DNA of 64,000 nucleotides, taken from the NCBI GenBank assembly GCA_900768875.1, contig CAAGEP010000006.1, positions 71,950 through 135,949 of the forward strand, given 5' to 3'. This stretch comes from Alphaproteobacteria bacterium (GTDB lineage: Bacteria; Pseudomonadota; Alphaproteobacteria; CAAGCB01; CAG-977). The notes beneath the pieces are model-generated. The model searched no databases. It was not told the DNA's origin and was given only the letters and a program-made list of their open reading frames with translations. Position numbers and translations under genes: made by a program. How positions within the stretch are numbered: position 1 is the first letter of the stretch; the number at the start of each line of letters is the position of its first letter. Shown here piece after piece: positions 1-64,000 of this stretch.

Positions 1-593
1 CGCGGCTGTGCGGATTTGTCTGCTTCGCTTTTATAACAACGGCGACCGTTTTAACGCTGTCTTTGTTGCATTTGACGGGGGAATTCGAGGTTGATGCTAC
101 GCTGGCGGTCAATCCGACGTATTCCGAAAATCTGGCGTACTTTCAACCGCTGCATCCCGATATGCCCGCGATGGATTTGCTGTCCGAAATGTTTGTTCGC
201 CAGTTTATTACGGTGTCAAACACACTCTACAAGGATACGCACGAAATGATGCGCATGTGGGGGAGCGGCGGCATGGTTCGCTATATGTCGTCCCCGAGAA
301 TTTATGGCGAATTTTGGGACAGAGTCAGCAAAACGATGTTTGATGGCGATGCGCCGCCTTTGGCAACGATGGAGCCGCATATCCGCCGCATTTTGAAAGA
401 AGGCTGGAACAGCTGGCAAATCTTCTTTGAAACGCGCACGATGAAAAACAATATCGAAGATCCCAAAATCGAACATTGGATTGCAACGATTCAGTTTAGG
501 TATTATAGTTATAATGCGGTTATGTTCCGGCGGTTGCGCAACCCGATGGGCTTTACGGTAACGCAGTACCATTTGGCGCGGCAGAAAAGATGA
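1..593 (+). CDS. virB8: T4SS VirB8 family protein, 5'-truncated by window edge (frame open to position 3; hydrophobic TM-like segment CGFVCFAFITTATVLTLSLL then periplasmic NTF2-like domain)
   Basis: The frame is open from the window start, with no stop from nt 3. The periplasmic domain shares the signature F[RW]WG..G..RWMSSP..Y with the downstream VirB8 paralog. The stop overlaps the next start (ATGA). Confidence 0.7.
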   Translation, partial: RLCGFVCFAFITTATVLTLSLLHLTGEFEVDATLAVNPTYSENLAYFQPLHPDMPAMDLLSEMFVRQFITVSNTLYKDTHEMMRMWGSGGMVRYMSSPRIYGEFWDRVSKTMFDGDAPPLATMEPHIRRILKEGWNSWQIFFETRTMKNNIEDPKIEHWIATIQFRYYSYNAVMFRRLRNPMGFTVTQYHLARQKR

Positions 594-802
594 GGAAAAC
601 GGTTATGAAAACGAATTCGGTTAAAAAAGCTTTGATTGTCGCCGTGCTGACGGCAGGCGTTGCCGCGTGCGGATCGATTTTTGAAAAAGAACCCGTCGGA
701 ATCGGCAAGGATATTTCCGAACTCAAACGGTCGCCGTGCGCTTGCATGATGCTGAAGCTGCCTGCGGGACTGCCCGACTGGATGTTGAGCGCGCAAGGAT
801 AA
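590..802 (+). CDS. virB7: small lipoprotein, VirB7-like (signal peptide + lipobox VAAC)
   Basis: 70-aa ORF with an N-terminal signal peptide and an LTAGVAAC|GS lipobox. It sits between two virB8 paralogs, as in Rickettsiales rvh clusters. Its ATG overlaps the upstream stop (ATGA). Confidence 0.5.
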   Translation: MRKTVMKTNSVKKALIVAVLTAGVAACGSIFEKEPVGIGKDISELKRSPCACMMLKLPAGLPDWMLSAQG

Positions 803-808
803 TGCCCC

Positions 809-1588
809 ATGCCCAGACCGATGAAAAAACAACAGCCTTTGGTGCCGAAAAAAGACGCGGACGCGCCTTCTTCCGTTAATGCGAAAGATGACGCTCAGCC
901 CGTCAAAGCGCGCCCGAAAGCACAGGCGGCGCCTTCAAACGACGAGCTGACGGTTGATTTGTTGCGTGAACGCCGCTATTTGTGGACGGCGCGCGCGTTT
1001 GCGATTGTGTCGGCGGTGGCGCTGTGTCTGAATCTGGTTCTGATGATTGCGATGGCCAACTTGATGCCTTTGAAACGCGCCGAACCGTTTTTGCTGACAT
1101 TCCAAAGCAAGGACGATCAGGTTGTCCGCATCCGGCCGTTGGAATCCGATTTGGGGGCGAACGATTTGCTGACGGAAGCGATGATTCGCCAATATGTCCT
1201 GTTGCGCAACACGATGACCGCAGATATCGAAGAAATGTCGTTCCGTTGGGGCAATGACGGGCCTTTGCGCTGGATGTCGTCGCCCAATGTTTACAAACAA
1301 TTCGCCAAAACAATCAAAGACTGGCTGGCGCGCGTCAAATTGGAAGGCTTGACCCGCGAAGTCCGCATTGAATCCGTTGTTCGACAACAGGATATTTGGG
1401 TGGTTTATATTGTAACGCGCGATATGCTGCCCGAAGCCGACCAGCCCGTAACACAGCGTTGGCGCGTGAAACTGAAAGTCCGTTATTTCGGAATGTCGTC
1501 CAAAAACGAAGTCAAGTACGTTGACAGACTGAAAAATCCGTTGGGTTTTGTCGTGTCGGCTTATGCAATCGAAAGTGCCGCAGATTAA
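809..1588 (+). CDS. virB8: T4SS VirB8 (bitopic inner membrane protein; second paralog)
   Basis: 259 aa with an N-terminal cytoplasmic region, one TM (FAIVSAVALCLNLVLMIAMANL) and a periplasmic NTF2-like domain paralogous to ORF 1..593. Confidence 0.75.
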   Translation: MPRPMKKQQPLVPKKDADAPSSVNAKDDAQPVKARPKAQAAPSNDELTVDLLRERRYLWTARAFAIVSAVALCLNLVLMIAMANLMPLKRAEPFLLTFQSKDDQVVRIRPLESDLGANDLLTEAMIRQYVLLRNTMTADIEEMSFRWGNDGPLRWMSSPNVYKQFAKTIKDWLARVKLEGLTREVRIESVVRQQDIWVVYIVTRDMLPEADQPVTQRWRVKLKVRYFGMSSKNEVKYVDRLKNPLGFVVSAYAIESAAD

Positions 1589-1600
1589 AGAAGGTGTGCC

Positions 1601-3124
1601 GTGAAAAACAGTATTTCAATTCGTCTTTTCGCATTTGTTTTAACGGCGGCGGTCGCCGTGTCGGGGCGGGTTTCGGCTCAGCAGTCTGCCGCGCGCGAAT
1701 CCATGGATGCCGCCATTGAGCAGTCGAACGGCCAATATTCCGAAATCGACATGCCGTATCTGTGGTCGTTGGGCATGCAGCAAAAAGCGTGGAACAAACC
1801 GTTGGAACATTTGGGTGAAGGACAATCCAAACCGGGATATTCCCGCTATTTCTGGTCGCCCGATTTGGTACTGCCTTTGCGTATTCGCGAAGGAATGCAC
1901 ACGTTGATTAACTTTCCGTCGTGGGAATACATTGACAATGTGTTTTTGGGCAACGCCAGCGCATTCGGATCGCAAAAAGTCGCCGCAAACGCTTTGATGG
2001 TTTTTGCAAACAATCCGGAACTGGTCGGCATGGATACGAATATGATTGTGTTCGGCCGGTCGGGCAACCGCTATGTTTTTTATTTGCGCAGCGAAACGTT
2101 CAATGCGGACAGAATTACAAACGCCGTCGTCGATATTATTGTCAACGACAGTAAATTCGTTCCAGACGATTCGGGAAAAACCCCTTTTTCGGCGGGTGAG
2201 ACGGGTGTCGGCGCAACACCCGCGGGGGCGGCTTCCGTCGGCGGAACGGCAGGCAAAGCCAAGAGCAAAAAGCTGAAATTTTTTGATCCGATGAACGACT
2301 GGTTGGAAGATTTGGACGTCGATCCCGAAAAACTGAAATTCGATATTGATGTTTTCGTTCCCAATCCGGAAGACATGGAAATCGCCCCCGAACGCGTATG
2401 GCGCGACGAGATTTTCACATATATTGACTTGGGGCCGAAAGCGTTATCAATGACGCAGCGTCCGATTGTCAATCTGCTGGTGCAGGGCAGTGAAGTCCCT
2501 GTCGGTTTCAGAACGCGCGGGCCGAACGGACGGCTGATTGTGGTCGAAGGAATCGGCGATTTGGTGCTGCGAAACGGCAAACGGCTGTTGTGCTTGAAAA
2601 TTCGCAAAGATCCGAGCTTTGGCACGGATTGGGTCGAATATGACCAATCCGTACAGCCCGCTTATTCACCCGCGGGAATGAGAACCCCCGGCGTTTCGCC
2701 CCGCGGCGCGAACGAAATCGCCAATGAACAGGCGTCGTCTCAAATGGCGCGGCAGACGATAATACAGCGGGCGCAACAGCAGCAGATGTCCGACAATCTG
2801 TCTTTGACGGGCAGGAACGCACAGATTTCGGCGTCGTTTGCGAATCGCTATCGCCGTGCGGCGACGGAAACGATTGCGATTGAATTGGGCGCGGATGCTG
2901 AAATTTCGGCTCTGGAACGGAAGTGGGACAATATTTACCGCAAAAACAAAGACTTGCTTGCAAACTACGAGCCGTATTATTCGGTTGACGCGGTTGCCGA
3001 AGGCGAAACAAAGGATTTATTCCGTTTGCGCATCGGGCCCGTCGGATCGATTAAGGACGGCGACAAGTTGTGCAATCAGCTGGGTCGGCGCGGTGTCACC
3101 TGTATTGTGGTGCGGACGCAATGA
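1601..3124 (+). CDS. virB9: T4SS VirB9/TrbG/CagX family protein with C-terminal SPOR-like domain (507 aa)
   Basis: Signal peptide (AVSGRVSA|QQ). A VirB9 C-terminal-domain-like region (ERVWRDEIFTYIDLGPKA ... PIVNLLVQGSEVPV). The C-terminal ~70 aa resemble a SPOR repeat (DLFRLRIGPVGSIKDGDKLCNQLGRRGVTCIVV). Its stop overlaps the virB10 ATG (ATGA). Confidence 0.6.
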   Translation: MKNSISIRLFAFVLTAAVAVSGRVSAQQSAARESMDAAIEQSNGQYSEIDMPYLWSLGMQQKAWNKPLEHLGEGQSKPGYSRYFWSPDLVLPLRIREGMHTLINFPSWEYIDNVFLGNASAFGSQKVAANALMVFANNPELVGMDTNMIVFGRSGNRYVFYLRSETFNADRITNAVVDIIVNDSKFVPDDSGKTPFSAGETGVGATPAGAASVGGTAGKAKSKKLKFFDPMNDWLEDLDVDPEKLKFDIDVFVPNPEDMEIAPERVWRDEIFTYIDLGPKALSMTQRPIVNLLVQGSEVPVGFRTRGPNGRLIVVEGIGDLVLRNGKRLLCLKIRKDPSFGTDWVEYDQSVQPAYSPAGMRTPGVSPRGANEIANEQASSQMARQTIIQRAQQQQMSDNLSLTGRNAQISASFANRYRRAATETIAIELGADAEISALERKWDNIYRKNKDLLANYEPYYSVDAVAEGETKDLFRLRIGPVGSIKDGDKLCNQLGRRGVTCIVVRTQ

Positions 3125-6100
3125 ACGAAGAATTACTCAGCTCATCGGATAAATACTTGAAGAAATCCAACCGGACGTTGCTTCTGGTTGGAATCTTCGC
3201 GTTTCTTGCTTTTTTCATAGGCTTGATTGTTTTGTTGAGCGGCGGGGAAGCGCAAAAGGAAGACGCAAAAGTAACCGTTGAGGGAGCCAGCGACGCTTTT
3301 ACCGACATTACGGGGGGCGATGCCGACAACTTTTCCAATTTCGACGAACCGTCAACGGGCGTCAAACTGAACGTTACGCCCGATGTCATGCGCTTTGATC
3401 AAGTCGTGCTCGGCACTTCCGCGGAAGGGGCGCTGACCATCACGCCGTCATCGGGGCGCGTCAGCATTATGGAAATCGCGTTTGAAAACAACCCCGACGA
3501 CGGATTCAAACTGGAAAGCAAGTGTAAGCCGAACGATATTCTGACAACGGATTTGTCCTGTACCGTCATTGTCAAATGGGAACCGAAAACCGCACGGACG
3601 ATTCAATCGAATCTGGCGATTAAATGGCGTGATGAAACGGCTGGCGCAATCGGAAAAACGGTATTGGTTTCCGTGTCCGCCATGGCTATCGACACCAGCC
3701 TTTGCGGCGTGTGCGACGAAGCTCCGGGCGGTGGCACGACCGCCGATCAACTGCGTCAGAAAGGACGTTTGATTTTAGGACCCGACGGCAAACCTATCGG
3801 TTATGCGGACGAAAACGGTGTCGTGTACGGGTTGGACGGCAAACGCATCGGCACGTTGCGTCCCGACGGAACGGTTGTTGACGATCAGGGGTACATTATC
3901 GGTGTGGCGGAAGGCGTGCGCGTCGCTTTGGGGCCCGACGGCAGCATTATCGGAACGATTTTGCCCGACGGACGCGTCATTGACAAAGACGGCAATCTTA
4001 TCGGCTATGCTTTGCCCGACGGCACGATTGTGGATTTGAACGGCAATGTCATCGGCGCGGCAATGCGCACGGGAACGGCCGTCGACAAAAACGGCAATCC
4101 TATCGGCCGCGTGATGCCCGACGGACGTGTACTGGACGAAAACGGCAACCTTATCGGCTACTTGAATCCCGACGGCACGATTGTGGATTTGAACGGAAAC
4201 ATCATCGGTTCGGTGATGCCTTCGGGGGCGGTCGTCGATGCTTTGGGGCGCGTTTTGGGCATTGTCATGCCCGACGGTTCGGTGGTTGACAAAGACGGCA
4301 ATGTTATCGGCCGCGTTTTACCCAACGGGTTCGTGGTTGACAAAGACGGCAACATCATCGGCCGCGTGATTAAAGAAGGGCTTGCCATCGGTCCGGGGTG
4401 CCGCCTTATCGGCCGTGTCAGCACGGACGGGTCGGTCATGTCTTCCAACAAGCAGGTCGGACGGCTGACCGCGGCGATGATTGTGGTTGACATGGGCAAC
4501 AATCCCGTCGGCGGCTATGTGCAAGAAGGCGCGGTTTTGGGATGGGATGGAAAGACAATCGGCAAAATCGATTCCGACGGCCAGCCCGTCAGCTTCAAAG
4601 GCGATTTGCTGGGGTGCTTGCTGCCCAACGCGGCGGTTGTCAATGACAGCGAGGAGATGATAGGCGCTTTGCGGCCTTACGGAACGGTTGTCGGAACGCG
4701 CTGCGGTTTTGAAGGCCGCGTGATGCCCGACGGTTCCGTCGTTAACAACGGCGAACTCAAAGGGCGCATCTTGCCGGATAAAACCTTTTTGCGCGAAGAC
4801 GGAACCATCGGCGGCGCGATTGCCCGCAGTAACGTCGGGCTTGCGCCGGGATGCGCCAATTTGGGCTTTGCCAACATCGACGGACAAATGATGACCACCA
4901 AAGGCGAATTTGTCGGGTGTTTGGCGGCAAACGGCGATGTGCTGGATGACAAGTATGTCGTTTTGGGGCGTGTGTTGGATACGGGAACCGCTATCGGCGT
5001 TGACGGCAGAATGATCGGCATTTTGGACAGCGCGGGCAAAATTGTCGATAAAAACGGAAAAGTTTTGGCGTGCATGGATCCCGATTACGTCGCGATTTCC
5101 GAAACCAAAAACGAACCTGTCGGCATGGCGACCCCGCAGGGCGGCGTTTTGGACCGTGACGGCCGGACGGTCGGATGGGTGATGCCCGACGCGTCGGTCA
5201 AAAACACGCAGGGAGGTTCTGTCGGCAAAACATTGGGGGACGCCTCTGTTGTCGATATGACAGGGCAAAAAGTCGCCCGCGTCGTTCCGTTCCAAGGATT
5301 GCCGTTAAAGGCGGCGTGCGAACCCGTCGGGCGGATTATTATGGACGGGCGTATTGTCGACAAAGACTTTAAACGGACGGCGTATTTAAGACTGGACGAT
5401 TCTTTGGCGGACGAACAGGACAATTTCATCGGACGTTTGGCAACGGCTCAGCACGGCATCGATTCCCGCAGCACTTATGTGGGGGCGATTGACGAAACGG
5501 GGGCTTTGATTAACCAGGCGGGTGAAAAAGTCGGCTGCTTGCGTCCGGACAATCTGTTCGTCGACTCGGACGGAAAATTCAAAGCCGCGCAAATGCTCAC
5601 GGGGCTGGCCGTCAATCCGCAAACCGATTTGTACGCCCGCGGCGATTCAATCGGCAAAGCGTTAAACCTCAAAGGAACGGATTTTGTCGGTAAAACGTTG
5701 GTCAGCACTTACATTCAAAATGACGATAAAACGGTAACGGGCGGCATCATTCCCGCCGGAGCGGCGGTTTTGGACATTAAAACCAGCAAGCCCATCGGCC
5801 GTTTGCTGCCGGACGGCAATGCGGTGAATTTGCAAAGCCGTTTTCTGGGGCGGTTGAAAATGCCGGGCGGCGACGTTGTGGATCGCGCCGGAACCGTTGT
5901 CGGCCGCGTTTTTGTGGGATTGAGGCAAGTGATTGGGCCGAACGGCGAAATTTTGGGCGTCGTTTTGTCCGACGGAACGGTGATTGACGCCAACGGGCAA
6001 GTCATCGGACAGGCGGATTTGCAAGGAAAAGTCGTCGATAAGGACGGCAATGTCATCGGCGAAGTTCTGCCTGTGGGCATGCCTGTTTTGGGGGCGGACG

Positions 6101-9100
6101 GCAAAATCATCGGCTATGTCGGATTAAACGGCGAAATCGTTGACGAAGACGGCAAACCCGTGTTGGGCGAAGACGGCAAGCCTTTGCGTTACCGTTCGGG
6201 CGGAATGGTGGTCAGTGCGGACGGAAAAGTGGTTGGCTTTACGCTGAATGACGGCTTGGCGATCGGCTTTGACAACAAAGTGCTGGGAACAATCAACGCT
6301 CAAGCCGTTGTTCGGAACGCCAACGGGACGGACTTGGGGACGATGCAGGTTGACGGCACCGTCGTTGACACAATGGCGACGCCTATCGGTCGCGGACTGA
6401 TTAACGCCGTTCCCGTCGGCAGGCAATGCCGCGGGTTAGGGGCTGTGAATTCAGAGGGCAAAGTTGTTTCCGCTTCGGGCGACGAACTGGGGTTTGTAAC
6501 GTTTGACCGAGCCGTTTTGGATGCGACAAATACACAAATCGGAATTGTACTCAGCCCCGATTCCGTGATTGACAGACCGTGCAATATTACGGGCGAAATC
6601 GGGCGCGACGGTAAATTCCGCAGCGCAAGCGGCAACGAAACCGGCTGTGTGGATTTCGACGGCATCGTAACGAACAAAAACACGAAACGCATCGGAACGG
6701 TGATTTTGAAAGGACCTGTCATCGGCTTTGACGGCAAAGTGTTCGGTAAAGTCGTTCCCAACGGCGAAGTGTTGGATGCAGACGGCAATGTTTTGGGATG
6801 CTTCGGCGCAGACGGCGCGATTTACAACAAAAGCAACACGCTGACGGGCGTGTCCGATTTAATGAAATACGCCGTTGACGCCAAAGGAAAAACCGTTGCC
6901 AGAATCGTCGGCGGAAAATACGGCGTTTCACGGGAAAACGACAAATTGGTCGGGATGCTTGAAGGCGGAAGATTGCTGGATGACAAAGGGACGGAAATCG
7001 GGTTGCCCGTTCCCGCGGGCAGACGCGTCATCGGTCGTGACGGGCGCATTGTCGGCACGGTTCTGCCCAAAGGCGGTGTTGCGGCCGATAACGGTGAAAA
7101 CAAAGGCTTTGTAACATCCCGCATGCGCGCTTTGACACCCGACAACAAATTCTTGGGGCGTGTCGTTCCCGTCGGAGAGGAGTGTAAGGACAAAGGCGGA
7201 CAAGTCGTCGGCAAAGTTCATTTTGACGGTACGATTGTCGATGAAAACGTCGAAGTGCTGGGGCGTATTATGGCGAACGGTACGGCATTAAGCAATGCGG
7301 GAACGTATTTGTGCTCCATTTCTCCGATGAGCGTTGTTGACGATGTGTGGACAGGCAAAGCCGTGTATGATGCCAACGGAAATCTTATCGGTTATGTCGA
7401 CGAAGATGGAAACGTTCGCGATGCCAGCGGAAAAATCATCGGCCGCGTCATGCCCGACGGAACGGTCGTCGATTTGAACGGCAACACAATCGGTTATGTG
7501 GCTTTGGGCGAACCCGTGTATGATGCCAACGGCAAGCTTATCGGTTTTGTCGGCGAGGACGGCATTGTCCGCGATGCGCAAGGCAACGTTATCGGCACTT
7601 TGCGTCCCGACGGGACGGTCGTTGACGAAAACGGCAACATTATCGGAAAAACGTTGGGAACGCCGCTGTACGACGCTGACGGAAATCTTATCGGTTTCGT
7701 CGGCAAAGACGGGGTGGCGCGCGATTTGAACGGCAATGTGCTGGGGGTTCCCGTGTTTGACGAAAACGGCAAGCTTATCGGTTTTGCGGATAAAGACGGA
7801 AAGGTTCGCGATTTGAAAGGTAATGTCATCGGCACTTTGCGTCCCGACGGGACGGTCGTTGACGAAAACGGCAACATTATCGGAAAAGCGTTGGGAACGC
7901 CGCTGTACGACGCTGACGGAAATCTTATCGGTTTTGTCGGCAAAGACGGGGTGGCGCGCGATTTGAAAGGCAATGTGCTGGGGGTTCCCGTGTACGACGC
8001 CAACGGCAAGCTTATCGGTTTTGCGGATAAAGACGGAACGGTTCGCGATTTGAAAGGCAATGTCATCGGCAAAGTTCTGCCTGACGGGACGGTCGTTGAT
8101 TTGAACGGCAATGTCATCGGCAAAATCGATTCCAGGGCGATGCAGGCCAAAAAGAATGTTCGGATTGCGGTCGGCCGCGACGGCAAATTTTTGGGCATTG
8201 TCGGTGAAGACGGCTTTGTCCGCGACGCGAACGGCAATATCATCGGCAAAGTTCTGCCCGACGGAACGGTCGTCGATTTGAACGGCAACGTTATCGGTTC
8301 CGTGATAGAAGGCGAGCCGCTTTACGATGAAAACGGAAACCTTATCGGCGTTGTCAAAGCCGACGGAACGGTTGTCGATTTGAACGGTAATGTGCTGGGG
8401 CATTTGAACGCTGACGGCGAAATCGTTGACAAGGACGGCAATGTTATCGGCATATGGAAAAACGGCAAGCTGACCATGCAGGGCGACAAGCTTAAACCGC
8501 GATTCGCTTTTGATAAAAACGGCAACAGAATCGGCATCGTCCTGCCCGACGGAACGGTTATTGACGCGAACGGCAACATCATCGGCCATGTGGACGAAAA
8601 CGGCAACGTCATCGGTCTGGACGGCGAAATTATCGGCTCTTTGACCGACGGCGGCGGAAAAGAAGGCAAGGACAAAGATAAAGTTTCCGTTTTCGGAAAA
8701 TTCGATCCGGATTCCTACCGATACCGCGGTAAAGGTTTGGGCGCGGGCGGCGGCACGGGCAAGGGCGAACGCTATGACCCGTCGCGGATTAAAGAGCTGC
8801 GCGCGAAACAAATGGCTTACCGCAAAATGATTCGTCCGGGATTGGGCGCGGGATTGGAGGAGGATTCCGAATCGGCGTTGCTGAAAAAACAGCACAGAGC
8901 CAACAACTGGAGCAGCATCAACATTAATAAAAACGTATCGTCCTATCGTGTAAAGATGGATAATATGATTTTAGCGGACAAAGCCATTCCCGCCGTATTG
9001 ACGCGGTCAATCGATTCTTTGTACAGCGATGTTCCCGTTTCCGCCGTTGTGGAACGCAACGTGTATTCGGAAAGCGGCCGGAAAGTGATTATTCCCGCGG

Positions 9101-9993
9101 GCAGCCGTTTAATCGGTGAACAGGGAAACGCAGGGGCGGCTGAAGAAAACAGTATTGCCGTAAAAATGCAGATTAAATGGACGCGTTTGATTCGTCCCGA
9201 CGGTGCGGCGTTCAAGTTTGAAGACGGTGCGTCGGGCGACGCGCAGGGGCGCGCCGGTGTTTCGTCGTACGTCGATTTGCAGCTGATTCGGAAATTCGGG
9301 ACGCCGTTGTTGCAAAGTACGGTTTCCTCCGCGCTGTTGTGGGCGATGTCTTCCAATTCAAAACCCGAAGTCGGCGACAACGGCGAAATCGCGCTCAGCG
9401 ACCGTCAGCAGGCGGCGCAGGACGCGCGTTCTCAGTTTTCGGACGATATGAGATCGATGTTTGATTCCATTTTTGCCATGACGTCCAAAATTCCGGCTCG
9501 TTCGTTTGTTCCGTCGGGAACGCGGATTACCGTTTTCGCCAAAGAGGATTTATGGCTTCGTTCCGAAGTGGAAGATAACGAAGTCAATCCTATGCTTGGA
9601 AAGGGATTGGTAAACGAAAAAATGGGTACCGAAGAAGACTTGCGCCTGCAAAAACAAAAGATGAAAGACAAAGGCGAGGATATGGGCGGCTTGACGCAGG
9701 AACAAGTAAATCAAAACACTATGATAGCGGGCGGGACTCCGAACAATCCGCAAATGCAGCAGCAGATTTACTACAACAGCTACGGTCAGCCCGTTATGCC
9801 GCAACAAGGCGGATTGGCGCCTCAGCAAGTGCCGGCCGGATATTATGCCGCACCGCCGGGATACTACGGTTATGCTCCGCCGCCGCAGTCGCAACTGCTG
9901 ACTCCGCCGGCGCCGCAACAGCCGAAGCCGCAGAGCGCGCCGGCGCTTCAAGAATCGGTCAAGGATGAAGATCCCGCCCCCGAATTGTTCTGA
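3121..9993 (+). CDS. virB10: giant T4SS VirB10/TrbI family protein (~2290 aa) with N-terminal TM anchor, ~1600-aa tandem-repeat insertion, VirB10 C-terminal domain and Q/P/Y-rich tail
   Basis: The ATG at 3121 overlaps the virB9 stop. A TM helix follows (LLLVGIFAFLAFFIGLIVLLSG). The C-terminal region (YRVKMDNMILADKAIPAVLTRSIDSLYSDVPVSAVVERNVY...IIPAGSRLIGEQ...) matches the VirB10/TrbI fold signature. The gene sits in canonical virB9-virB10-virB11 order. Confidence 0.75.
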   Translation: MNEELLSSSDKYLKKSNRTLLLVGIFAFLAFFIGLIVLLSGGEAQKEDAKVTVEGASDAFTDITGGDADNFSNFDEPSTGVKLNVTPDVMRFDQVVLGTSAEGALTITPSSGRVSIMEIAFENNPDDGFKLESKCKPNDILTTDLSCTVIVKWEPKTARTIQSNLAIKWRDETAGAIGKTVLVSVSAMAIDTSLCGVCDEAPGGGTTADQLRQKGRLILGPDGKPIGYADENGVVYGLDGKRIGTLRPDGTVVDDQGYIIGVAEGVRVALGPDGSIIGTILPDGRVIDKDGNLIGYALPDGTIVDLNGNVIGAAMRTGTAVDKNGNPIGRVMPDGRVLDENGNLIGYLNPDGTIVDLNGNIIGSVMPSGAVVDALGRVLGIVMPDGSVVDKDGNVIGRVLPNGFVVDKDGNIIGRVIKEGLAIGPGCRLIGRVSTDGSVMSSNKQVGRLTAAMIVVDMGNNPVGGYVQEGAVLGWDGKTIGKIDSDGQPVSFKGDLLGCLLPNAAVVNDSEEMIGALRPYGTVVGTRCGFEGRVMPDGSVVNNGELKGRILPDKTFLREDGTIGGAIARSNVGLAPGCANLGFANIDGQMMTTKGEFVGCLAANGDVLDDKYVVLGRVLDTGTAIGVDGRMIGILDSAGKIVDKNGKVLACMDPDYVAISETKNEPVGMATPQGGVLDRDGRTVGWVMPDASVKNTQGGSVGKTLGDASVVDMTGQKVARVVPFQGLPLKAACEPVGRIIMDGRIVDKDFKRTAYLRLDDSLADEQDNFIGRLATAQHGIDSRSTYVGAIDETGALINQAGEKVGCLRPDNLFVDSDGKFKAAQMLTGLAVNPQTDLYARGDSIGKALNLKGTDFVGKTLVSTYIQNDDKTVTGGIIPAGAAVLDIKTSKPIGRLLPDGNAVNLQSRFLGRLKMPGGDVVDRAGTVVGRVFVGLRQVIGPNGEILGVVLSDGTVIDANGQVIGQADLQGKVVDKDGNVIGEVLPVGMPVLGADGKIIGYVGLNGEIVDEDGKPVLGEDGKPLRYRSGGMVVSADGKVVGFTLNDGLAIGFDNKVLGTINAQAVVRNANGTDLGTMQVDGTVVDTMATPIGRGLINAVPVGRQCRGLGAVNSEGKVVSASGDELGFVTFDRAVLDATNTQIGIVLSPDSVIDRPCNITGEIGRDGKFRSASGNETGCVDFDGIVTNKNTKRIGTVILKGPVIGFDGKVFGKVVPNGEVLDADGNVLGCFGADGAIYNKSNTLTGVSDLMKYAVDAKGKTVARIVGGKYGVSRENDKLVGMLEGGRLLDDKGTEIGLPVPAGRRVIGRDGRIVGTVLPKGGVAADNGENKGFVTSRMRALTPDNKFLGRVVPVGEECKDKGGQVVGKVHFDGTIVDENVEVLGRIMANGTALSNAGTYLCSISPMSVVDDVWTGKAVYDANGNLIGYVDEDGNVRDASGKIIGRVMPDGTVVDLNGNTIGYVALGEPVYDANGKLIGFVGEDGIVRDAQGNVIGTLRPDGTVVDENGNIIGKTLGTPLYDADGNLIGFVGKDGVARDLNGNVLGVPVFDENGKLIGFADKDGKVRDLKGNVIGTLRPDGTVVDENGNIIGKALGTPLYDADGNLIGFVGKDGVARDLKGNVLGVPVYDANGKLIGFADKDGTVRDLKGNVIGKVLPDGTVVDLNGNVIGKIDSRAMQAKKNVRIAVGRDGKFLGIVGEDGFVRDANGNIIGKVLPDGTVVDLNGNVIGSVIEGEPLYDENGNLIGVVKADGTVVDLNGNVLGHLNADGEIVDKDGNVIGIWKNGKLTMQGDKLKPRFAFDKNGNRIGIVLPDGTVIDANGNIIGHVDENGNVIGLDGEIIGSLTDGGGKEGKDKDKVSVFGKFDPDSYRYRGKGLGAGGGTGKGERYDPSRIKELRAKQMAYRKMIRPGLGAGLEEDSESALLKKQHRANNWSSININKNVSSYRVKMDNMILADKAIPAVLTRSIDSLYSDVPVSAVVERNVYSESGRKVIIPAGSRLIGEQGNAGAAEENSIAVKMQIKWTRLIRPDGAAFKFEDGASGDAQGRAGVSSYVDLQLIRKFGTPLLQSTVSSALLWAMSSNSKPEVGDNGEIALSDRQQAAQDARSQFSDDMRSMFDSIFAMTSKIPARSFVPSGTRITVFAKEDLWLRSEVEDNEVNPMLGKGLVNEKMGTEEDLRLQKQKMKDKGEDMGGLTQEQVNQNTMIAGGTPNNPQMQQQIYYNSYGQPVMPQQGGLAPQQVPAGYYAAPPGYYGYAPPPQSQLLTPPAPQQPKPQSAPALQESVKDEDPAPELF
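3775..8650 (+). repeat. intragenic tandem array (~90 copies) of a degenerate 17-19-residue unit V-[LM]-P-D-G-x-V-V-D-x-x-G-N-[VI]-I-G-x within virB10; includes near-identical 237-bp direct repeats (about 7591..7827 vs 7828..8064)
   Basis: Read directly from the translation (e.g. VMPDGSVVDKDGNVIGR / VLPNGFVVDKDGNIIGR). At the DNA level a 79-codon block is duplicated with only a few mismatches. Confidence 0.85.
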
Positions 9994-10009
9994 GTGAAAG
10001 GAATAGAAA

Positions 10010-10987
10010 ATGGCAACAGACGCGTTTCAAGTGTTAAAGTCGGTTTTGCGCTATTTGTCCTATTGGTACGAACAGGACAATGTGGAAGAAGTCGCCATTA
10101 ACCGTCCCGATGAAATCTGGCTGCGTTTGCGTGGGCGCCGCGCGTATCCGTGGGCTTGTCAGCAGGATAAAAACCTGTCCAGAACGTACTTGATGGATTT
10201 GATGCACATTATCGCCAACACTTTTGAACTGCCGTTCGACCCCGAACAGGGATCCCCCGCCGTATACGCGACTTTGCCGGGCGATCACCGTTTTACGGGG
10301 ATTGCGGGCAAAAATGTGATGTACGATAACGACGATTTGACGGGCGGCATCGCCATGTGCGTCCGCGTTCATTCCGACGGCGTTAAATTCGGACTGGGCG
10401 ATTACGGGTTGAAAGCGGGTGAACGTCTGCAAAAACTGAACAAGCTGAAAGAGGTCGAAAACCCCGAAGACCCGTATGAACGTTTAATCCTGTCCATCAA
10501 ACGCGGCGATCACATTCTGGTTTCCGGTGCGACGGCGACAGGTAAAACGACATTTTTGAACAACCTCTTAACGATTCTGGATTCTCATAAACGCGTCATT
10601 ACGATTGAAGATACGCGCGAATTGATTGTTCCGCATCCGAATCACGTTCATTTGGTTTTGTCGCGTACCGAACAAACGAACACGATGACGTATCCGAAGC
10701 TGATTGACCTTGTCGTGCGTTTTACGCCCGACGCGATTATCGGCGGTGAAATTTCGACGGCGAACGCGGGAGCTTTGTGGGAATTGATGGGATCCGGTCA
10801 CGACAACTGCTTTGCGACCATTCACGCCGAAAATTCGGAAGCCGCGTACAAAGCGTTCACCGACCGCATTTTGCACTGTTATCCGACCATTGACCGCGAA
10901 AAAACGATTGCCGAAATGCACGACAAACTGCGTGTCGTGCAAATCAACCGTCAGGGCAACATCCGCGCGGTGACCGAAGTGACTTAA
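10010..10987 (+). CDS. virB11: T4SS ATPase VirB11
   Basis: 325 aa with Walker A GATATGKTT and the VirB11/CpaF family layout. It lies immediately downstream of virB10. Confidence 0.85.
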   Translation: MATDAFQVLKSVLRYLSYWYEQDNVEEVAINRPDEIWLRLRGRRAYPWACQQDKNLSRTYLMDLMHIIANTFELPFDPEQGSPAVYATLPGDHRFTGIAGKNVMYDNDDLTGGIAMCVRVHSDGVKFGLGDYGLKAGERLQKLNKLKEVENPEDPYERLILSIKRGDHILVSGATATGKTTFLNNLLTILDSHKRVITIEDTRELIVPHPNHVHLVLSRTEQTNTMTYPKLIDLVVRFTPDAIIGGEISTANAGALWELMGSGHDNCFATIHAENSEAAYKAFTDRILHCYPTIDREKTIAEMHDKLRVVQINRQGNIRAVTEVT

Positions 10988-11394
10988 CCGTTTGTTTCGG
11001 GGGCGGACTGTTGTTCGGCCGCTTGCGCCCGATGCGCGCTTTGTTCGTTCAGTCCGCGCGCGATGTTCATGTTGATGCTGATAAGAATATCCAGCGCCTT
11101 GGCTTCGGGATTGGCCATAACGGTAAAAGTGTGTTTGAAAATAAAGTGCGCCAGATTGAACACGTTTTGTTTGATTTCAAAGGGCAGCGGATTGGATTCC
11201 TCGGTCGCGTCGCTGACCAGAATCGTCCAAAGCTTGCGGTTCAAATCCAACGCTTCCTGCAGCTGTTCTTTGGAAACGGGCCAATTTTCCTTGCACGCGT
11301 TCAGACGCGACGCGGTGCGGACCAAAGCGCGGGCTTCCAGTTCATTTTGCGGCAACGCAGACGATTCTGCCGCGGCATAGGGATTCGTGTTCAT
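10984..11394 (-). CDS. FlaF-like flagellar biosynthesis regulator (tentative)
   Basis: 136 aa. It resembles alphaproteobacterial FlaF (ELEARALVRTASRLNAC...NRKLWTIL...NPLPFEIKQNVFNLAHFIFKHT). Assignment is from memory of the family, not a search. Confidence 0.45.
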   Translation of the reverse strand: MNTNPYAAAESSALPQNELEARALVRTASRLNACKENWPVSKEQLQEALDLNRKLWTILVSDATEESNPLPFEIKQNVFNLAHFIFKHTFTVMANPEAKALDILISINMNIARGLNEQSAHRAQAAEQQSAPETNG

Positions 11395-11493
11395 TTTTAA
11401 AAAGCTCCTGTTTAAAAAGAAACTGAATTATGCTACCGTAAACAGGTTAAGAAATCAAAAAAGAAAAGCTTTTTGATAAAAGGATTCTAAAAA

Positions 11494-12396
11494 ATGAAAA
11501 AAAATCTGCTTTTGGGATTGATTGTTGCTTTTTTTGCGGTTCAAGCCGAGGCCGCCTCTCTCAAACGGGATCCGGAGGAGTTCCCCAACCGTTCCTGCGG
11601 CGGGGAAAATTCGGACGCCTATTTTAAAATCGCGGGATTTTCCCATTATCCGCCGTTTTCGTGGAAAGCGGCCGATTTGGAAGAATATAAGCGAAGGAAT
11701 ATTCAGGCCTATAAATATGACGGTTTCGCGGTTGATTTGGTTAAAACGGCTTTGGAAGAAATCAAGGTCAAAAAAATCGAAAGCGTCTTCTTTGATTCCG
11801 AAGAAGATATGCGTCGCGCCGTGCTGGAAGGCAAGGTTGATCTGATCTTTACGACTTTTTATCAGGGCGGCAACAAAACGGGGCTGGACTTTATTTATCC
11901 CGCATACTTCGGCAACCCGCTGACGGTGATTTCCCGCGCGGATAAAAAGGTTGACGTCGCCGACATCGCCGAACTGAAAGGCATGCTGGGGGTTGTCCGG
12001 CGCGAGGAAGGGGTTTTGCCGTTGATTCAGGGAAAATTGCCGACGGATACAAAGGTTGTTGAAGTGGACGGTGTCGATGCTGCGTTTGAAAAACTGCTGA
12101 GCGGCGAAGCCGATTTTATGATTTCCAGCCCTTATTCCGTCATTGCGGAATCCAAATTGCGGAAAAACGAGGACAAGCTTTACATTCAGAGCAAACCGCT
12201 GCGTCCCGTCAAATTGTTTGCGGCGTTTTCCAAAATGTCCAAATGCAAACGTTACAAGGATAAATTTGAAAAAGCTTTTGCAAAACATTATGCCGACAAA
12301 GCCGATGCGGAACAGCGTATGAAAACATACATTAAATTATGGGCTGAAAAAGGGATGCAGGCGGATGAGTTCCCGCCTTGGGATTCATTGCGGTAA
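11494..12396 (+). CDS. periplasmic substrate-binding protein, family 3 (amino-acid ABC-type), orphan
   Basis: Signal peptide (AVQAEA|AS) and an SBP_bac_3-like domain. No permease or ATPase genes are adjacent. Confidence 0.55.
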   Translation: MKKNLLLGLIVAFFAVQAEAASLKRDPEEFPNRSCGGENSDAYFKIAGFSHYPPFSWKAADLEEYKRRNIQAYKYDGFAVDLVKTALEEIKVKKIESVFFDSEEDMRRAVLEGKVDLIFTTFYQGGNKTGLDFIYPAYFGNPLTVISRADKKVDVADIAELKGMLGVVRREEGVLPLIQGKLPTDTKVVEVDGVDAAFEKLLSGEADFMISSPYSVIAESKLRKNEDKLYIQSKPLRPVKLFAAFSKMSKCKRYKDKFEKAFAKHYADKADAEQRMKTYIKLWAEKGMQADEFPPWDSLR

Positions 12397-12428
12397 AAAA
12401 AAGGAAGGCATTCGCCTTCCTTTTTTGT
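12397..12428. terminator. bidirectional rho-independent terminator between convergent SBP gene and aas
   Basis: Hairpin AAGGAAGGCATTCGCCTTCCTT flanked by an A-run and a T-run. Confidence 0.6.
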
Positions 12429-12440
12429 TGCAGGAAAAAA

Positions 12441-15400
12441 TCATTCCGCGCCGAATTTTTCTTCCGCCATTTTTTGCGCGGACACATAGTCGAATTTACC
12501 TGTTCCCAAAATGGGCGGTTCTTTGACAATGATGATTTTCGACGGCGTGCCGAGGTCGTTCAGTCCCACTTGCTTGATATACGCGCGGATTTGCGCCGCA
12601 TCGGCGTTTTCCGCTGTGGTAATCAGCACCAGCTGTTCGCCTTTTTTCACGTCGGCAATGGCGACGACGCCCTGAACCGCGCCTTCGTACAATTTTGCCA
12701 GTTCTTGCTCGATTGCCGTCAGCGAAATCATTTCGCCGCCGATTTTCGCAAAGCGTTTGGCGCGCCCTTTAATCGCGACAAAGCCGTCTTTGTCAACCGC
12801 GACGATGTCGCCCGTGTCATGCCAGCCGTCGGCGGGCGGCTGCAAGACGCAGGGTTTGTCCGCTTTCATATAGCCTTGCATGATATTGTCGCCGCGCACG
12901 AACAGGCGTTTGCCTTCGGTAATGCCGGGGACGTCTTCCAATCGGGCTTCCAACCCCGGAACCAAACGTCCGACCGTGCCGGCTTTGATGTACATCGGAG
13001 TATTCACGGCAATCAAGGGGGCGGCTTCGGTCGCGCCGTAGCCTTCCAAAATGCGGATGCCGAATTTTCTGCTCCACAATTCCGCGGTGGTTTCTTTCAG
13101 TTTTTCAGCGCCGACAATCGCATAACGCAGGGCAAAGAAATCGTACGGGTGAGCCGACGCCCCGTATCCCGCAAAGAACGTGTCCGTGCCGCACAAAATC
13201 GTCGCGTTCGTGGCGTACACCAGTTCGGGAACGATGCGATAGTGCAAAGGCGACGGATAATAGAACGTTTTGATGCCCGAAAGCGTTGTCAACAGCGTCC
13301 CGATGCCCAGCCCGAACGCGTGGAACATCGGCAAAGCGTTAAAGAATACGTCGTTCGAGTTCAAATCCAAAATGCTCAAAGCCTGATATCTGTTCGCTTG
13401 GAAATTGATGTGCGACAGCAAAACGGCTTTGGGCATGCCTTCCGACCCCGACGTGAACAAAATCGCGGCGGTTTGGTCGGCGGCGTGTTTGGGTTTGCGG
13501 CTCAGCAGGTAATCGGTAATGCCGCGGAATTTGTCTTCGCCCGAAACCTGCTGGGCAAAGTCTTCCATGTAAACCAGATTGATGCCCGCGTCGCGAATGG
13601 CGGCTTCCAATTTTTCCAGTTTGCCGCCTTCGATGAACTTGTGCGACGTCACGACCGTTTTCAAGCCGACCGTTTTAATACAGGACAGAACTTGAGCGAT
13701 ACCGCTGGAAAAGTTCAGCATGGCGGGGACTTTGTCGCGGCTTTGCAGGGCAAAGAACACAACCAGATTCGCCAAAACGTTCGGCAGCAGAATCCCCAAT
13801 CGTTCTTCATTCGGCAACAGGCGATCAAACGTGCGCCCCAAGACATAGCTTTTCAAAATCAGTGTTTTGTAGCGCAAAGGTTTGCGGCTGATATCTTCGG
13901 CGATGATATGGTGCTTGCCGTGGATTTTCTGCGCGTTCAGCAATCCCGTGAACAGATGTTCGTTGATTTTGGATGACGCGTACATCATTTCCGACATCAT
14001 CGTGTACAGCTGCAGCGAAACTTCGTGATTGCGCAGACGTCCCGTCAAAGCGGGATCAATGTCGAACTTTTTGTGCGGCATGATGTTGATGGTGATTTTG
14101 GGGAAGTATTGCGTTTTAAACTTTGTTTTCAGCAAAGAAAACTTGGAATACTGCGCCCCGTTGATGCGCACGGGCAGAATGTTCGCGTTGGCTTTTTCCG
14201 CGACGATGCCCGCGCCTTCGTACACTTTCATCAAAGCGCCCGTAACGCTGATGCGCTGTTCGGGGAAAATCATGACTTTGTTGTTGCGCTTAATCAAGTC
14301 GATTAACGAACGCAAAGACAGCGGATTGTTCAAGTCCAAAGGATACAAGTCCACCATCAGCGAAAAGAATCGCGCAAACCAGCGGTTTTCCCATTCGGGC
14401 TTGATGACGAACGTGATTTTTTCGGGCATGAACGCCGCAATCAGCAGACCGTCCAGCAAAGACGTGTGGTTGGCGACAATCAAAACGCGCTTGCCCGATT
14501 CTTGAAAATTGGGAAGCCCTTTGACGGTCACGCGGAACAGCGTTTCCAAAATCGTTTGCGCGATGGAACGCACCAAAGCCGCGGGCAGAACAGAGCAGTT
14601 GTACACCGACACGACAAAGCTTGCCAAAGCGAACAACAGGAAAATGGCGGAAATGCCCAAGTCAAAATGACGCAGAACGGCAACAATCAACGCCACGACG
14701 GCAATGCCCGCCGCGTTGATGATGTTGTTGGCGGCAAAAACGGCGGCGCGGTTGGCGTCGGTCGCTTTTTTCTGAATCAAGTTGCTTAACGGCGTGATAT
14801 ACATGCCGCAGCAAAATGCCAGCAGGAAAAAGAACAAGCAGAACACGGCGGGACGGAATCGGGTGATGAATTCGACGAAATCAACGCGTTCCGCAGGCGT
14901 TCCGTATCCCAAAGTCAAAACGGACAAGGCCAGAAAACACACGGCGATGCCCAGCGTGCTGATAGGAACGTAAGTGGTGTGGACAACGCCGCGCAGCAAA
15001 CGCGTGCAGTATGCAATACCGACGCCGACGCCTGCCGCGTACAAGCTCAGCAAAAACGCGGCGGCAACGGCATCCGTGTTGAACACCTGCGTAATCAGCG
15101 GATAAATCAGCAAAACAACCAGCAAACCCAGCGACCAAAACCACGTCGCGCCCAAAATGCTGCGGTAAATCAGCGGATAGCGGCGCACGGTGCGCAGGGT
15201 GGAGCGAATGCCTTTTAAAATGTTGCGGTCGAATTTCTGCAAATCGGGTTCGGGAGCTTCTTCTGCAACGGCGCGGGTGGCCAGATAACTGGCGAGCGAC
15301 AGCAGAATCAAGCACAGCGCGGCAAGGCGGACAGGCAGTAAAACGCCGAATAAAATCGCGACAACGATGCTGACATACGTTGATTTCGACGTATAGGCGT

Positions 15401-15821
15401 CACTGCCGATGAAGTCTTTTTCATCCAATCGTTCGGGCTGTAAAGCGTAGCGGATGGGACCGAAAAACGCGGACAAAGTGCCGAACAAAACGGGCAGGAT
15501 AATCAACAGTCCCGCGTTGTTGGCAAAGAAAACCAACCCTGCGACAAGCATCAAAACCAGTTCGACCAGTTTGACGGAACGGGTCAGCTTGATGCGTCCG
15601 TATTTTTTCGCCAACAAAGTGGCGCGCGCCGAAAACAAAAAGAACGGCAACAGCAAAAGCCCCGCAATCAGGTTTGACGGATCGGGCGATTGTTGTGTGA
15701 TGCGCACGGCGATAATCGTCAGCAAAGCGATTTTGAACAGGCTGTTCGTCAGTCCGTCAAACAAAACGGCAAATAGGCTTTTTGCGGCTTTGACCAAGTT
15801 TTCTGTGGAATGGGAAGACAT
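12441..15821 (-). CDS. aas: LplT-Aas fusion: MFS lysophospholipid transporter + PlsC-type acyltransferase (HxxxxD) + acyl-ACP synthetase (AMP-binding)
   Basis: 1126 aa. N-terminal multi-TM MFS region. NHTSLLD acyltransferase motif. AMP-binding motif TSGSEGMPKAV. Confidence 0.75.
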   Translation of the reverse strand: MSSHSTENLVKAAKSLFAVLFDGLTNSLFKIALLTIIAVRITQQSPDPSNLIAGLLLLPFFLFSARATLLAKKYGRIKLTRSVKLVELVLMLVAGLVFFANNAGLLIILPVLFGTLSAFFGPIRYALQPERLDEKDFIGSDAYTSKSTYVSIVVAILFGVLLPVRLAALCLILLSLASYLATRAVAEEAPEPDLQKFDRNILKGIRSTLRTVRRYPLIYRSILGATWFWSLGLLVVLLIYPLITQVFNTDAVAAAFLLSLYAAGVGVGIAYCTRLLRGVVHTTYVPISTLGIAVCFLALSVLTLGYGTPAERVDFVEFITRFRPAVFCLFFFLLAFCCGMYITPLSNLIQKKATDANRAAVFAANNIINAAGIAVVALIVAVLRHFDLGISAIFLLFALASFVVSVYNCSVLPAALVRSIAQTILETLFRVTVKGLPNFQESGKRVLIVANHTSLLDGLLIAAFMPEKITFVIKPEWENRWFARFFSLMVDLYPLDLNNPLSLRSLIDLIKRNNKVMIFPEQRISVTGALMKVYEGAGIVAEKANANILPVRINGAQYSKFSLLKTKFKTQYFPKITINIMPHKKFDIDPALTGRLRNHEVSLQLYTMMSEMMYASSKINEHLFTGLLNAQKIHGKHHIIAEDISRKPLRYKTLILKSYVLGRTFDRLLPNEERLGILLPNVLANLVVFFALQSRDKVPAMLNFSSGIAQVLSCIKTVGLKTVVTSHKFIEGGKLEKLEAAIRDAGINLVYMEDFAQQVSGEDKFRGITDYLLSRKPKHAADQTAAILFTSGSEGMPKAVLLSHINFQANRYQALSILDLNSNDVFFNALPMFHAFGLGIGTLLTTLSGIKTFYYPSPLHYRIVPELVYATNATILCGTDTFFAGYGASAHPYDFFALRYAIVGAEKLKETTAELWSRKFGIRILEGYGATEAAPLIAVNTPMYIKAGTVGRLVPGLEARLEDVPGITEGKRLFVRGDNIMQGYMKADKPCVLQPPADGWHDTGDIVAVDKDGFVAIKGRAKRFAKIGGEMISLTAIEQELAKLYEGAVQGVVAIADVKKGEQLVLITTAENADAAQIRAYIKQVGLNDLGTPSKIIIVKEPPILGTGKFDYVSAQKMAEEKFGAE

Positions 15822-15889
15822 GCTTAAATCCTCGGGAGTATTAAAAAAGACAGACCCGCCCGTTTAAAGGAAAGGTCTGTTTGAAAGGG

Positions 15890-16576
15890 TCAGTTTTCTT
15901 TTTTGGGTTCGCGCAGAACGTACCCGCGTCCCCAGACGGTTTCGATATAATCGTCGCCGCCCGTGGCGTCTTTGATTTTTTTACGCAGTTTGCAGATGAA
16001 CACGTCGATGATTTTCAGTTCGGGTTCGTCCATGCCGTTGTACAGGTGATTCAAGAACTGCTCTTTGCTCAGCGTTGTTCCTTTGGACAGCGACAAGCGT
16101 TCCAAAATGCCGTATTCGCGCCCCGTCAGATGCAAAGGCTTGCCGTTGACGAACGCGGTGCGGGTGTCCAGATTGACTTCGATTGCGCCCGTGCGGATGA
16201 CGGATTCCGAATGTCCTTTCGAGCGGCGGACCAGCGCGCGGATACGGGCGATAAGCTCGGCCTTGTCAAACGGTTTGGTCAGATAGTCGTCCGCGCCCGT
16301 TGAAAAGCCTTTGACTTTTTTATCCGCGCCCGACAATCCCGACAAAATCAAAACGGGAGTGTTGATTTTGGACGCGCGCAGGCGTTTCAAAACTTCGTAT
16401 CCGTCAATATCGGGCAGCATCAAATCCAGAATGATGACATCGTAGTCGTACAGTTTGCCGATTTCCAATCCGTCTTCGCCCAAAACGGTGGTGTCGACGA
16501 CCATGCCTTCTTTGTGCAGGACGGCTTCGATTGTTTGAGCCATTGCCTGATCGTCTTCGACTAATAAAACGCGCAT
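15890..16576 (-). CDS. ctrA: cell-cycle response regulator CtrA (OmpR family)
   Basis: Start at MRVLLVEDD (ATG 16576). Receiver domain plus winged-helix domain, with a strong match to alphaproteobacterial CtrA. The listed ORF has 24 extra N-terminal codons that are probably not translated. Confidence 0.8.
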
Positions 16577-16605
16577 AGGAAATTCCTTTTTCGGACAAAA
16601 TGAAA

Positions 16606-16620
16606 TTAACAGCTTATTAA
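16606..16620. promoter_or_regulatory. CtrA box TTAA-N7-TTAA (TTAACAGCTTATTAA) in ctrA-fliI divergent intergenic region
   Basis: Exact match to the CtrA consensus half-site spacing, between divergently transcribed ctrA and fliI. Confidence 0.55.
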
Positions 16621-16722
16621 CTTTATGTTTAATAACGCCGATATGCAAGCCGAAAAAATCAAAAAGCGGGCTTTTTTTATGCGGGAAAACATTATATAAA
16701 AAGATAAAAGGATAAAAAGTTT

Positions 16723-18066
16723 ATGGATGAATGGCACAAAAGTTTGATTGACGACATCGGTGCTTTGCCCGAATACCGGTCGTACGGGTCGGTTTCGGCG
16801 GTCAAAGGCATGCTGGTCGAAATGACGGGCGCGCGTTCGGAACTGTCCGTCGGCGACCGCTGTACGATTTTGGCGCGCGCGGGCAAAAAAGTCCCCGCCG
16901 AAGTCGTCGGCTTCAACGGCGGCAAAGTGCTGTTGATGCCGTTCGTGAACCTTGACGGCGTAGGCCCCGGAAACGAGGTTGATTTAAGCAACGCGCATCC
17001 CGTCTTGTATCCCGATATTTCTTGGCTGGGGCGGGTGATTAACGCCATGGGCGAACCCGTCGACGGCAAAGGTCCGTTGAAAAAAGGCAAGGTGCCGTGC
17101 TTGATTCACGCGTCGCCGCCGCCCGCCAATTCGCGCGAACGTGTCGCGGGCAAAGCCGATTTGGGCGTGCGGGCGATTAACACTTTTCTGACGCTGTGCA
17201 AAGGACAACGTATGGGCATCTTTGCGGGATCGGGCGTGGGCAAATCGTCGTTGATGGCGATGATGGCGCGGCATACGCAGCTGGATGTGACGGTGTTGGG
17301 GCTTATCGGTGAACGCGGACGCGAAGCGCGCGAGTTCATCGAGGACGATTTGGGCGTCGAAGGCATGAAGCGCAGTGTCGTCGTGGTGGCGACATCGGAC
17401 GAAAGCCCTTTGATGCGGCGGCAGGCGGCGTATGTCGCGATGACGGTCGCCGAGTATTTTCGCGATTTGCACAACAACGTTTTGTGCATGATGGACAGTA
17501 TTACCCGTTTCGCGATGGCGCAAAGGGAAATCAGTTTGTCCGCGGGCGAACCTCCGGCGACCAAAGGCTACACGCCGACGGTGTTTGCGGAACTGCCCCG
17601 TTTGCTGGAACGCGCGGGACCGGGGCGCATCGGGTCGGGGTCGATTACGGGGCTGTTCACCGTTCTGGTGGACGGCGACGACCACAACGAACCGATTGCC
17701 GACGCGGTGCGCGGCATTTTGGACGGTCACATCGTTTTGGAACGCGCGATTGCCGAACGCAACCGCTATCCCGCGGTCAACCTGCTGCGCAGTATTTCGC
17801 GTACCATGCCGGGGTGCAACTCGGACGAGGAAAACGCTCTTGTCAACCGCGCGCGCGCTTTGATTGCGACATACGAAGACATGGCGGAGCTGATTCGGTT
17901 GGGCGCGTACAAGCACGGGTCGAACGCGCAAGTCGACGAAGCGATTTTCTATTATGACAAGCTGGAAGCCTTTTTGTCGCAAAAGAAAAAGGAAAAAGTC
18001 GATTTTGCAACGGGCTATCAGCAGCTGAAGGACATTTTGTCGCAAAAGCCCGCCGGTGCTGAATAA
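16723..18066 (+). CDS. fliI: flagellum-specific ATPase FliI
   Basis: 447 aa with Walker A GSGVGKSSL and the FliI/T3SS ATPase family layout. Followed by fliJ with a 1-nt overlap (TAATG). Confidence 0.85.
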   Translation: MDEWHKSLIDDIGALPEYRSYGSVSAVKGMLVEMTGARSELSVGDRCTILARAGKKVPAEVVGFNGGKVLLMPFVNLDGVGPGNEVDLSNAHPVLYPDISWLGRVINAMGEPVDGKGPLKKGKVPCLIHASPPPANSRERVAGKADLGVRAINTFLTLCKGQRMGIFAGSGVGKSSLMAMMARHTQLDVTVLGLIGERGREAREFIEDDLGVEGMKRSVVVVATSDESPLMRRQAAYVAMTVAEYFRDLHNNVLCMMDSITRFAMAQREISLSAGEPPATKGYTPTVFAELPRLLERAGPGRIGSGSITGLFTVLVDGDDHNEPIADAVRGILDGHIVLERAIAERNRYPAVNLLRSISRTMPGCNSDEENALVNRARALIATYEDMAELIRLGAYKHGSNAQVDEAIFYYDKLEAFLSQKKKEKVDFATGYQQLKDILSQKPAGAE

Positions 18067-18527
18067 TGGCGAAAAACGACCTGAAAACGCTGATACGCGT
18101 GCATCAATTCGAACTGGATGAAAAACGCCGGCAGTTGGGCAATCTGCTGCGGTTTGAACAATCGCTTGAAAACCGCAAAATCCTGCTTGCCAAACGGTTT
18201 AAAGAGGAAGAGGAAGCCGCCAAAAGCGACCAAACGGCGGCTTTGACATTCGGCGCGTATGTTGATTGGCACATTGATGAAACAAAACGGGTTGAACGGG
18301 CTTTGGTTGACGCGCGCCAAGAAATCGCTTTGATGCGCGACGAAATCCGCGAGGCGTATCAAGAACTGAAAACTTTTGAAATCACGCAGGAAAACCGCGA
18401 AAAACGCGAAGCGGCGGAACTGGAGCGCAAAAACAACGCCGTACTGGACGAAATCGGCTTGACGCTTTACAGGCGCAAACAGGAAGAAGACGCCACCGAA
18501 AACGAAGAAGACAAAAAAGAAGAATAA
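18066..18527 (+). CDS. fliJ: flagellar export protein FliJ (coiled coil)
   Basis: 153-aa coiled-coil protein translationally coupled to fliI. Confidence 0.6.
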   Translation: MAKNDLKTLIRVHQFELDEKRRQLGNLLRFEQSLENRKILLAKRFKEEEEAAKSDQTAALTFGAYVDWHIDETKRVERALVDARQEIALMRDEIREAYQELKTFEITQENREKREAAELERKNNAVLDEIGLTLYRRKQEEDATENEEDKKEE

Positions 18528-18553
18528 AAAACCCGCATTTTTGCGGGTTTTTC
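18527..18553. terminator. bidirectional rho-independent terminator (fliJ / rne convergent)
   Basis: AAACCCGCATTTTTGCGGGTTTTTC hairpin with T-run. Confidence 0.6.
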
Positions 18554-18569
18554 ATGAAAAACGGCGGAA

Positions 18570-20792
18570 TTATTCCGCGGCGTCGTTATTGCCGTCCGTT
18601 TGTTCCTGTCCGTCCTGTTTCGGATGACGGCGGCGGCGGTTCGGATAGCGGCGGCGGCGGGGTTTGTTCTGTTTTTCCCCTTCGGGCTGTTCTGCGGGCT
18701 GTTCGCCGTGTTCTTCGCGCGGTTCTTCCGCGGGCTGAGCCTGCTGTTCCGCGTCGCCGTGAGGCTGTTCGCGGTTTTCGTCGTTATTGAAGCGGTGCTT
18801 GCGTCCGAAACGGCGGTCGCGGCGCGGATAACGGCGGCGGCGGCGATTGTTGTTGTTTTCACCGTCGGCGGTTTCGTCCTTTTCTTCGCGCTTCAGCCCT
18901 TCCTCGAACATTTCATCGGCGTTGATGACGTCTTCGCCCGTATAGTCTTCCTCGGCAATGACGTCTTCCTTGATAATCGCGTCGTCCTGCGGGTCTTCGG
19001 GCTGTTCGGGCATTTCGACGACGGGACGGCGTTCGCGGCGACCGCGCCCGCGACGACCGCGGCGGTCTTTTTTATCCGCTTTTTCGGTTTGTTCTTCGGG
19101 CTGTTCGGCGGCTTCCTCCGCAACGGCGGCGGCGACGTCTTCCTCGCGCACGACGCGCTCCATGCGGTAATCCGTCGGGAAAACCAGCGAAGCGTCGGCT
19201 TCCAAAAAGATTTTGACGTTGTACATCGCTTCAATGGCGTTCAAGTCGCGACGCTTGTAGTTCAAAACATACAAAGCCGTTTCGGGCGGAACCGTCATGT
19301 GCAGTTCGCTGAAACGCAGTTTCATGCTTTCTTCTTCCAACACATGGAGCGTGTGAATCGAAGCCGACTGCGTCGAACGGATCATGCCTTTGCCGCGGCA
19401 ATGCGGGCAAACCGAATAGCTGGTTTCGATAAAGCTGGAATGCAGACGCTGACGCGACAGCTCCATCAGCCCGAATCCCGTGATGCGCCCCATTTGAACG
19501 CGCGCGCGGTCGCGTTTTAACGCTTCTTTCATACGGCGTTCGATGGCGTGGTTGTTGCGGGCTTCCTCCATATCGATAAAGTCGATGACGACCAGCCCCG
19601 CCATATCGCGCAAACGCAGCTGACGCGCGATTTCATCCGCGGCTTCAAGGTTGGTTTTCAGAGCGGTTTCCTCGATATTGCGTTCTTTGGTCGCGCGTCC
19701 CGAGTTCACGTCAATCGCCACCAAAGCTTCGGTCTGATCCATAACCAGATACGCGCCCGATTTCAGCTGAACGATGTTGCTGTGCAAAGCTTCCAGCTGG
19801 GCTTCGACCTGATAGCGGAAAAACAAGGGGATTGTTTCGTCCTTGTAAAGCTTTACTTTTTTGGCGTGGCTGGGGGTCAGCATTTTCATAAAGTCACGCG
19901 CCATTTTGTATTCGGATTCGCCTTCGATAAGGATTTCCTCGATATCGCGCGTGTACATGTCGCGCAAGGCGCGCTTTATCAGATTGCCTTCCTCGTGAAT
20001 CAAGGCGGGGGCGGACGATTCCATGGTCGTGTCGCGGATTTGCACCCACGTTTTAATCAAATAGTCGTAGTCGCGCTTGATTTCCAAGCTGGTGCGTTCC
20101 TTGCCCGCCGTGCGGACGATAACCGACATGCCCGTCGGCAAAGGCAGTTTCGACACGATGCCTTTCAGACGCTTTCTGTCCGCCGCGTTGGTGATTTTGC
20201 GCGAAACGCCGCCGCCACGTGCATTGTTCGGCATCAAAACGCAATACCGTCCCGCCAGCGACAAATACGTCGTCAAAGCCGCGCCTTTGTTGCCGCGTTC
20301 TTCCTTAATCACCTGCACCAGCAAAACTTGCCCGCGATGGATGACTTCCTGAATTTTGTATTTTTTGATTTGTTTGAAACGGCGCGCCGCCACTTCGTCC
20401 GCTTCGTTTTCGCTGACGGTTTCGACAATGCGTTCGTCGGATTCTTCGTCTTCCGCCGATTCGGTTTCGGCATCGGATTCCGTTTCGTGGTCGTCATCCT
20501 TGTCTTCCTCCAGCAGCGCTTCTTTCAAAGCTTCGCGGTCGGCGACGGGGATTTGGTAATAGTCGGGGTGGATTTCGTTGAACGCCAGAAATCCGTGGCG
20601 GTTGCCGCCGTAATCGACGAAAGCGGCTTGCAGCGACGGTTCGACGCGCGCGACTTTTGCCAGATAGATGTTGCCTTTCAGCTGTTTTTTGGTCGAAGTT
20701 TCAATATCCAGCTCGTCAAGCTTCGTACCGTCCACGATAACGACCCGCGTTTCTTCGACATGGGTCGCGTCTATTAACATTCTTTTTGTCAT
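18570..20792 (-). CDS. rne: ribonuclease E (S1 + catalytic domain, Arg-rich C-terminal scaffold)
   Basis: Start at MTKRMLIDATH (ATG 20792). S1 domain and RNase E/G catalytic core (VVIDFIDMEE...). Arg/Glu-rich C-terminus. Confidence 0.85.
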   Translation of the reverse strand: MTKRMLIDATHVEETRVVIVDGTKLDELDIETSTKKQLKGNIYLAKVARVEPSLQAAFVDYGGNRHGFLAFNEIHPDYYQIPVADREALKEALLEEDKDDDHETESDAETESAEDEESDERIVETVSENEADEVAARRFKQIKKYKIQEVIHRGQVLLVQVIKEERGNKGAALTTYLSLAGRYCVLMPNNARGGGVSRKITNAADRKRLKGIVSKLPLPTGMSVIVRTAGKERTSLEIKRDYDYLIKTWVQIRDTTMESSAPALIHEEGNLIKRALRDMYTRDIEEILIEGESEYKMARDFMKMLTPSHAKKVKLYKDETIPLFFRYQVEAQLEALHSNIVQLKSGAYLVMDQTEALVAIDVNSGRATKERNIEETALKTNLEAADEIARQLRLRDMAGLVVIDFIDMEEARNNHAIERRMKEALKRDRARVQMGRITGFGLMELSRQRLHSSFIETSYSVCPHCRGKGMIRSTQSASIHTLHVLEEESMKLRFSELHMTVPPETALYVLNYKRRDLNAIEAMYNVKIFLEADASLVFPTDYRMERVVREEDVAAAVAEEAAEQPEEQTEKADKKDRRGRRGRGRRERRPVVEMPEQPEDPQDDAIIKEDVIAEEDYTGEDVINADEMFEEGLKREEKDETADGENNNNRRRRRYPRRDRRFGRKHRFNNDENREQPHGDAEQQAQPAEEPREEHGEQPAEQPEGEKQNKPRRRRYPNRRRRHPKQDGQEQTDGNNDAAE

Positions 20793-21090
20793 TAAAGTTG
20801 ATTCTCCGAGCGTCGGCGTAAAGCATACCCGCCGACATGATGGGTGATAAACCGGTTGAACCGAGCGCAAAAAGCGGGGTAATCGTATTTTTCAAATTCG
20901 AATTTGAAAATCGACGCACTTTAAAAAATCCCTTCCGACACGCTTCGGTTTCCCGAAAAAACTGTTTAAAACGCTGCTTTTATCGTTTTTCGCCGTGCCA
21001 AACAGCCCTGTTGCCGCAGGAGGCGCAATAAAAAAATTGACTTTCAGCGTCGATAGAATAACCATCTCTTAACCAAAGAACAATCATATT

Positions 21091-22332
21091 TTGTTAGGGT
21101 ATGCTAAATTTTTTGAAAAAACACGAATCGGCATGACAGTTCGGATACAAAAATTGATGCGGATTTTCACCACGGGAGTCTTTGTTTTCCTGTGGTTTTG
21201 CGCGCCTTGCCAAGCGGGACGGACGACGGGCGTCCGATTCGGCAGCCAAGGCGATTCGTCGGCGCGCATCGTCATCGATTTGACCGAAAAAACAAATTTT
21301 AAAATCTTTCCCCTGCAAAATCCGTCCCGCGTCGTCATCGATTTGCCCGACACGACGAACGGCGTTTCGGAAAAAAGCATCGGCGATTTGCCCGCTTATT
21401 TGAAAGACGTGCGGTTCGGCAAAAACGGCAAAGCGGCGCGCATCGTTTTGGAAACGGCGCGGGAAACGGTCATCAAAAAATCGTTCGTCCTTGCCCCGCA
21501 AAGCGGTTTCAAGTGGCGGTTGGTCGTCGATTTGGAAATTCTGCGCGATCAGCCGTTAAAACAGGTTTCCGCCGAATGGTACGACAACTCCGTTTCGGAA
21601 CAAAAGCCCGCGCGAAAGTTCAACGAACAGCCAAAAGTCAAACCGCTTATCGTGCTTGACCCCGGACACGGCGGCAAAGACCCCGGCGCAATCGGCGTTT
21701 CGGGCGTGTATGAAAAGCATTTGACGCTAGCCATGGTCAAACAGCTGCGCGCTTTGCTGGAAAAAACGGGACGGTACCGCGTCAAGCTGACTCGTGAAAC
21801 GGATATTTTCATCGCTTTGTATGCCAGACGGCGGTTCGCGCGGTCGGTCAACGCGGATTTGTTCATCTCGATTCACGCGGACAGCATCAAAAAACCGCAA
21901 ACCCGCGGGCTGTCCGTTTACACCCTGTCCGAAAAAGCGTCCGACAAAGAAGCGGAAAAACTGGCGGAAAAGGAAAACAAGGTTGACTTGATAGCGGGAA
22001 TCGATTTATCAAACGAAACGCAGGAAGTGACAGACATTCTGATTGATCTGGCGCGGCGCGAAACCAACAACCGTTCATCGTTTTTCGCTGAAAAGCTGAT
22101 GAATGAAATCCGCAAGGAAATCAAGGTGCTGCCCAATTCCCACCGTTTCGCGGGATTTGCGGTGCTGAAATCGCCCGACGTGCCGTCCGTTTTAATCGAA
22201 ATGGGCTATCTTTCCAACGCCGAAGAAGAAAGACTGTTGCGTCAGGCGCCGTATCGTGAAAAACTGGCAAGAGCGGCAGTCCGCGCGATTGACGATTACT
22301 TTGCCGAAAAACACAAAGCGAACTTTAATTAA
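21091..22332 (+). CDS. amiC: N-acetylmuramoyl-L-alanine amidase AmiC-type (AMIN domain + Amidase_3)
   Basis: AMIN-like N-terminal domain (ARIVIDLTEKTNFKIFPLQNPSRVVIDLPDT) and an amidase_3 domain (LDPGHGGKDPGA...SIHADS). Confidence 0.8.
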   Translation: MLGYAKFFEKTRIGMTVRIQKLMRIFTTGVFVFLWFCAPCQAGRTTGVRFGSQGDSSARIVIDLTEKTNFKIFPLQNPSRVVIDLPDTTNGVSEKSIGDLPAYLKDVRFGKNGKAARIVLETARETVIKKSFVLAPQSGFKWRLVVDLEILRDQPLKQVSAEWYDNSVSEQKPARKFNEQPKVKPLIVLDPGHGGKDPGAIGVSGVYEKHLTLAMVKQLRALLEKTGRYRVKLTRETDIFIALYARRRFARSVNADLFISIHADSIKKPQTRGLSVYTLSEKASDKEAEKLAEKENKVDLIAGIDLSNETQEVTDILIDLARRETNNRSSFFAEKLMNEIRKEIKVLPNSHRFAGFAVLKSPDVPSVLIEMGYLSNAEEERLLRQAPYREKLARAAVRAIDDYFAEKHKANFN

Positions 22333-22345
22333 AGGGTAATACGAT

Positions 22346-24952
22346 ATGTCCAAGATTTTTTCAACTTTGCTCAGCTACGCCATGCTGATTGCGATTATGG
22401 GGCTTATCGCGCTGTTGCTGATTTTTTCCCATTACGGCAGAAGCGTTGACGATTATCGTCAGCTGGCGACGTACGAACCGCCGATTACCAGCCGCTTGTA
22501 CGCCGCGGACGGCAAACTGCTGGCGGAATACGCGTCCGAAAAACGTGTGTTCGTTCCTTACGAAGCTATTCCGCAAAAGCTGATTCAAGCCTTTATTTCC
22601 GCCGAAGATAAAAAGTTTTTCACGCACGGCGGCGTTGACTTTATGGGCATTACCCGCGCGGTGTTTCAAAACATCCGCAACATCGGCCGCGGCCGGCGCA
22701 TGATCGGCGCGTCAACCATTACTCAGCAGGTCGCCAAAAACTTTCTGCTGACCAACGAAGCATCCTTTGAACGCAAAATCAAGGAAGCCATCCTTGCCGT
22801 GCGCATCGAACGCGCGTTTACCAAAGAATACATTATGGAATTGTACTTGAACCAGATTTATCTGGGGCATTATTCCTACGGCGTTGCGGCGGCGGCGCTG
22901 AATTACTTTGACAAATCGCTGGACGAACTGACGATTGCCGAAGACGCTTTTCTGGCGGCTTTGCCCAAAGGGCCGAACAACTACGATCCCGATAAACGCT
23001 ATGACGAAGCGGTGGCGCGCCGCAACTGGGTGCTGTCCCGTATGGCGGAGGACGGCTATATCACTGACGAACAAGCCATTGAAGCATCCCGCGAACCGAT
23101 TACGCTCGCCAAACGCGCGCAAAGCGAAACGGCGGCGGACGGAGAATACTTTGCCGAAGAAATCCGCCGCACTCTGGTTTCCAAATACGGCGAGGATATT
23201 CTTTACAAGGGCGGATTGGCGGTCAGAACGACGCTTGATCCCGAAAAGCAGAAATATGCGGCCGACGCGTTGCGTCAGGGATTGCTGAACTACGACCGCC
23301 GCCACGGGTTCCGCGCGCCGATTGCCCACATCGATTTGGACGCGATTCCCGATGTCGAACCCGTCGAACAGCCCGAACAATCAGACCAAGCCGAAACCTC
23401 CGCCGAAGAAACGGAGGAAACCGAAGTCGCCGAAGAAGAAATCCCCGATCCGAAATGGCTGGAACCGCTGAAATCCGTTCCCGTTGCTTCTTATGTTCCC
23501 GAAACGTGGAAAACGGCGATTGTGACGAATGTCACGGCCGAAGCCGCCGAAATCGGACTGGCCGACAAAACGACGGGGACGATTCCTTTGGCGGAACTGA
23601 AATGGGCGCGCAAAAATTTGCCCGACCAGACATTGGGACCCGAAATCACCGCTGCGTCCGAAGTTTTGAAAACGGGTGACGTGATTTGGGTCGAACCCGT
23701 TAAATTCGGCGCGAAACGCGTGCCGTATCCCGAAAACACCTACACTTTGCGCCAAATCCCCGAAGTCGAAGGCGCGATGGTTGTTCTTGACCCGCATACG
23801 GGGCGCGTTCTGGCGATGGTCGGCGGCTTTTCGTTCAAGCGGTCGCAGTTCAACCGCGCGGTGCAAGCGAAACGTCAGCCGGGGTCAAGCTTCAAGCCGT
23901 TTGTGTATCTGGCGGCTTTGGACAAAGAATTTACGCCGTCGACGTTGGTTTTGGACGCGCCGTTTGTCATGGAGCAGGGCAACGGCATGGGAAAATGGAA
24001 GCCCAAAAATGTTTCCAAACGGTTTTACGGACCGACGACTTTGCGCATGGGCATCGAAAAGTCCCGCAACCTGATTACGATTCGTCTGGCGCGCGCAATC
24101 GGTATCGACACAGTGGTTGAATACGCCAAAAAATTCGGCATTTCGGACGATTTGCCGCCGCAGATGTCCGTCGCCATCGGATCGGGCGAAACAACGGTTT
24201 TGCGGCTGGCGACGGCATACGGCATGCTGGTCAACGGGGGCAAAAAAATCGAACCCGTCTTAATCGACCGTATTCAAGACAGAACGGGCGCGACGGTGTA
24301 TAATTCGGACACTCGTCCGTGCGAAAATTGCCGCGACGCAATGTGGGACGGACAGCCCGCTCCGAAAATCCCCGATATTCGCGAACAAATCGAAGACCCG
24401 CGCAGCGCATACCAAATCATCAATATTATGACGGGGGTTTTGGCTCCGGGGGGCAGCGCGTCGAATTTACGCCGCTTGGGACGAACGTTCGCGGCGAAAA
24501 CGGGAACGTCGAACAATTCTTTGGACGCTTGGTTTGTGGGTGTAACGCCCGATCTTGTCATGGCGGTATTTGTCGGCTTTGACGATCCGCGCACACTGGG
24601 CAAGCACGATTTGGGCGGTTCGGTCGCGTCGCCGATATTCAAACAGTTCGTTGATACGGCGTTAAAGGACGAACCCCGTATTCCGTTCCGTGTTCCCGCG
24701 GGTATCCGCTTTGTTCGCGTCAACCACAAAACGGGAAAACCCGCTTCGCCCAAAGACCGCGATGTCGTGTTGGAAGCTTTTAAAATCGGCGAAGACTGGC
24801 GCGGTAAAATCAAAGGCACTTTGGACGGTTCGGATGAAGAAAACGAACAAATCGACGACGACAAGGTCGATAAGACGGAGCAAATGCACAACCGCATGCG
24901 TCAGACCGAAGAAATCGACGACAATATGCCCGATATCGGCAGTGTATTTTAA
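22346..24952 (+). CDS. mrcA: penicillin-binding protein 1A (bifunctional glycosyltransferase/transpeptidase)
   Basis: GT51 motifs (EDKKFFTHGGVD, RGASTITQQ). Transpeptidase SxxK (SSFKP), SxN and KTGT motifs. Confidence 0.85.
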   Translation: MSKIFSTLLSYAMLIAIMGLIALLLIFSHYGRSVDDYRQLATYEPPITSRLYAADGKLLAEYASEKRVFVPYEAIPQKLIQAFISAEDKKFFTHGGVDFMGITRAVFQNIRNIGRGRRMIGASTITQQVAKNFLLTNEASFERKIKEAILAVRIERAFTKEYIMELYLNQIYLGHYSYGVAAAALNYFDKSLDELTIAEDAFLAALPKGPNNYDPDKRYDEAVARRNWVLSRMAEDGYITDEQAIEASREPITLAKRAQSETAADGEYFAEEIRRTLVSKYGEDILYKGGLAVRTTLDPEKQKYAADALRQGLLNYDRRHGFRAPIAHIDLDAIPDVEPVEQPEQSDQAETSAEETEETEVAEEEIPDPKWLEPLKSVPVASYVPETWKTAIVTNVTAEAAEIGLADKTTGTIPLAELKWARKNLPDQTLGPEITAASEVLKTGDVIWVEPVKFGAKRVPYPENTYTLRQIPEVEGAMVVLDPHTGRVLAMVGGFSFKRSQFNRAVQAKRQPGSSFKPFVYLAALDKEFTPSTLVLDAPFVMEQGNGMGKWKPKNVSKRFYGPTTLRMGIEKSRNLITIRLARAIGIDTVVEYAKKFGISDDLPPQMSVAIGSGETTVLRLATAYGMLVNGGKKIEPVLIDRIQDRTGATVYNSDTRPCENCRDAMWDGQPAPKIPDIREQIEDPRSAYQIINIMTGVLAPGGSASNLRRLGRTFAAKTGTSNNSLDAWFVGVTPDLVMAVFVGFDDPRTLGKHDLGGSVASPIFKQFVDTALKDEPRIPFRVPAGIRFVRVNHKTGKPASPKDRDVVLEAFKIGEDWRGKIKGTLDGSDEENEQIDDDKVDKTEQMHNRMRQTEEIDDNMPDIGSVF

Positions 24953-24970
24953 CGAAAGGAGTTCTCTTAA

Positions 24971-26087
24971 ATGAAAGCTGAAACGGCTACCCTTATCCAA
25001 GACATCAAGCAGTCGCTGGAACTGCTGAGGAGGCATCTTTGACTGGGACAATGCGTTGTACCGGTTGGAGGAAATCAATTCGTTAACGGCGGATGCCAAT
25101 TTGTGGAACAATCCCGAACAGGCGCAAAAGCTGATGGCAGAGCGCACTTATCTGGAGGATTCCGTCAAAGGCTGCCGCGATTTGGAACAAGGGGTCAAGG
25201 ACGCCGAAGACTTGATTGAACTGGGCGAAGCCGAGGGCGATAACGAAATCGTCGCCGAAGCCGAAGCGTCGCTTGCCGATTTGCAGAAACAGGCGCAAAA
25301 GCAAACATTGAACGCTCTTTTGTCGGGCGAAGCGGATTCCAACGACACTTACTTGGAAATTCACGCGGGCGCGGGTGGCACGGAAGCGCAGGACTGGTCG
25401 GAAATGCTGTTGCGCATGTATATGCGCTGGGCGGAAAAACACGACTTCAAGGTCGAATATCTGGAAGCCAGCGAAGGCGAAGAAGCCGGCATCAAGTCTT
25501 CGATTATCAAAATATCGGGACACAACGCTTACGGCTGGCTGAAAACGGAAAGCGGCGTTCACCGCTTGGTGCGCATATCGCCTTATGACGCGAACGCGCG
25601 CCGCCACACCAGCTTCAGCTCTGTGTGGGTGTACCCCGTGATTGACGACAGCATCAAAATCGACATCAACCCCGCAGATTGCAAAATCGACACTTACCGT
25701 TCTTCGGGCGCGGGCGGTCAGCACGTCAACAAAACGGAATCCGCCGTGCGCATCACGCACATTCCGACGGGCGTCGTCGTGTCGTGCCAGACTCAGCGTT
25801 CCCAGTTCCAGAACAAAGACGTGGCGTGGTCGATGCTGCGCGCGCGCCTGTACGAAATCGAGCTGAAGAAAAAAGAGGAAAAAATCCAAAGTCAGGAAGA
25901 CGCCAAAGCCGATATCGGCTGGGGACATCAGATTCGCTCTTATGTTCTGCAGCCTTATCAGATGGTCAAGGATTTGCGCACCGAAGTCGAAACGTCGGAC
26001 ACCAAAGGCGTTTTGGACGGCGACATCGATTTGTTTTTGGAAGCTTCTCTCGCCGCAAGGATTCAAGGCAATGAAGACGCTTCTTAA
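24971..26087 (+). CDS. prfB: peptide chain release factor 2 with programmed +1 frameshift (frame 0: [26 protein letters not shown] at 25040; continues in +1 frame from 25041)
   Basis: AGGAGG-CAT-CTT-TGA-C frameshift cassette at 25028..25043. GGQ motif ([13 protein letters not shown]) downstream. Confidence 0.85.
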
Positions 26088-26817
26088 TTTGTGTTTGACG
26101 GTTTTGCTGTTCGGGTGTGTTTCGCCGTTGTCCGAAACCGACCCCGAACTGTACCGTCAATACAAATACTGGGAAGCGGGCGTCAACGACTGGCACCCTG
26201 CGCGCGGGTTCGACGTGCGCGTCAACCGGTTCCTAAACGGCGGCTGGTACGGTTTGCGTTTGACTCCGCATCGGGAAAACGCGCCGTCTTTTGCGTCGGG
26301 CTATATCGAAGCGGCGGAACAGGTCGCGTTTGAAATGATGACCGCGCAGTGCGGCGCGCAGAATTTTGTCGCGCAAGCCGCTCCGCAGGACGCGGGGCTG
26401 CGCACGCTTGACAGGTACTTTTATCAAAACGCCGATTTGTCCATAGGCATCCGTTTCCGTTGCCGCAAAGAGGCCGAAAAACCGACATACGATTTCTTGC
26501 AGACCGAACAGCAAAAATGGAGCAAAGCGCACCGCGTATGGGACGAAATCGGCGGAATTCAAGCCGCTGTCGATATTTTGCCCCCCGATGTCGGCGGGTT
26601 GCATCAGATTAAAATCCGTTTGTTCGGCGGCGACGCGAACGACAACCGCCGATTGGCGCGCAAAGTCATGCTGAACATCTGCGAAGGTCCCTCATTCAGA
26701 ATGACGTACGAGAAATTCGCGCTTGATTTGGTTCCCGTCGGCCGTCCGCCGGAAATCGTATCCAACGAAAACATCATGGCATACGGTTTTAAATGTTATA
26801 CGCGGGGGAAAAAATGA
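26071..26817 (+). CDS. lipoprotein of unknown function (signal + lipobox LLFGC)
   Basis: ATG at 26071 lies inside the last codons of prfB. The protein begins [16 protein letters not shown]|VSPL. No recognisable domain. Confidence 0.5.
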
Positions 26818-27608
26818 AAATCGTTGCGGGGGCGGCCGTTTTATACGGACTTGCTTTGATTTGGGTCGCGGTCAACCAGCGCAAGCTGATGTACCACCCC
26901 GAAACTCGATTATACACGCCGCACCAAAACGAGGTCTTTGCCCATGAATCCGTCGTTCTGCATACGGCTGACGGCTTGACGCTGAAAGCCGCCTACAAAG
27001 CCCCCGAAAACGGCAAGCCCGTTGTGATTTACTTTCACGGCAACACGGGCATTGTCGCCGACGCACTGCACAAACTTGTCCCCCTCGTCAACGCGGGATA
27101 CGGCGTTTTAATGCCCGAATACCGCGGCTTTGACGGCAACGCGGGCGCACCGTCGGAACAGGGGTTAATCCAAGACGCCGAAGCCGCTTTGCGCTTTGTG
27201 CAAACAACGGCGCCCGATTCTCCCGTTGTTTACTACGGCATGTCCATGGGAACGGGCGTGGCGAACGCGCTGGCGGCAAAATTCCCGCCCGCCGCTTTGG
27301 TGCAGGAATGCGGCTTTACGTCCATGACGGCGGCGGCGCAAAACCGCTATTGGTTTTTGCCCGTCAAACTGTTGATTAAAGACACCTACGATTCCGAAAA
27401 AAGAATCGCGTCCTTGACCGCGCCTTTGCTGATTTTGCACGGCGAAAAAGACAAAACCGTCCCCGTATCGCACGCGTCCGAAATGCTGCAAGCGGCGAAA
27501 TCGAAAAATAAAACGATTAAAATCTATCCCGACGGACATCATATCGACTTGTACGATTTCGGGGCAAGCGAAGATGTACTGAACTGGCTGAACGGATTGT
27601 TCGGATAA
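26814..27608 (+). CDS. alpha/beta-fold hydrolase (GxSxG: GMSMG)
   Basis: N-terminal TM/signal, then HG...GMSMGTG...D...H catalytic triad spacing. Start overlaps the upstream stop (ATGA). Confidence 0.6.
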   Translation: MKIVAGAAVLYGLALIWVAVNQRKLMYHPETRLYTPHQNEVFAHESVVLHTADGLTLKAAYKAPENGKPVVIYFHGNTGIVADALHKLVPLVNAGYGVLMPEYRGFDGNAGAPSEQGLIQDAEAALRFVQTTAPDSPVVYYGMSMGTGVANALAAKFPPAALVQECGFTSMTAAAQNRYWFLPVKLLIKDTYDSEKRIASLTAPLLILHGEKDKTVPVSHASEMLQAAKSKNKTIKIYPDGHHIDLYDFGASEDVLNWLNGLFG

Positions 27609-27611
27609 TCC

Positions 27612-28244
27612 TTACATATCCCCGGGACGTTTGCGGTACGGGTCTTTGAATTTAAACGAAGCGTCGTCCACGGGCGAGTTGAATTCCGTATTGTTCAGCG
27701 TAACCAGCGTGGTAACGCCCTGCGCATCCGTTACGCGCCATTGTTTCAGCGTCAGCGGCTTGTCTTTGAAAACCAATGTGATTTTTCCCGCGTGCGGCTG
27801 GTCTTGGCGGAAGACCGTCAGACTGATCAATCCGTTTTCGTGTTCGACATTTTCAACCGTCAGATGTTCTTTGTCAAACGACAGGCTGTCTTTCATAATC
27901 AAAGACGCGGGATTGTCGTCCAAGTCCAAGTATGTTACCTGTTCCAGTTTTTTGTCGTGGAAAATCAGATAGTAGCCGTCCGCAACGATTTCAACGGGCT
28001 GAGTCGTGTATTTCAACCGCATTTTGTTGGGCTTTTTCATCAAAAAAGTCCCTTCCGCCGCCGCACCGTTTTGAGATACCTGATAGAAATCGCTTTTTAT
28101 CGACCGCACGCCGTTGAAGTATTTTTCCACCGCAGTGACGGTTTGTTTTTGGCTGTCCGTCAGCGGAGCGTATTTTATCTGCTGCGCCTGCGCCTGAACG
28201 GCAAACACGGTTAAAATCAACAGAAGGCATACTTTTTTGAACAT
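27612..28244 (-). CDS. lolA: outer-membrane lipoprotein carrier protein LolA
   Basis: Signal peptide MFKKVCLLLILTVFAVQAQA and the LolA family fold signature. Lies downstream of ftsK. Confidence 0.7.
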   Translation of the reverse strand: MFKKVCLLLILTVFAVQAQAQQIKYAPLTDSQKQTVTAVEKYFNGVRSIKSDFYQVSQNGAAAEGTFLMKKPNKMRLKYTTQPVEIVADGYYLIFHDKKLEQVTYLDLDDNPASLIMKDSLSFDKEHLTVENVEHENGLISLTVFRQDQPHAGKITLVFKDKPLTLKQWRVTDAQGVTTLVTLNNTEFNSPVDDASFKFKDPYRKRPGDM

Positions 28245-28254
28245 GGCTTTTCCT

Positions 28255-30552
28255 TTAAGTGTGTTCGGGAACCAAAATTTCGCGTTTGCCCGCAACGTTC
28301 GGAGCGGAAACGACGCCTTCGCGTTCCATTTGGTCGATTAAATCCGCCGCGCGGTTGTAGCCGATTCGCAGCTGGCGCTGAATATAGCTGGTCGTCGGCT
28401 TTCTGTCGCGCAAAACAATCGCTACGGCTTTGTCGTACAAGCTGTTGGCGTCGTCGTCCGCCGAAACGCCTGCGCCCGTGCCGTTCGCCGTTCCGACGGC
28501 TTCGGGCGGTTCTTCGGTTACCGCCTGTTCGTATTGCGGCGTTCCCTGCAGCCGCAAATGCGCCGTAATCGCTTCGACTTCCGCATCGCTGACAAACGGG
28601 CCGTGCAAACGCTTCGCCCGTTGTCCCTGCGCCAGATAAAGCATATCGCCGCGTCCCAACAGCTGTTCCGCGCCTTGCTCGCCCAAAATCGTGCGGCTGT
28701 CGATTTTCGTTGTAACACGGAAGCTGATTCGTTCGGGAAAGTTTGCTTTAATCGTGCCGGTGATGACATCCACGGACGGTCGTTGCGTCGCCATAATCAA
28801 GTGAATGCCCGCCGCGCGCGCTTTTTGCGCAATGCGCTGAATGGCGACTTCCACGTCTTTGCCCGCCGTCAGCATTAAATCCGCCATTTCATCGACAATC
28901 ACGACAATGTAAGGGAACGGACGCAAGTTCAGCGGCTGTTCTTCGTACACGGGAACGCCGTCGTCGTACCCCGTCAAAACGGTACGGGTCATCGGTTCTT
29001 TGGAAGCCAGCATTTCCTTGACTTTGGCGTTGTAGCCGTCAATGTTGCGCACGCCGATCTGACTCATCAGCTGGTAGCGGTCGTCCATTTCCCGCACTGC
29101 CCAGTTCAACGCCAAAACCGCTTTTTTCGGATCGGTTACGACAGGAGTCAACAGATGAGGAATGCCGTTGTACACGGACAGTTCCAACATTTTCGGGTCA
29201 ATCATGATAAAGCGCACCTGTTCGGGCGTCAAACGGTACAGCAGCGACAAAATCATCGTGTTAATCGCGACGGATTTACCCGATCCCGTCGTCCCCGCAA
29301 CCAGCAAGTGCGGCATTTTCGCCAAATCCGTAAAGGTCGGTTTCCCGCCGATATCCTTTCCCAAAGCCAGCGTCAACGGCTTTTCGGATTTTTTGAATTC
29401 GTCGGTTGCCAGCAATTCCTTCAAGTACACGTCGGCGCGTTTTTCGTTGGGCATTTCGATGCCGATGACGCTTTCGCCGGGAACGACCGCGATGCGCACG
29501 GAAAGCGCGCTCATCGATCGCGCGATGTCGTCGGCAAGGTTGATAACGCGCGTTGTTTTAATCCCCGGAGCAGGCTCCAGTTCAAACAAAGTAACGACAG
29601 GGCCGGGGCGGACGTTGACGATTCTGCCTTTGATGCCGTATTCCTCCAACACCGTTTCCAACTGACGGGCGCGAGCTTCCAAAGCGTCTTTGCTCATCAC
29701 GGGTTCTTTGTCGGCTTTGGGTTTTGCCAAAAAGTCCAGCTTCGGCAAATGAAAGTCCTGTTTTTGATAATCGCGCTGCTCCTTGATGGAACGCAAAGGC
29801 GACGGCTTCGGCGCGGTATGTTTTTCGGGTTGCGGCGTTTCGCCCAAATCCAAATCGCCTTGTTTTGTAAACAGGCTTTCGGGGATTTCATCGGGCGGGT
29901 TTTGTTCATCGGCGGTTTCCGTTTCCTTTTTGCGGCGTAAAATCAAACCGAACAATTTGCCGCAAGCCGTTTCCAATGCGGAAAACCACCGTTTCAACAG
30001 CCAGAACGGAATTCCCAAAGTCGCCGCCAGTCCGAACACCGCCGCCGCGAACGCAAGCGGCTGAATCACAAAAGCGGGATACGGAAAGTGCGCTTTTTCC
30101 AATAAAGCAATCACGGGCGTGTAAAACGCGGGCACCACCGCGCCGCCCGCGCCCGCGTAAACGGGCCATCCCGCCGCAAAGGGCAGGGCGGACAGCATAA
30201 TCAAAATCAACAGCAACGTGGGAACAAAGCACAAAATGCGCAAAGCTTGAAATTTATGCCATTTTAAACGGAGGACGATGATTCCCCAAGCAATCAAAGC
30301 AATCGGGAACAGCAAAGCGCCGAATCCGAAATACTGCCACAACGTATCCGACAGATACGACCCGAAATAGCCCAGCGCGTTGTGCGGCGTTTCACCCGTC
30401 GCGGTATTGAACGACGGATCGCTTATCCGGTAGGTCGCCAGCGCGGCCGCAACGGCAACGCCCGCCAAAACGACGGCGATTCCCGCACAACGAACGGCGG
30501 TTTGGTGGAAAAACGCCTTGACCACAGGCGGGAGCAGAGGTTTACTGTTCAT
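28255..30552 (-). CDS. ftsK: DNA translocase FtsK
   Basis: N-terminal 4-TM domain, linker, then a motor domain with Walker A GTTGSGKS and a C-terminal gamma domain. Confidence 0.85.
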   Translation of the reverse strand: MNSKPLLPPVVKAFFHQTAVRCAGIAVVLAGVAVAAALATYRISDPSFNTATGETPHNALGYFGSYLSDTLWQYFGFGALLFPIALIAWGIIVLRLKWHKFQALRILCFVPTLLLILIMLSALPFAAGWPVYAGAGGAVVPAFYTPVIALLEKAHFPYPAFVIQPLAFAAAVFGLAATLGIPFWLLKRWFSALETACGKLFGLILRRKKETETADEQNPPDEIPESLFTKQGDLDLGETPQPEKHTAPKPSPLRSIKEQRDYQKQDFHLPKLDFLAKPKADKEPVMSKDALEARARQLETVLEEYGIKGRIVNVRPGPVVTLFELEPAPGIKTTRVINLADDIARSMSALSVRIAVVPGESVIGIEMPNEKRADVYLKELLATDEFKKSEKPLTLALGKDIGGKPTFTDLAKMPHLLVAGTTGSGKSVAINTMILSLLYRLTPEQVRFIMIDPKMLELSVYNGIPHLLTPVVTDPKKAVLALNWAVREMDDRYQLMSQIGVRNIDGYNAKVKEMLASKEPMTRTVLTGYDDGVPVYEEQPLNLRPFPYIVVIVDEMADLMLTAGKDVEVAIQRIAQKARAAGIHLIMATQRPSVDVITGTIKANFPERISFRVTTKIDSRTILGEQGAEQLLGRGDMLYLAQGQRAKRLHGPFVSDAEVEAITAHLRLQGTPQYEQAVTEEPPEAVGTANGTGAGVSADDDANSLYDKAVAIVLRDRKPTTSYIQRQLRIGYNRAADLIDQMEREGVVSAPNVAGKREILVPEHT

Positions 30553-30564
30553 CGTTTCACCTGT

Positions 30565-31206
30565 TTAATTGTTCGTCGCCGAAGCATTCATTTCCAACAG
30601 CAACACCAATGTGTCAAAGAATTTTTCGGGCGAAACGGCTTCCAGCAGAGCTTCCTTTTCCGCCGCGGAAAACGGCAGCAGGCTTGCCAGCGTCATCAAA
30701 ACCTGTTCGTCGGGGATTTGCTTCAATCCCGTCGAATCAAAGTCCAGATTGTTGGAATACGCGTATCTGTCCAACGCCGCATACAGACGCCGTTTGTCAA
30801 ATTTGAATTTTTTAAGGGCGAAATCCGCCGAAAACGGCTTGAAGTCGACTTCAACATTGCGATACGTCAAGTTCGCGTGTTCGATTTCCCGCACGACGTT
30901 AAAGCGCGAAATCCCCGTCAGCGTAATCAGCAAAACATTGTCGGCTTCGGCGAAACCCGATATTCTGCCCGCGCATCCGACGTGATACAAATCCGGCGTT
31001 TTCAACGGACCGTCCTGCCCTTTGGGCTGAATGACGCCGACCATCCTTGACGACGCCAACGCGTTGAAAACCAAACGGATGTACCGCATTTCGTAAATCC
31101 GCAAATTCAGCTTTGTCCCCGGAAACAAAAAAGACCCCGAAAACGGCAAAGCCGGCAAAATCGTCGGCAATTCGACCATTGTTACATCAAACAGGTTGTC
31201 GCTCAT
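30565..31206 (-). CDS. Lon protease N-terminal (LON substrate-binding) domain protein
   Basis: 213 aa carrying the LON_N domain only (FPGTKLNLRIYEMRYIRL...). Confidence 0.6.
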   Translation of the reverse strand: MSDNLFDVTMVELPTILPALPFSGSFLFPGTKLNLRIYEMRYIRLVFNALASSRMVGVIQPKGQDGPLKTPDLYHVGCAGRISGFAEADNVLLITLTGISRFNVVREIEHANLTYRNVEVDFKPFSADFALKKFKFDKRRLYAALDRYAYSNNLDFDSTGLKQIPDEQVLMTLASLLPFSAAEKEALLEAVSPEKFFDTLVLLLEMNASATNN

Positions 31207-31218
31207 TTTTTTGCGCCT

Positions 31219-32160
31219 TTACGAAAACAACAAAGAAGACAGCTTGCGCCGTCCCGCGACCGTAATCGGATTTGAATTGCCCAAAGAGGTGAAGATTTTG
31301 AACAATTCCTGCCGCGCCGCATCGTTGTTCCAATCGCGATTCGTTTTGAAAATCGTTATCAGCTCGTCAATCGCGGCTTCGGGTTTGTCGGCGGCGAACA
31401 AAGCGACGGCGTAATCGAAACGCGCTTGCAAATCATCGGGATTTTGCTTCAGCTTTTCGGCGGCTTTATCGACTTCGGGCGCGTTTTGGTTTTCAATCGC
31501 GATTTTCAAAGCGGCTTTGGCGGCATCCAGTTCGGGGCTTTTGACCGACGCGTCCAGCCCGTCCGCCATGTCTTGCGCGGCGTCGAATTGCTTGAGCTTG
31601 ATAAAGCAGCGAATCATTCCCGCAAAAGCGGCGGGATTGGCTTCGTCTTTTTCCAAAACGGCGGCGTATTGCCCCAATGCCGCGTCCGCGTTGCCGCTCT
31701 GCAATGTTTCGGCGGCTTTTTTCAGCAGTTCGTCCAGCGAAAGAGCGTCTTTGCCGATTAACGCCTGCATGACTTGTTTCAACTGCTGTTCGGGAATTTC
31801 ACCCGCGAATCCGTCCACCAAAGCACCTTTGGCGAAAATCATGGTTGTCGGCACACTGCGAATCCCCAGCTGAGCCGCCAAAGGCTGACATTCCTCGACG
31901 ACAAAGCGCACCAACGCCGCTTTTCCGTTTGCCAGTTTGACATACTTTTCCAACAGCGGAAAGAATCGGTCTTTTTCAACGGCGGCAGAGGTGAAATACG
32001 CCAAAACGGTGCGTTTTTTGGATTCTTCGGCAACATCGGCCTTAAAAGTCTGCATCGAACCGTCTTTGACAGCGGCGGCGGCAGGCGCGGCGGGAAGCGC
32101 GTTTTCGTCAAGCAACAAAGGCATTGGTATTCCTTTCGATTCAAAAATTTTCTGTATCAT
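31219..32160 (-). CDS. thioredoxin-domain + TPR co-chaperone (YbbN/CnoX-like)
   Basis: N-terminal thioredoxin fold without a CxxC motif, then C-terminal TPR-like helical repeats. Confidence 0.55.
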   Translation of the reverse strand: MIQKIFESKGIPMPLLLDENALPAAPAAAAVKDGSMQTFKADVAEESKKRTVLAYFTSAAVEKDRFFPLLEKYVKLANGKAALVRFVVEECQPLAAQLGIRSVPTTMIFAKGALVDGFAGEIPEQQLKQVMQALIGKDALSLDELLKKAAETLQSGNADAALGQYAAVLEKDEANPAAFAGMIRCFIKLKQFDAAQDMADGLDASVKSPELDAAKAALKIAIENQNAPEVDKAAEKLKQNPDDLQARFDYAVALFAADKPEAAIDELITIFKTNRDWNNDAARQELFKIFTSLGNSNPITVAGRRKLSSLLFS

Positions 32161-32267
32161 ATCCGAAAACGGGGGAAATTTAAACGATGTTTTTCAACAA
32201 TCTGACAGTTGTAACCCTTTGAAAAACAGGAAAATAAAAAAAATCGGCAAAAATATGAAAAAAAATG

Positions 32268-32295
32268 TTGCAAAACAAAAACAATTCTATATACT
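32268..32295 (+). promoter_or_regulatory. candidate sigma70 promoter for tRNA-Gly (TTGCAA-N16-TATACT)
   Basis: Sequence match ~20 nt upstream of the tRNA 5' end. Confidence 0.35.
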
Positions 32296-32317
32296 GCCCC
32301 TTGTTCAAGATGAGAGC

Positions 32318-32392
32318 GCGGGTGTAGCTCAGGGGTAGAGCGCAACCTTGCCAAGGTTGATGTCGAGGGTTCAAATCCCTTCGCCCGCTCCA
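32318..32392 (+). tRNA. tRNA-Gly (anticodon GCC), CCA encoded
   Basis: Cloverleaf: acceptor GCGGGTG/CGCCCGC, D-arm AGCTCAGGGGTAGAGC, anticodon loop CTTGCCAAG, T-arm GGGTTCAAATCCC, 3' CCA. Followed by the terminator hairpin CCGTCCATTAGGACGG + T7. Confidence 0.85.
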
Positions 32393-32398
32393 ATAAAA

Positions 32399-32715
32399 AA
32401 GCCGTCCATTAGGACGGTTTTTTTATTGGAAGTAGGCAAGGGGCTTGAACCCGAGAAGAGGGTTCGGCCGAAGCGAGAGCGAAGGCAACGCCGTGGAACG
32501 GCGGCCCGCAGGGCGAGCGTCAGCGAGTAAATCCCTTCGCCCGCAAAATTTGCCAAACCCTTAAATTCCAAGCCGTCCATTAGGGCGGTTTTTTTATTGG
32601 AAGTAGGCAAGGGGATTGAACCCGAGAAGAGGGTTCGGCCGAAGCGAGAGCGAAGGCAACGCCGTGGAACGGCGGCCCGCAGGGCGAGCGTCAGCGAGTA
32701 AATCCCTTCGCCCGC
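32399..32715 (+). repeat. two tandem ~146-nt units (32399..32544 and 32570..32715, ~98% identical, 171-nt period), each starting with the tRNA terminator hairpin and ending with a copy of the tRNA-Gly 3' end (AAATCCCTTCGCCCGC)
   Basis: Direct sequence comparison. The units look like att-site or tRNA 3'-half duplications of the kind left by integrase-mediated insertion and excision at tRNA genes. Confidence 0.75.
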
Positions 32716-32888
32716 AAAAGAAAGGCGTTTTCGGACGGCGGCGGTTCGACCGGAACAATCTGAATTCCGTTATGATAATTCGGTTGCGGCAAAATACGGG
32801 GCGGGCTTTTTTCTTGTCGAAAGAAAGGGAAACGCTTATACTTAAGGTACGGAAAAAATTGTTATTCTTAAAATCGGGGAAATTTTTA

Positions 32889-33206
32889 ATGAAAAAGTTC
32901 GTTTTTGTTTTATTGTGCGGCGGTATCGGCCTTTATGCCGAATCCGCTTTTGCCAAAGCGCAATGTCCCATGGGAATGACGCAGGAACAGTGCTGTTCAT
33001 CCAACGGCACGCTGACGATTGACGCGGCTAGCGCTCTGTGCGGATCGCAGGCCACAATCAAAGGCGTGTATTATGCGGGATGCGCCAAATGTCCCGCCGG
33101 ATTTGAAGAAGGCGGATCATCATCGTCGTCGTCATCATCCGCCACGGCGTTGTCCTGTAAATATCCTTTGACGCTGTCTTCGGACGGCTGTTGCTGCGGC
33201 AAATAA
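32889..33206 (+). CDS. small secreted cysteine-rich protein (105 aa) ending ...DGCCCGK
   Basis: Signal peptide MKKFVFVLLCGGIGLYAESAFA|KA. 12 Cys. A Ser8 run. C-terminal CCC motif shared with the downstream paralog. Confidence 0.55.
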   Translation: MKKFVFVLLCGGIGLYAESAFAKAQCPMGMTQEQCCSSNGTLTIDAASALCGSQATIKGVYYAGCAKCPAGFEEGGSSSSSSSSATALSCKYPLTLSSDGCCCGK

Positions 33207-33219
33207 AAAGGGGGCGGCC

Positions 33220-33723
33220 ATGAAGAAACTTTTGCTGGTTTTGATGATGAGCTTTGCGGCCTGCAATGCGCAGGCGCGCGCCATTAAGCTGGGAGATGCG
33301 GCATCGGATGTCGGAACGGGGACATCCGTTGTCAAAAAACGGGTATGCACGTCGAATTCTCAATGCATTACGTCGCTGTGTTTAGAGGGAAAATGCGTGC
33401 GTTGCAACAATGAAGATAAAAAATGCCCCGACGGTCAAGTTTGTCAAGTCAGCGGCGTTTGCGTTCCCGGCTATTCCTGCCGTTCTTCCGACGAATGTGA
33501 TTACGGTTATAAATGTGTGTCGGGAAGCTGTTCGTTGTGTTCCGCGGGCGATCCGGAGTGCCACTGCCCGTCCGGAGCAAAAGCCGACGGTCGCGGCGGA
33601 TGCGTATGCCCCGATGATTCGTTTTCTTATGACGGACGGTGCATTAAATACTGTGCTTATACCGCGTGCAAATCGGGATATACACCGACATACGACGGCA
33701 TGACGGGATGCTGCTGCCGTTAA
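33220..33723 (+). CDS. secreted cysteine-rich protein (167 aa; ~24 Cys) ending ...GCCCR
   Basis: Signal peptide MKKLLLVLMMSFAACNAQARA. Repeated C-x(3-6)-C-x-x-G-x-C modules. C-terminal CCC motif. Confidence 0.55.
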   Translation: MKKLLLVLMMSFAACNAQARAIKLGDAASDVGTGTSVVKKRVCTSNSQCITSLCLEGKCVRCNNEDKKCPDGQVCQVSGVCVPGYSCRSSDECDYGYKCVSGSCSLCSAGDPECHCPSGAKADGRGGCVCPDDSFSYDGRCIKYCAYTACKSGYTPTYDGMTGCCCR

Positions 33724-33736
33724 AATCACGAATACG

Positions 33737-33772
33737 AAAAAGGCTCTTTGAAAATCAAAGAGCCTTTTTCTT
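33737..33772. terminator. bidirectional rho-independent terminator
   Basis: AAAAAGGCTCTTTGAAAATCAAAGAGCCTTTTT. Confidence 0.6.
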
Positions 33773-33777
33773 ATAAA

Positions 33778-34998
33778 TTACTTCTTATTCGCTTCAATCA
33801 GTTTCGCATACAGTTCTTTGGTCTGCAGGGCGATGCTTTGCCAGCTGAAGTGTTTTTCGACGCGCAGACGGCCGGCTTGTCCCATTTTTTTCGCCAAAGC
33901 GGGATCACGAATCAACACGTTGATTTTTTCCGCCAAGCGTGCGGCAAAGTCTTCGCCGTCTTTCGGATCGTGCGGGAAAACGTCGGACAAATCGGGATCG
34001 ACCAGATAGCCCGTTTCGCCGCTGACGACGACTTCTTTGATACCGCCGACTGCGCTGGCGACCACGGGCGTGCCGCATGCCATCGCTTCCAGATTGATGA
34101 TGCCGAACGGTTCGTAAATCGACGGACAGCAGAATACGGCGGCTTGCGAATACAGAGCAATCGCGTCTTCGCGCGAAACCATTTCGGGAATCCAGACAAC
34201 GCCCGAACGGACTTGCTTCAAGGAAGCGACCAGCCCTTCCAGTTCGGCTTTCATTTCAGGCGTGTCGGCGTCGCCCGCGCACAAAACCAGCTGCGCGTCG
34301 GGGTCAAGCTTCGACGCCGCTTTCAGCAGGTACAGCAACCCTTTCTGACGGGTCATGCGCCCGACGAACAGCACATAAGGCTTGTCCGTGCGGATGCCGT
34401 ATTTCTGCAAAACCGCGGTGTCGTCCGTTTCTTTGTACTGATCAACGTCAATGCCGTTGTAGATAATCGACACTTTGGCGGGGTCGATTTTCGGGAACAG
34501 GCGCAAAACGTCGTCTTTGGTGCTTTGCGACACGGCGATGACCGCGTCCGCCATTTCCAAAGCCGTCTTTTCAACCCAGCTGGACACGTCGTAGCCGCGC
34601 CCCAGCTGTTCGCGTTTCCACGGGCGCAGAGGTTCCAAGGAATGAACCGTGACAACCAAAGGAATCCCGTACAGCATTTTCGCCAAAATGCCCGCGAAAT
34701 GCGCGTACCATGTGTGACAATGCGCGATGTCCGCCGTCATATTTTCGCCCGCGAACGCCAATCCTTCGTAAAGGGCTTTCAGCGGCGAAGTCAGTTCTTT
34801 CGGACATTCTTTGAACAAAGACGCGTCGGGAACGCGCCCGTTGACCGTCAAAGATCCGTCCTGATAATGCTGGTCGTGAAAGCTGCGAACCTCGACATCC
34901 ATCAGTTTCGCCAGTTCTTTGGACAGATATTCGACGTGAACGCCCGCGCCGCCGTAAATGTACGGGGGGTATTCGTTGGTAACAAACATAACTTTCAT
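33778..34998 (-). CDS. GT4-family glycosyltransferase, glycogen-synthase/GlgM-like
   Basis: Start MKVMFVTNEYPPYIYGGAGVHVEYL (ATG 34998, RBS GGAGG). C-terminal EX7E-type motif region (IYEPFGIINLEAMACGTPVV). The listed 645-aa ORF includes a spurious N-terminal extension. Confidence 0.65.
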   Translation of the reverse strand: MKVMFVTNEYPPYIYGGAGVHVEYLSKELAKLMDVEVRSFHDQHYQDGSLTVNGRVPDASLFKECPKELTSPLKALYEGLAFAGENMTADIAHCHTWYAHFAGILAKMLYGIPLVVTVHSLEPLRPWKREQLGRGYDVSSWVEKTALEMADAVIAVSQSTKDDVLRLFPKIDPAKVSIIYNGIDVDQYKETDDTAVLQKYGIRTDKPYVLFVGRMTRQKGLLYLLKAASKLDPDAQLVLCAGDADTPEMKAELEGLVASLKQVRSGVVWIPEMVSREDAIALYSQAAVFCCPSIYEPFGIINLEAMACGTPVVASAVGGIKEVVVSGETGYLVDPDLSDVFPHDPKDGEDFAARLAEKINVLIRDPALAKKMGQAGRLRVEKHFSWQSIALQTKELYAKLIEANKK

Positions 34999-35133
34999 AG
35001 AAAAAACCTCCTTAAAAAAAATGATTGTTAACAGGATTACCTTTTCAAAAGCGTTCGTCAATCTTTTAACTGGATTTTTTGCGAAATTTTTTATACAAAA
35101 GGGGAAAACGAATCCTATCAGGGGGCTTGTGAT

Positions 35134-36519
35134 ATGCTGAACAATATGTACGAACAGAATTTTTTGCAAAAAATGCCCGACGGAACGGTCAAACAGGTCA
35201 ACCCGTTCACGGGAACGCAGGTCTGGACGGTTCCCGGCCGCGGAAAACGCCCTACGGTCAATAAAAAACCCGACGAAAACGCCGTTCACGAATCCAAAGA
35301 GATCGAGGATTTCTGCTTTTTCTGTCCGTCGAATTATCTCAAAACTCCGCCCGAAAAGGCGCGCTTGGTCAAAATGCCCGACGGCACGTTCAAAGTGCTG
35401 GAAAATCTGAAAGTGTCCCAGCTGTTCGATACAACCGCCGAATTCCGCCGGATTCCGAACTTGTTTGAAATCATTTCCTATGAATACTGGGAAAAGAACT
35501 ACGCTTACGTCATTTCCGACAAAGCCAACGCCCACCGCGAAGAATACATTTCCGAACCCGAAGGACGGCAGCACGTTTTGGAAATCGTTGAAAACAAATT
35601 GCGGATGAGCGGGCTGTCGCGCGAAGAAATCGACAGCATTTCGTCGGGACGCAAGCTGAAAATGGCAAACAGCTTTTTCGCGGGCGGACATGAATTGATT
35701 ATCGGCAAACGCCACTTTGTCGAAGGAACGGACGAAAAAGCGTCGTCGGGGACTTTAACCCCCGAAATGCACTATCAGTACATCAACTTTACGATTGCCG
35801 CGCTGAAAGACATCTATCTGTCCAACCGCTATGTGCGCTATGTGACCGTGTTCCAAAACTGGCTGAACCAAGCGGGGGCTTCTTTCGACCACCTGCACAA
35901 ACAGCTGGTCGCGATTGACGGCGTCAGCGCGTCCAATGCCGCCGAATTTGAAATGGCGCGCTTGAATCCGAACATGTATAACGACTATGCCGTCAACTAT
36001 GCGGGTTATCAGAATCTGGTGTTTGCGGAAAACGAATATGCGGTCGCGTTCGCCGATTTCGGACACCGCTATCCGACTTTGGCGATTTATTCCAAAGCCG
36101 AGAAAAACCAGCCGTGGAACCAGACGCCCGAACAGGTGCGCGGGATGAGCGATCTGGTGCACGCATGCCACGCCGCGATGGGCAGCGAAGTTCCCTGCAA
36201 CGAAGAATGGTACTATCGTCCGCCCGCAATCGACATCGCCGTTCCGTGGCATATTTTGATTAAATGGCGTATCAGCAATCCCGCGGGGTTTGAAGCTGTG
36301 ACAAAAATCTTTGTCAACACCATTGATCCGTGGACGTTGCGCGACAAGGTTGTCAACCGTCTGTTTGAATTGCGCAAGGAAGGCAAAATCGCAAACGGCA
36401 TTAAAATCGCCGCGGAATGCGACTGCACGCCGAACAGCCTGCTGTACAATCCGTCCCTGCGTGTCGGAGGGGCGCATCCGTATGCGATGCGCGGCCGCGG
36501 CACGACAATGGATATGTGA
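35134..36519 (+). CDS. GalT-like HIT-superfamily nucleotidyltransferase/phosphorylase (galactose-1-phosphate uridylyltransferase-like)
   Basis: CxxC zinc-knuckle-like motif (CFFCPSN) and an H-x-H-x-Q motif (HLHKQL), as in GalT-branch HIT enzymes. Confidence 0.5.
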   Translation: MLNNMYEQNFLQKMPDGTVKQVNPFTGTQVWTVPGRGKRPTVNKKPDENAVHESKEIEDFCFFCPSNYLKTPPEKARLVKMPDGTFKVLENLKVSQLFDTTAEFRRIPNLFEIISYEYWEKNYAYVISDKANAHREEYISEPEGRQHVLEIVENKLRMSGLSREEIDSISSGRKLKMANSFFAGGHELIIGKRHFVEGTDEKASSGTLTPEMHYQYINFTIAALKDIYLSNRYVRYVTVFQNWLNQAGASFDHLHKQLVAIDGVSASNAAEFEMARLNPNMYNDYAVNYAGYQNLVFAENEYAVAFADFGHRYPTLAIYSKAEKNQPWNQTPEQVRGMSDLVHACHAAMGSEVPCNEEWYYRPPAIDIAVPWHILIKWRISNPAGFEAVTKIFVNTIDPWTLRDKVVNRLFELRKEGKIANGIKIAAECDCTPNSLLYNPSLRVGGAHPYAMRGRGTTMDM

Positions 36520-36540
36520 TTTTTGCGGGAAACATCAAAA

Positions 36541-36574
36541 AAAACGCCGATGCTTTTGCAACGGCGTTTTTTGT
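36541..36574. terminator. bidirectional rho-independent terminator (GalT-like / rpoH convergent)
   Basis: AACGCCGATGCTTTTGCAACGGCGTTTTTTG. Confidence 0.55.
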
Positions 36575-36585
36575 AGCTTTGACGA

Positions 36586-37485
36586 TTAAACGGCGGCTTT
36601 CGCGCTGTCTTGAACAAAGCGGGTCATTTTTTCAATGGCGCGCGTTTCGATTTGACGAACGCGTTCCCGACTGATGCCCAGCTGTTCGCCCAACGAATCC
36701 AAAGTCGTCGGATCATCCTGCAAACGGCGGGCGCGGACGATAATACGTTCGCGGTCGTTCAGCTTGTCCATGGCTTGAGCCAGCAAACGCATGCGGATGT
36801 CGCTTTCCTGTTTGTCGGCAACGGCATCCTCGACGCTGGCGTCATCGGTTAAAAAATCCTGTTTTTCGGCATAACCGTCCGTGTAAACGGGCGTGTTCAG
36901 CGAAACATCGCCGCCCAAACGGTTGTCCATGGCGACCACTTCGTCTTCGGATACGTCCAGATCTTTGGAAATTTCCTTGACGCTGTCGGAATCCAAAGCC
37001 GAATCACCGTACAAGCCCAAGCGCGCTTTGATTTTGCGCAAATTGTAAAACAGTTTCTTTTGCGCCGCGACCGTGCCGATACGCACCAAAGACCACGATC
37101 TTAAAATGAATTCGTTGATTGCCGCTTTTATCCACCAAACGGCGTAAGTCGACAGGCGGTTTCCTTTTTCGGGTTCAAACTTTTTGACAGCCTGCATCAA
37201 ACCGATGTTGGCTTCGGAAATCAAATCTTCCAAAGGCAAACCGTAATAGCGGTAGCCGAACGCAACCTTTGCGGCCAGACGCAAATGCGCCGAAATCAGC
37301 CGCTTTGCCGCGTCCAAATCCCCGTGTTTGCGGAAACGGTTCGCCAGCATAAACTCTTCTTCCGCCGACAAGACGGGGATTTTGCGAATCGCCGCCAAAT
37401 AAGAGGTGATGCCGTTTTGAACCGCAGGCACCAACGAAGTGTTTGTCATTGTTGCATCCATTGTCAAAATCCTTTCATCAGGCAT
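36586..37485 (-). CDS. rpoH: RNA polymerase sigma-32 factor RpoH
   Basis: RpoH box QKKLFYNLR. Sigma70 regions 2 and 4. Confidence 0.85.
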   Translation of the reverse strand: MPDERILTMDATMTNTSLVPAVQNGITSYLAAIRKIPVLSAEEEFMLANRFRKHGDLDAAKRLISAHLRLAAKVAFGYRYYGLPLEDLISEANIGLMQAVKKFEPEKGNRLSTYAVWWIKAAINEFILRSWSLVRIGTVAAQKKLFYNLRKIKARLGLYGDSALDSDSVKEISKDLDVSEDEVVAMDNRLGGDVSLNTPVYTDGYAEKQDFLTDDASVEDAVADKQESDIRMRLLAQAMDKLNDRERIIVRARRLQDDPTTLDSLGEQLGISRERVRQIETRAIEKMTRFVQDSAKAAV

Positions 37486-37532
37486 GATGACCTGAATGTC
37501 CGAAAATCCGTAACAGATTCTCAGACATCACA

Positions 37533-37560
37533 ATTATATACAAACGCTCCTTGATTTCAA
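37533..37560 (-). promoter_or_regulatory. candidate sigma70-type promoter upstream of rpoH (TTGAAA-N16-TATAAT on minus strand)
   Basis: Near-consensus -35/-10 elements ~45 nt upstream of the rpoH start. Confidence 0.4.
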
Positions 37561-37594
37561 TATGTTTTTTTGTTGTTTTGTATCATTCTAAAAT

Positions 37595-40500
37595 CTAGGC
37601 CTGAGCGTTGAAAACGCGCGACAAGGTCATATACAGACGGCCTGCTTCAGAACCCAGCAAAACAGCGGTCAGCACGTCGGAACGTTCGTTTTCCTGCGCG
37701 CGGGACAGCACACCTTCAAAAATGCCCATATATTTTGAAACATAATTGCGGAATTCGGAATCTTCGGTGTATTTTTCGCCGATTTTGCGGATTTGATTTT
37801 TGTCAATCGCGCGGGACAGATAGCGGATAAATGCACTTTTATCGCCGGAATAGTAGCGTTTCCACAAATCGTCTTCAACATTCGGGGCGAACAGGCGCGT
37901 CATATCGACACCCAGCGATTGCAGCTGTTCAATAATCAGCGACGCGTCTTTCATAAAGCGGTCGGTGTCGGCGTCTTCTTTGCGTTTGTTCAGCGCGGCG
38001 ATGTATTCCTCCGCCGATCGGGATGCCGAAATCAGCGATTGCACCTGACGATTGAACGCGCCGCCCAGTTTAAGGGACTGTGCCGAAATCTGTTCGCCCG
38101 ATTCGTGGATTTCCTTGGCGTTTTCCTTTAGAACGCTCAACAAATCCTGCAGGCGTTTCAACGCTTCGTCTGCGGCGGTTGACAGCGTGTCCGACTGTTC
38201 GACGAACTGTTCGCCCGATTTGCGGACTTCGGCGGCGATGCGTTCGGAATTACCGGCGACTTCGCTGATCATGGCGCGCAAACGCTGGCCTGCGACATCG
38301 ATTTGAACGACGCCCTTGTTGGACATGTCCTCGAATTCTTTACCGATCTGATTGACGACATCGCCGATGCTGCGGACGCGTTCTTCGGCCGTTTCGGCGG
38401 TTTTGTTAAAGTCCTCGGCCCGTTCGCGCAGGACAACGCCGCAGTTTTTGACGGCTTTTTGGGCTTCTTCCGACAATCGAGAAACCTGATGCGCCTGTAC
38501 CAAAAACGTATCGCCGGATTTTTCCAATTCTTCAAGCGCGATTTGAGAAGCGGCGCGCAGCCGTTCTTTTTTTGCGTCAAGCAAATCGCCCGCATCCGTC
38601 AGATCGCCGATGACTTGTTGAACCAGTTGCGACAAAAGTTCGGTTTTGTCCTCCAGCATTTCAGATGTGGATTGGGACAGCGACACGGATTTTGCGGCGG
38701 CTTTGGATGCTTCTTCGTTGCGCTGACGCAGGTTTTCGCCCATGGCTTCCAGCTCGAAACCGATGCGCGACGACGCGGTCAGCAAATCGGTCGTGTTTTT
38801 CCGAACGGCTTCGTTCGTATCGCGCAAATGAATCATCACGTCTTCCGCCGCGCCTTTCAAAGCGTCGGTTTGGCGGCTCAAAGACGCTTCACCCAGTCGA
38901 GACTGCGTGGCAATCATGTTGGCAACATCGCCTAAATCAATAATGTGCCTCTGCATGGAATCGCGAACCATCAAGACCTGCTGAGCCGATTGAGCGGATT
39001 GTTTTTGCAAATCGTCCGTTTGAGCGGCGATTTCGGCTTTCAGTCCGTTCATGCGGTCGTTCAAGGCGTCCGCGGTTGCGGAAAAACCGGATTGCACGCG
39101 GGCCAGCGTGTCGATGCCTGTTGTTTGATTGTCCGAAAAATCCTTCATTAAAGCCGAAATTTCCGTTATTTTTTCACCGAACAGGGCGGCGGCTTCGGTC
39201 AAGCGGGCTTTCGCCTGCGCGCCGATGTCCGTCAAGCTGTCCGTCTGCGCCGATAAAGCCGCGCCGACAACTTCCAAATGGGACACCGTCGTTTCCGATG
39301 CGCGGGTCAGTTCTTTTGTTTGGACGCTCAGTCCTTCCTCAATCAAGCGGATGCGGGATACCAAGCGTTCCAAATCGCTGTCCGCCTGTTCGGACTGTTC
39401 CCGCAGCAAAGTCGCCGCTTTGCCCATTTGTTCCGCCAGTTTATCGGAAGCATCGGACATCGTTTTGCTCTGTTTGGAAAACAGGGAATCGATTCGATCC
39501 GTCTTTTCCGACAAATCGCCGGCAACGGTTGTCGCTCTGTCCAGCAGAATTCCCGCATCCCCGTCCAGTTTGCGGAACTGTTCGTCCAGTTGGGAAACGG
39601 CTTTTTCGGTGCGGCTTTTCAGCAAATCGGCGGACACGTCCATCTGCGTCATCCGTCGGGTGATTTCTGCGGAAACTTCTTCCGTATAGCCTGTCATGCG
39701 GCGAATCGAATCGTCCAGCATGTCCTTGTGGGCGTCCAGTGTTTCCGCCAGCTGCGTGTTTGCGGCGGCCGTTTGTTTCGACGCATTGTCGAACGATTGG
39801 ATTTTGTTGCCCAAAGCAATTTCCAGTTCAGTGAATTTGTCGGCGGCGGCGGACGATTTCGCCACTATGTCGCGCAGCCGGTCGGACAGGCTTTCGATTG
39901 TTGCGGCACTGCGGTTTTCAAGCAGTTCCGCGATGTGAGCCAAATCTTCCGACTGCTGTTTCAATTCGCCCTTGATTTCTTCCACTCTGGCCGATGCGGC
40001 GGAAATGTATTTCTGCTGTTGAGCCAACGACGTTTCGGACACCAGTGCCTGCGACACCAGTGCGCTGCTTAAATCGGACAGCTCGGCGGAATGTTTCAGC
40101 AGGCGGGCGCAAGAGGAATCGGCGCGTTCGTTTGTTTGATCGACCGCCGTTTTCAAAAGGCGCACGCTTGCTTCAAAGCAAGAGTTTATCGATTCCAACC
40201 TGTCGTTCGCCGTATCCAAAGCGGCGTTCAGCCGCGCCGTTTGCGTATCCAGCGATTCCATGGCGGCTTGAGATTGGGCGTTCGTGTTTTTCAAAGCAAC
40301 CGTCAGCAGTTGCGTTTTCATGTCGATTTGTTCGCCGACATCCGTCAGGCGGCTGCTCGCTTTTTCCGCCGCCGCTTCAATCGATTCGGCTTTGCCGTTC
40401 ATTTCGTCCGATACCGCGGAAATGCCGCCGACGGCCGTTTGCGCCGCCGTGTTGATTTCGGCGATGTAAGTGTCCAATGTGGTCTGCAAGGTCTTGAAGC

Positions 40501-41737
40501 GCGCGACGATTTTTTCGGCTTCGCTGTCCAGACTGTTGTTTTGTTCCTTGAACGTGGCGGACAACTGCGCCGCCGTGGCGTGCAAAGCGTCGTTTTTGGC
40601 CGAAATTTCGCTTTGCTGGGCGGACAGCAATTCCGTCAAGGTCTGTTCGCGCCGTTCCAAATTGTCCGCCATCTGTTCCGCATTGGCGCGTGCCGATTTC
40701 GTCAGTTCATCCAGAATTTGAGCTTTTTCATCCAGCAAAACCGTCAACGCCGCCACGGAATCCTGCGTGCGCGTTCCCGCCTGCTCAAGGGCGGTCAGCT
40801 GATTTCGGATTTCCGTGCTGATTTCCGTTGTCTGATTTGCCAGCTTTTCGCGAATGTTGTCGGCGGCGGCGGTTAAAGAGGCGGCGTTTTTGGCGATTTC
40901 AAGCGCGGTGATGCCCGTTTGTTCCGTTAAAATGTCGCGGGCGTTTTCGGATGCGGTTTTCAGCAATCCGCTTTGTTCCCGCACATCCAAAGTCAATCGG
41001 GTCAGATTGTCGGTCAAAATGTCGTTCGTTTGCAATAAAGCGTCGCGCTGCGCGGTCAGCCGTTCCCTTGCGGCGCAAACGGTTTCGTCGGTTTCGCGGG
41101 CGGCGTTTTGCAAAGCTTGCGTGTTTTCCTGCAGCAAGGACAGGCTTTTTTCCGTCTGTTCGCCGGCTAAAGTGCAAAGCTGTTCAAGTTCGCGCGTTTT
41201 TTCGGCGACTCCGTTCGTTCCCCGCGACAAGGCGGCTTCCATGGCTTCGGTGGCTTTGAAAATGCCGGAGGTTTGCTCTTCAAAAGATTTTCCGATCGAA
41301 TCGGTACAGTTTTTCAATCGGGCGTAAACGGTGTTCAAATCCGATGTTTGCGCTTTCAAGCTGTCCAGCACACCCGATACATACAGGCGGTTTTTGGCTT
41401 CGGGATGCGTAAATTCCGCCATATAGCGGCGCAAAATGTCGGCCTCGCGGACATAGCGCCGTTCGGACGCAAAGTATGCCGCCGCAATCCAAATGAAGGC
41501 AACGGGACTCAGCAATCCCGTCAAGCAGCTGAAGTATTCGGGGGGCGTCATTTCGTAGCGCGCGCTCCACCACCCCGAAACGCCCAAAAACGACCATGCC
41601 GAAACGCCCCACAAAACCGTTAGCGCGATTGCCGCAATCACGGCGATTTTGTCTTTTGCCGATTTCGGGGAAAGGGTTTCCTGCGACAGCAGCAGCGTTT
41701 CGTTTGTTTCGTTTTCCGAAGCCATGGTCTTTTCCAT
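37595..41737 (-). CDS. 1380-aa membrane-anchored coiled-coil protein (2 N-terminal TM helices, ~1100-aa Q/A/L/E/T/S-rich coiled coil, ~170-aa C-terminal globular domain); TipN-like architecture, function unknown
   Basis: TM segments IAVIAAIALTVLWGVSAWSFLGV and LTGLLSPVAFIWIAAAYFA. Long heptad-like low-complexity region. No recognised enzymatic motif. Confidence 0.5.
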   Translation of the reverse strand: MEKTMASENETNETLLLSQETLSPKSAKDKIAVIAAIALTVLWGVSAWSFLGVSGWWSARYEMTPPEYFSCLTGLLSPVAFIWIAAAYFASERRYVREADILRRYMAEFTHPEAKNRLYVSGVLDSLKAQTSDLNTVYARLKNCTDSIGKSFEEQTSGIFKATEAMEAALSRGTNGVAEKTRELEQLCTLAGEQTEKSLSLLQENTQALQNAARETDETVCAARERLTAQRDALLQTNDILTDNLTRLTLDVREQSGLLKTASENARDILTEQTGITALEIAKNAASLTAAADNIREKLANQTTEISTEIRNQLTALEQAGTRTQDSVAALTVLLDEKAQILDELTKSARANAEQMADNLERREQTLTELLSAQQSEISAKNDALHATAAQLSATFKEQNNSLDSEAEKIVARFKTLQTTLDTYIAEINTAAQTAVGGISAVSDEMNGKAESIEAAAEKASSRLTDVGEQIDMKTQLLTVALKNTNAQSQAAMESLDTQTARLNAALDTANDRLESINSCFEASVRLLKTAVDQTNERADSSCARLLKHSAELSDLSSALVSQALVSETSLAQQQKYISAASARVEEIKGELKQQSEDLAHIAELLENRSAATIESLSDRLRDIVAKSSAAADKFTELEIALGNKIQSFDNASKQTAAANTQLAETLDAHKDMLDDSIRRMTGYTEEVSAEITRRMTQMDVSADLLKSRTEKAVSQLDEQFRKLDGDAGILLDRATTVAGDLSEKTDRIDSLFSKQSKTMSDASDKLAEQMGKAATLLREQSEQADSDLERLVSRIRLIEEGLSVQTKELTRASETTVSHLEVVGAALSAQTDSLTDIGAQAKARLTEAAALFGEKITEISALMKDFSDNQTTGIDTLARVQSGFSATADALNDRMNGLKAEIAAQTDDLQKQSAQSAQQVLMVRDSMQRHIIDLGDVANMIATQSRLGEASLSRQTDALKGAAEDVMIHLRDTNEAVRKNTTDLLTASSRIGFELEAMGENLRQRNEEASKAAAKSVSLSQSTSEMLEDKTELLSQLVQQVIGDLTDAGDLLDAKKERLRAASQIALEELEKSGDTFLVQAHQVSRLSEEAQKAVKNCGVVLRERAEDFNKTAETAEERVRSIGDVVNQIGKEFEDMSNKGVVQIDVAGQRLRAMISEVAGNSERIAAEVRKSGEQFVEQSDTLSTAADEALKRLQDLLSVLKENAKEIHESGEQISAQSLKLGGAFNRQVQSLISASRSAEEYIAALNKRKEDADTDRFMKDASLIIEQLQSLGVDMTRLFAPNVEDDLWKRYYSGDKSAFIRYLSRAIDKNQIRKIGEKYTEDSEFRNYVSKYMGIFEGVLSRAQENERSDVLTAVLLGSEAGRLYMTLSRVFNAQA

Positions 41738-41871
41738 TCGTCAAGGGTGTTTTTTTATTCTTCAAAATCCCTCAAATTTGCCTTTTCGTCAAGGATTGTG
41801 TTGACGTTTAAGGGCGATATGATTAAAAAAGTATCCCAAGGATAACTCTATCGGTCGGAGATTTTTACGAT

Positions 41872-44800
41872 ATGACGGAAAAAACAAAGCATTATCCCGA
41901 CGTTTCGGCAAAAGCGGACTTTCCGCAGCTGGAACGCGATATTCTGGAGTATTGGCGCAAGGACGACACGTTCGCGAAATCCATCGCCAACCGCGACGCG
42001 GGCGCGAAAGGGTCGAACGAATACGTTTTCTACGACGGTCCTCCGTTCGCGAACGGCTTGCCCCACTACGGGCATTTGCTGACGGGCTACGTCAAGGACA
42101 TCGTTCCCCGCTATCAGACAATGCGCGGACACCGCGTCGAACGCCGTTTCGGCTGGGACTGCCACGGCTTGCCCGCGGAAATGGATACGGAAAAGTTCTT
42201 GGGCATTTCGGGACGCGCCGCGATTTCCAAATTCGGCATCGGCAAGTTCAACGAAACCTGCCGCGAACGCGTGCTGATGTACACCAACGAATGGAAGCAG
42301 ACCGTTACCCGTCAGGCGCGCTGGGTGTCGTTTGACAACGACTACAAAACGATGGATTTGAACTATATGGAATCCATCATTTGGGCGTTCAAGGAACTGT
42401 ATAAAAAAGGATTGATGTACGAAGGCGTCCGCATCCAGCCGTACAGCTGGGCGGCGGAAACCCCCGTGTCGAACTTTGAAACGCGTATGGATAACTGCTA
42501 TCGCGAACGCGAAGACCCGTCCGTGACCGTGATGTTCACGTTAAACCCCGTCGAGGGCGAAACAATGCCCGTCAAAGCGCTGGCGTGGACGACGACTCCG
42601 TGGACTTTGCCGTCAAACTTGGCGCTGTGCGTGAACAAGGAATTCGATTACGACTTTTACGAAGAAGACGGCGTTCAATATGTTCTGGCTTCCGCTTTGG
42701 TCGGACGCTACAAACGCGAACTCGCCAAAGCCGTCAAAGTCAAAACGGTCAAGGGCGCGGAGCTGGTCGGACGCACGTATCAGCCGTTGTTCCCGTACTT
42801 TGAAGGGACGAAAAACGCTTTCCGAATCATTCAGGCTGACTATGTTTCGACCGAAGACGGCACGGGAATCGTTCACATCGCCCCCGGATTCGGCGAAGAC
42901 GACATGATTGCTTGTCAGCCTTACGATATTCCCGTGGTCTGCCCCGTGGACGGCAAGGGCTGCTTTACCAAAGAAGTCCCCGATTACGAAGGCATGCAGG
43001 TTTTTGAAACCAACGAACCGATTATCAAACGCCTGAAAGCCGAAGGCAAGCTGGTGCGCAAGGAAATGTACAAGCACAACTATCCGCACTGCTGGCGCAC
43101 GGACACCCCGCTGATTTACAAGGCGATTAACAGCTGGTTCGTCAAAGTCACGGCTTTCCGCGATAAAATGGTCGCGAACAACCAAACCATCAACTGGATT
43201 CCCGAACACATCAAAAACGGGGCGATGGGCATGTGGCTGGAAGGCGCGCGCGACTGGTCGATTTCCCGCAACCGTTTCTGGGGCGCGCCCATTCCCGTGT
43301 GGAAATCCGACGATCCGAAGTATCCGCGCGTCGACGTGTACGGTTCGATTGCCGAACTGGAAAAAGACTTCGGCGTCAAAGTCACCGACCTGCACCGTCC
43401 GTTCATCGACACGCTGGTGCGTCCGAACCCCGACGATCCGACGGGCAAATCCATGATGCGCCGCGTCGAGGACGTTTTGGACTGCTGGTTCGAATCGGGA
43501 TCGATGCCGTTCGCGCAGGTGCATTACCCGTTTGAAAACAAGGACTGGTTCGAAAACCATTCGCCCGCGGATTTCATCGTCGAATACTTGGCGCAGACCC
43601 GCGGCTGGTTCTATACCCTGATGGTGATGAGCACCGCTTTGTTCGACCGCGCGCCGTTCAAGACATGCTTGTGCCACGGTGTCGTGCTGGACGAAAACCA
43701 GCAAAAGCTGTCGAAGCGTTTGCGCAACTATCCCGATCCGACGGACGTGTTCAACACGCTGGGGTCGGACGCGCTGCGGTGGTTTTTGGTGTCTTCGCCG
43801 ATTTTGCGCGGGGGCAACCTGTCCATCGACCGCGAAGGCAAGGAAATCGCGAAATCGTCGCGCAAAGCCTTGATTCCGCTGTGGAACGCGTTTTACTTCT
43901 TCACGCTGTACGCGAACGCCGAAGGGCTGAAAGCCAAAGAACTGTATGCGCCGAAAGACATTCTTGACCGCTATATTCTGGCAAAAACCCGCGATTTGGT
44001 CAAAACGCTGACCGAAGAACTGGACGCGTGCGACATTGTCAGCGCTTGCGCCGCGGTGGCGGATTTCCTTGAAATCATGAACAACTGGTACATTCGCCGT
44101 TCCCGCGCGCGGTTCTGGGACGTTTCGCAGGGGACGGAAGCGTTCGATACCCTGTACACGGTTCTGGTCACGCTGTCCAAAGCGTTGGCGCCTTTGCTGC
44201 CGTTGACGTGCGAATACATCTACCGCGCTTTGACGGGCGGGGAAAGCGTCCATTTGACGGATTATCCCGATTACAACGCTTTCGCGGCTGACGACAAGCT
44301 GGTGGCTGACATGGACTTTGTGCGCGCCGTGTGTTCGACCGCCAAAGCGATTCGCGAAGATCACAAGCTCCGCAACCGCCTGCCGTTGGCGTCGATGACG
44401 GTCGCGGGCGCGAAAACGGGGGCTTTGAACGCTTACGCCGAATTGATTGAGGACGAAGTCAACGTCAAAAATCTGATTTTGGCGCAAAATGTCGAAGAAC
44501 TGGCGGATCAAACGCTGTACATCATCACGCCGCTGGTCGGCAAGCGTTTAGGGCGGTTTATGAAAGACATTCTTGCCGCGTCCAAAACAACCGAATGGCG
44601 CAAAAACGACGACGGCACGCTGTCAATCGCGGGACAGACTTTGAATCCCGACGAATTCGAATTGCGCTTGGTTTTGAAAGACGGCAAAGCGGGACAGGCT
44701 TTGCCCGACAACACGGCGGTCGTCGTTCTGGATACGGAAATCCGTCCCGAACTGGAACGCGAAGGCATCGCCCGCGACTTTGTCCGCGCGATTCAGCAGA

Positions 44801-45009
44801 AACGCAAAGACAGCGGATTCGACGTGTCCGACAGAATCGAAGTCAGGTACGATTCCGATTCTTCCATTATTCCGGAAGCGTTGAAAGAACACGCGGATTA
44901 CATTTCCGAACAGGTTTTGGCTGTCAAATTTGCCGAACAAAAAGGATTGACGGGCGATACGGAGGAAGTCGGCGACGGCAGAATCACGTTTGCCATCAAG
45001 AAAGCGTGA
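41872..45009 (+). CDS. ileS: isoleucine--tRNA ligase, type 2 (eukaryote/archaea-like; HYGH and KLSKR motifs)
   Basis: PFANGLPHYGHLLTGYVKD (type-2 HYGH signature). KMSKS-equivalent QQKLSKRL. 1045 aa without C-terminal zinc-finger repeats. Confidence 0.85.
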   Translation: MTEKTKHYPDVSAKADFPQLERDILEYWRKDDTFAKSIANRDAGAKGSNEYVFYDGPPFANGLPHYGHLLTGYVKDIVPRYQTMRGHRVERRFGWDCHGLPAEMDTEKFLGISGRAAISKFGIGKFNETCRERVLMYTNEWKQTVTRQARWVSFDNDYKTMDLNYMESIIWAFKELYKKGLMYEGVRIQPYSWAAETPVSNFETRMDNCYREREDPSVTVMFTLNPVEGETMPVKALAWTTTPWTLPSNLALCVNKEFDYDFYEEDGVQYVLASALVGRYKRELAKAVKVKTVKGAELVGRTYQPLFPYFEGTKNAFRIIQADYVSTEDGTGIVHIAPGFGEDDMIACQPYDIPVVCPVDGKGCFTKEVPDYEGMQVFETNEPIIKRLKAEGKLVRKEMYKHNYPHCWRTDTPLIYKAINSWFVKVTAFRDKMVANNQTINWIPEHIKNGAMGMWLEGARDWSISRNRFWGAPIPVWKSDDPKYPRVDVYGSIAELEKDFGVKVTDLHRPFIDTLVRPNPDDPTGKSMMRRVEDVLDCWFESGSMPFAQVHYPFENKDWFENHSPADFIVEYLAQTRGWFYTLMVMSTALFDRAPFKTCLCHGVVLDENQQKLSKRLRNYPDPTDVFNTLGSDALRWFLVSSPILRGGNLSIDREGKEIAKSSRKALIPLWNAFYFFTLYANAEGLKAKELYAPKDILDRYILAKTRDLVKTLTEELDACDIVSACAAVADFLEIMNNWYIRRSRARFWDVSQGTEAFDTLYTVLVTLSKALAPLLPLTCEYIYRALTGGESVHLTDYPDYNAFAADDKLVADMDFVRAVCSTAKAIREDHKLRNRLPLASMTVAGAKTGALNAYAELIEDEVNVKNLILAQNVEELADQTLYIITPLVGKRLGRFMKDILAASKTTEWRKNDDGTLSIAGQTLNPDEFELRLVLKDGKAGQALPDNTAVVVLDTEIRPELEREGIARDFVRAIQQKRKDSGFDVSDRIEVRYDSDSSIIPEALKEHADYISEQVLAVKFAEQKGLTGDTEEVGDGRITFAIKKA

Positions 45010-45021
45010 ATTCCGCATAAA

Positions 45022-45058
45022 AAAAAGCCCGCTTGACGCAAGCGGGCTTTTTCTGTTT
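45022..45058 (+). terminator. rho-independent terminator after ileS
   Basis: AAAGCCCGCTTGACGCAAGCGGGCTTTTTCTGTTT. Confidence 0.6.
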
Positions 45059-45114
45059 CATCCTCTTGAAACGCCGACGGGGAATGTTATTTATATTTCA
45101 GCAGGAGTGTTGTC

Positions 45115-45867
45115 ATGATTATCAAACAGCCCTTTTATTTTGCCCCCGCGAACGAAGACCGCACGCTTCACATTTATTTGCCCGACGATTACGATAAAAC
45201 GGACGAACGCTATCCCGTGATGTACATGTTCGACGGACACAATTTGTTTTACGATTCCGATGCGACTTACGGAAAAAGCTGGGGGATGAAGGATTTTCTG
45301 GATTCTTGGGGCAAGAAAATCATCATCGTCGGTTTGGAATGTTCGCACGTCGGCAACAACCGCTTAATCGAATTTTGTCCGTATCATTGGGATTCGTTCG
45401 TCGGTCCGATTGACGGCACGGGCGACGAAACCATGCGCTGGATGGTTGACGAACTGAAGCCTTACATTGATGCGAATTTCAGGACTTGGGCGCACAGGGA
45501 AGCGACGGGCATCGGCGGCAGCAGTATGGGCGGGCTGATGTCTTTGTACGCGGTTATCCGCTATAACGGCACTTATTCCAAAGCGGCGTGTCTGTCATCC
45601 GCCATCAGCTTTTGCGGCAAGGAATTGCGGCAGGCAATCAACGACTGTCCGATAAATCCCGATACCAAAGTTTATTTGAGCTGGGGAACGATGGAAAGCC
45701 GTAGCGCGCGCGGCAAAGCGATTATGGCGGCGTGCAACAAATCAATGAACGACCGTTTGTACGCCAAAGGCGCGCAGCTTTACATGTATCGGCAGGTGCG
45801 CGGCAGACATTGCGAAGCCGATTGGGAAAAACAAGTCCCTTTGTTTATGAATTTTCTGTGGTGTTGA
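45115..45867 (+). CDS. putative esterase (alpha/beta hydrolase, esterase D/enterochelin-esterase-like)
   Basis: Putative-esterase family layout with GGSSMGG nucleophile elbow. Confidence 0.55.
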   Translation: MIIKQPFYFAPANEDRTLHIYLPDDYDKTDERYPVMYMFDGHNLFYDSDATYGKSWGMKDFLDSWGKKIIIVGLECSHVGNNRLIEFCPYHWDSFVGPIDGTGDETMRWMVDELKPYIDANFRTWAHREATGIGGSSMGGLMSLYAVIRYNGTYSKAACLSSAISFCGKELRQAINDCPINPDTKVYLSWGTMESRSARGKAIMAACNKSMNDRLYAKGAQLYMYRQVRGRHCEADWEKQVPLFMNFLWC

Positions 45868-46588
45868 GCCGTTCAAACGCGTTCAGGGCGGTTAGAATCT
45901 CGTTTCTTTCGCCTTGTTGAGTCAGCGATTCCCCGTCAACGTAACCGCCGATGGAATCCGCCGTGTTGCCGCCGTATTCGACGACGTTGTTTAAAATCGA
46001 CGCCGTTTTGACGCCGCGCAGACGTCCGACGGTGAACAAAGCCGCCGTTTCCATGTCCGCGCCCAGTACGCCTTTTTTCGACCAGAACGCCTGTTGTTCC
46101 GCGTTGTCGTCGATGTAAAAGCTTTCGTGGCTGTGGACGATGCCGATATGGTGCGCAAAGCCGTTTTCCGCGGCGGTTTTAACGCACGCGTTCAGCAAAG
46201 TTGTGTCGGGAACGGCGGGAAAGCGCAAATCGACATAGGCTTGGGATGCGCCGTCGTCGCGCACCGCGCCGCACGCGATAATCAAATCGCCGATACGGAT
46301 GCCCGTCTGCATGGCGCCGCACGAACCGATGCGAATCATCGCTTCAACGCCGATTTTGTGCAGTTCTTCGACGGCAATGGATGCCGAGCTTCCCCCGATT
46401 CCCGTCGAAACCGCCAGAATGTCCGTGCCGTGATAGCGACCGCGCAAACTGCGGTATTCGCGGTTGAACGCCAGCTGTTCGACATCGGTCAAAAACGCCG
46501 CGATTTTATCCAAACGCGCGGGATCTCCCGGCAGCAAAGCGTATTTGATGTTTAAAGAATCGTCCAAACGGATATGAGGTTGAAGCAT
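45845..46588 (-). CDS. purine/uridine nucleoside phosphorylase (PNP/UDP-1 family)
   Basis: PNP_UDP_1 signature regions (ILAVSTGIGGSSASIAVEEL...GSCGA...GADMETAAL). Confidence 0.7.
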   Translation of the reverse strand: MLQPHIRLDDSLNIKYALLPGDPARLDKIAAFLTDVEQLAFNREYRSLRGRYHGTDILAVSTGIGGSSASIAVEELHKIGVEAMIRIGSCGAMQTGIRIGDLIIACGAVRDDGASQAYVDLRFPAVPDTTLLNACVKTAAENGFAHHIGIVHSHESFYIDDNAEQQAFWSKKGVLGADMETAALFTVGRLRGVKTASILNNVVEYGGNTADSIGGYVDGESLTQQGERNEILTALNAFERLNTTENS

Positions 46589-46613
46589 TTTTAAAATCCT
46601 TTCAAATCAAAAA

Positions 46614-48293
46614 TCAGCGTCCGCCGCCGCCCCCGCCGCCATGACCGCCGCCGGAAAAACCGCCGCCGCCACTGCCGCTTGAACGGGCGGGCGCGGTCGT
46701 CGATCTGCCGACAGCGGCGACAAATCCGTCATATCCGCAACAAGGAATGTGCCGGCAATACGCCGCCGTTGTTTCGGACGACATGGCTTTGATTTTGTCG
46801 CTCCATTCGCTTTCCATATCCAGCAAAACGGCGTACGGCATCAGCTTTTCCGTTTTTTCGGCGGAAACCTGTGCGGAAGATTTCAGAAACAGTTTGATTC
46901 CTTGAATATGGTCGGCAATATCGCGTCCTTTTTCCGTCAGGCGCTTTATCAACGCGCCGTAAATCGGAACAGTCGCCGCCGCCGCCGCGTAAAAGGCGGC
47001 AATCGCCGGAAAGCCGTTCGTTTTGGCGAACATCATCGTCGCGAAATGAAAGGAGATAAACACTGCCATAAACACAGTTGCAAAGCTGAATTTCCGGTTT
47101 TTGAATCCTTGCAGCACCATGGTTGAAGCCACAATGAAAAACGGCAGGTAAAATGCAAAATAAATCAGCAAATCCGTCATTTGTTCGTCATATGCGCCTT
47201 TAATCAGCAAAAAAGCGGCAAGCAGCGCACCGCCGACGGTGAAGATTTTGTTGGTTTTAAAGCAATCGCGCGTTTTTTCGCGCAAAAGCTTGTTCAGCGC
47301 GTTTTGGGCTTGTGTCGCGCGGGGATTGTAAAAACGGCCGACGTGTAAAGGGAACGTGAGAAACTTGTCCAAAATCCGTTCTTCGTCGTTTTTGGGGGCG
47401 CGGTTTTTCAGCAGCGTGTTCGGACTTTGCGGATCGAACGAACAGTATCCCGACACGGTTGCCTGCAGCAAAGCCAGAGCCAAGGTTTTATCTTTTTTCG
47501 CGCCCAAAGAAGCCGCGAAGTTCGCTTCGGCGGGGGTCATGCCCGTGATGCCGTCAAAGCGCGGCATAATCGAATCGGACGGCGGATTGCGCTTGACGGC
47601 AAGTCCCGTCAGCAAAAAATACAGTCCCAAAACGCCGATTGCCGCCCAAACGTTAAACGGATGCGGCGACGCGGAAACGCTGACCGCGCCTTTGTCAAAA
47701 CCGACGGCAACGGTCAATCCTTCGCCCGCTTGCAAAGGGCGGGGGGCGAAAAAGCGCAAATCGGAATAACGCGCCGATTCCGTCGAACCGTATCCGCCGA
47801 TATAGCCCGCTTGGCGAACGACGCGCGCGCCGCGGGGCAAAGTGACGGACGCGGACGCTTCGTCAATCGGAAACGCCCAGTTGTTGCCCGTGACGTTCCA
47901 ATAAACTTCGTCGTATTTGTCAAAAAAGCGAACTGCGTTTCGCACGCGGTAAACCAGAGTGAACGTTGTTGTTTCACGCGGAATGAAATCATCGTTTCCC
48001 GTATTGACGCGCAAATTGCCGCTGCTGTTTTCGATGAAAAAAGGTTCGGGATTGCCGTTGCGGAAAACGGATTCGATGTGATAGCGTTCCCCTTTGTTTC
48101 GGGGTAAATCGCGGTAAATGCCGCGGCGGATGTTGACGCCTTCAACGGTGACGGTAATGTTTTCCGTAACGAACAGGGACGCGTCGGGCTGAACGGTTAT
48201 ATCGGCGCGGTAGGACAAAATCCGTTCCGCAGCATGCGCCGAAAACGAAAATACAATCAGAAAAAGGGTTAAAAGCTTTTTCAACGGTGTCAA
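46614..48293 (-). CDS. DUF2207 (YciQ-like) membrane protein with C-terminal Gly-rich tail
   Basis: Signal peptide, ~230-aa extracytoplasmic N-domain, 3-4 TM helices, C-terminal [18 protein letters not shown]. Start overlaps the upstream stop (ATGA). Confidence 0.55.
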
Positions 48294-49075
48294 GTCACCA
48301 AATTCAAAATGCGCGCGGCGGTGCCGGCGGACGATGCGCGGTTGATTGTCGCCATGTTCGTATACCCCGCCGCCAACAAATCGGAAGCCCCTTGCGCGGA
48401 CAGAATACCGCTGTTCGTCGTGGCGTTCGTCAGCGACGAATTCATTTGCTCCTCGTTTTTTTTCTGCTGAATTTGCCCTTCGGACAGCCCTTTGTGATTG
48501 ACGGCGGTTTCCTTGGTGACATAGTCGTGCTTGTAAGTATCGCCCATTTGCACTTGCAGAGCGTACAGCGTGTCCTTTTTAACGGGCTTGCCGTCCTGCG
48601 TGGTGACGTGAATGTAATAAGTGCCTTTGCCCGCGTCGAATTCGCCTTTCATCATTTTTTCGAAAGCGGCGTATTCCTTGGATTTGGAATCGTCGTTTGT
48701 GGCAATCATTTTATCGCGGTAGCCCTGTTTGGTGTAGATTTCGACGCGCAGTCCCTTGGCTTTGAAATCCGCGGTGGCTTTTTCATAGTCGGACGCGGCG
48801 CTGTCAATGTCGTCCTGCGACACGTCTTTGTTTTTATCCTGCAAAGCGGATACGTTGATGGCGGACAGGCGCAGTTTTCCTTTGGACAGGGATTTGAAGC
48901 TGAACCAATCCTCGGTTTCGTTTTCGGACAACGTGGTAATCATATTCAGCCGCGAATAATTCAGGCGCAAATTGCCCATGTCGCGCGCGGTTTTAATCGT
49001 GTCGTTGTAAACGTCGGACGACGATTTCGACCATGACTTTGCCAAAGTCGCGGTTAATTCTACACCGTTAGCCAT
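48290..49075 (-). CDS. hypothetical 261-aa soluble protein, translationally coupled to DUF2207 gene
   Basis: No signal peptide, TM segment or recognisable motif. Lys/Asp-rich. It is not LemA-like, although LemA is the usual DUF2207 partner. Confidence 0.4.
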
Positions 49076-49124
49076 AACGCACTCCTTTCTTTGAGTGAAT
49101 CCTTAATAACAGGATATCCGATTT

Positions 49125-51053
49125 TTACAATTCGGGCAAGACTTCGTCGAAATTCTTTTCAACGGGTGGCAGGGGTTCCGGCTTTTGTTTTTTTTCGGGC
49201 TTGTTTCGGGGGGATTGCCATTCGACTTCGTACAAACGCTGGCGTTCGTCAATGCCTTTCAAGTCAAACAGCCCCAAGTCTTTGAAAACATAGCTTTTTC
49301 CCGCTGCCAATTCTTTGACGACGCTGGAAACGAAAATCTGGTTTTTATCGGCTTTGGCGCAAATTCTGGCGGCGATTTGAACCGTCAGTCCGAACAAATC
49401 GTTGTTTTCGACAATCGGTTCGCCCGAATTCAGTCCGATTCGGATTTCCAAAGGAACGGTCGGCGATTCGTGGTTGTATTCATTGACGGCGCGTTGAATC
49501 GCGATTGCCGCGTCCAGCGCGTTCGACGCCCATACGAACGATGCCATGATACCGTCGCCCGTTTGTTTTATTTCTTCACCGTTGCAGGCGGTCAAAGCCT
49601 GCCGCACGATGGTGTTGTGCCGGTGAACCAGTTCCTGCGCCAACGTGTCGCCGTAGGTCTGCGTCATTTGCGTTGATCCGACGATGTCCGTAAACATTAC
49701 CGATATCGTTCCCGATTGAGTCAATTCTTTTTTATCGGGGTTCAGCCATTTTTGCAAAGCTCCCTGCAACAGAGAGGGCAATTCGGGCGAAGACGGCGTT
49801 TCGGTGTAAAGCTCCATTGCTTTTGATCCGTTTTCAATCATCGGCAAATAGGACGGTTCCAACATATATTCGTCCAAACGATCAAAAAACAAATCGGCCA
49901 AAGACTTCGTCCGTCCCATTAGCTCCAACTGAGAAGACAGCAACAAACGTTCTTCGTTTTTTTGCAAAGCGTTTTTGGTGCACAAAAATTCACACGCTCC
50001 CGCCAAAAAAAGTTCAACCCCGAAACGGGCGTAAGTATTCAGCAGGACATTTTGTTTCTGCAGCGTTTTCAGAATCAGCGACAAAAACGCCGTCAGCTGC
50101 AGGTTGTAGCGTTCCAGTTCCGGCGGAATGGAGGAATCGTTTTCGGTGTCAGCTTTCGCTTCTTCCGCTGCCATCGGGTCGTCGGGGACTAAAAGGGCAT
50201 CCGGCTCTTTTTGTTCGTCTTCCGTCTGTTCGTTGTCTTCCGTGTTTTCCGTCGAATCGCTCTGAATCGATGCCAAAGCTTCTTCGGCGGCTTTTTCGTC
50301 TTCCTCTTTTTTCAAAGCGGCCGCTTTCTCGCGTTCGGCGATGCGTTCGGCCAATGTTTTGCGGCCGGTGATGCGGTCGAAAATATCGAACAGAAAACGG
50401 GCGACGCCGGTGGACAGTTCGTCTGCGCCTTCAAAAGATTCGGTGAATGTTTCAACGGGTTTTGCGTTTTTTTCACCGGCGACGGGGTCGTTTTTCGGCA
50501 GCTGCGGCCAGAACGGGTCTTTTTCGTCGTCCACGCCCATCAAAATGTTCCAGTCCACCCAGCGAACCGCCAGCGGAATGGATAAAAACAGGAAGAAAAA
50601 GATAAACAGTCCCAAAGCAAAATGCTGCGACATTTCCGTCGGAGCGAAATTCCCCATGACCATGGCGCGCAGGATGCCCGCCGACAAAGCCCCCGCTCCC
50701 AACAGGGAAATAATCAAAGCGAACCCCAAACGCAGGAAAGCTTCGGTAAACGTCTGTTCCGTTTTGCGTTTTTTTTCGTTTTTGTATTTCGGCAACGGAG
50801 GCGCGGGTTTTCCGATCATCTTGTCGCGCGGGGGCGGTTTCGGCAAATCGCTGAGGTAAACCATGGCTTCGGTGAACGTTTGGGCGTTCATGTCATAGGT
50901 TTCTTTGACAACTTTTGTAGGAGTTTGCTGAGAAAATTCAATGGATTTGGCGTGCTCCATCGCGGCGGAGCGGCGTTCGGACGGATAGCGGCCGATTAAA
51001 TCCCAGCTGCCGTTTTGATAGGCGTACACTTCATAATTGACTATACCTGGCAA
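49125..51053 (-). CDS. membrane-anchored class III adenylate/guanylate cyclase
   Basis: Two TM helices, acidic linker, C-terminal CHD domain (VMFTDIVGSTQ...GDGIMASF...). Confidence 0.75.
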   Translation of the reverse strand: MPGIVNYEVYAYQNGSWDLIGRYPSERRSAAMEHAKSIEFSQQTPTKVVKETYDMNAQTFTEAMVYLSDLPKPPPRDKMIGKPAPPLPKYKNEKKRKTEQTFTEAFLRLGFALIISLLGAGALSAGILRAMVMGNFAPTEMSQHFALGLFIFFFLFLSIPLAVRWVDWNILMGVDDEKDPFWPQLPKNDPVAGEKNAKPVETFTESFEGADELSTGVARFLFDIFDRITGRKTLAERIAEREKAAALKKEEDEKAAEEALASIQSDSTENTEDNEQTEDEQKEPDALLVPDDPMAAEEAKADTENDSSIPPELERYNLQLTAFLSLILKTLQKQNVLLNTYARFGVELFLAGACEFLCTKNALQKNEERLLLSSQLELMGRTKSLADLFFDRLDEYMLEPSYLPMIENGSKAMELYTETPSSPELPSLLQGALQKWLNPDKKELTQSGTISVMFTDIVGSTQMTQTYGDTLAQELVHRHNTIVRQALTACNGEEIKQTGDGIMASFVWASNALDAAIAIQRAVNEYNHESPTVPLEIRIGLNSGEPIVENNDLFGLTVQIAARICAKADKNQIFVSSVVKELAAGKSYVFKDLGLFDLKGIDERQRLYEVEWQSPRNKPEKKQKPEPLPPVEKNFDEVLPEL

Positions 51054-51100
51054 AATGATTCTCGCTTAAAAAATTTTTTCTTTCAGTATAGTCAATTGGC

Positions 51101-51146
51101 AGAAAAAAAGGCAATAAAAAAACAACGGCTTGAAAGCAAACCGTTG
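51101..51146 (-). terminator. rho-independent terminator downstream of rpmE
   Basis: Hairpin CAACGGTTTGCTTTCAAGCCGTTG followed by a T-rich run on the minus strand. Confidence 0.5.
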
Positions 51147-51163
51147 TTTCAAAAGAAAATCTT

Positions 51164-51388
51164 TTATTTCTTGGCTGTAAAGCCGGCGAAACGTTTGTTG
51201 AATTTCGCCAACTGACCGCCCGTGTCGATCATGCGGTAAACGCCCGTCCACGCGGGATGCGACAGCGGATCGATATCCAAGCGGACGGTATCGCCTTCTT
51301 TGCCCATTGTGGAACGGGTTTTGAATTCGGTTCCGTCGGTCATAACCACGGTAATTTCGTGGTAATTCGGATGAATGTCTTTTTTCAT
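51164..51388 (-). CDS. rpmE: 50S ribosomal protein L31
   Basis: Starts [22 protein letters not shown]. The listed ORF carries a spurious 28-codon N-terminal extension. Confidence 0.8.
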
Positions 51389-51478
51389 AATTCTGCTCCA
51401 GTCCGTAAGATAAGTGAACTCTCTATACTCTAAACGCGCGGGGATTTCAAGCCATTTCGTCAAAAAAGTCAAAAAAGG

Positions 51479-52501
51479 CTATCTTTCCGTTAATTTAAAC
51501 TCGATACGGCGGTTTTTTCTGCGCGCGGCGGGGGTATCGCCTTTTGCAATCGGTTGGTGCGATCCGAATCCGGCGGCGACCAAGCGGTTGGCGGAAACGC
51601 CTTTTTTTATCAGATAGCGCACAACGGCAATCGCTCTGTCCGACGACAAATGCCAGTTCGACGCGTACAGTTCGTTTGAAATCGGAACGTTGTCCGTATG
51701 TCCGTCAACCCGCAACACCCAAGGCACCTTTGCGGGGATTTTTTTTGACAGTTCCTTGATGGAAGCCGCTATCAAATCCAGCTGTTTTTTGCCGCGTTCC
51801 TCCAAATGGGCGGAACCGCTTTTGAAAAACAGCTCGGATTGCAAAACAAAGCGGTCGCCGACGATTCGGATGTCGTCGCGGTTTTCCAACACTTTGCGCA
51901 AAGTGCCGAAAAAATCGGAGCGGTAATAAGACAGTTCGGACGCTTTTTGCGCCAAAGCTTTGTTCAAGCGTTTGCCCAAATCGGCGATTTGAGCGTTTTG
52001 GGTTTTGGCTTTTTCCTCTGCCGCGCCCAATGCCGCGTTCAGTTTCGCGATTTCGTCCGTCAGATTTTGCGTTTTCGTGTTGAGCAGCGCAATGTGCGCT
52101 TTTGCTTCGTCGGAAATTTTGCGTTCGTTTTCAAAGTCCTGTTTGCGGGCGGCGGTTTCTTTTTCCAATTCTTTTTTGCGCAGTTCCAACGCTTCGACGT
52201 CTTGCGTCAAAAGGGCTATTTTGGCTAAGGAATCTTTGTAATCCGACTGCGCCGCCGACAGTTGCCGTCCCAAATCGGCCGAGTTTTTGCGTTCGTTCGA
52301 CAATTCATCGGACAACACATCCAACTGATTGTTCAGCAATTCGATTTCGGAATTTTTCGTATCCAGATTGCGTCCCAAAAAATAATGCGACACTACAAAC
52401 AGCAACAGAAAAAACAAAACGACAATCAGCAGATTCGACATCACATCGACAAAGCTGGGCCAGAAGTTGTAAACGGCGTGCTTGCGAATTCGTCCCGCCA
52501 T
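51479..52501 (-). CDS. MotB/OmpA-family protein with N-terminal TM (conserved Asp), ~200-aa coiled-coil linker and C-terminal OmpA peptidoglycan-binding domain
   Basis: TM FVDVMSNLLIVVLFFLLLFVV. Long heptad region. OmpA_C-like domain (VDGHTDNVPI...SNWHLSSDRAIAVVRYL...RRIEF). 1-nt overlap (TAATG) with the upstream MotA-like gene. Confidence 0.65.
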   Translation of the reverse strand: MAGRIRKHAVYNFWPSFVDVMSNLLIVVLFFLLLFVVSHYFLGRNLDTKNSEIELLNNQLDVLSDELSNERKNSADLGRQLSAAQSDYKDSLAKIALLTQDVEALELRKKELEKETAARKQDFENERKISDEAKAHIALLNTKTQNLTDEIAKLNAALGAAEEKAKTQNAQIADLGKRLNKALAQKASELSYYRSDFFGTLRKVLENRDDIRIVGDRFVLQSELFFKSGSAHLEERGKKQLDLIAASIKELSKKIPAKVPWVLRVDGHTDNVPISNELYASNWHLSSDRAIAVVRYLIKKGVSANRLVAAGFGSHQPIAKGDTPAARRKNRRIEFKLTER

Positions 52502-53499
52502 TACTTGCCGTCCGTTCCCGAAATGGTGCGAATCAACAGACGAAACGAATCCCGCACTTCACGCAACAGGATTTCCTGGCGGGCTTCCGAATTTTTGTCA
52601 ATCTGACTTATGCTGCGATCGATTCGGCTGATGTAACGCAACAAATCCGTATCGTTCTGGGCGCGTTCCTGCGCTTTTGCGTCGTCGATTTGCAACTGGC
52701 GGCGGATGTCCGCCATGCTTTCCACCATTTGTTCCAGCAAAGCGTTGGTATAAGCCGCATTGGAAGTTACAGAATCGTCCGTTGACCCGACCCCCGACGC
52801 ATAGCGTGTCAGCGCCGCCAGATGTTCGTCCAATCCGTTGTAAAAATGGTTTTGCGCGCCGTTCGCCTGCAAGTCCAAAAATCCCATGACCAAAGCCCCC
52901 GCCAATCCCAACAGGGACGACGAGAACGCCGTTCCCATACCCGACAGCGGTGCTTCCAGACTGGTTTTAATCGTATTGAATGCGTCCGAAGCCGATTCGC
53001 CCGATACGTTCAGCGCCCGAATTACGTCGCCGACAGCGCCGACGGTACTCATCAATCCCCAAAACGTTCCAAGCAATCCCAAAAAAGTGGACAGCCCGAT
53101 TAAATAACGGGAAATGTCGCGGACTTCCTCCAACCGCATGCCGACGGAATCCAATACGGATCGCGCAATCGTCGGAGAAATGACGGCGTTTCCTTTGGCG
53201 CGGTTGTTTTTCAAAATCAACGCCAAAGGCGACAACAGCCGCAGCGGAGCCAACGCCGCGTCGTCCAAAGGCAAAGGCTGTTTGTTTATCCAGCGCACTT
53301 CTTTGCGCAAAACAAAAACGGAGCGGAAGTTCAAAATGATGCCCGCCGCCAAAACAAAAGCAATCAATCCGTTTAAAACGGGATTGGTGAAAAACGCCGA
53401 TTTTAAGAACGGAAACAGCAAAACGCCCGCAATGCAGACCAAAGCCAGAAACAATACCATTCGCGCAATGTAGCGTCCGGGAAATTCCATGGGAAACAC
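52501..53499 (-). CDS. MotA/TolQ/ExbB-family proton-channel protein with ~100-aa C-terminal cytoplasmic coiled-coil tail
   Basis: Four predicted TM helices. TolQ/ExbB-like signature LGLLGTFWGLMSTVGAV. AGGAG RBS. Confidence 0.65.
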   Translation of the reverse strand: MFPMEFPGRYIARMVLFLALVCIAGVLLFPFLKSAFFTNPVLNGLIAFVLAAGIILNFRSVFVLRKEVRWINKQPLPLDDAALAPLRLLSPLALILKNNRAKGNAVISPTIARSVLDSVGMRLEEVRDISRYLIGLSTFLGLLGTFWGLMSTVGAVGDVIRALNVSGESASDAFNTIKTSLEAPLSGMGTAFSSSLLGLAGALVMGFLDLQANGAQNHFYNGLDEHLAALTRYASGVGSTDDSVTSNAAYTNALLEQMVESMADIRRQLQIDDAKAQERAQNDTDLLRYISRIDRSISQIDKNSEARQEILLREVRDSFRLLIRTISGTDGK

Positions 53500-53516
53500 T
53501 CCTCTTGTGAGCTGTT

Positions 53517-54572
53517 TTATCCGTCAATTAAAATATCGGTGCGATCGGGCAGTTTGCTCCCTGCACCTTTGGTGGCGTGCGACCTGATTTCAATGCGCAA
53601 ACTGCTGACGCCCGCGCGCGCCAACGCCGAACGAACCGCCAAAGCGCGGCGCAGGGATGTTTGGCGCTCTCTGCCGATGTTGGGCGATGACGGGCGGCTG
53701 TACGACAATATCAAAATACGGCGAGATCTTTCTTTTTTGAAAAGTTTTGCCAGTTTTTCGGCTTCGGATTGCATTTCTTCCGTCAGCTCTGCGGAGTTTT
53801 CGGGAAATACAAAGATTGCCGTCAAATCTTTGTTGCGCAAAACCGCTTTTGCCGTCGCCGAATCGGCGGGAACTTCTTTGACCAAAAACGCAGAGCGTTC
53901 TTTCGGGGTCAGTTTCCGAATGACGGGAACAACCGACCATTTTGCGGCTTCGTCCGTTTTTAAAGCCTTTGCCGTCTTGCGGGTCAGCAGCATTTCGGGA
54001 ACGGTGTTCGGTTCCGCCGTTTGCGCCCGCTTCATCAAATCCAGTTCTTTGGCGGCGTGTTCCGCGTTTTCCTGTTGTTCCAGAAAATGTTTGGACAGCA
54101 TCGGTTCTGCGGGGGCTGTTTCGGCTTCGGCCTGCAGGACGGGCGGTTGCTCTGTGACGGGCAAAGGCGCGACGGGCAAAACTTTGACTGTCGGAACGGG
54201 ATCCGCGCGGGGCTTCAGCCTGTCGTGTGCATCCCCTGTTCCGTTTTCCTTGACCTCGTATTTCTTTACGGGTTTGACAGGGGGCTTGACAACGGGTTTG
54301 ACGGGTTTTTTAGGCTTTTTTGCTTTGACCGTCTTTTTGCTTTTGGCGTTTTTTTTGCGAACGGTCTTTGCCTTTTCTTTTTTCGGAGCCGACGCGCTTT
54401 GTTCCGCAGGCGGGTTCAGCGCGACGTTCGACTGGGCTTTCCGTTCCTTTGCCGAAGCCGTCAAATCGTCCGTCAGCACGTCCAAATCCAATGTGATTTG
54501 AGCAAAAGCCGCCGTCGCCGTTACATAAGCAACGGCAAAAGCGGCGGCGAATTTTGCAAATCGGACGGAAAT
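53517..54572 (-). CDS. secreted Lys/Pro-rich (TonB/TolA-like linker) protein with degenerate C-terminal OmpA-like domain; probable non-canonical ATT start at 54572 (conservative TTG-initiated ORF 53517..54491)
   Basis: Extending the frame upstream gives MSVRFAKFAAAFAVAYVTATAAFA|QITLDLD, a clean signal peptide. A perfect AAGGAG SD lies 7 nt before an ATT codon, and no ATG/GTG/TTG is available. The C-terminus reads SLRRALAVRSALARAGVSSLRIEIRS...DRTDILI, an OmpA_C-like region lacking the HTD motif. Confidence 0.45.
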   Translation of the reverse strand: MSVRFAKFAAAFAVAYVTATAAFAQITLDLDVLTDDLTASAKERKAQSNVALNPPAEQSASAPKKEKAKTVRKKNAKSKKTVKAKKPKKPVKPVVKPPVKPVKKYEVKENGTGDAHDRLKPRADPVPTVKVLPVAPLPVTEQPPVLQAEAETAPAEPMLSKHFLEQQENAEHAAKELDLMKRAQTAEPNTVPEMLLTRKTAKALKTDEAAKWSVVPVIRKLTPKERSAFLVKEVPADSATAKAVLRNKDLTAIFVFPENSAELTEEMQSEAEKLAKLFKKERSRRILILSYSRPSSPNIGRERQTSLRRALAVRSALARAGVSSLRIEIRSHATKGAGSKLPDRTDILIDG

Positions 54573-54583
54573 GACGGTTCTCC

Positions 54584-55675
54584 TTACTTGACGATAAGGT
54601 TTTTAAAGACTTCGTACTGCAACGAGTTTGACGCCAGAATCGTTCCGTCGGTCAAAACCGTTTTCGGTGTTTCGACGCCCGAAGTCGTGCAGACGCGTCC
54701 GCCCGCTTCGCGCACCATCAGCATGCCGGCGGCGATGTCCCACGGTTTGATGTCTTCTTCCCAGTAACATTCAAAGCGTCCTGCGGCGACATAAGCCAAA
54801 TCCAACGACGCGGCGCCCATGCGGCGAACACCGCCCGTTTTGGTCATCATCGGCATCAGCTGCGCCGTAAAGCGTTCCGCGTTGCCGTGCCCCAAATGGG
54901 GAATGCCCGTTACAACGACGGATTCGTTTAAAGCGGAGCGCGTGGAAACGTGCAGGCGGCTGGAACCCGAAGCGGTCAGCATCCATGCGCCGTTGCCCTT
55001 TTCGGCGTAGAACAAGTCGGACGTTGCGGGATTGTAAATCACGCCCGCGATGATTTCCTGATCTTCCTGCAAAGCCAAAGAAATCGCAAAATGCGGAACG
55101 GCATGCAAAAAGTTCATCGTGCCGTCCAACGGATCGATAATCCAACGGTGGGATGTGTCGTCGCCTTTGATTTCGCCGCCTTCTTCCTGTAAAAATCCGT
55201 AGCGGGGGCGGACTTTCAGCAGATATTCGCGCAACGTCTTTTCAGAGTTGGTGTCGGCGGTGGAAACAAAATCAGCTGCGCCTTTTTGCGACAGGCGCAG
55301 GTTTTCCAATTCACCGAAATCGCGCATCAAGCCGCGTCCGGCGCGCTTGACCGCCTGAATCATGACGTTCAGGTTCGCCGACAGCGACGAAATGAATTTG
55401 TCCTGACGGGATTCGCGAAAGTCAACCACGGGATCGCGCTTCATAAAAGTCGTTCTTTCATGACGATCGTCAAATCCTTCGTGTCCGGCGCGCGCTTCAC
55501 GCATCTCTTCCTGTTTTTGCTGCAGGGCGGCAATGGCGCGGTTTTTGATGTTTTCTTTGACCAACCGTTCCTGTTCCTGCGCTTTGCGTTCGGAAACGCG
55601 TTCGGCGGCAATGGCTTTGCGTGCGCTTGAGCGGCGCATCATCGGACTGGACGGTCTGATTGTAGTTTTAGGCAT
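54584..55675 (-). CDS. suhB: inositol monophosphatase family protein (SuhB-like) with ~95-aa basic N-terminal extension
   Basis: IMPase motifs (WIIDPLDGT, DxxxG...WD). The long ORF has a good SD (AAGGAAAGAGG). An alternative start at 55444 would give a canonical-length SuhB. Confidence 0.7.
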   Translation of the reverse strand: MPKTTIRPSSPMMRRSSARKAIAAERVSERKAQEQERLVKENIKNRAIAALQQKQEEMREARAGHEGFDDRHERTTFMKRDPVVDFRESRQDKFISSLSANLNVMIQAVKRAGRGLMRDFGELENLRLSQKGAADFVSTADTNSEKTLREYLLKVRPRYGFLQEEGGEIKGDDTSHRWIIDPLDGTMNFLHAVPHFAISLALQEDQEIIAGVIYNPATSDLFYAEKGNGAWMLTASGSSRLHVSTRSALNESVVVTGIPHLGHGNAERFTAQLMPMMTKTGGVRRMGAASLDLAYVAAGRFECYWEEDIKPWDIAAGMLMVREAGGRVCTTSGVETPKTVLTDGTILASNSLQYEVFKNLIVK

Positions 55676-55696
55676 CGAAAAAGCCTCTTTCCTTAA

Positions 55697-56260
55697 TTAT
55701 TTCGCGCGTTCGACATAGGTGTTGTCAATGGTGGAAACGACGATTTTGTCGCCCGTCGCAACAAACGGGGGAACGCCGATACGCAAACCGTTGTCCAAAA
55801 CCGCGGGTTTGTAGGACGACGAAACGGTCTGCCCTTTAATCACGGGTTCGGTTTCAACGACGGTTTGGATGACTTTCGCCGGAATTTCGACGCTGACGGG
55901 GTGGCCTTCAATGAACTGGACGACACATTCCATATTGTCCTGCAGATAAGCGGCGCGGTCGCCCAGCAATTCCTTGGGCACGGTGAACTGGTCGTAAGTG
56001 TCGACCATCATGAACGTCAAGTCCTTGCCGTCCGAATACAGATAAGTGCAGTCGTGGTCTTCGCTCATCAGCTTTTCGACGGTGTCGGCGGTGCGCCAGC
56101 GCTGCTGGGTTTTGACGCCCGTGGCGACGTCGCGCATTTCGACCTGAATCGTGGCGTTGCCTTTGCCCGGAATGACCAAGTCGATTCCGATGACCAGACA
56201 CTGTTTGCCGTTGTATTCGATGACCCAACCCGGACGGATTTGGTTAGCTTGCATTTTCAT
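55697..56260 (-). CDS. efp: elongation factor P
   Basis: 187 aa. KOW-like N-domain with a modification-loop lysine (VIPGKGNA). Confidence 0.85.
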   Translation of the reverse strand: MKMQANQIRPGWVIEYNGKQCLVIGIDLVIPGKGNATIQVEMRDVATGVKTQQRWRTADTVEKLMSEDHDCTYLYSDGKDLTFMMVDTYDQFTVPKELLGDRAAYLQDNMECVVQFIEGHPVSVEIPAKVIQTVVETEPVIKGQTVSSSYKPAVLDNGLRIGVPPFVATGDKIVVSTIDNTYVERAK

Positions 56261-56367
56261 GACTTTTTTCCTTGTATACAGAAGTAAAGAAGATAGAATT
56301 TAGCAAAAAATAACAGATTGGCTTTTGTAAAGCAAGAGCTCAGCCGTCAAAAAGGAGTAATTTTTTT

Positions 56368-57420
56368 ATGGTCAATCAAATTCCGTTCTGGCATCCCGCC
56401 GAATACGTCCGCCGTTTGCCGCTGCTGAAAAAGCGCGCGCAAATCATTGAAGCCGTGCGTCAATTTTTTATTTCGCGGGATTTTTTGGAAGTCGAAACCC
56501 CGATTTTGCAAATTTCTCCGGGGCTTGAACCGCACTTGAAAGCGTTTCAAACGGCGCTGGTCGAGCCGTTCGGGCAGGACGACCGCACGATGTATCTGCA
56601 CACGTCGCCCGAATTCACGATGAAAAAGCTGCTGGCGGCGGGATTGCCCCGAATCTTTCAAATGGCGCGCGTGTTCCGCAACGAAGAACGTTCCAAACAC
56701 CACCACCCCGAATTCATCATGTTGGAATGGTATCGGGCGAATTGCGACTATACGACGCTGATGGACGATACCGTCGAACTGGTGCGTGCGTGCGCCGATT
56801 CGTGCGGGGTCAAAAAGCTTAAAGGCGACGGCGTCGAATGTGATCCGTTTGTCGAATGGGAAAAAATCTCGGTCGCCGAAGCCGTGCGGAAATACGCGGG
56901 GTTCGATTTGATGGCGACTTTGCCCGAAAAGCCGAGCCTTGAACCCGATCCCGCGCCTTTGGCGGAGCAGGCGAAAAAAATCGGCATCGAAACGTCGCCC
57001 GACGATCGCTGGGACGACATTTATTTCCGTATCGCTTACGAAAAAATCGAACCGCACTTGGGGTTGGACGGGCGTCCGACGATTTTGTACGACTATCCCG
57101 TGTGCATGGCGGCTTTGTCGCGGCGCAAGCCGTCCGACGAACGGTTGGCGGAACGTTTCGAGGTGTACGCTTCGGGCATCGAGCTTGCCAACGCGTTTTC
57201 CGAACTGACCGACGCGAAGGAACAGCGCGAACGCTTTGAACACGACATGGATTTAAAGGAAAAGCTGTACGGCGAACGCTATCCGATTGACGAAGACTTC
57301 ATTGCCGCCGTTGCCGCCATGCCGCCCGCCGCGGGGATTGCCGTCGGCATCGACCGTCTGGTCATGCTGATTACGGGGGCGAGCCGAATCGAAGACGTTT
57401 TGTGGGCGCCCGTCGCATGA
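56368..57420 (+). CDS. epmA: EF-P lysyl ligase EpmA (PoxA/GenX, class II LysRS paralog)
   Basis: Class II aaRS core motifs (FRNEE, GIDRLVM) without an anticodon-binding domain. Divergent from efp. Confidence 0.75.
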   Translation: MVNQIPFWHPAEYVRRLPLLKKRAQIIEAVRQFFISRDFLEVETPILQISPGLEPHLKAFQTALVEPFGQDDRTMYLHTSPEFTMKKLLAAGLPRIFQMARVFRNEERSKHHHPEFIMLEWYRANCDYTTLMDDTVELVRACADSCGVKKLKGDGVECDPFVEWEKISVAEAVRKYAGFDLMATLPEKPSLEPDPAPLAEQAKKIGIETSPDDRWDDIYFRIAYEKIEPHLGLDGRPTILYDYPVCMAALSRRKPSDERLAERFEVYASGIELANAFSELTDAKEQRERFEHDMDLKEKLYGERYPIDEDFIAAVAAMPPAAGIAVGIDRLVMLITGASRIEDVLWAPVA

Positions 57421-57827
57421 AAAAAATCATGCGGTCGGTTTGCCGCTTGACGGGAATGAGCGAACGCTTCGTTCTGTTCTTAATCGCGGGCGGGGTGAAC
57501 ACGGTTTTCTATTACGGCACATACGCCGCGCTGATTTGGGCGAGGGTGCCGTATCCCGCCGCCGTTGTTCTGGCGACGGCGTGCGGAGTCGTGTTCAATT
57601 TCAACTCGTTCGGGCGGTTTGTGTTCAAACAGTTTGAAAAGCGGCTGTTTGTCCGCTTTATAGGCGTTTATGTTGTCTTGGCGCTGACCAATATCGCGGG
57701 CATTCGGCTGTTTGAGTTGTGCGGCGTGCCGAATCGCTATATCGCGGGGGCGGCTTTGACTTTGCCCGTCGCTCTGCTGGGGTATTTTTTAAACAAGACG
57801 TTCGTGTTTACAAACGCGCAACCTTGA
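57417..57827 (+). CDS. GtrA-family small membrane protein (translationally coupled to epmA via ATGA)
   Basis: 137 aa with 4 predicted TM helices and GtrA-like sequence (FVLFLIAGGVNTVFYYGTYAALIW). Confidence 0.55.
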   Translation: MKKIMRSVCRLTGMSERFVLFLIAGGVNTVFYYGTYAALIWARVPYPAAVVLATACGVVFNFNSFGRFVFKQFEKRLFVRFIGVYVVLALTNIAGIRLFELCGVPNRYIAGAALTLPVALLGYFLNKTFVFTNAQP

Positions 57828-58257
57828 AATCCGCTTGTTCGCAAGGCGCGGCCAAGGACAAGCACGGCACGGTGAACAGTTCAATCCACCACAGGGCGAG
57901 CTCCGCGGCTTTTTCGCCGTCGAAAGCGATATAGTCAGCCCCCGCTTCGCCCGCGCGCATCGCTTCGTCGCGCGTGGAGCACACAACGCCCAAAGCCAAA
58001 TCTCCCAAAGCCGCTTTGATATTTTTCAGCCCTTTCGCATACGGAACCTGCACGCCGTCCGCGCCCAGTTTCAAAGCCAGCTCCGCATCGTTTTCAACGA
58101 TGAAAGCGATGTTTTTGGCTTGCACGGCGTTTTTGATTTCGGGCAGGGCGTTTGTGCCTTCATACAAAAAAGCGTCGGCGGAATCGATACGGGCGATTTT
58201 GTTCAAAACGTCCGCTTTCGATCCTGTCGGGCAAATCAGAAAAAGTCCTTGTTTCAT
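57808..58257 (-). CDS. short ThiE/TenI-like (thiamine-phosphate synthase superfamily) protein
   Basis: 149 aa. Partial similarity to the ThiE core (IVENDAELALKLGADGVQV...GADYIAFDG). Shorter than canonical ThiE. Confidence 0.35.
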   Translation of the reverse strand: MKQGLFLICPTGSKADVLNKIARIDSADAFLYEGTNALPEIKNAVQAKNIAFIVENDAELALKLGADGVQVPYAKGLKNIKAALGDLALGVVCSTRDEAMRAGEAGADYIAFDGEKAAELALWWIELFTVPCLSLAAPCEQADFKVARL

Positions 58258-58372
58258 AACAACCTCCGTTGGCTTGGGGGCGATTGTCGCATCAAATCGT
58301 CAATAAATCGTTGCACAACGGGCGGCAAAATCCTAATCTAAGGGCAAATTTCAACAACGGGGATGAAGTACG

Positions 58373-59008
58373 GTGAGCTTGAACGAACGGCTGCAAACGG
58401 CTTTGGAAAATTTGGCGCAAGCGGCGCGGAAACTGGAAGCGGCGGGGGAAAAACTGGCGCGGGAACGTGCCGAATCCGCCGCCATGCGGGCTAAAAACGG
58501 CGAATTGTTCGCACAGGTCGAAATGCTGACCGCACAGCTGGAGCAGGCGCGGGAAAACGAATCGGAAAACGGCGAGCTGAAAGAGCAAATCGGCGAACTG
58601 ACGGCGACCCGCAACCGCTTGATTGCCGAAAAGAATCAGCTGTTGGGCGAACGTGAGCAGTTCAAAAAATTCCGCGAAGGTTGGGCGGCGGAACGTCCCG
58701 CTTTGATTAAAGCCAAAGACGACGCCGAAAACGAATTGCGCCGTTTGGAACAAAGCGCGGGCGAATCGACGGACAACGGCGAACTGACCGCCGCCAAAGC
58801 TCAAATCGAATCGCTGAAAAAACTGGTTGCCGAGCTGGAAAACGACAAAAACGCGCTGGCGGCGGAAAAAGAGCGAATCGCCGTCGAACGCGACGGTATT
58901 CAGACGGCTTTCGCCGAAATCAAGGAAACGACGCGGCAGGCCGCCGAACGGCTGGATTCGACGCTGGAGGAACTGCGTATTTTAAAGGGGGATTCATCCG
59001 ATGGCTGA
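58373..59008 (+). CDS. coiled-coil protein upstream of zapA (ZauP/ZapB-like)
   Basis: 211 aa, entirely heptad-rich. Overlaps the zapA start, in the same position as the Caulobacter ZapA partner ZauP. Confidence 0.45.
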   Translation: MSLNERLQTALENLAQAARKLEAAGEKLARERAESAAMRAKNGELFAQVEMLTAQLEQARENESENGELKEQIGELTATRNRLIAEKNQLLGEREQFKKFREGWAAERPALIKAKDDAENELRRLEQSAGESTDNGELTAAKAQIESLKKLVAELENDKNALAAEKERIAVERDGIQTAFAEIKETTRQAAERLDSTLEELRILKGDSSDG

Positions 59009-59324
59009 AGTAACGCTGACAATCGGCGGGCGTAAATACACGATGATGTGCGCCGACGGACAGGAAGCTCAACTGCTGACTCTCGCAAAGGCTTTGGATA
59101 CCAAGGTAGCGATGCTCAACAGCCGCCGCCCGATGCCTGAAAACATGGGGCTGGTGATGGGCGCGCTGATGCTGGCAAGCGATTTGTCCGAACGCGGCGA
59201 CGCCGCCGCGCGGCTGGAACGCGAAAGCGCGATTACATCCGAAGTTGTGGATTATGCCGCCCAAACGGTGGAAAAAGCGGCTGAACGGATTTCAGCCCTT
59301 GCCGAAACGATTGAAAATGCGTAA
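59001..59324 (+). CDS. zapA: cell division protein ZapA
   Basis: 107 aa (MAEVTLTIGGRKYTMMCADGQEAQLLTLAKALDTKV). Confidence 0.75.
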   Translation: MAEVTLTIGGRKYTMMCADGQEAQLLTLAKALDTKVAMLNSRRPMPENMGLVMGALMLASDLSERGDAAARLERESAITSEVVDYAAQTVEKAAERISALAETIENA

Positions 59325-59335
59325 ACTGTTGCGCG

Positions 59336-59518
59336 GAAGACTTCTTGATGCGTGAGGATCCCGCAGGTACTCGGGGCCAACGTTTAAAATCAAGGGAGCT
59401 GTCTCTGCCGTCAGCCAATGAGCTTTCGTTAGTTCAGCGGGGGCGGTACATGGTTCCCACCTATTCCAAGCGGCCCACGCGACGCGTGAGTTGATTCCAC
59501 GGTCAAAGCAGTCTTCTT
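59336..59518 (+). ncRNA. ssrS: probable 6S RNA (SsrS) in conserved zapA-ssrS-ygfA context
   Basis: ~183-nt non-coding gap between zapA and a 5-formyl-THF cyclo-ligase gene. The extended terminal stem pairs GAAGACTTCTTGATGCGTGAG with CTCACGCG...CAGTCTTC. A T-run terminator follows at 59517..59528. Confidence 0.55.
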
Positions 59519-59540
59519 TTCTTTTTTCAAAGGTTCGGGT

Positions 59541-60116
59541 ATGGACTATTCTTTTTTAAAGCATCGTTTGCGCGACGCCGCCGTTCACAAACGGACGGAA
59601 CTGGGGGCGGATTTCGCCCGATACGCCGCGCGGGATTTGCCGCAAATCGCCGATTCGCTGCCTTTACCCGAAAATCCCGTGATTTCCGCTTACTGGCCGA
59701 TGAAAACCGAACTGGATCTGCGCCCTTTGATGACCGCGTTTTATGACAAGGGAACGCCCGTCTGTCTGCCCGTTGTGACGGGCAAGCGCGAATCGCTGCT
59801 GTTCCGCCTGTGGTCGCCTCAAGCCGAGCTGGTCAAAGGGCTTTACGGCACGGAACAGCCCGATGAAAAATATGAAACCGTCGAACCGAATGTTCTGTTT
59901 CTGCCTTTGTTGGCGTTTGACAGACAGGGGGGACGGCTGGGATACGGCGGCGGTTTTTATGACAGAACCGTGCATGAACTGCGGGTGAAAAATCCCGAAG
60001 TCATCGTTGTCGGAACGGGCTTTTCGGCGCAGGAAATCGACGAAGTCCCCGTCGAGGACACCGACGAAAAAATGGACTGGATTTTAACGGAATCCGAATT
60101 GATAAAGGTTAAGTGA
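59541..60116 (+). CDS. ygfA: 5-formyltetrahydrofolate cyclo-ligase
   Basis: 5-FTHF cyclo-ligase family (GYGGGFYDRT motif). Confidence 0.75.
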   Translation: MDYSFLKHRLRDAAVHKRTELGADFARYAARDLPQIADSLPLPENPVISAYWPMKTELDLRPLMTAFYDKGTPVCLPVVTGKRESLLFRLWSPQAELVKGLYGTEQPDEKYETVEPNVLFLPLLAFDRQGGRLGYGGGFYDRTVHELRVKNPEVIVVGTGFSAQEIDEVPVEDTDEKMDWILTESELIKVK

Positions 60117-60120
60117 ACTT

Positions 60121-60936
60121 ATGCGTATTTTGTTTTTGGGCGATGTCGTCGGTCAAAGCGGCAGAAAGCTGGTTGTTGACACTTTACCCGATTTCAGGCG
60201 GAAATACCGCGTTGATTTCGTTATCGTCAACGGCGACAACGCCGCTCACGGCTTCGGACTGACTCCGGGGATTTGCCGCGACTTGTTTTCGGCGGGGGCG
60301 GACGTCATCACGACGGGCAATCACGGTTGGGAGCATCCCGACATCTGTCCTTTGCTGAACGAAGAACCGCGCTTGGTGCGTCCCGCCAATTTCCCGAATG
60401 GCGCGCCGGGGGCGGGGTGCGGCTTTTACACTTTGCCCGACGGGCGCAAAGTCGGCGTCATGCATGTTCAGGGGCGCGTTTACATGGAAGCGACGGACAA
60501 TCCGTTCAAAGCCGTCGGCGACTGGACGGAACGGCTGAAGCTGGGACGCGACGCGCAGGCGATGGTTGTCGATATTCACGGCGAAGCGACCAGTGAAAAG
60601 ATGGCTTTGGGGCAGTTTTGCGACGGCAAAGTCAGCTTGGTCGTCGGGTCGCACACGCATATTCCGACGGCGGACGCGCAGATTTTGCCGAACGGCACGG
60701 CGTATCTGACCGACGCGGGGATGTGCGGCTGTTTCGATTCCGTCATCGGCATGGATAAAAAAGAACCCGTCAGCCGCTTTGTAACAGGCTTGCGCAACGA
60801 AAAATTCCAGCCCGTCAAAGGCGACGCGACCGTTTGCGGCGTTTTAATCGATACGAACGACAAAACGGGCTTGGCTGAAAGAATTTATATGATTCGGTAC
60901 GGCGGACGCCTACAGGAATCTTTACCGCCGCTTTAA
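60121..60936 (+). CDS. YmdB-like metallophosphoesterase (TIGR00282 family)
   Basis: MRILFLGDVVG...VNGDNAAHG...GNHGWEH metal-binding motifs. Confidence 0.7.
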   Translation: MRILFLGDVVGQSGRKLVVDTLPDFRRKYRVDFVIVNGDNAAHGFGLTPGICRDLFSAGADVITTGNHGWEHPDICPLLNEEPRLVRPANFPNGAPGAGCGFYTLPDGRKVGVMHVQGRVYMEATDNPFKAVGDWTERLKLGRDAQAMVVDIHGEATSEKMALGQFCDGKVSLVVGSHTHIPTADAQILPNGTAYLTDAGMCGCFDSVIGMDKKEPVSRFVTGLRNEKFQPVKGDATVCGVLIDTNDKTGLAERIYMIRYGGRLQESLPPL

Positions 60937-60991
60937 AAAGTGGTAAAAGGGTGTCGAAATTTGTTTTAACCTCAATGATCCGAGGAGTGTT

Positions 60992-61741
60992 ATGTCTGGT
61001 CATTCACAATTTAAAAATATCATGCACCGCAAAGGCGCGCAGGACAAAATCCGCGCCCGCACGTTTTCCAAACTGGGCCGTGAAATCACGGTAGCCGCGA
61101 AATCGGGACTGCCCGATCCCGCGTACAACCCGCGTTTGCGCGCCGCCATTGCCGCCGCGCGCGCCGAAAATATGCCCAAGGACAACATCAAACGCGCGAT
61201 TGAAAAAGCCGCCGCGGGCGATGCCGCAAACTACGAAGAAATCCGCTACGAAGGATTCGGTCCGGGCAATGTCGCCGTCATCGTCGAAGCGTTGACCGAC
61301 AATCCCAAGCGCACCGCTCCCATCGTCCGTTCGATTTTCGGCAAAGCGGGCTGTGTCATGGGTGAAACGGGTTCCGTCGCGTTCAATTTCCAGCGTGTCG
61401 GCTTGATTGAATATCCCGCTTCTGTCGCCGAAGCCGACGCGATGTTTGAAGCCGCTTTGGAAGCCGGCGCGGACGACGTTGAATCCGACGAAGAAACGCA
61501 CCGCATTTTGTGCGCTCCCGACGATTTGGGCGCGGTTCGAGAAGCGTTGGAAGCCAAGTTCGACACCCCGACCGTTTGCCGTTTCGATTGGAAACCGCTG
61601 GTCGAAGCCGAACTGACCGATGTCGATGTCGCCAAGAAGTTCTTTGATTTCGTAGAAACCTTGAATGACGAGGAAGACGTTCAGCGCGTTGCCTCAAACG
61701 TTTCCGTTTCCGACGAAATCATGGCGAAACTGGAAGACTGA
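60992..61741 (+). CDS. yebC: YebC/PmpR family transcriptional regulator
   Basis: [21 protein letters not shown]... family-diagnostic N-terminus. Confidence 0.8.
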
Positions 61742-61743
61742 TT

Positions 61744-62262
61744 TTGGGAAAAACCGTGCGGATTTTGGGGCTTGACCCCGGCTTGCGCCATACGGGTTGG
61801 GCTGTTCTGGACAGCTGTGATTCGCGGCTGACGTTTGTCGGGGCGGGCGTTGCCGATTCGACAGACGGCTTGTCGCTGGCGGAACGGTTGGCGGAGCTTC
61901 ATGCCAAAATTCGCGCGGTTGTTTCCGAATTCGCCCCGAACGAAGCGGCAATCGAAGAAACGTTCGTCAACAAAAATCCGACTTCGACGCTGAAATTGGG
62001 GCAGGCGCGCGGCGTTGTGCTGCTCGCCCCCGCGGAATCGGGCATTCCCGTTTCCGAATACACGCCCAACCAAATCAAAAAAGCCGTCGTCGGCGCGGGA
62101 CATGCCGAAAAGCACCAGGTCGATATGATGGTGCATACGCTTGTTCCCGCGGCGGGCAAACTGCGTCCCGACGCGGCGGACGCTTTGGCGGCGGCGATTT
62201 GTCATTCTTATATGCGCGTCGCGGCGGCGCGCCTGAACGCACTGGCGGAGCTGATGAAATGA
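61744..62262 (+). CDS. ruvC: Holliday junction resolvase RuvC
   Basis: RILGLDPGLRHTGWAVLD catalytic-Asp motif. ruvCAB operon. Confidence 0.85.
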   Translation: MGKTVRILGLDPGLRHTGWAVLDSCDSRLTFVGAGVADSTDGLSLAERLAELHAKIRAVVSEFAPNEAAIEETFVNKNPTSTLKLGQARGVVLLAPAESGIPVSEYTPNQIKKAVVGAGHAEKHQVDMMVHTLVPAAGKLRPDAADALAAAICHSYMRVAAARLNALAELMK

Positions 62263-62870
62263 TAGCCAAACTGCGGGGAATCCTTGATTCGACGGGGGAC
62301 GGTTTTTTGATTTTGGACGTGAACGGCGTGGGATACCGCGTGTTCTGTTCCAACAAAACGCTGGCGAAGATGCCCGCGGCGGGACAATCCGCGTCTTTGC
62401 TGATTGAAACCCAAGTGCGCGAAGACGCGATACGGCTTATCGGCTTTGCGGACGCGGTGGAAAAAAGCTGGTATCTGCTGTTAAGCGGCGTGCAGGGTGT
62501 CGGGACAAAAGTCGCTTTGGCGATTTTGTCCGTGCTGAGTCCGACGGAGCTGTCCATGGCGATTGCGTCGGGCGATTCCAAAACGATAACGCGCGCCCCC
62601 GGCGTGGGACCAAAGCTTGCCGTCCGCATTGCGACGGAATTAAAGGGCAAAACGGGCGGCATGGTGTCGGCGGCGGGGACGGACACGCCGTCGGGCGAAG
62701 TCATCCAAGGCGGCAATAATGCCGTGTCGGACGCCGTGTCGGCTTTGGTGAATTTGGGCTATGCCCGCATGGACGCCGCGATGGCGGTCGCCAAATCGTT
62801 TAAACAACGCGGAGAATCGGCGCAGGTCGGCGATTTGATTCGCGACGCTTTGAAAGAATTTGCGCCATGA
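62259..62870 (+). CDS. ruvA: Holliday junction branch migration protein RuvA
   Basis: MIAKLRGIL... The start overlaps the ruvC stop (ATGA). The listed ORF begins 20 codons earlier. Confidence 0.8.
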
Positions 62871-63895
62871 CCGAAGAAAGAATCATTTCCCCCGTCAAAC
62901 GCGACGGCGACGACGATCTTGTCAAACTGCGCCCGCAGACATTGGCGGACTTTACGGGGCAACGGAACGTTTGCGACAATCTGAAAGTGTTTGTCACGGC
63001 GGCGTTGACGCGCGGCGAAGCGCTTGACCATATTTTGTTTTTCGGACCTCCGGGGTTGGGCAAGACGACTTTGGCGCAGATTGTCGCGCACGAGTTGGGC
63101 GTCGGTTTTCGCGCCACGTCCGCGCCGATGATTTCCAAAGCGGGCGATTTGGCGGCGATTTTGACAAATCTGGAAAAGAACGACGTCCTTTTTATTGATG
63201 AAATTCATCGCTTGAACCCCGCGATAGAGGAAGTCCTTTATTCCGCGATGGAGGATTTTCAGCTGGATTTGATTATCGGCGAAGGACCCGCGGCGCGGTC
63301 GGTGCGCATTGATTTGCAGCCGTTTACGCTGATTGGCGCGACGACGCGGTCGGGATTGCTGACGCAGCCTTTGCGCGACCGTTTCGGGATTCCTTTGCGG
63401 CTGGATTTTTACGAACCCGCCGATTTGGAAAAGATTGTGACGCGCGGCGCGGGCGTGCTGAATATCGCGATTACCGCGGACGGCGCGCACGAAATCGCCA
63501 AGCGGGCGCGCGGAACGCCGCGTGTCGCGGGGCGGCTGTTGAAGCGGGTGCGCGACTTTGCCGCGTTTGAAGGCAAAAAGGAAATCGACGCGGCGCTGGC
63601 GGACAAAGCGCTGAAACGCTTGGATGTCGATTTATCGGGATTGGATATGATGGACAGGCGGTATTTGGGCTGTATCGCGCACAAATACGCGGGCGGTCCC
63701 GTCGGGGCGGACACGCTTGCCGCCGCTTTGTCCGAAGAACGCGATACAATCGAGGAAGTCATCGAACCGTATCTGCTGCAGCAGGGCTTTATCCAAAGAA
63801 CCGCGCGGGGACGCATGCTGACCGCACTGGGGTTCAAGCATCTGGGACTTCAGCCGCCCGTTTCGGACGGTGCGGATTTGTTTGCAAAACCGTAG
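62867..63895 (+). CDS. ruvB: Holliday junction DNA helicase RuvB
   Basis: AAA+ Walker [12 protein letters not shown]. Overlaps the ruvA stop. Confidence 0.85.
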
Positions 63896-64000
63896 GTTTT
63901 TGTCTAATATAGTCCTTAACAACTTTAAAAAGGACTGTATCATGGCTTCGTTTTTGCAACGCGCGTTTATGGGATTGACGGGGGACGTCAAAGGGGCTTT

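Follow-up and report, generated by a model that had tools for sequence, protein, structure and literature searches.

Does the repetition of a tRNA 3′ end downstream of its own gene mark the boundary of an integrated island, or can it belong to an element of another kind? The question is raised by two tandem units that follow a tRNA-Gly(GCC) gene in an uncultured alphaproteobacterium. The window analyzed here is the whole stretch of DNA, 64,000 nt (64 kb) in length. A sequence-only reading of the window had suggested that the units are attL/attR scars of repeated insertion and excision and that the downstream genes may be island cargo, with a small mobile or tRNA-derived element as the fallback.

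Organization of the tRNA-Gly locus

The tRNA-Gly(GCC) gene is called by both ARAGORN and the Rfam tRNA model, in agreement with the earlier reading. Unit 1 begins 7 nt past the tRNA gene on the same strand. The two copies (32399–32548 and 32570–32719) are 150 nt each and share 99% identity, with 2 differences, an A/G in the loop-side stem of the hairpin and a C/A in the 5′ arm. Tandem Repeats Finder places the array at 32399–32719, with 1.9 copies of a 171-nt period that match at 98%. The description of two near-identical units 171 nt apart therefore holds, and the unit length of 146 nt given with it is obtained when each unit is ended at GCCCGC. Both units open, as had been described, with the hairpin AAGCCGTCCATTAGG(A/G)CGG followed by T7, and both end in a 16-nt copy of the tRNA 3′ end. 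This copy is exact and corresponds to tRNA positions 57–72, i.e., the final 4 nt of the T-loop together with the 3′ strands of the T-stem and of the acceptor; the identity between tail and tRNA ends ahead of the discriminator base and CCA. The 16-mer has exactly three exact matches in the 64 kb, at 32373, 32529 and 32700, and allowing up to 2 mismatches yields one further match at 43553 (chance expectation 0.24; 0 of 100 shuffles reach 4).

Table 1. Features of the tRNA-Gly(GCC) locus and its two tandem units (positions in the window).
Feature	Position	Strand	Description
Promoter of tRNA gene	32268..32295	+	Predicted by consensus scan; sigma-70-like, TTGCAA, 16-nt spacer, TATACT
tRNA-Gly(GCC)	32318..32392	+	Encoded CCA; ARAGORN; Rfam tRNA model, 68.6 bits
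Terminator hairpin T1	32399..32426	no strand	Opens unit 1; CCGTCC ATTA GGACGG between A-run and T7
Unit 1, 5′ arm	32423..32446	+	TTATTGGAAGTAGGCAAGGGGCTT; inverted, diverged tRNA 3′ end and trailer
Unit 1, part of 5′ arm			GGCAAGGGGCT; pairs with unit 1 tail (closing helix P1)
Unit 1, hairpin P2	32447..32465	+	GAACCC GAGAAGA GGGTTC; 3′ strand copies the tRNA T-stem 5′ strand plus TTC
Unit 1, GC-rich core module	32466..32528	+	GCCGTGGAACGGC hairpin, GCCC-GCA-GGGC hairpin, GAGCGTCAGCGAGT box
Unit 1, tail	32529..32544	+	AAATCCCTTCGCCCGC; exact tRNA copy
Spacer between units	32545..32569	+	25 nt, AAAATTTGCCAAACCCTTAAATTCC
Terminator hairpin T2	32570..32597	no strand	Opens unit 2
Unit 2, 5′ arm	32594..32617	+	
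Unit 2, hairpin P2	32618..32636	+	
Unit 2, core module	32637..32699	+	
Unit 2, tail	32700..32715	+	Exact tRNA copy

An inverted copy of the tRNA end follows each hairpin, a feature that the earlier reading had missed. The stretches 32423–32452 and 32594–32623 are imperfect inverted copies of the tRNA 3′ end and trailer, with 78% complementarity over 41 nt and the palindrome centre in the terminator loop. T1 is the middle of an imperfect 41+41-nt palindrome (32367–32452), and its placement between an A-run and the T7 run suggests that it can act bidirectionally. Because the inverted copy extends beyond the CCA into the trailer and terminator, the 5′ arm is regarded as a DNA-level palindrome; the same extension led us to reject a reading of the arm as the primer-binding site of a retroelement. 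The core module occupies the place of the T-loop. The tRNA-Gly sequence is identical in the relatives L004, L008, L013 and L144, and the 17-mer of P2 is also present in L121, L148 and L160–L164.

Each unit is made up of four parts. The terminator hairpin of the tRNA comes first, and then the T-arm and acceptor 3′ strand of the tRNA in inverted orientation. A short hairpin follows, which carries the T-stem 5′ strand sequence again on its 3′ side, and after it a GC-rich multi-hairpin module of ~63 nt in the T-loop place. This module leads into a direct copy of what is left of the T-loop, together with the 3′ strands of the T-stem and acceptor. This four-part composition suggests that the tRNA-end copy is a built-in arm rather than a recombination scar.

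Homology to RtT repeats

Both units are very probably RtT-type tRNA-linked repeats, non-coding and structured, and built from the 3′ part of a tRNA. With equally good confidence, the 178-bp repeats at E. coli tyrT/rttR and the E. coli tRNA-Ser arrays are considered their homologues, and in this respect the fallback suggestion of a small mobile or tRNA-derived element was essentially right. The Rfam RtT model (RF00391) aligns over its full length with both units (model 1–130 of 130), with 35.6 and 37.0 bits (E 4e-5 and 2e-5). Neither unit reaches the curated gathering score of 45 bits, which is an operational cut-off. E. coli Ser-linked copies also stay under 45 (34.6–43.9 bits), and a Raoultella tRNA-Lys copy scores 79.3 bits. 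Since the units, like the E. coli Ser-linked copies, fall below the cut-off, we file them as divergent homologues.

A second covariance model, R1, was built from 17 enterobacterial Tyr-, Ser- and Lys-linked copies only and includes no window sequences. With filters off, R1 retrieves solely these two units from the 64 kb (38.3 bits for unit 2 and 36.1 bits for unit 1; E 6e-8 and 2e-7), the next best match having 10 bits and an E-value of 0.7. R1 also matches units in alphaproteobacterial relatives (E 3e-7 to 6e-4) and a unit in a Chlorobiales MAG (E 3e-11). The core module shares 80–84% blastn identity with E. coli copies.

The organization of the locus agrees with that of the E. coli tyrT-tyrV rttR repeats. 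In both, a tRNA gene is followed directly, on its own strand, by tandem units of ~170–180 nt, and each unit has a tail that copies the tRNA 3′ end from the T-loop on, a complementary 5′ arm, a GAAC..GGTTC hairpin and a GC-rich core (..AACG-hairpin-CG-GCCCGNAGGG-CGAG..AGCGAGTAA). Tails that copy the adjacent tRNA 3′ end are likewise found in Tyr-, Ser-, Lys- and Pro-linked copies, and the arm/tail pairs follow the tRNA: GGGGAAGGAT/ATCCTTCCCC for Tyr, GGCGGGGAT/ATCCCCGCC for Ser, TCGTGTAGGATG/CATCCTGCACGA for Lys and GGCAAGGGGAT/ATCCCTTCGCC for Gly, the last pairing at 10 of 11 positions as the closing helix around the inner hairpins. Among 120 core-pattern loci, each Enterobacterales match behind a tRNA closes with all or part of that tRNA's own 3′ end; these tails are mostly complete and are shortened in a few terminal units (Ser-GGA, Lys-UUU). 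The same subfamily occurs behind tRNA-Pro(CGG) in other uncultured alphaproteobacteria, with a tRNA-Pro tail.

Some differences from the known arrays were observed. The host is an uncultured alphaproteobacterium, whereas E. coli RtT belongs to Enterobacterales, and the tRNA is Gly(GCC) rather than Tyr. The window tails stop at position 72 without CCA, unlike the E. coli tails, which carry it, and each window unit contains an intrinsic terminator, which the tyrT repeats lack. A terminator inside the unit, together with an arm and tail matching the local tRNA, is shared with the Enterobacterales Ser(GGA) and Lys(UUU) arrays, which have 1–5 units. In the Ser type the tail continues through the CCA, trailer and terminator and the units abut directly, whereas the window units are separated by 25 nt of unrelated spacer; a Ser-like junction is seen in the relative L159. 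The Ser type also has an additional hairpin, CAACTGGCGCAGCCAGTTG, that is lacking in the window units.

It is extremely improbable that the units arose as tandem copies of the tRNA-Gly gene that then decayed. Each unit does have a copy of the T-stem 5′ strand and of the last 16 nt of the tRNA ahead of the discriminator base, but the D-arm, the anticodon arm and the acceptor 5′ strand are all absent, and ARAGORN and the Rfam tRNA model find one tRNA only and none in the units. The interior is the RtT core, common to elements behind unrelated tRNAs. With no remnants of the cloverleaf 5′ half and an interior that aligns to the RtT core, the pseudogene reading can reasonably be taken as refuted.

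A BLAST search of plasmids and phages with the unit returned one Serratia record with RtT-like copies and otherwise chance terminator matches. A metagenome search for a pattern of 19 + 17 exact bases taken from the window core found 0 matches. Literature searches found no paper containing the core sequence strings and nothing that joins RtT with intergenic repeats. RtT repeats have been a decades-old curiosity of the E. coli tyrT locus. The present units extend the kind to uncultured Alphaproteobacteria, behind tRNA-Gly and tRNA-Pro, and to a Chlorobiales MAG, with the arm and tail re-tailored to each tRNA, highlighting copies that standard Rfam annotation overlooks.

Secondary structure and possible expression

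The 7-helix structure of the enterobacterial alignment has 90.5% of its cells paired, and 20 of 36 pairs are changed on both sides; 0 of 500 shuffles are as good, and slid controls are 33–50% paired. The minimum-energy fold of unit 2 (−53.9 kcal/mol, z-score −3.4) contains the same helices as the family. The tail is proposed to pair with the inverted arm, closing a 5–7-helix fold that would resemble the acceptor/T-arm stack of a tRNA. An inverted duplication alone, with no selection for an RNA fold, would also make arm and tail complementary.

One explanation sees the units primarily as a functional small RNA, a regulator or sponge of the RtT kind that is cut from the tRNA-Gly transcript and kept by selected function. 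The strong covariation of the family helices is in its favor, and so is the excess of G:T over A:C cells (22 vs 8), which weakly favors folding of the tRNA-sense strand. In L008, an A-to-G change converts an A-T pair to G-T, and the array is persistent across related lineages. The E. coli annotation lists rttR as a small RNA of 171 nt that arises by processing of the tyrT transcript, according to the account in PMC7542023, which cites Bosl and Kersten 1991. The function of RtT is not known even in E. coli (PMC7542023; bioRxiv 10.1101/2024.07.17.603846). Here, a strong intrinsic terminator heads each unit and a scan found no promoter-like site preceding either, so expression of the units is doubtful. 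The element is also lost or truncated in the relatives L013, L144, L146, L148 and L170, and SNPs within the species disrupt pairs in the 5′ arms of L004 and of unit 1. On this evidence, maintenance by a selected RNA function appears rather unlikely, and real expression of a functional RtT-like RNA at this locus is judged less likely than not. If an RNA is made, it would arise only through read-through of T1. The read-through RNA may then be trimmed by tRNA-processing enzymes at the tRNA-like end, and the product would be a stable RtT-like RNA of ~120 nt, in line with the E. coli report.

The 3′ETS of leuZ is a functional spacer of a tRNA transcript that serves as an sRNA sponge. Like it, the units would be a non-coding part of a tRNA transcript that could be freed by tRNA processing. 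There is no sequence relation between the two, and at the present locus a terminator separates tRNA and element. A conserved Tpr-like peptide was considered as well and rejected; the arginine-rich ORF over the unit lies in a different frame from that of E. coli tpr and has no ATG.

We give an even chance to the proposal that the element is kept chiefly as a DNA repeat of the tRNA trailer, either self-maintaining or neutral. The growth and shrinkage of the array could proceed by homologous recombination between the tRNA-end and terminator copies.

Array history and the integration scenario

The two units within a genome differ at 2–3 positions, compared with 3–10 differences between genomes, and fixed differences are common to both units of one genome, showing that the units evolve in concert, via gene conversion or unequal crossing-over. 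The two-unit array was found in independent assemblies, namely the conspecific L004 and the relatives L161–L163. The short or decayed copies in L148 and L121 escaped Rfam searches at E-values up to 1.

A reading of the units as scars of an integrated island is not supported for this window. A history of elements inserted repeatedly at tRNA-Gly and then excised or decayed, with the downstream genes as their cargo, is regarded as very unlikely, although the locus shares several properties with the attL/attR sites of tRNA islands. Many tRNA-targeting integrases cross over in the T-loop. The direct repeats of the tRNA 3′ end, present in three exact copies, begin within the T-loop, and the gene content on the downstream side of tRNA-Gly differs in every genus-level relative. 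The 25-nt spacer ends in TCCAA and could be a remnant of deleted cargo. Among Enterobacterales, an E. coli array adjoins an integrase gene, and several terminal units are cut inside the tail.

Other observations argue against integration in the window. The absence of an integrase, already pointed out in the sequence-only reading, holds for ~5 kb on either side (gene table of L004) and for the ORFs at 29–38 kb, and neither foreign cargo nor a distal repeat was found: the expected second boundary, a further exact 16-nt tRNA-end copy, does not occur in the whole 64 kb. Between the repeats lies only an RtT unit of ~130 nt, a conserved, structured sequence whose homologues occur across tRNA types, classes and phyla with a conserved fold, unlike random remnants. 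Integration also leaves the inverted arm unexplained. The spacer, which is absent after unit 2, has a homologous counterpart in L161–L163, and the two-unit array with its spacer predates the split from these relatives.

The downstream genes do not support the cargo claim. Within ~5 kb to either side, the gene table of L004 contains sigma-70, DUF4921, GT4, two small proteins and thioredoxin/TPR, as well as a Lon substrate-binding domain protein, FtsK, LolA and a hydrolase. The GT4 protein, a glycogen synthase, shows 85–93% identity across the clade and is always paired with DUF4921; the downstream GT4/DUF4921 genes are a core glycogen-synthase pair and not island cargo. This pair is usually distant from tRNA-Gly in the clade. 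The GC content between 32.8 and 36.5 kb (0.47–0.58) is near the flank values and gives no island signal. Neither of the two Cys-rich proteins encoded in the window had a Pfam match. Contig breaks near GT4 in a 93% relative were considered as an RtT effect and rejected, being caused by tuf. The 313-aa ORF at 31219–32160 has its true start 11 codons downstream.

The idea of recombination at the tRNA ends, though not supported for this window, contains some truth elsewhere. In L168, one strain of a related lineage, AT-rich cargo of 1.87 kb fills precisely the interval between two units at tRNA-Pro, and both of its junctions fall at the tRNA-end copy, CGACCAATA. Its position between two units suggests that tRNA-end copies can act as recombination points. 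Pfam found no family for the proteins of this cargo. The RtT case therefore indicates that reiterated tRNA 3′ ends need not signal an island boundary, which matters for island-prediction tools relying on tRNA-end repeats.

The core as a discrete module

The core was also observed as a discrete module of ~60 nt dispersed across phyla. Without a tRNA, it is present in many copies per genome in Pseudomonas and other Gammaproteobacteria, Verrucomicrobiota and Gemmatimonadota. In gammaproteobacterial palindromic repeats (GTCATTCCGG..CCGGAATGAC) it forms a clean present/absent insertion at GGA|ATCC. Rfam at the gathering threshold named no family for the core in 18 core loci outside tRNA contexts. 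This shared module, together with the cargo between units in L168, provides handles on the origin of the element.

Tentatively, RtT units may be composite, consisting of a tRNA fold-back and a mobile ~60-nt module, with the extra tRNA ends as landing sites for cargo; we see this as a speculative model that is less likely to be right than wrong. In this model the 3′ part of the local tRNA, copied as a hairpin (fold-back), would provide the host portion, and the ~60-nt module would have been inserted into the T-loop at GA|ATCC or TTC|AAATCC. GCGNAGC-type mini-hairpins of the module would suit recognition as single-stranded DNA. The added tRNA-end copies could serve as landing sites that collect integrating cargo, as in L168. 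If true, the model would link tRNA genes, RtT arrays and island hot spots mechanistically.

The dispersed core also bears on whether the units are a generic REP- or MITE-type intergenic repeat that lies beside the tRNA by chance. REP/BIME and MITE-like repeats are, like the units, short, GC-rich, hairpin-forming and terminator-associated, and the multicopy core inserted in palindromic repeats away from tRNAs would fit such an origin. We nevertheless consider it very unlikely. Many tRNA-independent copies were found neither within the 64-kb window nor among the related copies: the core occurs only twice in the window, both times behind the tRNA, and 8 of 8 contexts in the lineage and its relatives are tRNA-linked with an arm and tail matched to the tRNA. 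The units show no terminal inverted repeats of their own and no target duplication. The whole unit, and not the core alone, aligns to RtT; unlike in REP or MITE repeats, its palindrome derives from the 3′ part of the host tRNA, and the element is tied to tRNA genes.

The tRNA-Gly locus and its two units

The tRNA-Gly(GCC) gene in the window is followed by two tandem repeat copies, unit 1 and unit 2, which mismatch at two positions. Both copies start with the hairpin AAGCCGTCCATTAGG(A/G)CGG followed by T7 and end with AAATCCCTTCGCCCGC, which is identical to tRNA positions 57-72. This 16-mer is found at only three places in the window, namely the tRNA and both unit ends. With up to 2 mismatches allowed, four occurrences were observed against 0.24 expected by chance, and none of 100 shuffles reached four. 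The repeat and tRNA calls and the exact 16-mer bear out the sequence-only reading in its description of tandem units ending in tRNA 3' end copies. It overlooked, however, that each hairpin is followed by a stretch repeating the tRNA 3' end and trailer in inverted, imperfect form. Because of this inverted copy, a 41+41-nt palindrome centered at the terminator loop runs from the tRNA end through the terminator into unit 1. The spacer in the tandem pair is 25 nt long, with TCCAA at its end.

Features of the tRNA-Gly locus and of comparison loci (window positions unless a locus is named; L-numbers denote loci from other genomes or metagenome contigs)
Feature	Position	Strand	Source or remark
tRNA-Gly(GCC)	32318-32392	+	ARAGORN and Rfam tRNA model
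Tandem repeat, period 171 nt, 1.9 copies, 98% matches	32399-32719		Tandem Repeats Finder
Unit 1, 150-nt copy	32399-32548		repeat search
Unit 2, 150-nt copy	32570-32719		repeat search
Arginine-rich open frame (..EPEKRVRPKRERRQRRGTAARRASVSE*)	32348-32530	+	
Core module, about 60 nt	32466-32528 and 32637-32699		
Two small Cys-rich proteins, 105 and 167 aa	32889-33206 and 33220-33723		signal-peptide-like N-termini
Glycogen synthase (GT4)/DUF4921 divergent pair	33778-36519		glycogen synthase name from several sources
tpr ORF inside E. coli rttR	L003:1288-1377	-	
E. coli array of 4.5 RtT-like units	L001:1-1720		
Cargo locus in L168	L168:564-2818 vs L164:2590-2818		tRNA-Pro(CGG)
Module comparison loci	L024-L143		especially L029, L026, L077, L110
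Module in L036	about 1342-1497	-	opposite strand
Module in L034	about 1932-2215		oriented coordinates

Relationship to RtT

In a permissive Rfam scan of positions 32200-32900, the whole RF00391 model ("RtT RNA") aligned to both units, at 35.6 bits (E 4e-5) and 37.0 bits (E 2e-5); the curated cut-off is higher, at 45 bits. The E. coli K-12 record of the RtT locus in the tyrT operon contains tyrT, tyrV, the 171-nt small RNA rttR and the tpr ORF, and the tRNA-Tyr 3' end AATCCTTCCCCCACCACCA terminates every unit of the tyrT-locus sequence. When the window units were searched against E. coli genomes by blastn, the core was matched with 80-84% identity at RtT-like elements 3' of tRNA-Ser. These Ser-type units are composed of a tRNA-Ser 3' end, an intrinsic terminator and an RtT core, and they likewise score under the Rfam cut-off (34.6-43.9 bits). 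For an independent alignment of 17 enterobacterial Tyr-, Ser- and Lys-linked copies, with the window sequences left out, a 7-helix structure was drawn up and is well supported, with 90.5% of cells paired and 20 of 36 pairs changed on both sides. None of 500 shuffles was as good, and slid controls reached only 33-50% pairing. The covariance model R1, built from this alignment and run with filters off over all 64 kb, detected exactly the two units, at 38.3 bits (E 6e-8) and 36.1 bits (E 2e-7), the next match scoring 10 bits (E 0.7). Given the whole-model RF00391 alignment and the independent R1 matches, we regard the window units as divergent homologues of RtT by sequence and structure comparison. 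They extend the RtT-type tRNA-linked repeats to a new group of hosts and to new tRNAs. The cross-phylum reach, tRNA-tailored arms and composite build of these elements go beyond the annotations and the few papers on RtT that were consulted.

Anatomy and predicted fold

Comparison of each tRNA with its own element (Tyr, several Ser variants, Lys, Chlorobiales Ser and the window Gly) revealed a common four-part plan. On the 5' side stands an arm that reverse-complements the 3' strands of the tRNA's T-stem and acceptor. A hairpin, GAAC..(loop)..GGTTC, comes next, and its 3' side duplicates the T-stem 5' strand together with the first part of the T-loop. After the GC-rich core comes a tail that holds the remaining T-loop and the 3' strands of T-stem and acceptor. 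Both arm and tail co-vary with tRNA identity, being GGGGAAGGAT/ATCCTTCCCC for Tyr, GGCGGGGAT/ATCCCCGCC for Ser, TCGTGTAGGATG/CATCCTGCACGA for Lys and GGCAAGGGGAT/ATCCCTTCGCC for the window Gly (10 of 11 positions paired). According to this plan, the unit is the tRNA 3' part copied as a hairpin, its T-loop holding the core, and the tRNA-end copy is an arm of the element. The predicted fold of unit 2 in this shape has -53.9 kcal/mol and a z-score of -3.4.

Relatives and concerted evolution

Among named homologues, the best matches to the flanking proteins are labeled "MAG: Alphaproteobacteria bacterium". A conspecific contig from another sample (L004) carries the same two units, and a closer contig set (L161-L163) shows the same locus with at least two units and a homologous spacer. 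In L008, where the flanking protein shows 93% identity, the contig breaks after the tRNA, the terminator and the first part of a unit. Of the genus-level relatives, three (L013, L144 and L146) share the tRNA and lack a unit, and L148 has a shortened, decayed unit. Units have been gained, lost and truncated among these relatives. Units differ from each other at 2-3 positions within a genome versus 3-10 between genomes, and several of the changes are fixed across both copies of a given genome, for example GCGTCAGCG (window), GCGCAAGCG (L004) and GCGTGAGCG (L162). This pattern, with fewer differences within than between genomes and some fixed in both units, is concerted evolution, by gene conversion or unequal crossing-over.

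A second pattern search of metagenomes detected the same subfamily behind tRNA-Pro(CGG), with the tail AAATCCTATCACTCCGACC, in another uncultured alphaproteobacterial lineage (L160), and relatives of L160 (L164-L169) also carry it. R1 detects the units of alphaproteobacterial relatives, L160 and L164-L169 included, with E 3e-7 to 6e-4. The tail of the L159 unit continues into TCCA, trailer and terminator, matching the run-on of the E. coli Ser type.

Both ends of the 159-kb contig ERZ808240.42 (L162 and L163) lie inside the RtT array. Among five contigs of the 93%-identity lineage (L008-L012), the break in L008 falls inside the first unit, and in each of the other four it falls at or within the tRNA gene. 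The array may confuse short-read assemblers; alternatively, the breaks may reflect a second locus copy or a circular path in the assembly graph.

tRNA-end copies as junctions

The sequence-only reading interpreted the units as stacked attL/attR scars of elements integrated at tRNA-Gly, with the downstream Cys-rich genes and GT4/GalT-like pair as candidate island cargo. This has little support in the window itself. No integrase was found within about 5 kb of tRNA-Gly in the ORF list and the conspecific gene table, the further tRNA-end copy proposed as a downstream island boundary was not found in the window, and the GC content of the downstream genes is unremarkable. The GT4 gene encodes a glycogen synthase with 85-93% identity across the clade and about 67% identity to sequences from Rhodospirillales; it is divergently paired with DUF4921 in every relative examined and usually lies far from tRNA-Gly. 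The neighborhoods of this pair vary, with nrdD/nrdG, tRNA genes or a GH97 gene adjoining. For the pair of Cys-rich proteins, Pfam gave no match; both are conserved, in unchanged gene order, in L004 and L162. On the other side, gene content beside tRNA-Gly differs in every genus-level relative, and the spacer ending in TCCAA could be the remnant of a cargo event.

Other genomes give the scar interpretation some substance. At tRNA-Pro in L168, a 2,026-bp insertion begins exactly behind a unit tail, with 1.87 kb of AT-rich DNA followed by CGACCAATATAAAAG, a terminator and a second unit. The cargo therefore sits between two units, and both of its junctions fall at the tRNA-end copy CGACCAATA, so that a tail has served as a junction. 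Its two ORFs (323 and 63 aa) have no Pfam match and include no integrase. A two-unit array would take on this layout after integration into its middle tRNA-end copy, and homologous recombination through a unit would equally produce it. In E. coli, a tyrosine integrase gene adjoins a partial tRNA-Ser end, and the L001 array starts directly behind that end; in several Enterobacterales (L050, L053, L059, L116 and L123) the last tail stops after AATCCCCCC, with unrelated DNA beyond. The L001 array and the cut tails suggest that tRNA-end copies are used as secondary attachment sites; the window units are not island scars.

In sister strains of L168, the region past the neighboring tRNA-Leu(UAA) is variable and contains defence-type genes (GmrSD/HNH with an EcoRI methylase, Mrr and WYL).

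Proposed working of the element

Copy number could change by recombination between the repeated tRNA-end/terminator segments, the array being mainly a self-maintaining or neutral part of the trailer; we give this an even chance. Activity of the units at the RNA level is less certain and, from sequence features, seems rather doubtful. A strong terminator lies ahead of each unit and a consensus scan found no promoter at either one, so RNA would arise only via read-through. In such a transcript, the closing helix, a mimic of the acceptor/T-arm stack, would be the signal for tRNA-processing enzymes to cut out an RNA of about 120 nt, in line with what is reported for E. coli rttR. Wobble statistics (22 G:T cells versus 8 A:C cells) mildly favor folding of the tRNA-sense strand.

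The arginine-rich open frame in the unit recalls the 'protamine-like' tpr ORF of E. coli. A conserved tpr-like peptide is unlikely, however, because the two frames differ relative to the shared GAGTAA and the window ORF has no ATG; the frame is probably a by-product of base composition.

The core module outside tRNA contexts

A genome scan with the pattern GCCCGCAGGGCGAGCG-N(0-4)-AGCGAGT retrieved at least 120 loci. Among the matches listed, those in Enterobacterales and one in Chlorobiales are tRNA-linked, and those in Pseudomonas and relatives, other Gammaproteobacteria, Verrucomicrobiota and Gemmatimonadota are mostly without a tRNA. The listed tRNA-less matches have very different flanks and often come from several contigs per genome. 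The module layout is fixed, running from an AGCG-N-AGCG(G)AG box through an A-rich linker, a GCC-NNA-GGC hairpin and a GCCC-GCA-GGGC hairpin to a second GAGCG-N-AGCGAGT box. A Thiohalobacterales MAG locus and a gammaproteobacterial MAG contain the same palindromic repeat (GTCATTCCGG..CCGGAATGAC) with and without the 60-nt module; where present, the module sits precisely between GGA and ATCC, and there is no duplication of the target. E. coli units share the junction of this repeat (TTCGA/module/ATCC), and the window reads TTC/module/AAATCC. With clean present and absent copies and the same junction in the E. coli and window units, the RtT core looks like a discrete, possibly mobile insertion. 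No Rfam family was found for the module, nor a paper describing it.

In L036, from a gammaproteobacterial MAG that has a dense tRNA array, the apparent two halves of a tRNA gene flank the module, resembling an anticodon-region insertion; neither Rfam nor ARAGORN calls a tRNA at this site. In L034, a Prosthecobacter MAG, the module is found within, or at the close of, an open frame resembling the C-terminal part of a type I restriction methylase.

Follow-up and report, generated by a model that had tools for sequence, protein, structure and literature searches.

A putative minimal copy of a two-gene cassette for secreted cysteine-rich proteins in uncultured gut Alphaproteobacteria

Two small adjacent genes, ORF1 and ORF2, in a stretch of 64,000 nucleotides of alphaproteobacterial DNA (the window) appear to be a local, stripped-down copy of a lineage-restricted two-gene cassette, in which a cysteine-rich protein of highly variable length (A) is encoded just upstream of a more conserved one (B). 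Among the cassettes that we recovered, this arrangement was found only in uncultured gut Alphaproteobacteria and their relatives. The body of A is replaced wholesale between near-identical strains, while B stays 99-100% identical. In the window, what remains of A seems to be little more than the two conserved ends of the family.

Table 1. Features in and around the ORF1-ORF2 pair (positions are those of the window)
Feature	Position	Strand	Description
tRNA-Gly(GCC)	32318-32392		
Two repeat copies	32399-32548 and 32570-32719		99% identical, 171-nt spacing
Sigma-70-like promoter candidate, TTGTCG-17-TATACT	32814-32842	+	47 nt 5' of the ORF1 start codon; consensus scan
ORF1 (A gene)	32889-33206	+	105 aa; MKKFVFVLLCGGIGLYAESAFA, then predicted cleavage and KAQC...; run of eight serines (S8); C-terminal SSDGCCCGK
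ORF1-ORF2 intergenic spacer	33207-33219	+	13 nt; Shine-Dalgarno-like AGGGGG ahead of the second ATG
ORF2 (B gene)	33220-33723	+	167 aa; MKKLLLVLMMSFAACNAQA, then predicted cleavage and RAIKLG...; C-terminal DGMTGCCCR
Strong hairpin flanked by runs of A and T	33736-33770		Putative bidirectional intrinsic terminator for ORF2 and the convergent glycosyltransferase gene
Conserved neighbourhood			abhydrolase, lolA, ftsK, Lon-substrate-binding-domain gene, thioredoxin-TPR gene, tRNA-Gly, ORF1, ORF2, convergent GT4 glycosyltransferase, DUF4921, sigma-70 gene

The original prediction, made from the letters of this DNA, placed two adjacent small ORFs of 105 and 167 amino acids at 32889-33723, and both lie there with the serine run and the tails that it described. 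The signal peptides are of Sec type, as it proposed: each starts with MKK, continues with a hydrophobic core and ends in an AxA-type cleavage site (AFA before K in ORF1, with predicted cleavage after AFA22; AQA before R in ORF2). The cysteine count of ORF2 also stands, with 24 in total and 23 in the mature protein, but ORF1 has 11 (10 mature) and not 12. The tails, said to be near-identical, have in common only DG..CCC and a basic residue. When the 64 kb of the window were searched for further ORFs ending in this way, ORF1 and ORF2 were the only ones with at least 9% cysteine plus CC[CTV] near the end.

Both ORFs are genuine genes under purifying selection. The comparison was with their syntenic counterparts in L012, a sister species represented by the MAGs GCA_002436595 and GCA_003532815 (entered as "Alphaproteobacteria bacterium"). 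Its two proteins are 88% (ORF1) and 87% (ORF2) identical to those of the window. The dN/dS ratio (Nei-Gojobori) is 0.13 for ORF1 and 0.07 for ORF2, and 0.007-0.056 for neighbouring housekeeping genes in the same comparison. Substitutions at codon positions 1/2/3 number 9/9/35 in ORF1 and 14/9/61 in ORF2, and all cysteines of the mature proteins are retained, the only difference being in the cysteine count of the signal peptide. Many contigs from human-gut metagenomes encode exactly the same ORF1 and ORF2 proteins between unchanged neighbours (Table 1), and an index of the assembly collection lists the exact ORF2 protein in 160 blocks. The dN/dS ratios, the third-position bias and the synteny in the sister species speak against chance ORFs in a spacer, the outcome that was originally named as fatal to the prediction.

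The pair is flanked by plausible expression signals. Both hexamers of the promoter candidate are kept in the sister species despite a diverged or deleted flanking spacer, and we infer that they may drive the transcription of ORF1 and ORF2. The downstream hairpin (-23.5 kcal/mol, z -8.8) is identical in the two species. The short gap between the genes, with its AGGGGG, is consistent with co-transcription or translational coupling. Hence, the dN/dS ratios, the third-position bias, the syntenic recurrence, the promoter-like site and the hairpin together indicate that ORF1 and ORF2 form a selected and probably bicistronic operon.

The genes adjoin a tRNA gene and two repeats, each ending in a 16-nt tRNA 3' end. 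These were initially described as att-like, which would fit a pair carried as cargo by an island integrated at the tRNA-Gly gene. However, the repeats resemble the Rfam family RtT (RF00391), one copy scoring 37.0 bits (E 3e-5) and the other 35.6 (E 7e-5) along the whole model (1-130), short of the gathering cut-off of 45. RtT elements are tRNA-linked repeats of the Escherichia coli tyrT operon, which likewise include the tRNA 3' end. On this match, the copies after tRNA-Gly appear to be RtT-like tRNA-linked repeats rather than att sites, and they therefore provide no evidence for an integrated island. Furthermore, the GC content of ORF1 and ORF2 (0.53) equals that of the window, the arrangement of tRNA-Gly, repeats and gene pair is syntenic in the sister species, and the other A-B cassettes lie at unrelated housekeeping loci that do not adjoin tRNA genes. 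Island cargo was rejected on the grounds of synteny, GC content and the RtT-like repeats. With purifying selection added, both this reading and that of chance spacer ORFs are refuted, and we leave them virtually no credence.

ORF2 belongs to a family, B, defined here as ORF2, P0006-P0013, P0018, P0021 and P0031. A word-indexed protein search had returned near-identical proteins only, and a profile search added few more. Exhaustive HMMER searches gave about a dozen small homologues with 29-54% identity and invariant cysteines (phmmer E 4e-41 to 4e-5), and the B alignments have 19 (A3) and 10 (A1) invariant columns. The members share a signal peptide ending in AQA or AEA, a conserved [RK]-[SA]-x-K-L-G, one to three hairpin modules of the form C-x5-C-x4/5-C-x4-C-x2-C, and a B-specific terminal module (C.C...G.F.Y.G.C.KYCDYT.C..GY...(D)G.CCC). 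ORF2 has full-length homology to them, the invariant cysteines and the terminal module. It runs from the signal peptide through the KLG motif and three EB/DPY-like hairpin modules to a C-terminal module, C114-C166, that closes in CCC. Residues 42-113 match EB/DPY/DUF7107-type modules of long proteins with Big, TIG, invasin or lectin domains, whereas the module at 114-167 was found in the small B family only. The EB and DPY matches of ORF2 and P0008 are below threshold, and ORF2 stays under every curated cut-off.

Two other assignments were tried and rejected. NF050142 (PG1828 family lipoprotein) scores 15.8 bits against a required 50 and covers the signal peptide alone. The cysteine in the signal peptide of ORF2 is absent from most homologues, and its AQA-R site is of the signal peptidase I type. 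The lack of conservation of this cysteine was our ground for rejecting a lipoprotein reading; a cytochrome reading was rejected for want of a CxxCH motif.

What do the two proteins resemble? Scans of Pfam, NCBIfam, PHROGs and PADLOC returned nothing above threshold for either, in agreement with the original statement that they have no recognisable family. PDB sequence searches gave only weak matches to a fibrillin EGF domain (E 0.015) and to Mst1 (E 0.0027). The AlphaFold2 model of ORF2, built from 13 family sequences, has a mean pLDDT of 73 (82-91 at residues 80-167) and is predicted to be a chain, or ladder, of short beta-hairpins, confident at residues 80-167. In Foldseek, this model has no significant match in the PDB; the top-ranking entries, DR5/TRAIL-R2, the cysteine-rich domain of EphA2 and EGF arrays, have E values of 0.04 or more and TM-scores of about 0.2. 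A fold search of BFVD gave only cysteine-rich membrane proteins of giant viruses, again with TM-scores of about 0.2. The structure and profile searches thus gave no match to a solved fold or curated family. The AlphaFold2 model of ORF1, from a three-sequence alignment, is unusable (pLDDT 46).

These searches bear on the suggestion that the pair is secreted as a toxin, an antimicrobial peptide or an effector aimed at the host, with B in a partner role; a TNFR-like decoy for host ligands would be one form of this. Small, secreted, disulfide-rich proteins could act in this way, a type IV secretion system is encoded in the window, and DR5 and the cysteine-rich domain of EphA2 came out on top in the fold search. 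However, these fold matches are insignificant, tblastn searches of plasmid and phage collections returned no match, and the PHROGs and PADLOC libraries have none either. Type IV substrates do not carry Sec signal peptides, and no immunity-like gene is present. Furthermore, the variable part of the A proteins is N-terminal and built of repeats, unlike that of polymorphic toxins. We consider such a role highly improbable.

The A family, to which we assign ORF1, is much more diverse in size. Its proteins have 102-1078 amino acids and 11-135 cysteines (mature length ~80 to ~1050 residues), with bodies made of a highly variable number of ephrin-receptor/TNFR-like repeats between a conserved signal peptide and a conserved tail. 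The repeat unit has about 55 residues (C.xGQY..S...C.xCS.I.V.NG.C..CS...C...C..GY...C). The tail reads C-x-[YPA]-P-L-x3-[SA]-D-G-CCC-x-K or ...DYSGxCxGCCxx, as in proteins ending in SCQYPLKEATDYSGECDGCCTD, NCMDGLSVTADGCCCAK and SCKAPLKLSADGCCCTL, and the tail of ORF1, SCKYPLTLSSDGCCCGK, fits this pattern. An HMM of the tail, trained on a set that left out the window and L012, found ORF1 with 18.6 bits (E 6e-5) as the sole significant match among 895 ORF fragments of the window (next best E 0.95). ORF1 is also placed as A genes are, 13 nt upstream of a B gene and with an MKK... signal peptide. On the other side, an HMM of the 85-residue terminal unit of A gave no ORF1 match at E up to 10, and the ORF1 body departs from the ~55-residue repeat, to which MAFFT aligned it only loosely. 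Since tail, signal peptide and position match and the terminal-unit HMM is blank, we read ORF1 as a minimal, partly decayed A member, assigned by those three features only. It would retain the two conserved ends and one decayed unit.

The largest A homologue, of 1078 amino acids (L037), passes the Pfam family Ephrin_rec_like (PF07699) with 47.9 bits against a cut-off of 23.1, in six stretches, and also touches TNFR_ELAPOR1 (PF23091 TNFR_ELAPOR1_6th). Mid-size A members are below threshold for Ephrin_rec_like, and neither ORF1 nor ORF2 matches PF07699. This large relative and the weak EB, DPY and Dickkopf matches in Pfam bear out the early impression of eukaryote-like disulfide modules.

The existence of two families raises a further question: are ORF1 and ORF2 related to each other? 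They had been called paralogous. BLASTP between them detects nothing beyond KCPxG and GCCC (E 1.4-2.3). With hhalign, the A tails and the B terminal modules align in cysteine register (probability 41%, score 20.3), and none of 100 column shuffles attains that score (9.7 +/- 2.3). However, shuffling destroys the CCC cluster, the source of much of the score, and the A-tail HMM does not match ORF2. The alignment hints at a remote kinship of the A tail with the B terminal module. We nevertheless treat the two as different families, given BLASTP E values above 1 and a profile similarity that is weak. That they are diverged duplicates of one ancestral gene, at least in the terminal module, seems to us unlikely.

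The pairing of A and B is constant. Among B genes placeable on contigs having upstream sequence, all 14 of 14 non-identical cassettes have a cysteine-rich A gene with a signal peptide 10-18 nt upstream of B. One genome, UBA6411, carries three cassettes at unrelated housekeeping loci, and the cassette contigs extend to 33-45% GC. No third gene conserved across cassettes was found; a 210-aa gene lies 3' of B in L021 and L022 only.

The comparison of close relatives reveals how A and B differ in their evolution. Between L017 and L018, B is 100% identical and A 52%; between L030 and L031 the values are 99% and 58%, and two paralogous cassettes within one genome have 90% and 45%. In the DNA of L017 and L018, identity is 98.2% up to A codon 5 and 99.7% from the last ~58 A codons through B, whereas the A bodies between those flanks (440 vs 794 bp) are unrelated. 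L026 and L032 follow the same replacement pattern. Here, the A allele of the L025 locus is found in L032 at the asd/nrdD locus of L026, and this mosaic is either a gene conversion or an assembly chimera. The lineage of the window behaves otherwise: within the species, A sequences share 97-100% identity and show minor differences in the serine run, and relative to the sister species the cassette shows no hypervariability of A (88% identity vs 87% for B).

These patterns could be read as a variable surface coat like that of the Giardia variant-specific surface proteins (VSPs). Cassettes would exchange the A body by homologous recombination, using the 5' promoter and signal peptide and the 3' tail and B as handles, and so produce variation between or within strains; the window would hold a fixed, minimal allele. 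The replacement of the body between flanks 98-99.7% identical, the conservation of B at 99-100% where A has 52-58%, the upstream and B sequences shared by the three UBA6411 cassettes and the CxxC-rich repeats of ephrin-receptor-like type all fit this. Against it, the apparent transfer of an allele between loci in L032 may be a chimera, the A of the window is conserved rather than variable, and there is no Pfam VSP match, transmembrane segment or CRGKA tail, ORF1 and ORF2 ending in CCCGK and CCCR without a hydrophobic segment. We regard such a coat as doubtful.

The shared CCC had been proposed as a signal for C-terminal modification or anchoring. This does not hold. P0008 and P0009 have a duplicated terminal module and hence one internal CCC; in the sister species, B continues with EIPH after CCCR, and elsewhere, this case included, 1-13 residues come after CCC (REIPH, KQEQVEGMRGEES). 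P0013 reads CTC in place of CCC. In several A proteins the motif is replaced by C.GCC or lost, the latter in the tails of L035 and L037. A C-terminal sorting signal was rejected, as CCC can be internal or carry extensions. The internal copies and trailing residues therefore indicate that the tri-cysteine marks the end of a module and is not a C-terminal signal.

The number of cysteines also differs between the families. Every complete A protein has an even mature count, one of these counts depending on a signal-peptide cleavage site that is uncertain. Of 18 B proteins, 13 have an odd count (23 or 15). Hence, B probably has one cysteine without an intramolecular partner. An even A and an odd B do not agree with a simple single A-B disulfide. 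The cysteines, CCC included, could instead ligate metals or buffer thiols in the periplasm of an anaerobe. A cysteine content of 10-14%, the CxC and CCC clusters, the anaerobic gut habitat, the lack of a visible Dsb gene in the window and a cytoplasmic His/Cys-rich protein near another cassette (L022, 1469-1852) would suit this. However, the cysteine spacing matches EB, DPY, Dickkopf and ephrin-receptor-like disulfide-ladder modules, the AlphaFold2 model is a hairpin ladder, the many aromatic and beta-branched residues are unlike metallothioneins, and the even count in all A proteins fits full pairing. A metal-binding or redox-buffering function is thus very unlikely in our view.

We favour a different interpretation, which we hold to be plausible though a little short of probable: that A and B form an extracytoplasmic disulfide-rich complex. 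Both proteins would be exported by Sec, fold oxidatively into disulfide ladders and assemble via their conserved C-terminal parts in the envelope or at the surface. B would be the invariant base or adaptor and A the variable, exposed part. The tri-cysteine would be the last element of each terminal disulfide module, and the leftover cysteine of B could bridge to another molecule, bind a metal or stay a free thiol. We base this on genes that are real, under selection, paired, endowed with signal peptides and multi-copy, with a mosaic A, and on the Ephrin_rec_like match of the large A member and the hairpin-ladder model of ORF2. Several considerations call for caution. In diderms, a surface location requires a further export step, and the gut lumen is reducing, which we count against a disulfide-rich complex. 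The cysteine counts of A and B, the placing of ORF1 in A by tail, signal peptide and position only, the stable A of the window, the loss of CCC from some A tails and the possible chimera in L032 also weigh against it.

A related possibility is that the complex stays in the periplasm, where the small and large cysteine-rich proteins of one operon would be cross-linked into a lattice that stiffens the envelope, in the manner of chlamydial OmcA and OmcB. In the cassette, the genes for two exported cysteine-rich proteins, one small and one large, do stand side by side, a periplasmic location suits proteins whose only targeting feature is a Sec signal, the cysteine count of B is odd, and there is the OmcA/OmcB precedent (PMC6752827). 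Yet there is no similarity to the Omc families, the extreme length polymorphism of A and the presence of several cassettes per genome would be odd for a structural role, and the organism makes peptidoglycan with the usual machinery, a class A PBP being encoded at 22346-24952. We find a lattice distinctly unlikely.

The gain for the window itself is modest: two genes so far hypothetical can be labelled a putative "minimal A / conserved B cassette," and the att-like repeats find an explanation as RtT-like. Its copy is the least spectacular of the cassettes, minimal and stable. If our reading of an A-B complex holds, a common and uncultured human-gut lineage has two uncharacterised families with an obligate gene pairing, and the presence of eukaryote-like cysteine-ladder repeats in mosaic, multi-copy form could reflect selection at the surface by phages, host immunity or proteases. 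A bolder version, to which we give only a small chance, is that multi-copy, recombining cassettes of uncultured human-gut Alphaproteobacteria swap the ephrin-receptor-like repeat body of A to build a variable, protease-resistant and disulfide-rich surface layer anchored via B. Were that so, bacteria would have a counterpart of the VSP coats of protozoa. On our reading, A-B cassettes could also be targets for expression, disulfide mapping and strain typing.

Our literature searches gave no description of a pair like ORF1 and ORF2. The building blocks of the cassette are cysteine modules of known kinds; no description appears to exist of the obligate pairing, of the cysteine tail in common or of the mosaic alleles. 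The unit of the large A members (C.xCPxGxYS..G...C.xC...) passes PF07699 and resembles ephrin-receptor/TNFR-like repeats (PF07699, PF23091; the EphA2 domain, Chlamydomonas mastigoneme Mst1), which form rod-like disulfide ladders. Unlike these proteins, A and B are bacterial and have a Sec signal only, lacking transmembrane and kinase parts; nothing in those families corresponds to the A tail or to the obligate B partner, and ORF1 itself matches none of those models. The modules of large bacterial surface proteins (EB, Dumpy-DPY, Dickkopf_N and DUF7107) resemble ORF2 over residues 42-113, while residues 114-167 seem specific to the family.

Among whole systems, the omc genes of Chlamydia are adjacent to each other and, like A and B, encode a small and a large cysteine-rich exported protein in a diderm. 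OmcA and OmcB are two cysteine-rich proteins, heavily disulfide cross-linked, of the chlamydial outer membrane complex (PMC6752827). Unlike OmcA, which is a lipoprotein, A and B lack a conserved lipobox, the Omc proteins have no repeat-number polymorphism, and neither Pfam, with its chlamydial cysteine-rich OMP families, nor NCBIfam gave a match above threshold for ORF1 or ORF2. The Giardia VSPs and other recombining variable surface proteins share with A the CxxC repeats, the variable body between conserved ends and the occurrence in several copies; they differ in having a transmembrane anchor, a CRGKA tail and a Pfam VSP signature, and A-B has a separate conserved partner gene. Finally, the CTCK domains of mucins and VWF match neither in sequence nor in fold (MUC5AC and VWF, E above 0.3, TM-score ~0.15), and the likeness to them is a functional analogy only: a terminal cluster of cysteines that serves tail-to-tail covalent assembly.

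On some contigs, gene callers extended the variable cysteine-rich A gene of the pair (ORF1) upstream, by placing a TTG start inside the RtT-like (tRNA-linked) repeats. We reject these 130- and 196-aa forms: the 105-aa form is the correct ORF1, because the MKKF start is conserved, a Shine-Dalgarno sequence is present, and the sister species has an indel. The features considered here are collected in the table.

Features of the window and of loci with related A-B cassettes
Feature	Location	Position	Strand	Remark
Upstream-extended ORF1 calls	window	32616-33206		130 or 196 aa, on some contigs
Two direct repeats	window	32399-32719		3' of tRNA-Gly(GCC), 171 nt apart
Arg-rich ORF	window	32348-32530		overlaps tRNA gene end and most of first repeat
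CagX/VirB9-like gene	window	1601-3124		then gene for 2307-aa protein, region to 9993
FliI/T3SS-type ATPase gene	window	16723-18066
1380-aa ORF	window	37595-41737	(-)
127-aa His/Cys-rich protein gene	L022; L023	1469-1852; 87-470
Third gene 3' of B	L021; L022	2812-3447; 5635-6267

One contig (L027, CAVCSV010000039.1) carries a complete cassette (an A gene followed by the conserved B gene), encoding 463 aa and 161 aa, and is binned as Limosilactobacillus gorillae. Most likely, this contig was mis-binned, rather than being a true Gram-positive occurrence of the cassette. The A allele of one cassette of the genome UBA6411 (L025) recurs with 98% identity in L032, at the asd/nrdD locus of another cassette (L026), in a different sample. 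Either one cassette has converted another, or the repeated B gene led the assembly to join two loci into a chimera.

The genes beside other cassettes include one located 1.6 kb upstream of an A-B cassette, whose cytoplasmic His/Cys-rich product (MKNEHEHCCCGHHEHHHECGCGHHHDH...) also contains CCC and probably binds metal. A third gene downstream of B is limited to two cassettes; its 210-aa product has one cysteine and an Ala/Gly-rich hydrophobic centre, with neither a signal peptide nor a Pfam family.

Elsewhere in the window, the 2307-aa protein has TrbI/VirB10 at its C terminus and beta-flower, RHS and DUF3659 repeats in its N-terminal 1900 residues. It is a CagY-like giant VirB10 of a gut alphaproteobacterium. 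The FliI/T3SS-type ATPase gene points to a probable flagellum or injectisome in the source organism. The 1380-aa ORF is kept in all related contigs (1376-1380 aa) and had zero matches in Pfam.

The 16-nt 3' end of the tRNA closes each of the two repeats. Both match the full model of the Rfam RtT RNA (RF00391), with scores (37.0 and 35.6 bits) below the gathering threshold of 45. The sister species keeps them at ~95%, a conservation exceeding that of synonymous sites in the flanking genes. The Arg-rich ORF is reminiscent of Tpr, the E. coli tyrT peptide.

What the first reader, a model, noticed from the sequence alone, without database searches (positions are those of the whole stretch)
51479..54572. 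Three-gene stator-like operon: secreted KP-rich/OmpA-like protein, MotA/TolQ-family channel with coiled-coil tail, and coiled-coil MotB with OmpA domain
The three genes are tightly packed and translationally coupled (17-nt gap, then a 1-nt TAATG overlap). Gene 2 is a 4-TM MotA/TolQ/ExbB-family protein (LGLLGTFWGLMSTVGAV) with an unusual ~100-aa C-terminal coiled-coil tail. Gene 3 has the MotB/ExbD-type TM with the conserved Asp (FVDVMSNLL), an exceptionally long ~200-aa coiled coil, and a bona fide OmpA peptidoglycan-binding domain. Gene 1 is a periplasmic protein with a TonB/TolA-like KPKKPVKPVVKPPVKP linker and a degenerate OmpA-like C-terminus. This is not the Tol-Pal, Ton, Mot or Zorya architecture. 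It looks like a proton-motive-force-driven envelope machine of unknown function, possibly a tether, a motor for something non-flagellar, or a defence or structural system. It lies between rpmE and suhB, and a membrane adenylate cyclase gene is just downstream of rpmE.
Basis: partly seen in the sequence, partly recalled or inferred. Interest (0 to 1): 0.7.

Follow-up and report, generated by a model that had tools for sequence, protein, structure and literature searches.

The report
Non-flagellar stator-like envelope motor operon
These three genes encode a widely conserved but barely studied cousin of the flagellar, Tol and Zorya ion-driven motors, tied to the cell wall by a long rigid stalk, and it appears to be a housekeeping envelope machine of Alphaproteobacteria rather than a flagellar or anti-phage part.

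Summary
On the minus strand lie g1 (53517-54572), g2 (52501-53490) and g3 (51479-52501). They are tightly packed between suhB and rpmE.

- **g2:** a 4-TM protein with the fold of TolQ, ExbB, ZorA and MotA. It falls just below the Pfam MotA_ExbB cutoff. Its best profile matches are ZorA models.
- **g3:** a MotB/ZorB-type subunit with a TM Asp19, a Pro-free coiled coil of about 170 aa, and a canonical OmpA/MotB peptidoglycan-binding domain. It passes the NCBIfam PRK09039.1-2 cutoff.
- **g1:** a secreted protein with a disordered K/P-rich linker and an OmpA-like fold that lacks the DAP-binding Asp.

The g2-g3 pair is adjacent in all 76 related loci where g3 could be found. It sits in a conserved efp-suhB-(g1)-g2-g3...rpmE core-genome context. 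No flagellar, tol/pal or Zorya effector genes are nearby.

The stalk length of g3 varies between species mostly in whole heptads. Primer sequences show that the "motA/motB" genes studied in flagellum-less Komagataeibacter hansenii belong to this family. Reported phenotypes there are cell elongation, polar foci and viable knock-outs.

Most likely this is a peptidoglycan-anchored, ion-driven 5:2-type motor with a short ZorA-like cytoplasmic tail. Its cellular job is still unknown. I rate it a new variant of a known kind.

The parts
53517..54572 (-). g1: secreted accessory protein (351 aa). It has an ATT start, a signal peptide ending AFA|Q, a conserved mature N-terminus QITLDLDVLTDD, a K/P-rich disordered linker, the short conserved motifs HDRLKPRA(D/N)PVP and SKHFLEQ, and a C-terminal OmpA-like domain.
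   Evidence: ORF and sequence. Homolog alignment A3 with ATG-started signal peptides. AF2 model with residues 43-155 disordered. A g1-family HMM hits the ORF immediately upstream of g2 in 43 of 80 loci and nothing else in those loci.
54570..54583 (-). Shine-Dalgarno AAGGAG followed by the ATT initiation codon of g1, 11 nt after the suhB stop codon.
   Evidence: The same AAGGAGAA-N5-ATT is present in relatives L082 and L081, while the spacer bases differ.
53520..53945 (-). g1 C-terminal OmpA-like domain (residues 210-351). The GHTD Asp of canonical peptidoglycan binders is replaced (SYSRP), while the LRRA Arg is kept.
   Evidence: Pfam OmpA 37.7 bits. AF2 pLDDT above 90. Foldseek hits to Pal, OprF, OmpA and MotB domains, E 2.5e-7. 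Motif comparison in A3 and A4. Not a recent copy of the g3 domain.
52501..53490 (-). g2: A subunit (329 aa) with 4 TM helices at about residues 11-29, 42-60, 127-150 and 187-209. The cytoplasmic loop spans 61-126 and the cytoplasmic helical tail spans 210-329.
   Evidence: Fold matches to TolQ, ExbB, ZorA and MotA. PADLOC ZorA1/ZorA3 matched by all 54 family members tested.
52864..53112 (-). g2 pore-lining helices TM3 (FLGLLGTFWGL, with Thr142 and Thr149) and TM4 (GMGTAFSSSLLGLAG), plus the periplasmic loop between them. This is the most conserved part of the family.
   Evidence: Conservation by segment: TM3 0.85 and TM4 0.88, against 0.46-0.76 elsewhere. Invariant columns.
52504..52863 (-). 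g2 cytoplasmic tail: an extension of TM4, a Gly/Ser-rich linker (residues 231-242, low pLDDT), one long helix (243-328), a conserved AY..ALLEQ motif and a conserved tip (R..[FI][KR]LL.RT[IV]).
   Evidence: Family tail length is 101-224 aa in the 80 loci. Some members of 557-614 aa carry only more helical tail and no added domain.
51479..52501 (-). g3: B subunit (340 aa), MotB/ZorB-like. It passes the cutoff of the NCBIfam PRK09039.1-2 'peptidoglycan-binding protein' model.
   Evidence: NF006543 at 386.8 bits vs cutoff 305. The TAATG overlap with g2.
52376..52456 (-). g3 transmembrane helix with the invariant W14, P15, V18 and D19 (FVDVMSNLL), preceded by a basic cytoplasmic N-terminus.
   Evidence: PADLOC ZorB1 N-terminal match over residues 6-75.
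51863..52369 (-). g3 periplasmic coiled-coil stalk (residues ~45-213) with no proline. It is conserved at both ends and variable in the middle.
   Evidence: Heptad pattern in 28-residue windows covering residues 38-115 and 127-213. The Asp-to-GHTD distance in 62 homologs shares the window's phase modulo 7 in 43 cases. Alignment A4.
51482..51859 (-). g3 OmpA/MotB-type peptidoglycan-binding domain with the canonical GHTD, SNWxLSxxRA and NRRIE motifs.
   Evidence: Pfam OmpA 2.3e-21. Best PDB sequence matches are flagellar MotB and PomB periplasmic domains, E about 1e-17 to 6e-19. Invariant columns.
54584..55675 (-). suhB (inositol monophosphatase family), immediately upstream and probably co-transcribed.
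   Evidence: Pfam Inositol_P 3.9e-59. suhB lies upstream of the module in 44 of 80 loci. No terminator-like site lies in the 11 nt between suhB and g1; the one minus-strand site inside g1 is no stronger than those found in shuffled sequence.
51164..51388 (-). rpmE (ribosomal protein L31), 90 nt downstream of g3.
   Evidence: rpmE lies downstream in 30 of 80 loci.
51119..51150 (-). Intrinsic-terminator-like hairpin (14-bp stem plus a T run) just after rpmE. It is the longest-stemmed terminator-like site downstream of the trio on this strand.

Best explanation
g2 and g3 form a non-flagellar, peptidoglycan-anchored, ion-driven motor of the MotAB/TolQR/ExbBD/ZorAB class. It is expected to be five A subunits around two B subunits. 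It belongs to a distinct, vertically inherited family that is a housekeeping feature of many Alphaproteobacteria.

Proposed mechanism:
1. Two g3 chains insert their TM helices, each carrying Asp19, into a ring of g2 subunits.
2. The TM3 and TM4 helices of g2 offer a ring of Thr and Ser residues to Asp19.
3. Ion flow through this site turns the g2 ring relative to the g3 dimer.
4. The g3 dimer is held fixed because its canonical OmpA/MotB domain binds peptidoglycan at the end of a rigid parallel coiled-coil stalk of about 25 nm.
5. The g2 C-terminal helices hang into the cytoplasm as a short ZorA-like tail with a conserved tip. I take this tail to be the output that contacts a still unknown cytoplasmic partner.
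6. g1 is a low-abundance periplasmic accessory. It docks through its conserved N-terminal strand and short motifs, and through an OmpA-like domain that has lost the DAP-binding Asp. This is comparable to MotY beside PomAB.

The cellular role is most likely in envelope, division or pole organisation, not swimming or phage defence.

Shown here: gene structure, domain identities, folds, conservation, synteny and heptad-quantised stalk length.

Inferred, not shown: the 5:2 assembly, ion flow, rotation, tail bundling, the docking of g1, and the cellular role.

For: **Conserved pore.** TM3 and TM4 are the most conserved segments of g2, with invariant Thr142 and Thr149 and a run of Thr/Ser at 187 and 190-192. 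g3 has an invariant Asp19 in a MotB/ZorB-type TM helix.

**Peptidoglycan anchor.** The g3 C-terminal domain is a canonical OmpA/MotB domain, closest to flagellar MotB and PomB.

**Obligate pair.** g2 and g3 are adjacent in 76 of 76 loci where g3 was found, and 65 of these have a gap of 30 nt or less or an overlap.

**Rigid stalk.** Its length differs between species mostly by whole heptads: 43 of 62 homologs share one class modulo 7, and 16 of 33 distinct lengths do so (p = 3e-6). There is no Pro, and the heptad pattern covers residues 38-213.

**ZorA-like A subunit.** All 54 family members tested match PADLOC ZorA1/ZorA3 models over TM3, TM4 and the proximal tail, with a best E of 1e-16. Tail length is variable and the tail tip is conserved.

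**Housekeeping, not mobile.** The efp-suhB-(g1)-g2-g3...rpmE order recurs across Rhodospirillales-like, Acetobacteraceae, Azospirillum, Kordiimonas and other loci. GC content matches the flanks.

**Not flagellar.** K. hansenii has no flagellar genes yet keeps the pair. Its primers translate to VTRPTTY and EFRLTDR*, which match the family termini. Reported phenotypes are elongation or chaining and wider colony spreading on overexpression, polar or bipolar GFP foci, and viable disruptions with denser cellulose (PMC6570709, PMC6315621, PMC7347698).

**g1.** It has an OmpA-like fold and is found directly upstream of g2 in 43 loci.
Against: - No assembly, ion flow or rotation has been shown for any member of this family.
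- g2 is marginally below the Pfam MotA_ExbB cutoff (22.6 vs 22.9 bits). A family profile finds no stator chain in the PDB by sequence at E up to 1.
- A stalk of 25 nm, and an inferred 24-57 nm across the family, is as long as or longer than a typical inner-membrane-to-peptidoglycan distance. The simple upright geometry may therefore be wrong.
- A flexible Gly/Ser linker separates the g2 core from its tail helix, unlike a rigid ZorA tail.
- No conserved cytoplasmic partner gene was found next to the module.
- The K. hansenii phenotypes come mostly from overexpression of membrane proteins and may be indirect.
- g1 is absent next to the pair in Bradyrhizobium, Kordiimonas, Defluviicoccus and the beta- and gammaproteobacterial loci, so it is not essential to the core machine.
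Confidence: 0.6

Rival explanations
1. It is a Tol/Ton-like periplasmic force transducer. The work is done in the periplasm, with g1 (extended K/P-rich linker plus a C-terminal globular domain) acting as the TolA/TonB-like arm, or with the g3 stalk itself pulling on peptidoglycan or an outer-membrane partner. The g2 tail would be only structural.
For: The g2 fold is as close to TolQ and ExbB as to ZorA. TM3 reads GLLGTFWGLM, like the GLFGTVWGIM that I recall from TolQ and ExbB; that comparison rests on memory and was not tested. g1 has a long disordered Lys/Pro-rich spacer and a conserved N-terminal strand that could dock by beta-augmentation. Overexpression in K. hansenii gives unseparated or elongated cells, as reported for tolQ and tolR.
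Against: g1 has a short h-region and a conserved AxA cleavage site, so it is not anchored beside the motor as TolA and TonB are. g1 is missing from many lineages that keep g2-g3. The B subunit carries a MotB-type OmpA domain rather than a TolR/ExbD fold. The TolQ and MotA equivalog models fail. The conserved tail tip argues for a cytoplasmic contact.
Confidence: 0.15
2. It is a static inner-membrane-to-peptidoglycan tether or spacer that has lost motor activity. The coiled coil sets or senses periplasmic geometry without ion-driven rotation.
For: The stalk is long and heptad-quantised, and it carries a canonical peptidoglycan-binding domain. No output partner was identified. Stalk length varies about two-fold among species, which is unlike a precisely fitted motor.
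Against: Asp19 in g3 is invariant, and the Thr/Ser-rich TM3 and TM4 are the best-conserved parts of g2. That pattern is expected for a working ion pathway and not for a passive anchor. The A subunit would be superfluous for a tether.
Confidence: 0.1
3. It is a minimal Zorya-like anti-phage sensor whose effector genes lie elsewhere.
For: The best profile matches of g2 are ZorA models (PADLOC E 1e-12 for the window protein, and 54 of 54 family members match). g3 matches ZorB3 at E 2e-24. The A subunit has a C-terminal helical tail.
Against: The NCBIfam ZorA model scores 22.7 bits against a cutoff of 500. No ZorC, ZorD, ZorE, ZorF or ZorG-like gene, or any other conserved neighbour, was found. 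The genes sit in a conserved core-genome position between efp-suhB and rpmE across orders, which is unlike defence islands. The window tail is about 120 aa, whereas the PADLOC ZorA profiles span 420-1063 positions. The g3 stalk has no counterpart in the 215-293-position ZorB profiles.
Confidence: 0.05
4. It is the organism's flagellar stator (MotAB), as public annotation of g2 relatives says.
For: Source names such as 'flagellar motor protein MotA'. The g3 periplasmic domain is most similar to MotB and PomB. g2 has a MotA-like 4-TM topology.
Against: The TIGR03818 MotA model scores 13.9 bits against a cutoff of 303.8. The cytoplasmic loop is about 65 aa; from memory, the FliG-contacting domain of MotA is larger. 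No flagellar gene lies in the window region or in 80 loci. The family is retained in K. hansenii, which is reported to have no flagellar genes. The family profile retrieves only 3,787 of 1.84 billion representatives, so it does not merge with MotA at large.
Confidence: 0.03

Closest known systems
ZorAB, the core of Zorya anti-phage systems (cryo-EM 8QYD, 8VVN; PMC11890865)
   Same: The A subunit has an ExbB/TolQ-like fold plus a C-terminal cytoplasmic helical tail. The B subunit has an N-terminal TM Asp facing a Ser/Thr ring and a C-terminal peptidoglycan-binding domain. ZorA models are the best sequence-profile matches for every family member tested.
   Different: There are no effector genes and the location is core-genome. 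The tail is about 120 aa here and 101-224 aa in the 80 related loci, far shorter than the 420-1063-position PADLOC ZorA profiles. A flexible linker precedes the tail helix. The B subunit carries a 170-390-aa coiled-coil stalk that the 215-293-position ZorB profiles have no room for. An extra secreted OmpA-like partner, g1, is present.
Flagellar stators MotAB and PomAB, with MotY
   Same: The A subunit has a 4-TM topology. The B subunit has a TM Asp and a MotB/PomB-type OmpA domain, which are the best PDB sequence matches. g1 resembles MotY in being a secreted periplasmic protein with a C-terminal OmpA-like domain next to the stator; this comparison is from my own knowledge.
   Different: The MotA model fails and the cytoplasmic loop is small. 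There is no flagellar context, and the family is present in an aflagellate genus. The MotB plug and flexible linker are replaced by a rigid coiled coil.
TolQRA-Pal and ExbBD-TonB
   Different: The B subunit has an OmpA domain instead of a TolR/ExbD fold. g1 has a cleaved signal peptide instead of a TolA/TonB membrane anchor. No tolB, pal, cpoB or TonB-dependent partner genes are conserved nearby. The TolQ models score about 13 bits.
Komagataeibacter hansenii 'MotA/MotB' (Jacek et al. 2018, 2019; PMC6315621, PMC6570709)
   Same: Same family. The published cloning primers encode VTRPTTY, matching the Acetobacteraceae homologs MTRPTSYLIRM, and ...EFRLTDR*, matching the family C-terminus IEF[KR]LT[DE]R*. 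The reported sizes of 348 and 321 aa fit.
   Different: It is a different lineage (Acetobacteraceae versus an uncultured gut alphaproteobacterium). Those papers treated the genes as motility genes and did not analyse the architecture. Whether a g1 homolog sits upstream of the pair in K. hansenii itself was not checked; g1-like genes do lie upstream in the Acetobacteraceae-type loci L021, L033, L049, L056 and L059.
NCBIfam PRK09039 'peptidoglycan-binding protein' (NF006542-NF006546)
   Same: g3 passes the NF006543 cutoff over its full length.
   Different: That family is a naming model only. No function or partner is attached to it.

Membership tests
MotA/TolQ/ExbB/ZorA superfamily (A subunits of 5:2 motors) | Match to the Pfam PF01618 MotA_ExbB model at its gathering score | tested here: inconclusive
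   22.6 bits against a cutoff of 22.9. Many relatives carry PF01618 in precomputed annotation, while others score 16-19 bits.
MotA/TolQ/ExbB/ZorA superfamily (A subunits of 5:2 motors) | A-subunit fold: paired long pore helices that extend into the cytoplasm | tested here: met
MotA/TolQ/ExbB/ZorA superfamily (A subunits of 5:2 motors) | An adjacent B-subunit gene with a single TM helix carrying a conserved Asp | tested here: met
   g3 Asp19 is invariant in alignment A4. The genes overlap by 1 nt. They are adjacent in 76 of 76 loci where g3 was found.
MotA/TolQ/ExbB/ZorA superfamily (A subunits of 5:2 motors) | 5:2 stoichiometry and ion-driven rotation | not testable with these tools
   This needs multimer modelling, cryo-EM and biophysics.
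Flagellar stator MotAB/PomAB | MotA equivalog model (TIGR03818) | tested here: not met
   13.9 bits against a cutoff of 303.8.
Flagellar stator MotAB/PomAB | Genomic or phyletic association with flagellar genes | tested here: not met
   No flagellar genes were found in the parts of the window that were scanned or among the neighbours in 80 loci. The family is present in K. hansenii, which is reported to lack flagellar genes.
Flagellar stator MotAB/PomAB | MotB-type peptidoglycan-binding domain | tested here: met
   Best PDB sequence matches are MotB and PomB, E 6e-19 to 1e-17.
Tol-Pal | TolQ equivalog models (TIGR02796, NF008066) | tested here: not met
   12.7 and 12.8 bits against cutoffs of 221 and 403.
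Tol-Pal | A membrane-anchored TolA, with tolB, pal and cpoB adjacent | tested here: not met
   g1 has a cleavable AxA signal peptide. The neighbours are suhB, efp, rpmE and a cyclase.
Zorya (ZorAB plus effectors) | ZorA family model at its cutoff | tested here: not met
   NF033917 scores 22.7 bits against a cutoff of 500. The PADLOC ZorA hits are partial, covering residues 126-320 only.
Zorya (ZorAB plus effectors) | Adjacent effector genes (ZorC/D, ZorE, ZorF/G and others) | tested here: not met
   No conserved extra gene is present. The downstream neighbours are an ABC transporter, rpmE and a cyclase.
Zorya (ZorAB plus effectors) | Patchy, island-like distribution | tested here: not met
   Conserved efp-suhB...rpmE synteny across many alphaproteobacterial lineages.
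NCBIfam PRK09039.1-2 peptidoglycan-binding protein (g3) | Full-length match above the curated cutoff | tested here: met
   NF006543 at 386.8 bits against a cutoff of 305, covering residues 3-340.
OmpA-like peptidoglycan binders (g1 C-terminal domain) | OmpA-like fold | tested here: met
   Pfam 37.7 bits against a cutoff of 27.2. Foldseek hits to Pal, OprF and OmpA, E 2.5e-7, with pLDDT above 90.
OmpA-like peptidoglycan binders (g1 C-terminal domain) | The DAP-binding Asp (GHTD) and Arg (LSxxRA) pair | tested here: not met
   g1 has SYSRP in place of GHTD, and this holds across A3. The Arg of LRRA is kept. The identity of the key residues is from my knowledge of A. baumannii OmpA and Pal structures.

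The most novel reading that the evidence does not exclude
This is the housekeeping counterpart, and possibly the evolutionary source, of the Zorya ZorAB sensor. In this reading it is a constitutive envelope-geometry sensor and motor. The rigid, heptad-phased g3 stalk reports the position or integrity of the peptidoglycan layer relative to the inner membrane. Engagement gates ion flow, and the rotating g2 ring with its conserved tail tip relays that mechanical state to a cytoplasmic target that controls division, cell separation or pole identity in Alphaproteobacteria.
Probability: 0.15. Interest if true: 0.85.

Novelty: new variant of a known kind. Interest (0 to 1): 0.6.

Why it matters
Ion-driven 5:2 motors are known to power flagella, Ton uptake, Tol-Pal division, gliding with type 9 secretion, and Zorya defence. 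This locus belongs to a further branch. It is vertically inherited across much of the Alphaproteobacteria, with 935 clusters at 50% identity below E 1e-30. It is largely invisible to Pfam and is usually mislabelled as a flagellar stator.

Its architecture is unusual in three ways. It has a ZorA-like tail but no effector. Its MotB-like anchor sits on a long stalk whose length changes in whole heptads. It has a secreted, degenerate OmpA-like partner.

Working out its output would add a new job to this motor class. It would correct a widespread annotation error. It could also explain the cell-shape and cellulose-network effects already exploited in Komagataeibacter engineering. It may show where the Zorya sensor module came from.

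Tried and rejected
1. **Sequence search of the PDB with a g2 family profile.** No stator chain was found at E up to 1, only coiled-coil noise from the tail. Fold comparison was needed instead.
2. **Third homolog search, seeded with an Acetobacteraceae g2 homolog, to reach named Komagataeibacter proteins.** The 120 listed hits stayed within Acidiphilium and Acidocella-like sequences. The link to K. hansenii was made from the published primer sequences instead.
3. **Literature searches** for PRK09039, ZorAB homologs outside defence, stator-like systems in Alphaproteobacteria, and MotAB-like genes in non-flagellated bacteria. Nothing on this family turned up beyond the Komagataeibacter papers. 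The 2025 MotAB phylogeny (PMC12505986) lumps non-flagellar homologs as 'GIT', and the passages I read do not describe this architecture.
4. **Search for a conserved extra partner gene downstream of g3.** Clustering found only an ABC transporter on the opposite strand, rpmE, the cyclase and unrelated genes.
5. **Search for informative domain fusions in long family members (557-614 aa).** They carry only more helical tail. One apparent MFS fusion is probably a gene-call artefact.
6. **g1 as a recent duplicate of the g3 OmpA domain.** Rejected: BLASTP E 0.016 over 34 residues.
7. **AlphaFold-database fold search.** The library was unavailable.
8. **My heptad-register tracking script.** It mis-computed the absolute register. 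Only its window scores are used, not the register column.
9. **Foreign origin.** GC content of 0.47-0.54 across the trio matches the flanks, and synteny is conserved, so horizontal acquisition in this genome was rejected. The beta- and gammaproteobacterial copies (Dokdonella, Chiayiivirga, Azoarcus, Denitromonas) lack the efp-suhB context and may be transfers.

Full report
**What is there**

Three ORFs lie head to tail on the minus strand.
- g1 runs from 53517 to 54572 (351 aa).
- g2 runs from 52501 to 53490 (329 aa).
- g3 runs from 51479 to 52501 (340 aa).

The g2 stop and the g3 start overlap as TAATG. suhB ends 11 nt before g1, and rpmE starts 90 nt after g3. The longest-stemmed terminator-like hairpin on this strand (14 pairs plus a T run) follows rpmE at 51150-51119. 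The trio is therefore probably co-transcribed with suhB (and perhaps efp) upstream and rpmE downstream. GC content matches the flanks.

- Close homologs of g2 are all 329 aa and start at ATG 53490, behind GAGGAG, not at GTG 53499.
- g1 has no canonical start at 54572. The codon there is ATT, 6 nt after AAGGAG.

The ATT start is real. The upstream in-frame sequence encodes a signal peptide (…TATAAFA|QITLDLDVLTDD) that aligns with homologs starting at ATG. The AAGGAGAA-N5-ATT arrangement is kept in relatives at 83% and 61% protein identity, while the spacer bases differ.

**The three proteins**

*g2, the A subunit.* It has four hydrophobic helices, at about residues 11-29, 42-60, 127-150 and 187-209. 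The charge distribution fits a positive-inside topology: N-terminus in, a 65-aa cytoplasmic loop, and a cytoplasmic C-terminal tail.
- Pfam MotA_ExbB scores 22.6 bits against a cutoff of 22.9.
- The NCBIfam equivalog models for MotA, TolQ and ZorA all fail by large margins.
- A family profile finds no stator in the PDB by sequence.
- At the sequence-profile level the family is nearest ZorA. All 54 members tested match PADLOC ZorA1/ZorA3 models over TM3, TM4 and the proximal tail, with a best E of 1e-16.
- TM3 (FLGLLGTFWGL) and TM4 (GMGTAFSSSL.GL) are the best-conserved segments.

*g3, the B subunit.* It has a basic N-terminus and a TM helix with invariant W14, P15, V18 and D19. A proline-free heptad-patterned segment follows, at about residues 45-213. 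The C-terminal OmpA domain has the canonical GHTD, SNWxLSxxRA and NRRIE motifs. It passes NCBIfam NF006543 (PRK09039.1-2, 'peptidoglycan-binding protein') over its full length. Its closest solved relatives are the periplasmic domains of flagellar MotB and PomB.

*g1, the accessory protein.* It has a signal peptide, a disordered Lys/Pro-rich region, short invariant motifs (HDRLKPRA(D/N)PVP and SKHFLEQ) and a confidently modelled C-terminal domain (pLDDT above 90). That domain has the Pal/OprF/OmpA/MotB fold. The Asp of the GHTD motif is replaced, so canonical DAP binding is doubtful. The identity of the key residues is from my own knowledge of OmpA and Pal structures.

**Distribution and context**

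The g2 family is large but bounded. More than 7,800 homologs appear in the 90% clusters. Among 1.84 billion representatives at 50% identity, 935 score below E 1e-30 and only 3,787 below 1e-3. The family therefore does not merge with MotA, ExbB or TolQ at large.

In 80 genome loci it occurs in Rhodospirillales-like lineages, Azospirillum, Acetobacteraceae, Kordiimonas, Kiloniella, Defluviicoccus, Bradyrhizobium and other Rhizobiales. It also occurs in a few Gammaproteobacteria (Dokdonella, Chiayiivirga) and Betaproteobacteria (Azoarcus, Denitromonas).
- g3 follows g2 in all 76 loci where a g3 homolog was found. The gap is 30 nt or less, or overlapping, in 65 of them.
- suhB lies upstream in 44 loci, efp in 38, and rpmE lies downstream in 30.
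- A g1-family HMM finds a homolog immediately upstream of g2 in 43 loci and nowhere else in those loci. g1 is absent next to the pair in Bradyrhizobium, Kordiimonas, Defluviicoccus and the beta and gamma loci.
- No further conserved partner gene was found.
- No tolB/pal, flagellar or Zorya effector genes occur in the parts of the window that were scanned or in the related loci.

This is an old, vertically inherited core-genome module, not an island.

**A structural clue: the stalk changes length in heptads**

I measured the distance from the TM Asp to the GHTD motif in 62 g3 homologs. It ranges from 246 to 467 residues, with one case of 717. In 43 of the 62 it equals the window's value of 250 modulo 7. 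Counting each distinct length once, 16 of 33 fall in that class (binomial p = 3e-6). Relatedness inflates the first count, which is why I also report the second.

Alignment shows that the membrane-proximal and domain-proximal ends of the stalk are conserved, and the indels lie in the middle. This is what a continuous, phase-preserving coiled coil predicts.

At about 0.148 nm per residue (textbook value), the window stalk is about 25 nm. The family range is roughly 24-57 nm, which is inference. This is as long as or longer than the inner-membrane-to-peptidoglycan distance, so the stalk must tilt, lie along the wall or pass through it. This remains unexplained.

**Link to experiments**

Jacek et al. 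overexpressed and disrupted 'motA' (348 aa) and 'motB' (321 aa) of Komagataeibacter hansenii. The authors report that this bacterium has no flagellar or pilus genes (PMC6570709, PMC6315621).

Their cloning primers translate to VTRPTTY at the MotA start and …EFRLTDR-stop at the MotB end. These match the Acetobacteraceae members of this family (MTRPTSYLIRM and NRRIEFRLTDR*) and the family-wide C-terminus IE[FLM][KR]LT[DEQ]R*. The window g3 ends in IEFKLTER*. A qPCR primer encodes TLYQAF, matching the L..AF motif after TM1. So those genes belong to this family.

Reported phenotypes:
- elongated or chained cells;
- about three-fold wider colony spreading and looser cellulose on overexpression;
- polar or bipolar GFP foci;
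- viable motA, motB and motAB disruptions that make denser cellulose.

These data argue for a non-essential role connected with cell division, cell separation or the poles. They are indirect, because most come from overexpression.

**Most likely mechanism**

By homology with solved MotAB, ExbBD, TolQR and ZorAB complexes (PMC11890865), I propose the following.
1. g2 forms a ring, expected to be a pentamer, around the two g3 TM helices.
2. Ions pass via g3 Asp19 and the g2 Thr/Ser ring.
3. The g2 ring turns relative to the g3 dimer, which is fixed to peptidoglycan through its canonical OmpA/MotB domain on the rigid stalk.
4. The g2 C-terminal helix (residues 243-328) has a conserved tip and a variable length across the family. 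It resembles a short ZorA tail and is my candidate for the output into the cytoplasm.
5. g1 is a periplasmic accessory in the manner of MotY. This is inference.

The following are shown here: domain identities, folds, conservation, coupling, synteny and heptad quantisation. The following are inferred: stoichiometry, ion flow, rotation, tail bundling, g1 docking and the cellular role.

I put 0.6 on this package. I am considerably more confident in the narrower claim of a non-flagellar, peptidoglycan-anchored member of the 5:2 motor class. I am much less confident about the direction of output.

**Rival explanations**

- **Tol/Ton-like periplasmic force transducer with g1 as the arm (0.15).** This is weakened by g1's cleavable signal peptide and by its absence from many lineages.
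- **Passive tether (0.10).** This is weakened by the invariant Asp and the conserved pore helices.
- **Zorya-like defence system (0.05).** This is weakened by the lack of effectors and by the core-genome synteny.
- **True flagellar stator (0.03).** This is contradicted by the HMM scores, the genomic context and K. hansenii.

**Comparison with known systems, and novelty**

The locus works like a MotAB or ZorAB unit but fails the membership tests for Mot, Tol, Ton and Zorya (context). It is a member of the broad A/B motor superfamily, and g3 passes the cutoff of NCBIfam PRK09039.1-2.

The family is catalogued, widely mis-annotated as 'flagellar motor protein MotA', and touched by a few applied papers. 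I found no description of its architecture, phyletic pattern or mechanism.

I therefore rate it a new variant of a known kind, with interest 0.6. The instance in this window is an ordinary member of the family. The family itself is the interesting object.

Noticed in passing
window 54570-54583 (minus strand); L082 about 1408-1423; L081 about 1393-1408: g1 appears to initiate at a rare ATT (AUU) codon behind a strong AAGGAG. The ATT and the Shine-Dalgarno sequence are conserved in relatives at 83% and 61% identity, while more distant homologs use ATG. Gene callers truncate the protein to 320-326 aa and so lose the signal peptide. This may set a low g1 dosage or IF3-sensitive translation.
   Followed up: partly
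window 54584-55675 (minus strand): The suhB ORF is 363 aa. A charged N-terminal extension of about 95-100 aa (K/E/R-rich) precedes the Inositol_P domain, which matches at residues 102-351. One relative is called at 361 aa (L081) and another at 286 aa (L082), so the true start is uncertain.
   Followed up: no
window 49125-51053 (minus strand): A 642-aa membrane protein with a C-terminal class III nucleotidyl cyclase domain follows rpmE. The same rpmE-cyclase order recurs in 8 of 80 related loci, so it is part of the conserved neighbourhood in some lineages. A functional link to the motor was not tested.
   Followed up: partly
window 48290-49075 (minus strand): A 261-aa ORF has no Pfam match. 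It is conserved next to the cyclase in relative L001.
   Followed up: no
window 3070-9993 and 1601-3124 (plus strand): A 2307-aa protein has a C-terminal TrbI/VirB10 domain preceded by many beta-flower, RHS-like and DUF3659 repeats. It lies next to a CagX/VirB9-like gene. This looks like an unusually decorated type IV secretion component.
   Followed up: no
window 37595-41737 (minus strand): A 1380-aa ORF has no Pfam match at E <= 1e-5.
   Followed up: no
window 12441-15821 (minus strand): An 1126-aa fusion of an MFS transporter, an acyltransferase and an AMP-binding enzyme. It looks like an LplT-Aas-type lysophospholipid recycling fusion.
   Followed up: no
related loci L004, L008, L010, L012, L020, L031 (Dokdonella, Chiayiivirga) and L047, L055 (Denitromonas, Azoarcus): Gamma- and betaproteobacterial copies of the g2-g3 pair lack g1 and the efp-suhB context. 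They sit next to unrelated genes. By the sequences of their upstream ORFs these look like a TonB-dependent receptor and an HrpB-like helicase, but neither was tested against a family model. This suggests occasional horizontal transfer of the two-gene core.
   Followed up: partly
proteins P0327, P0330, P0360, P0365, P0417 (family members of 557-614 aa): Some family members have A-subunit tails 200-250 aa longer than usual. The extra sequence is repeated helical segments with no added catalytic domain. Tail length in this family is therefore as plastic as stalk length.
   Followed up: partly
window 58373-59008 (plus strand): A 211-aa coiled-coil protein gives a weak DUF4164 match that is below the Pfam cutoff.
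   Followed up: no
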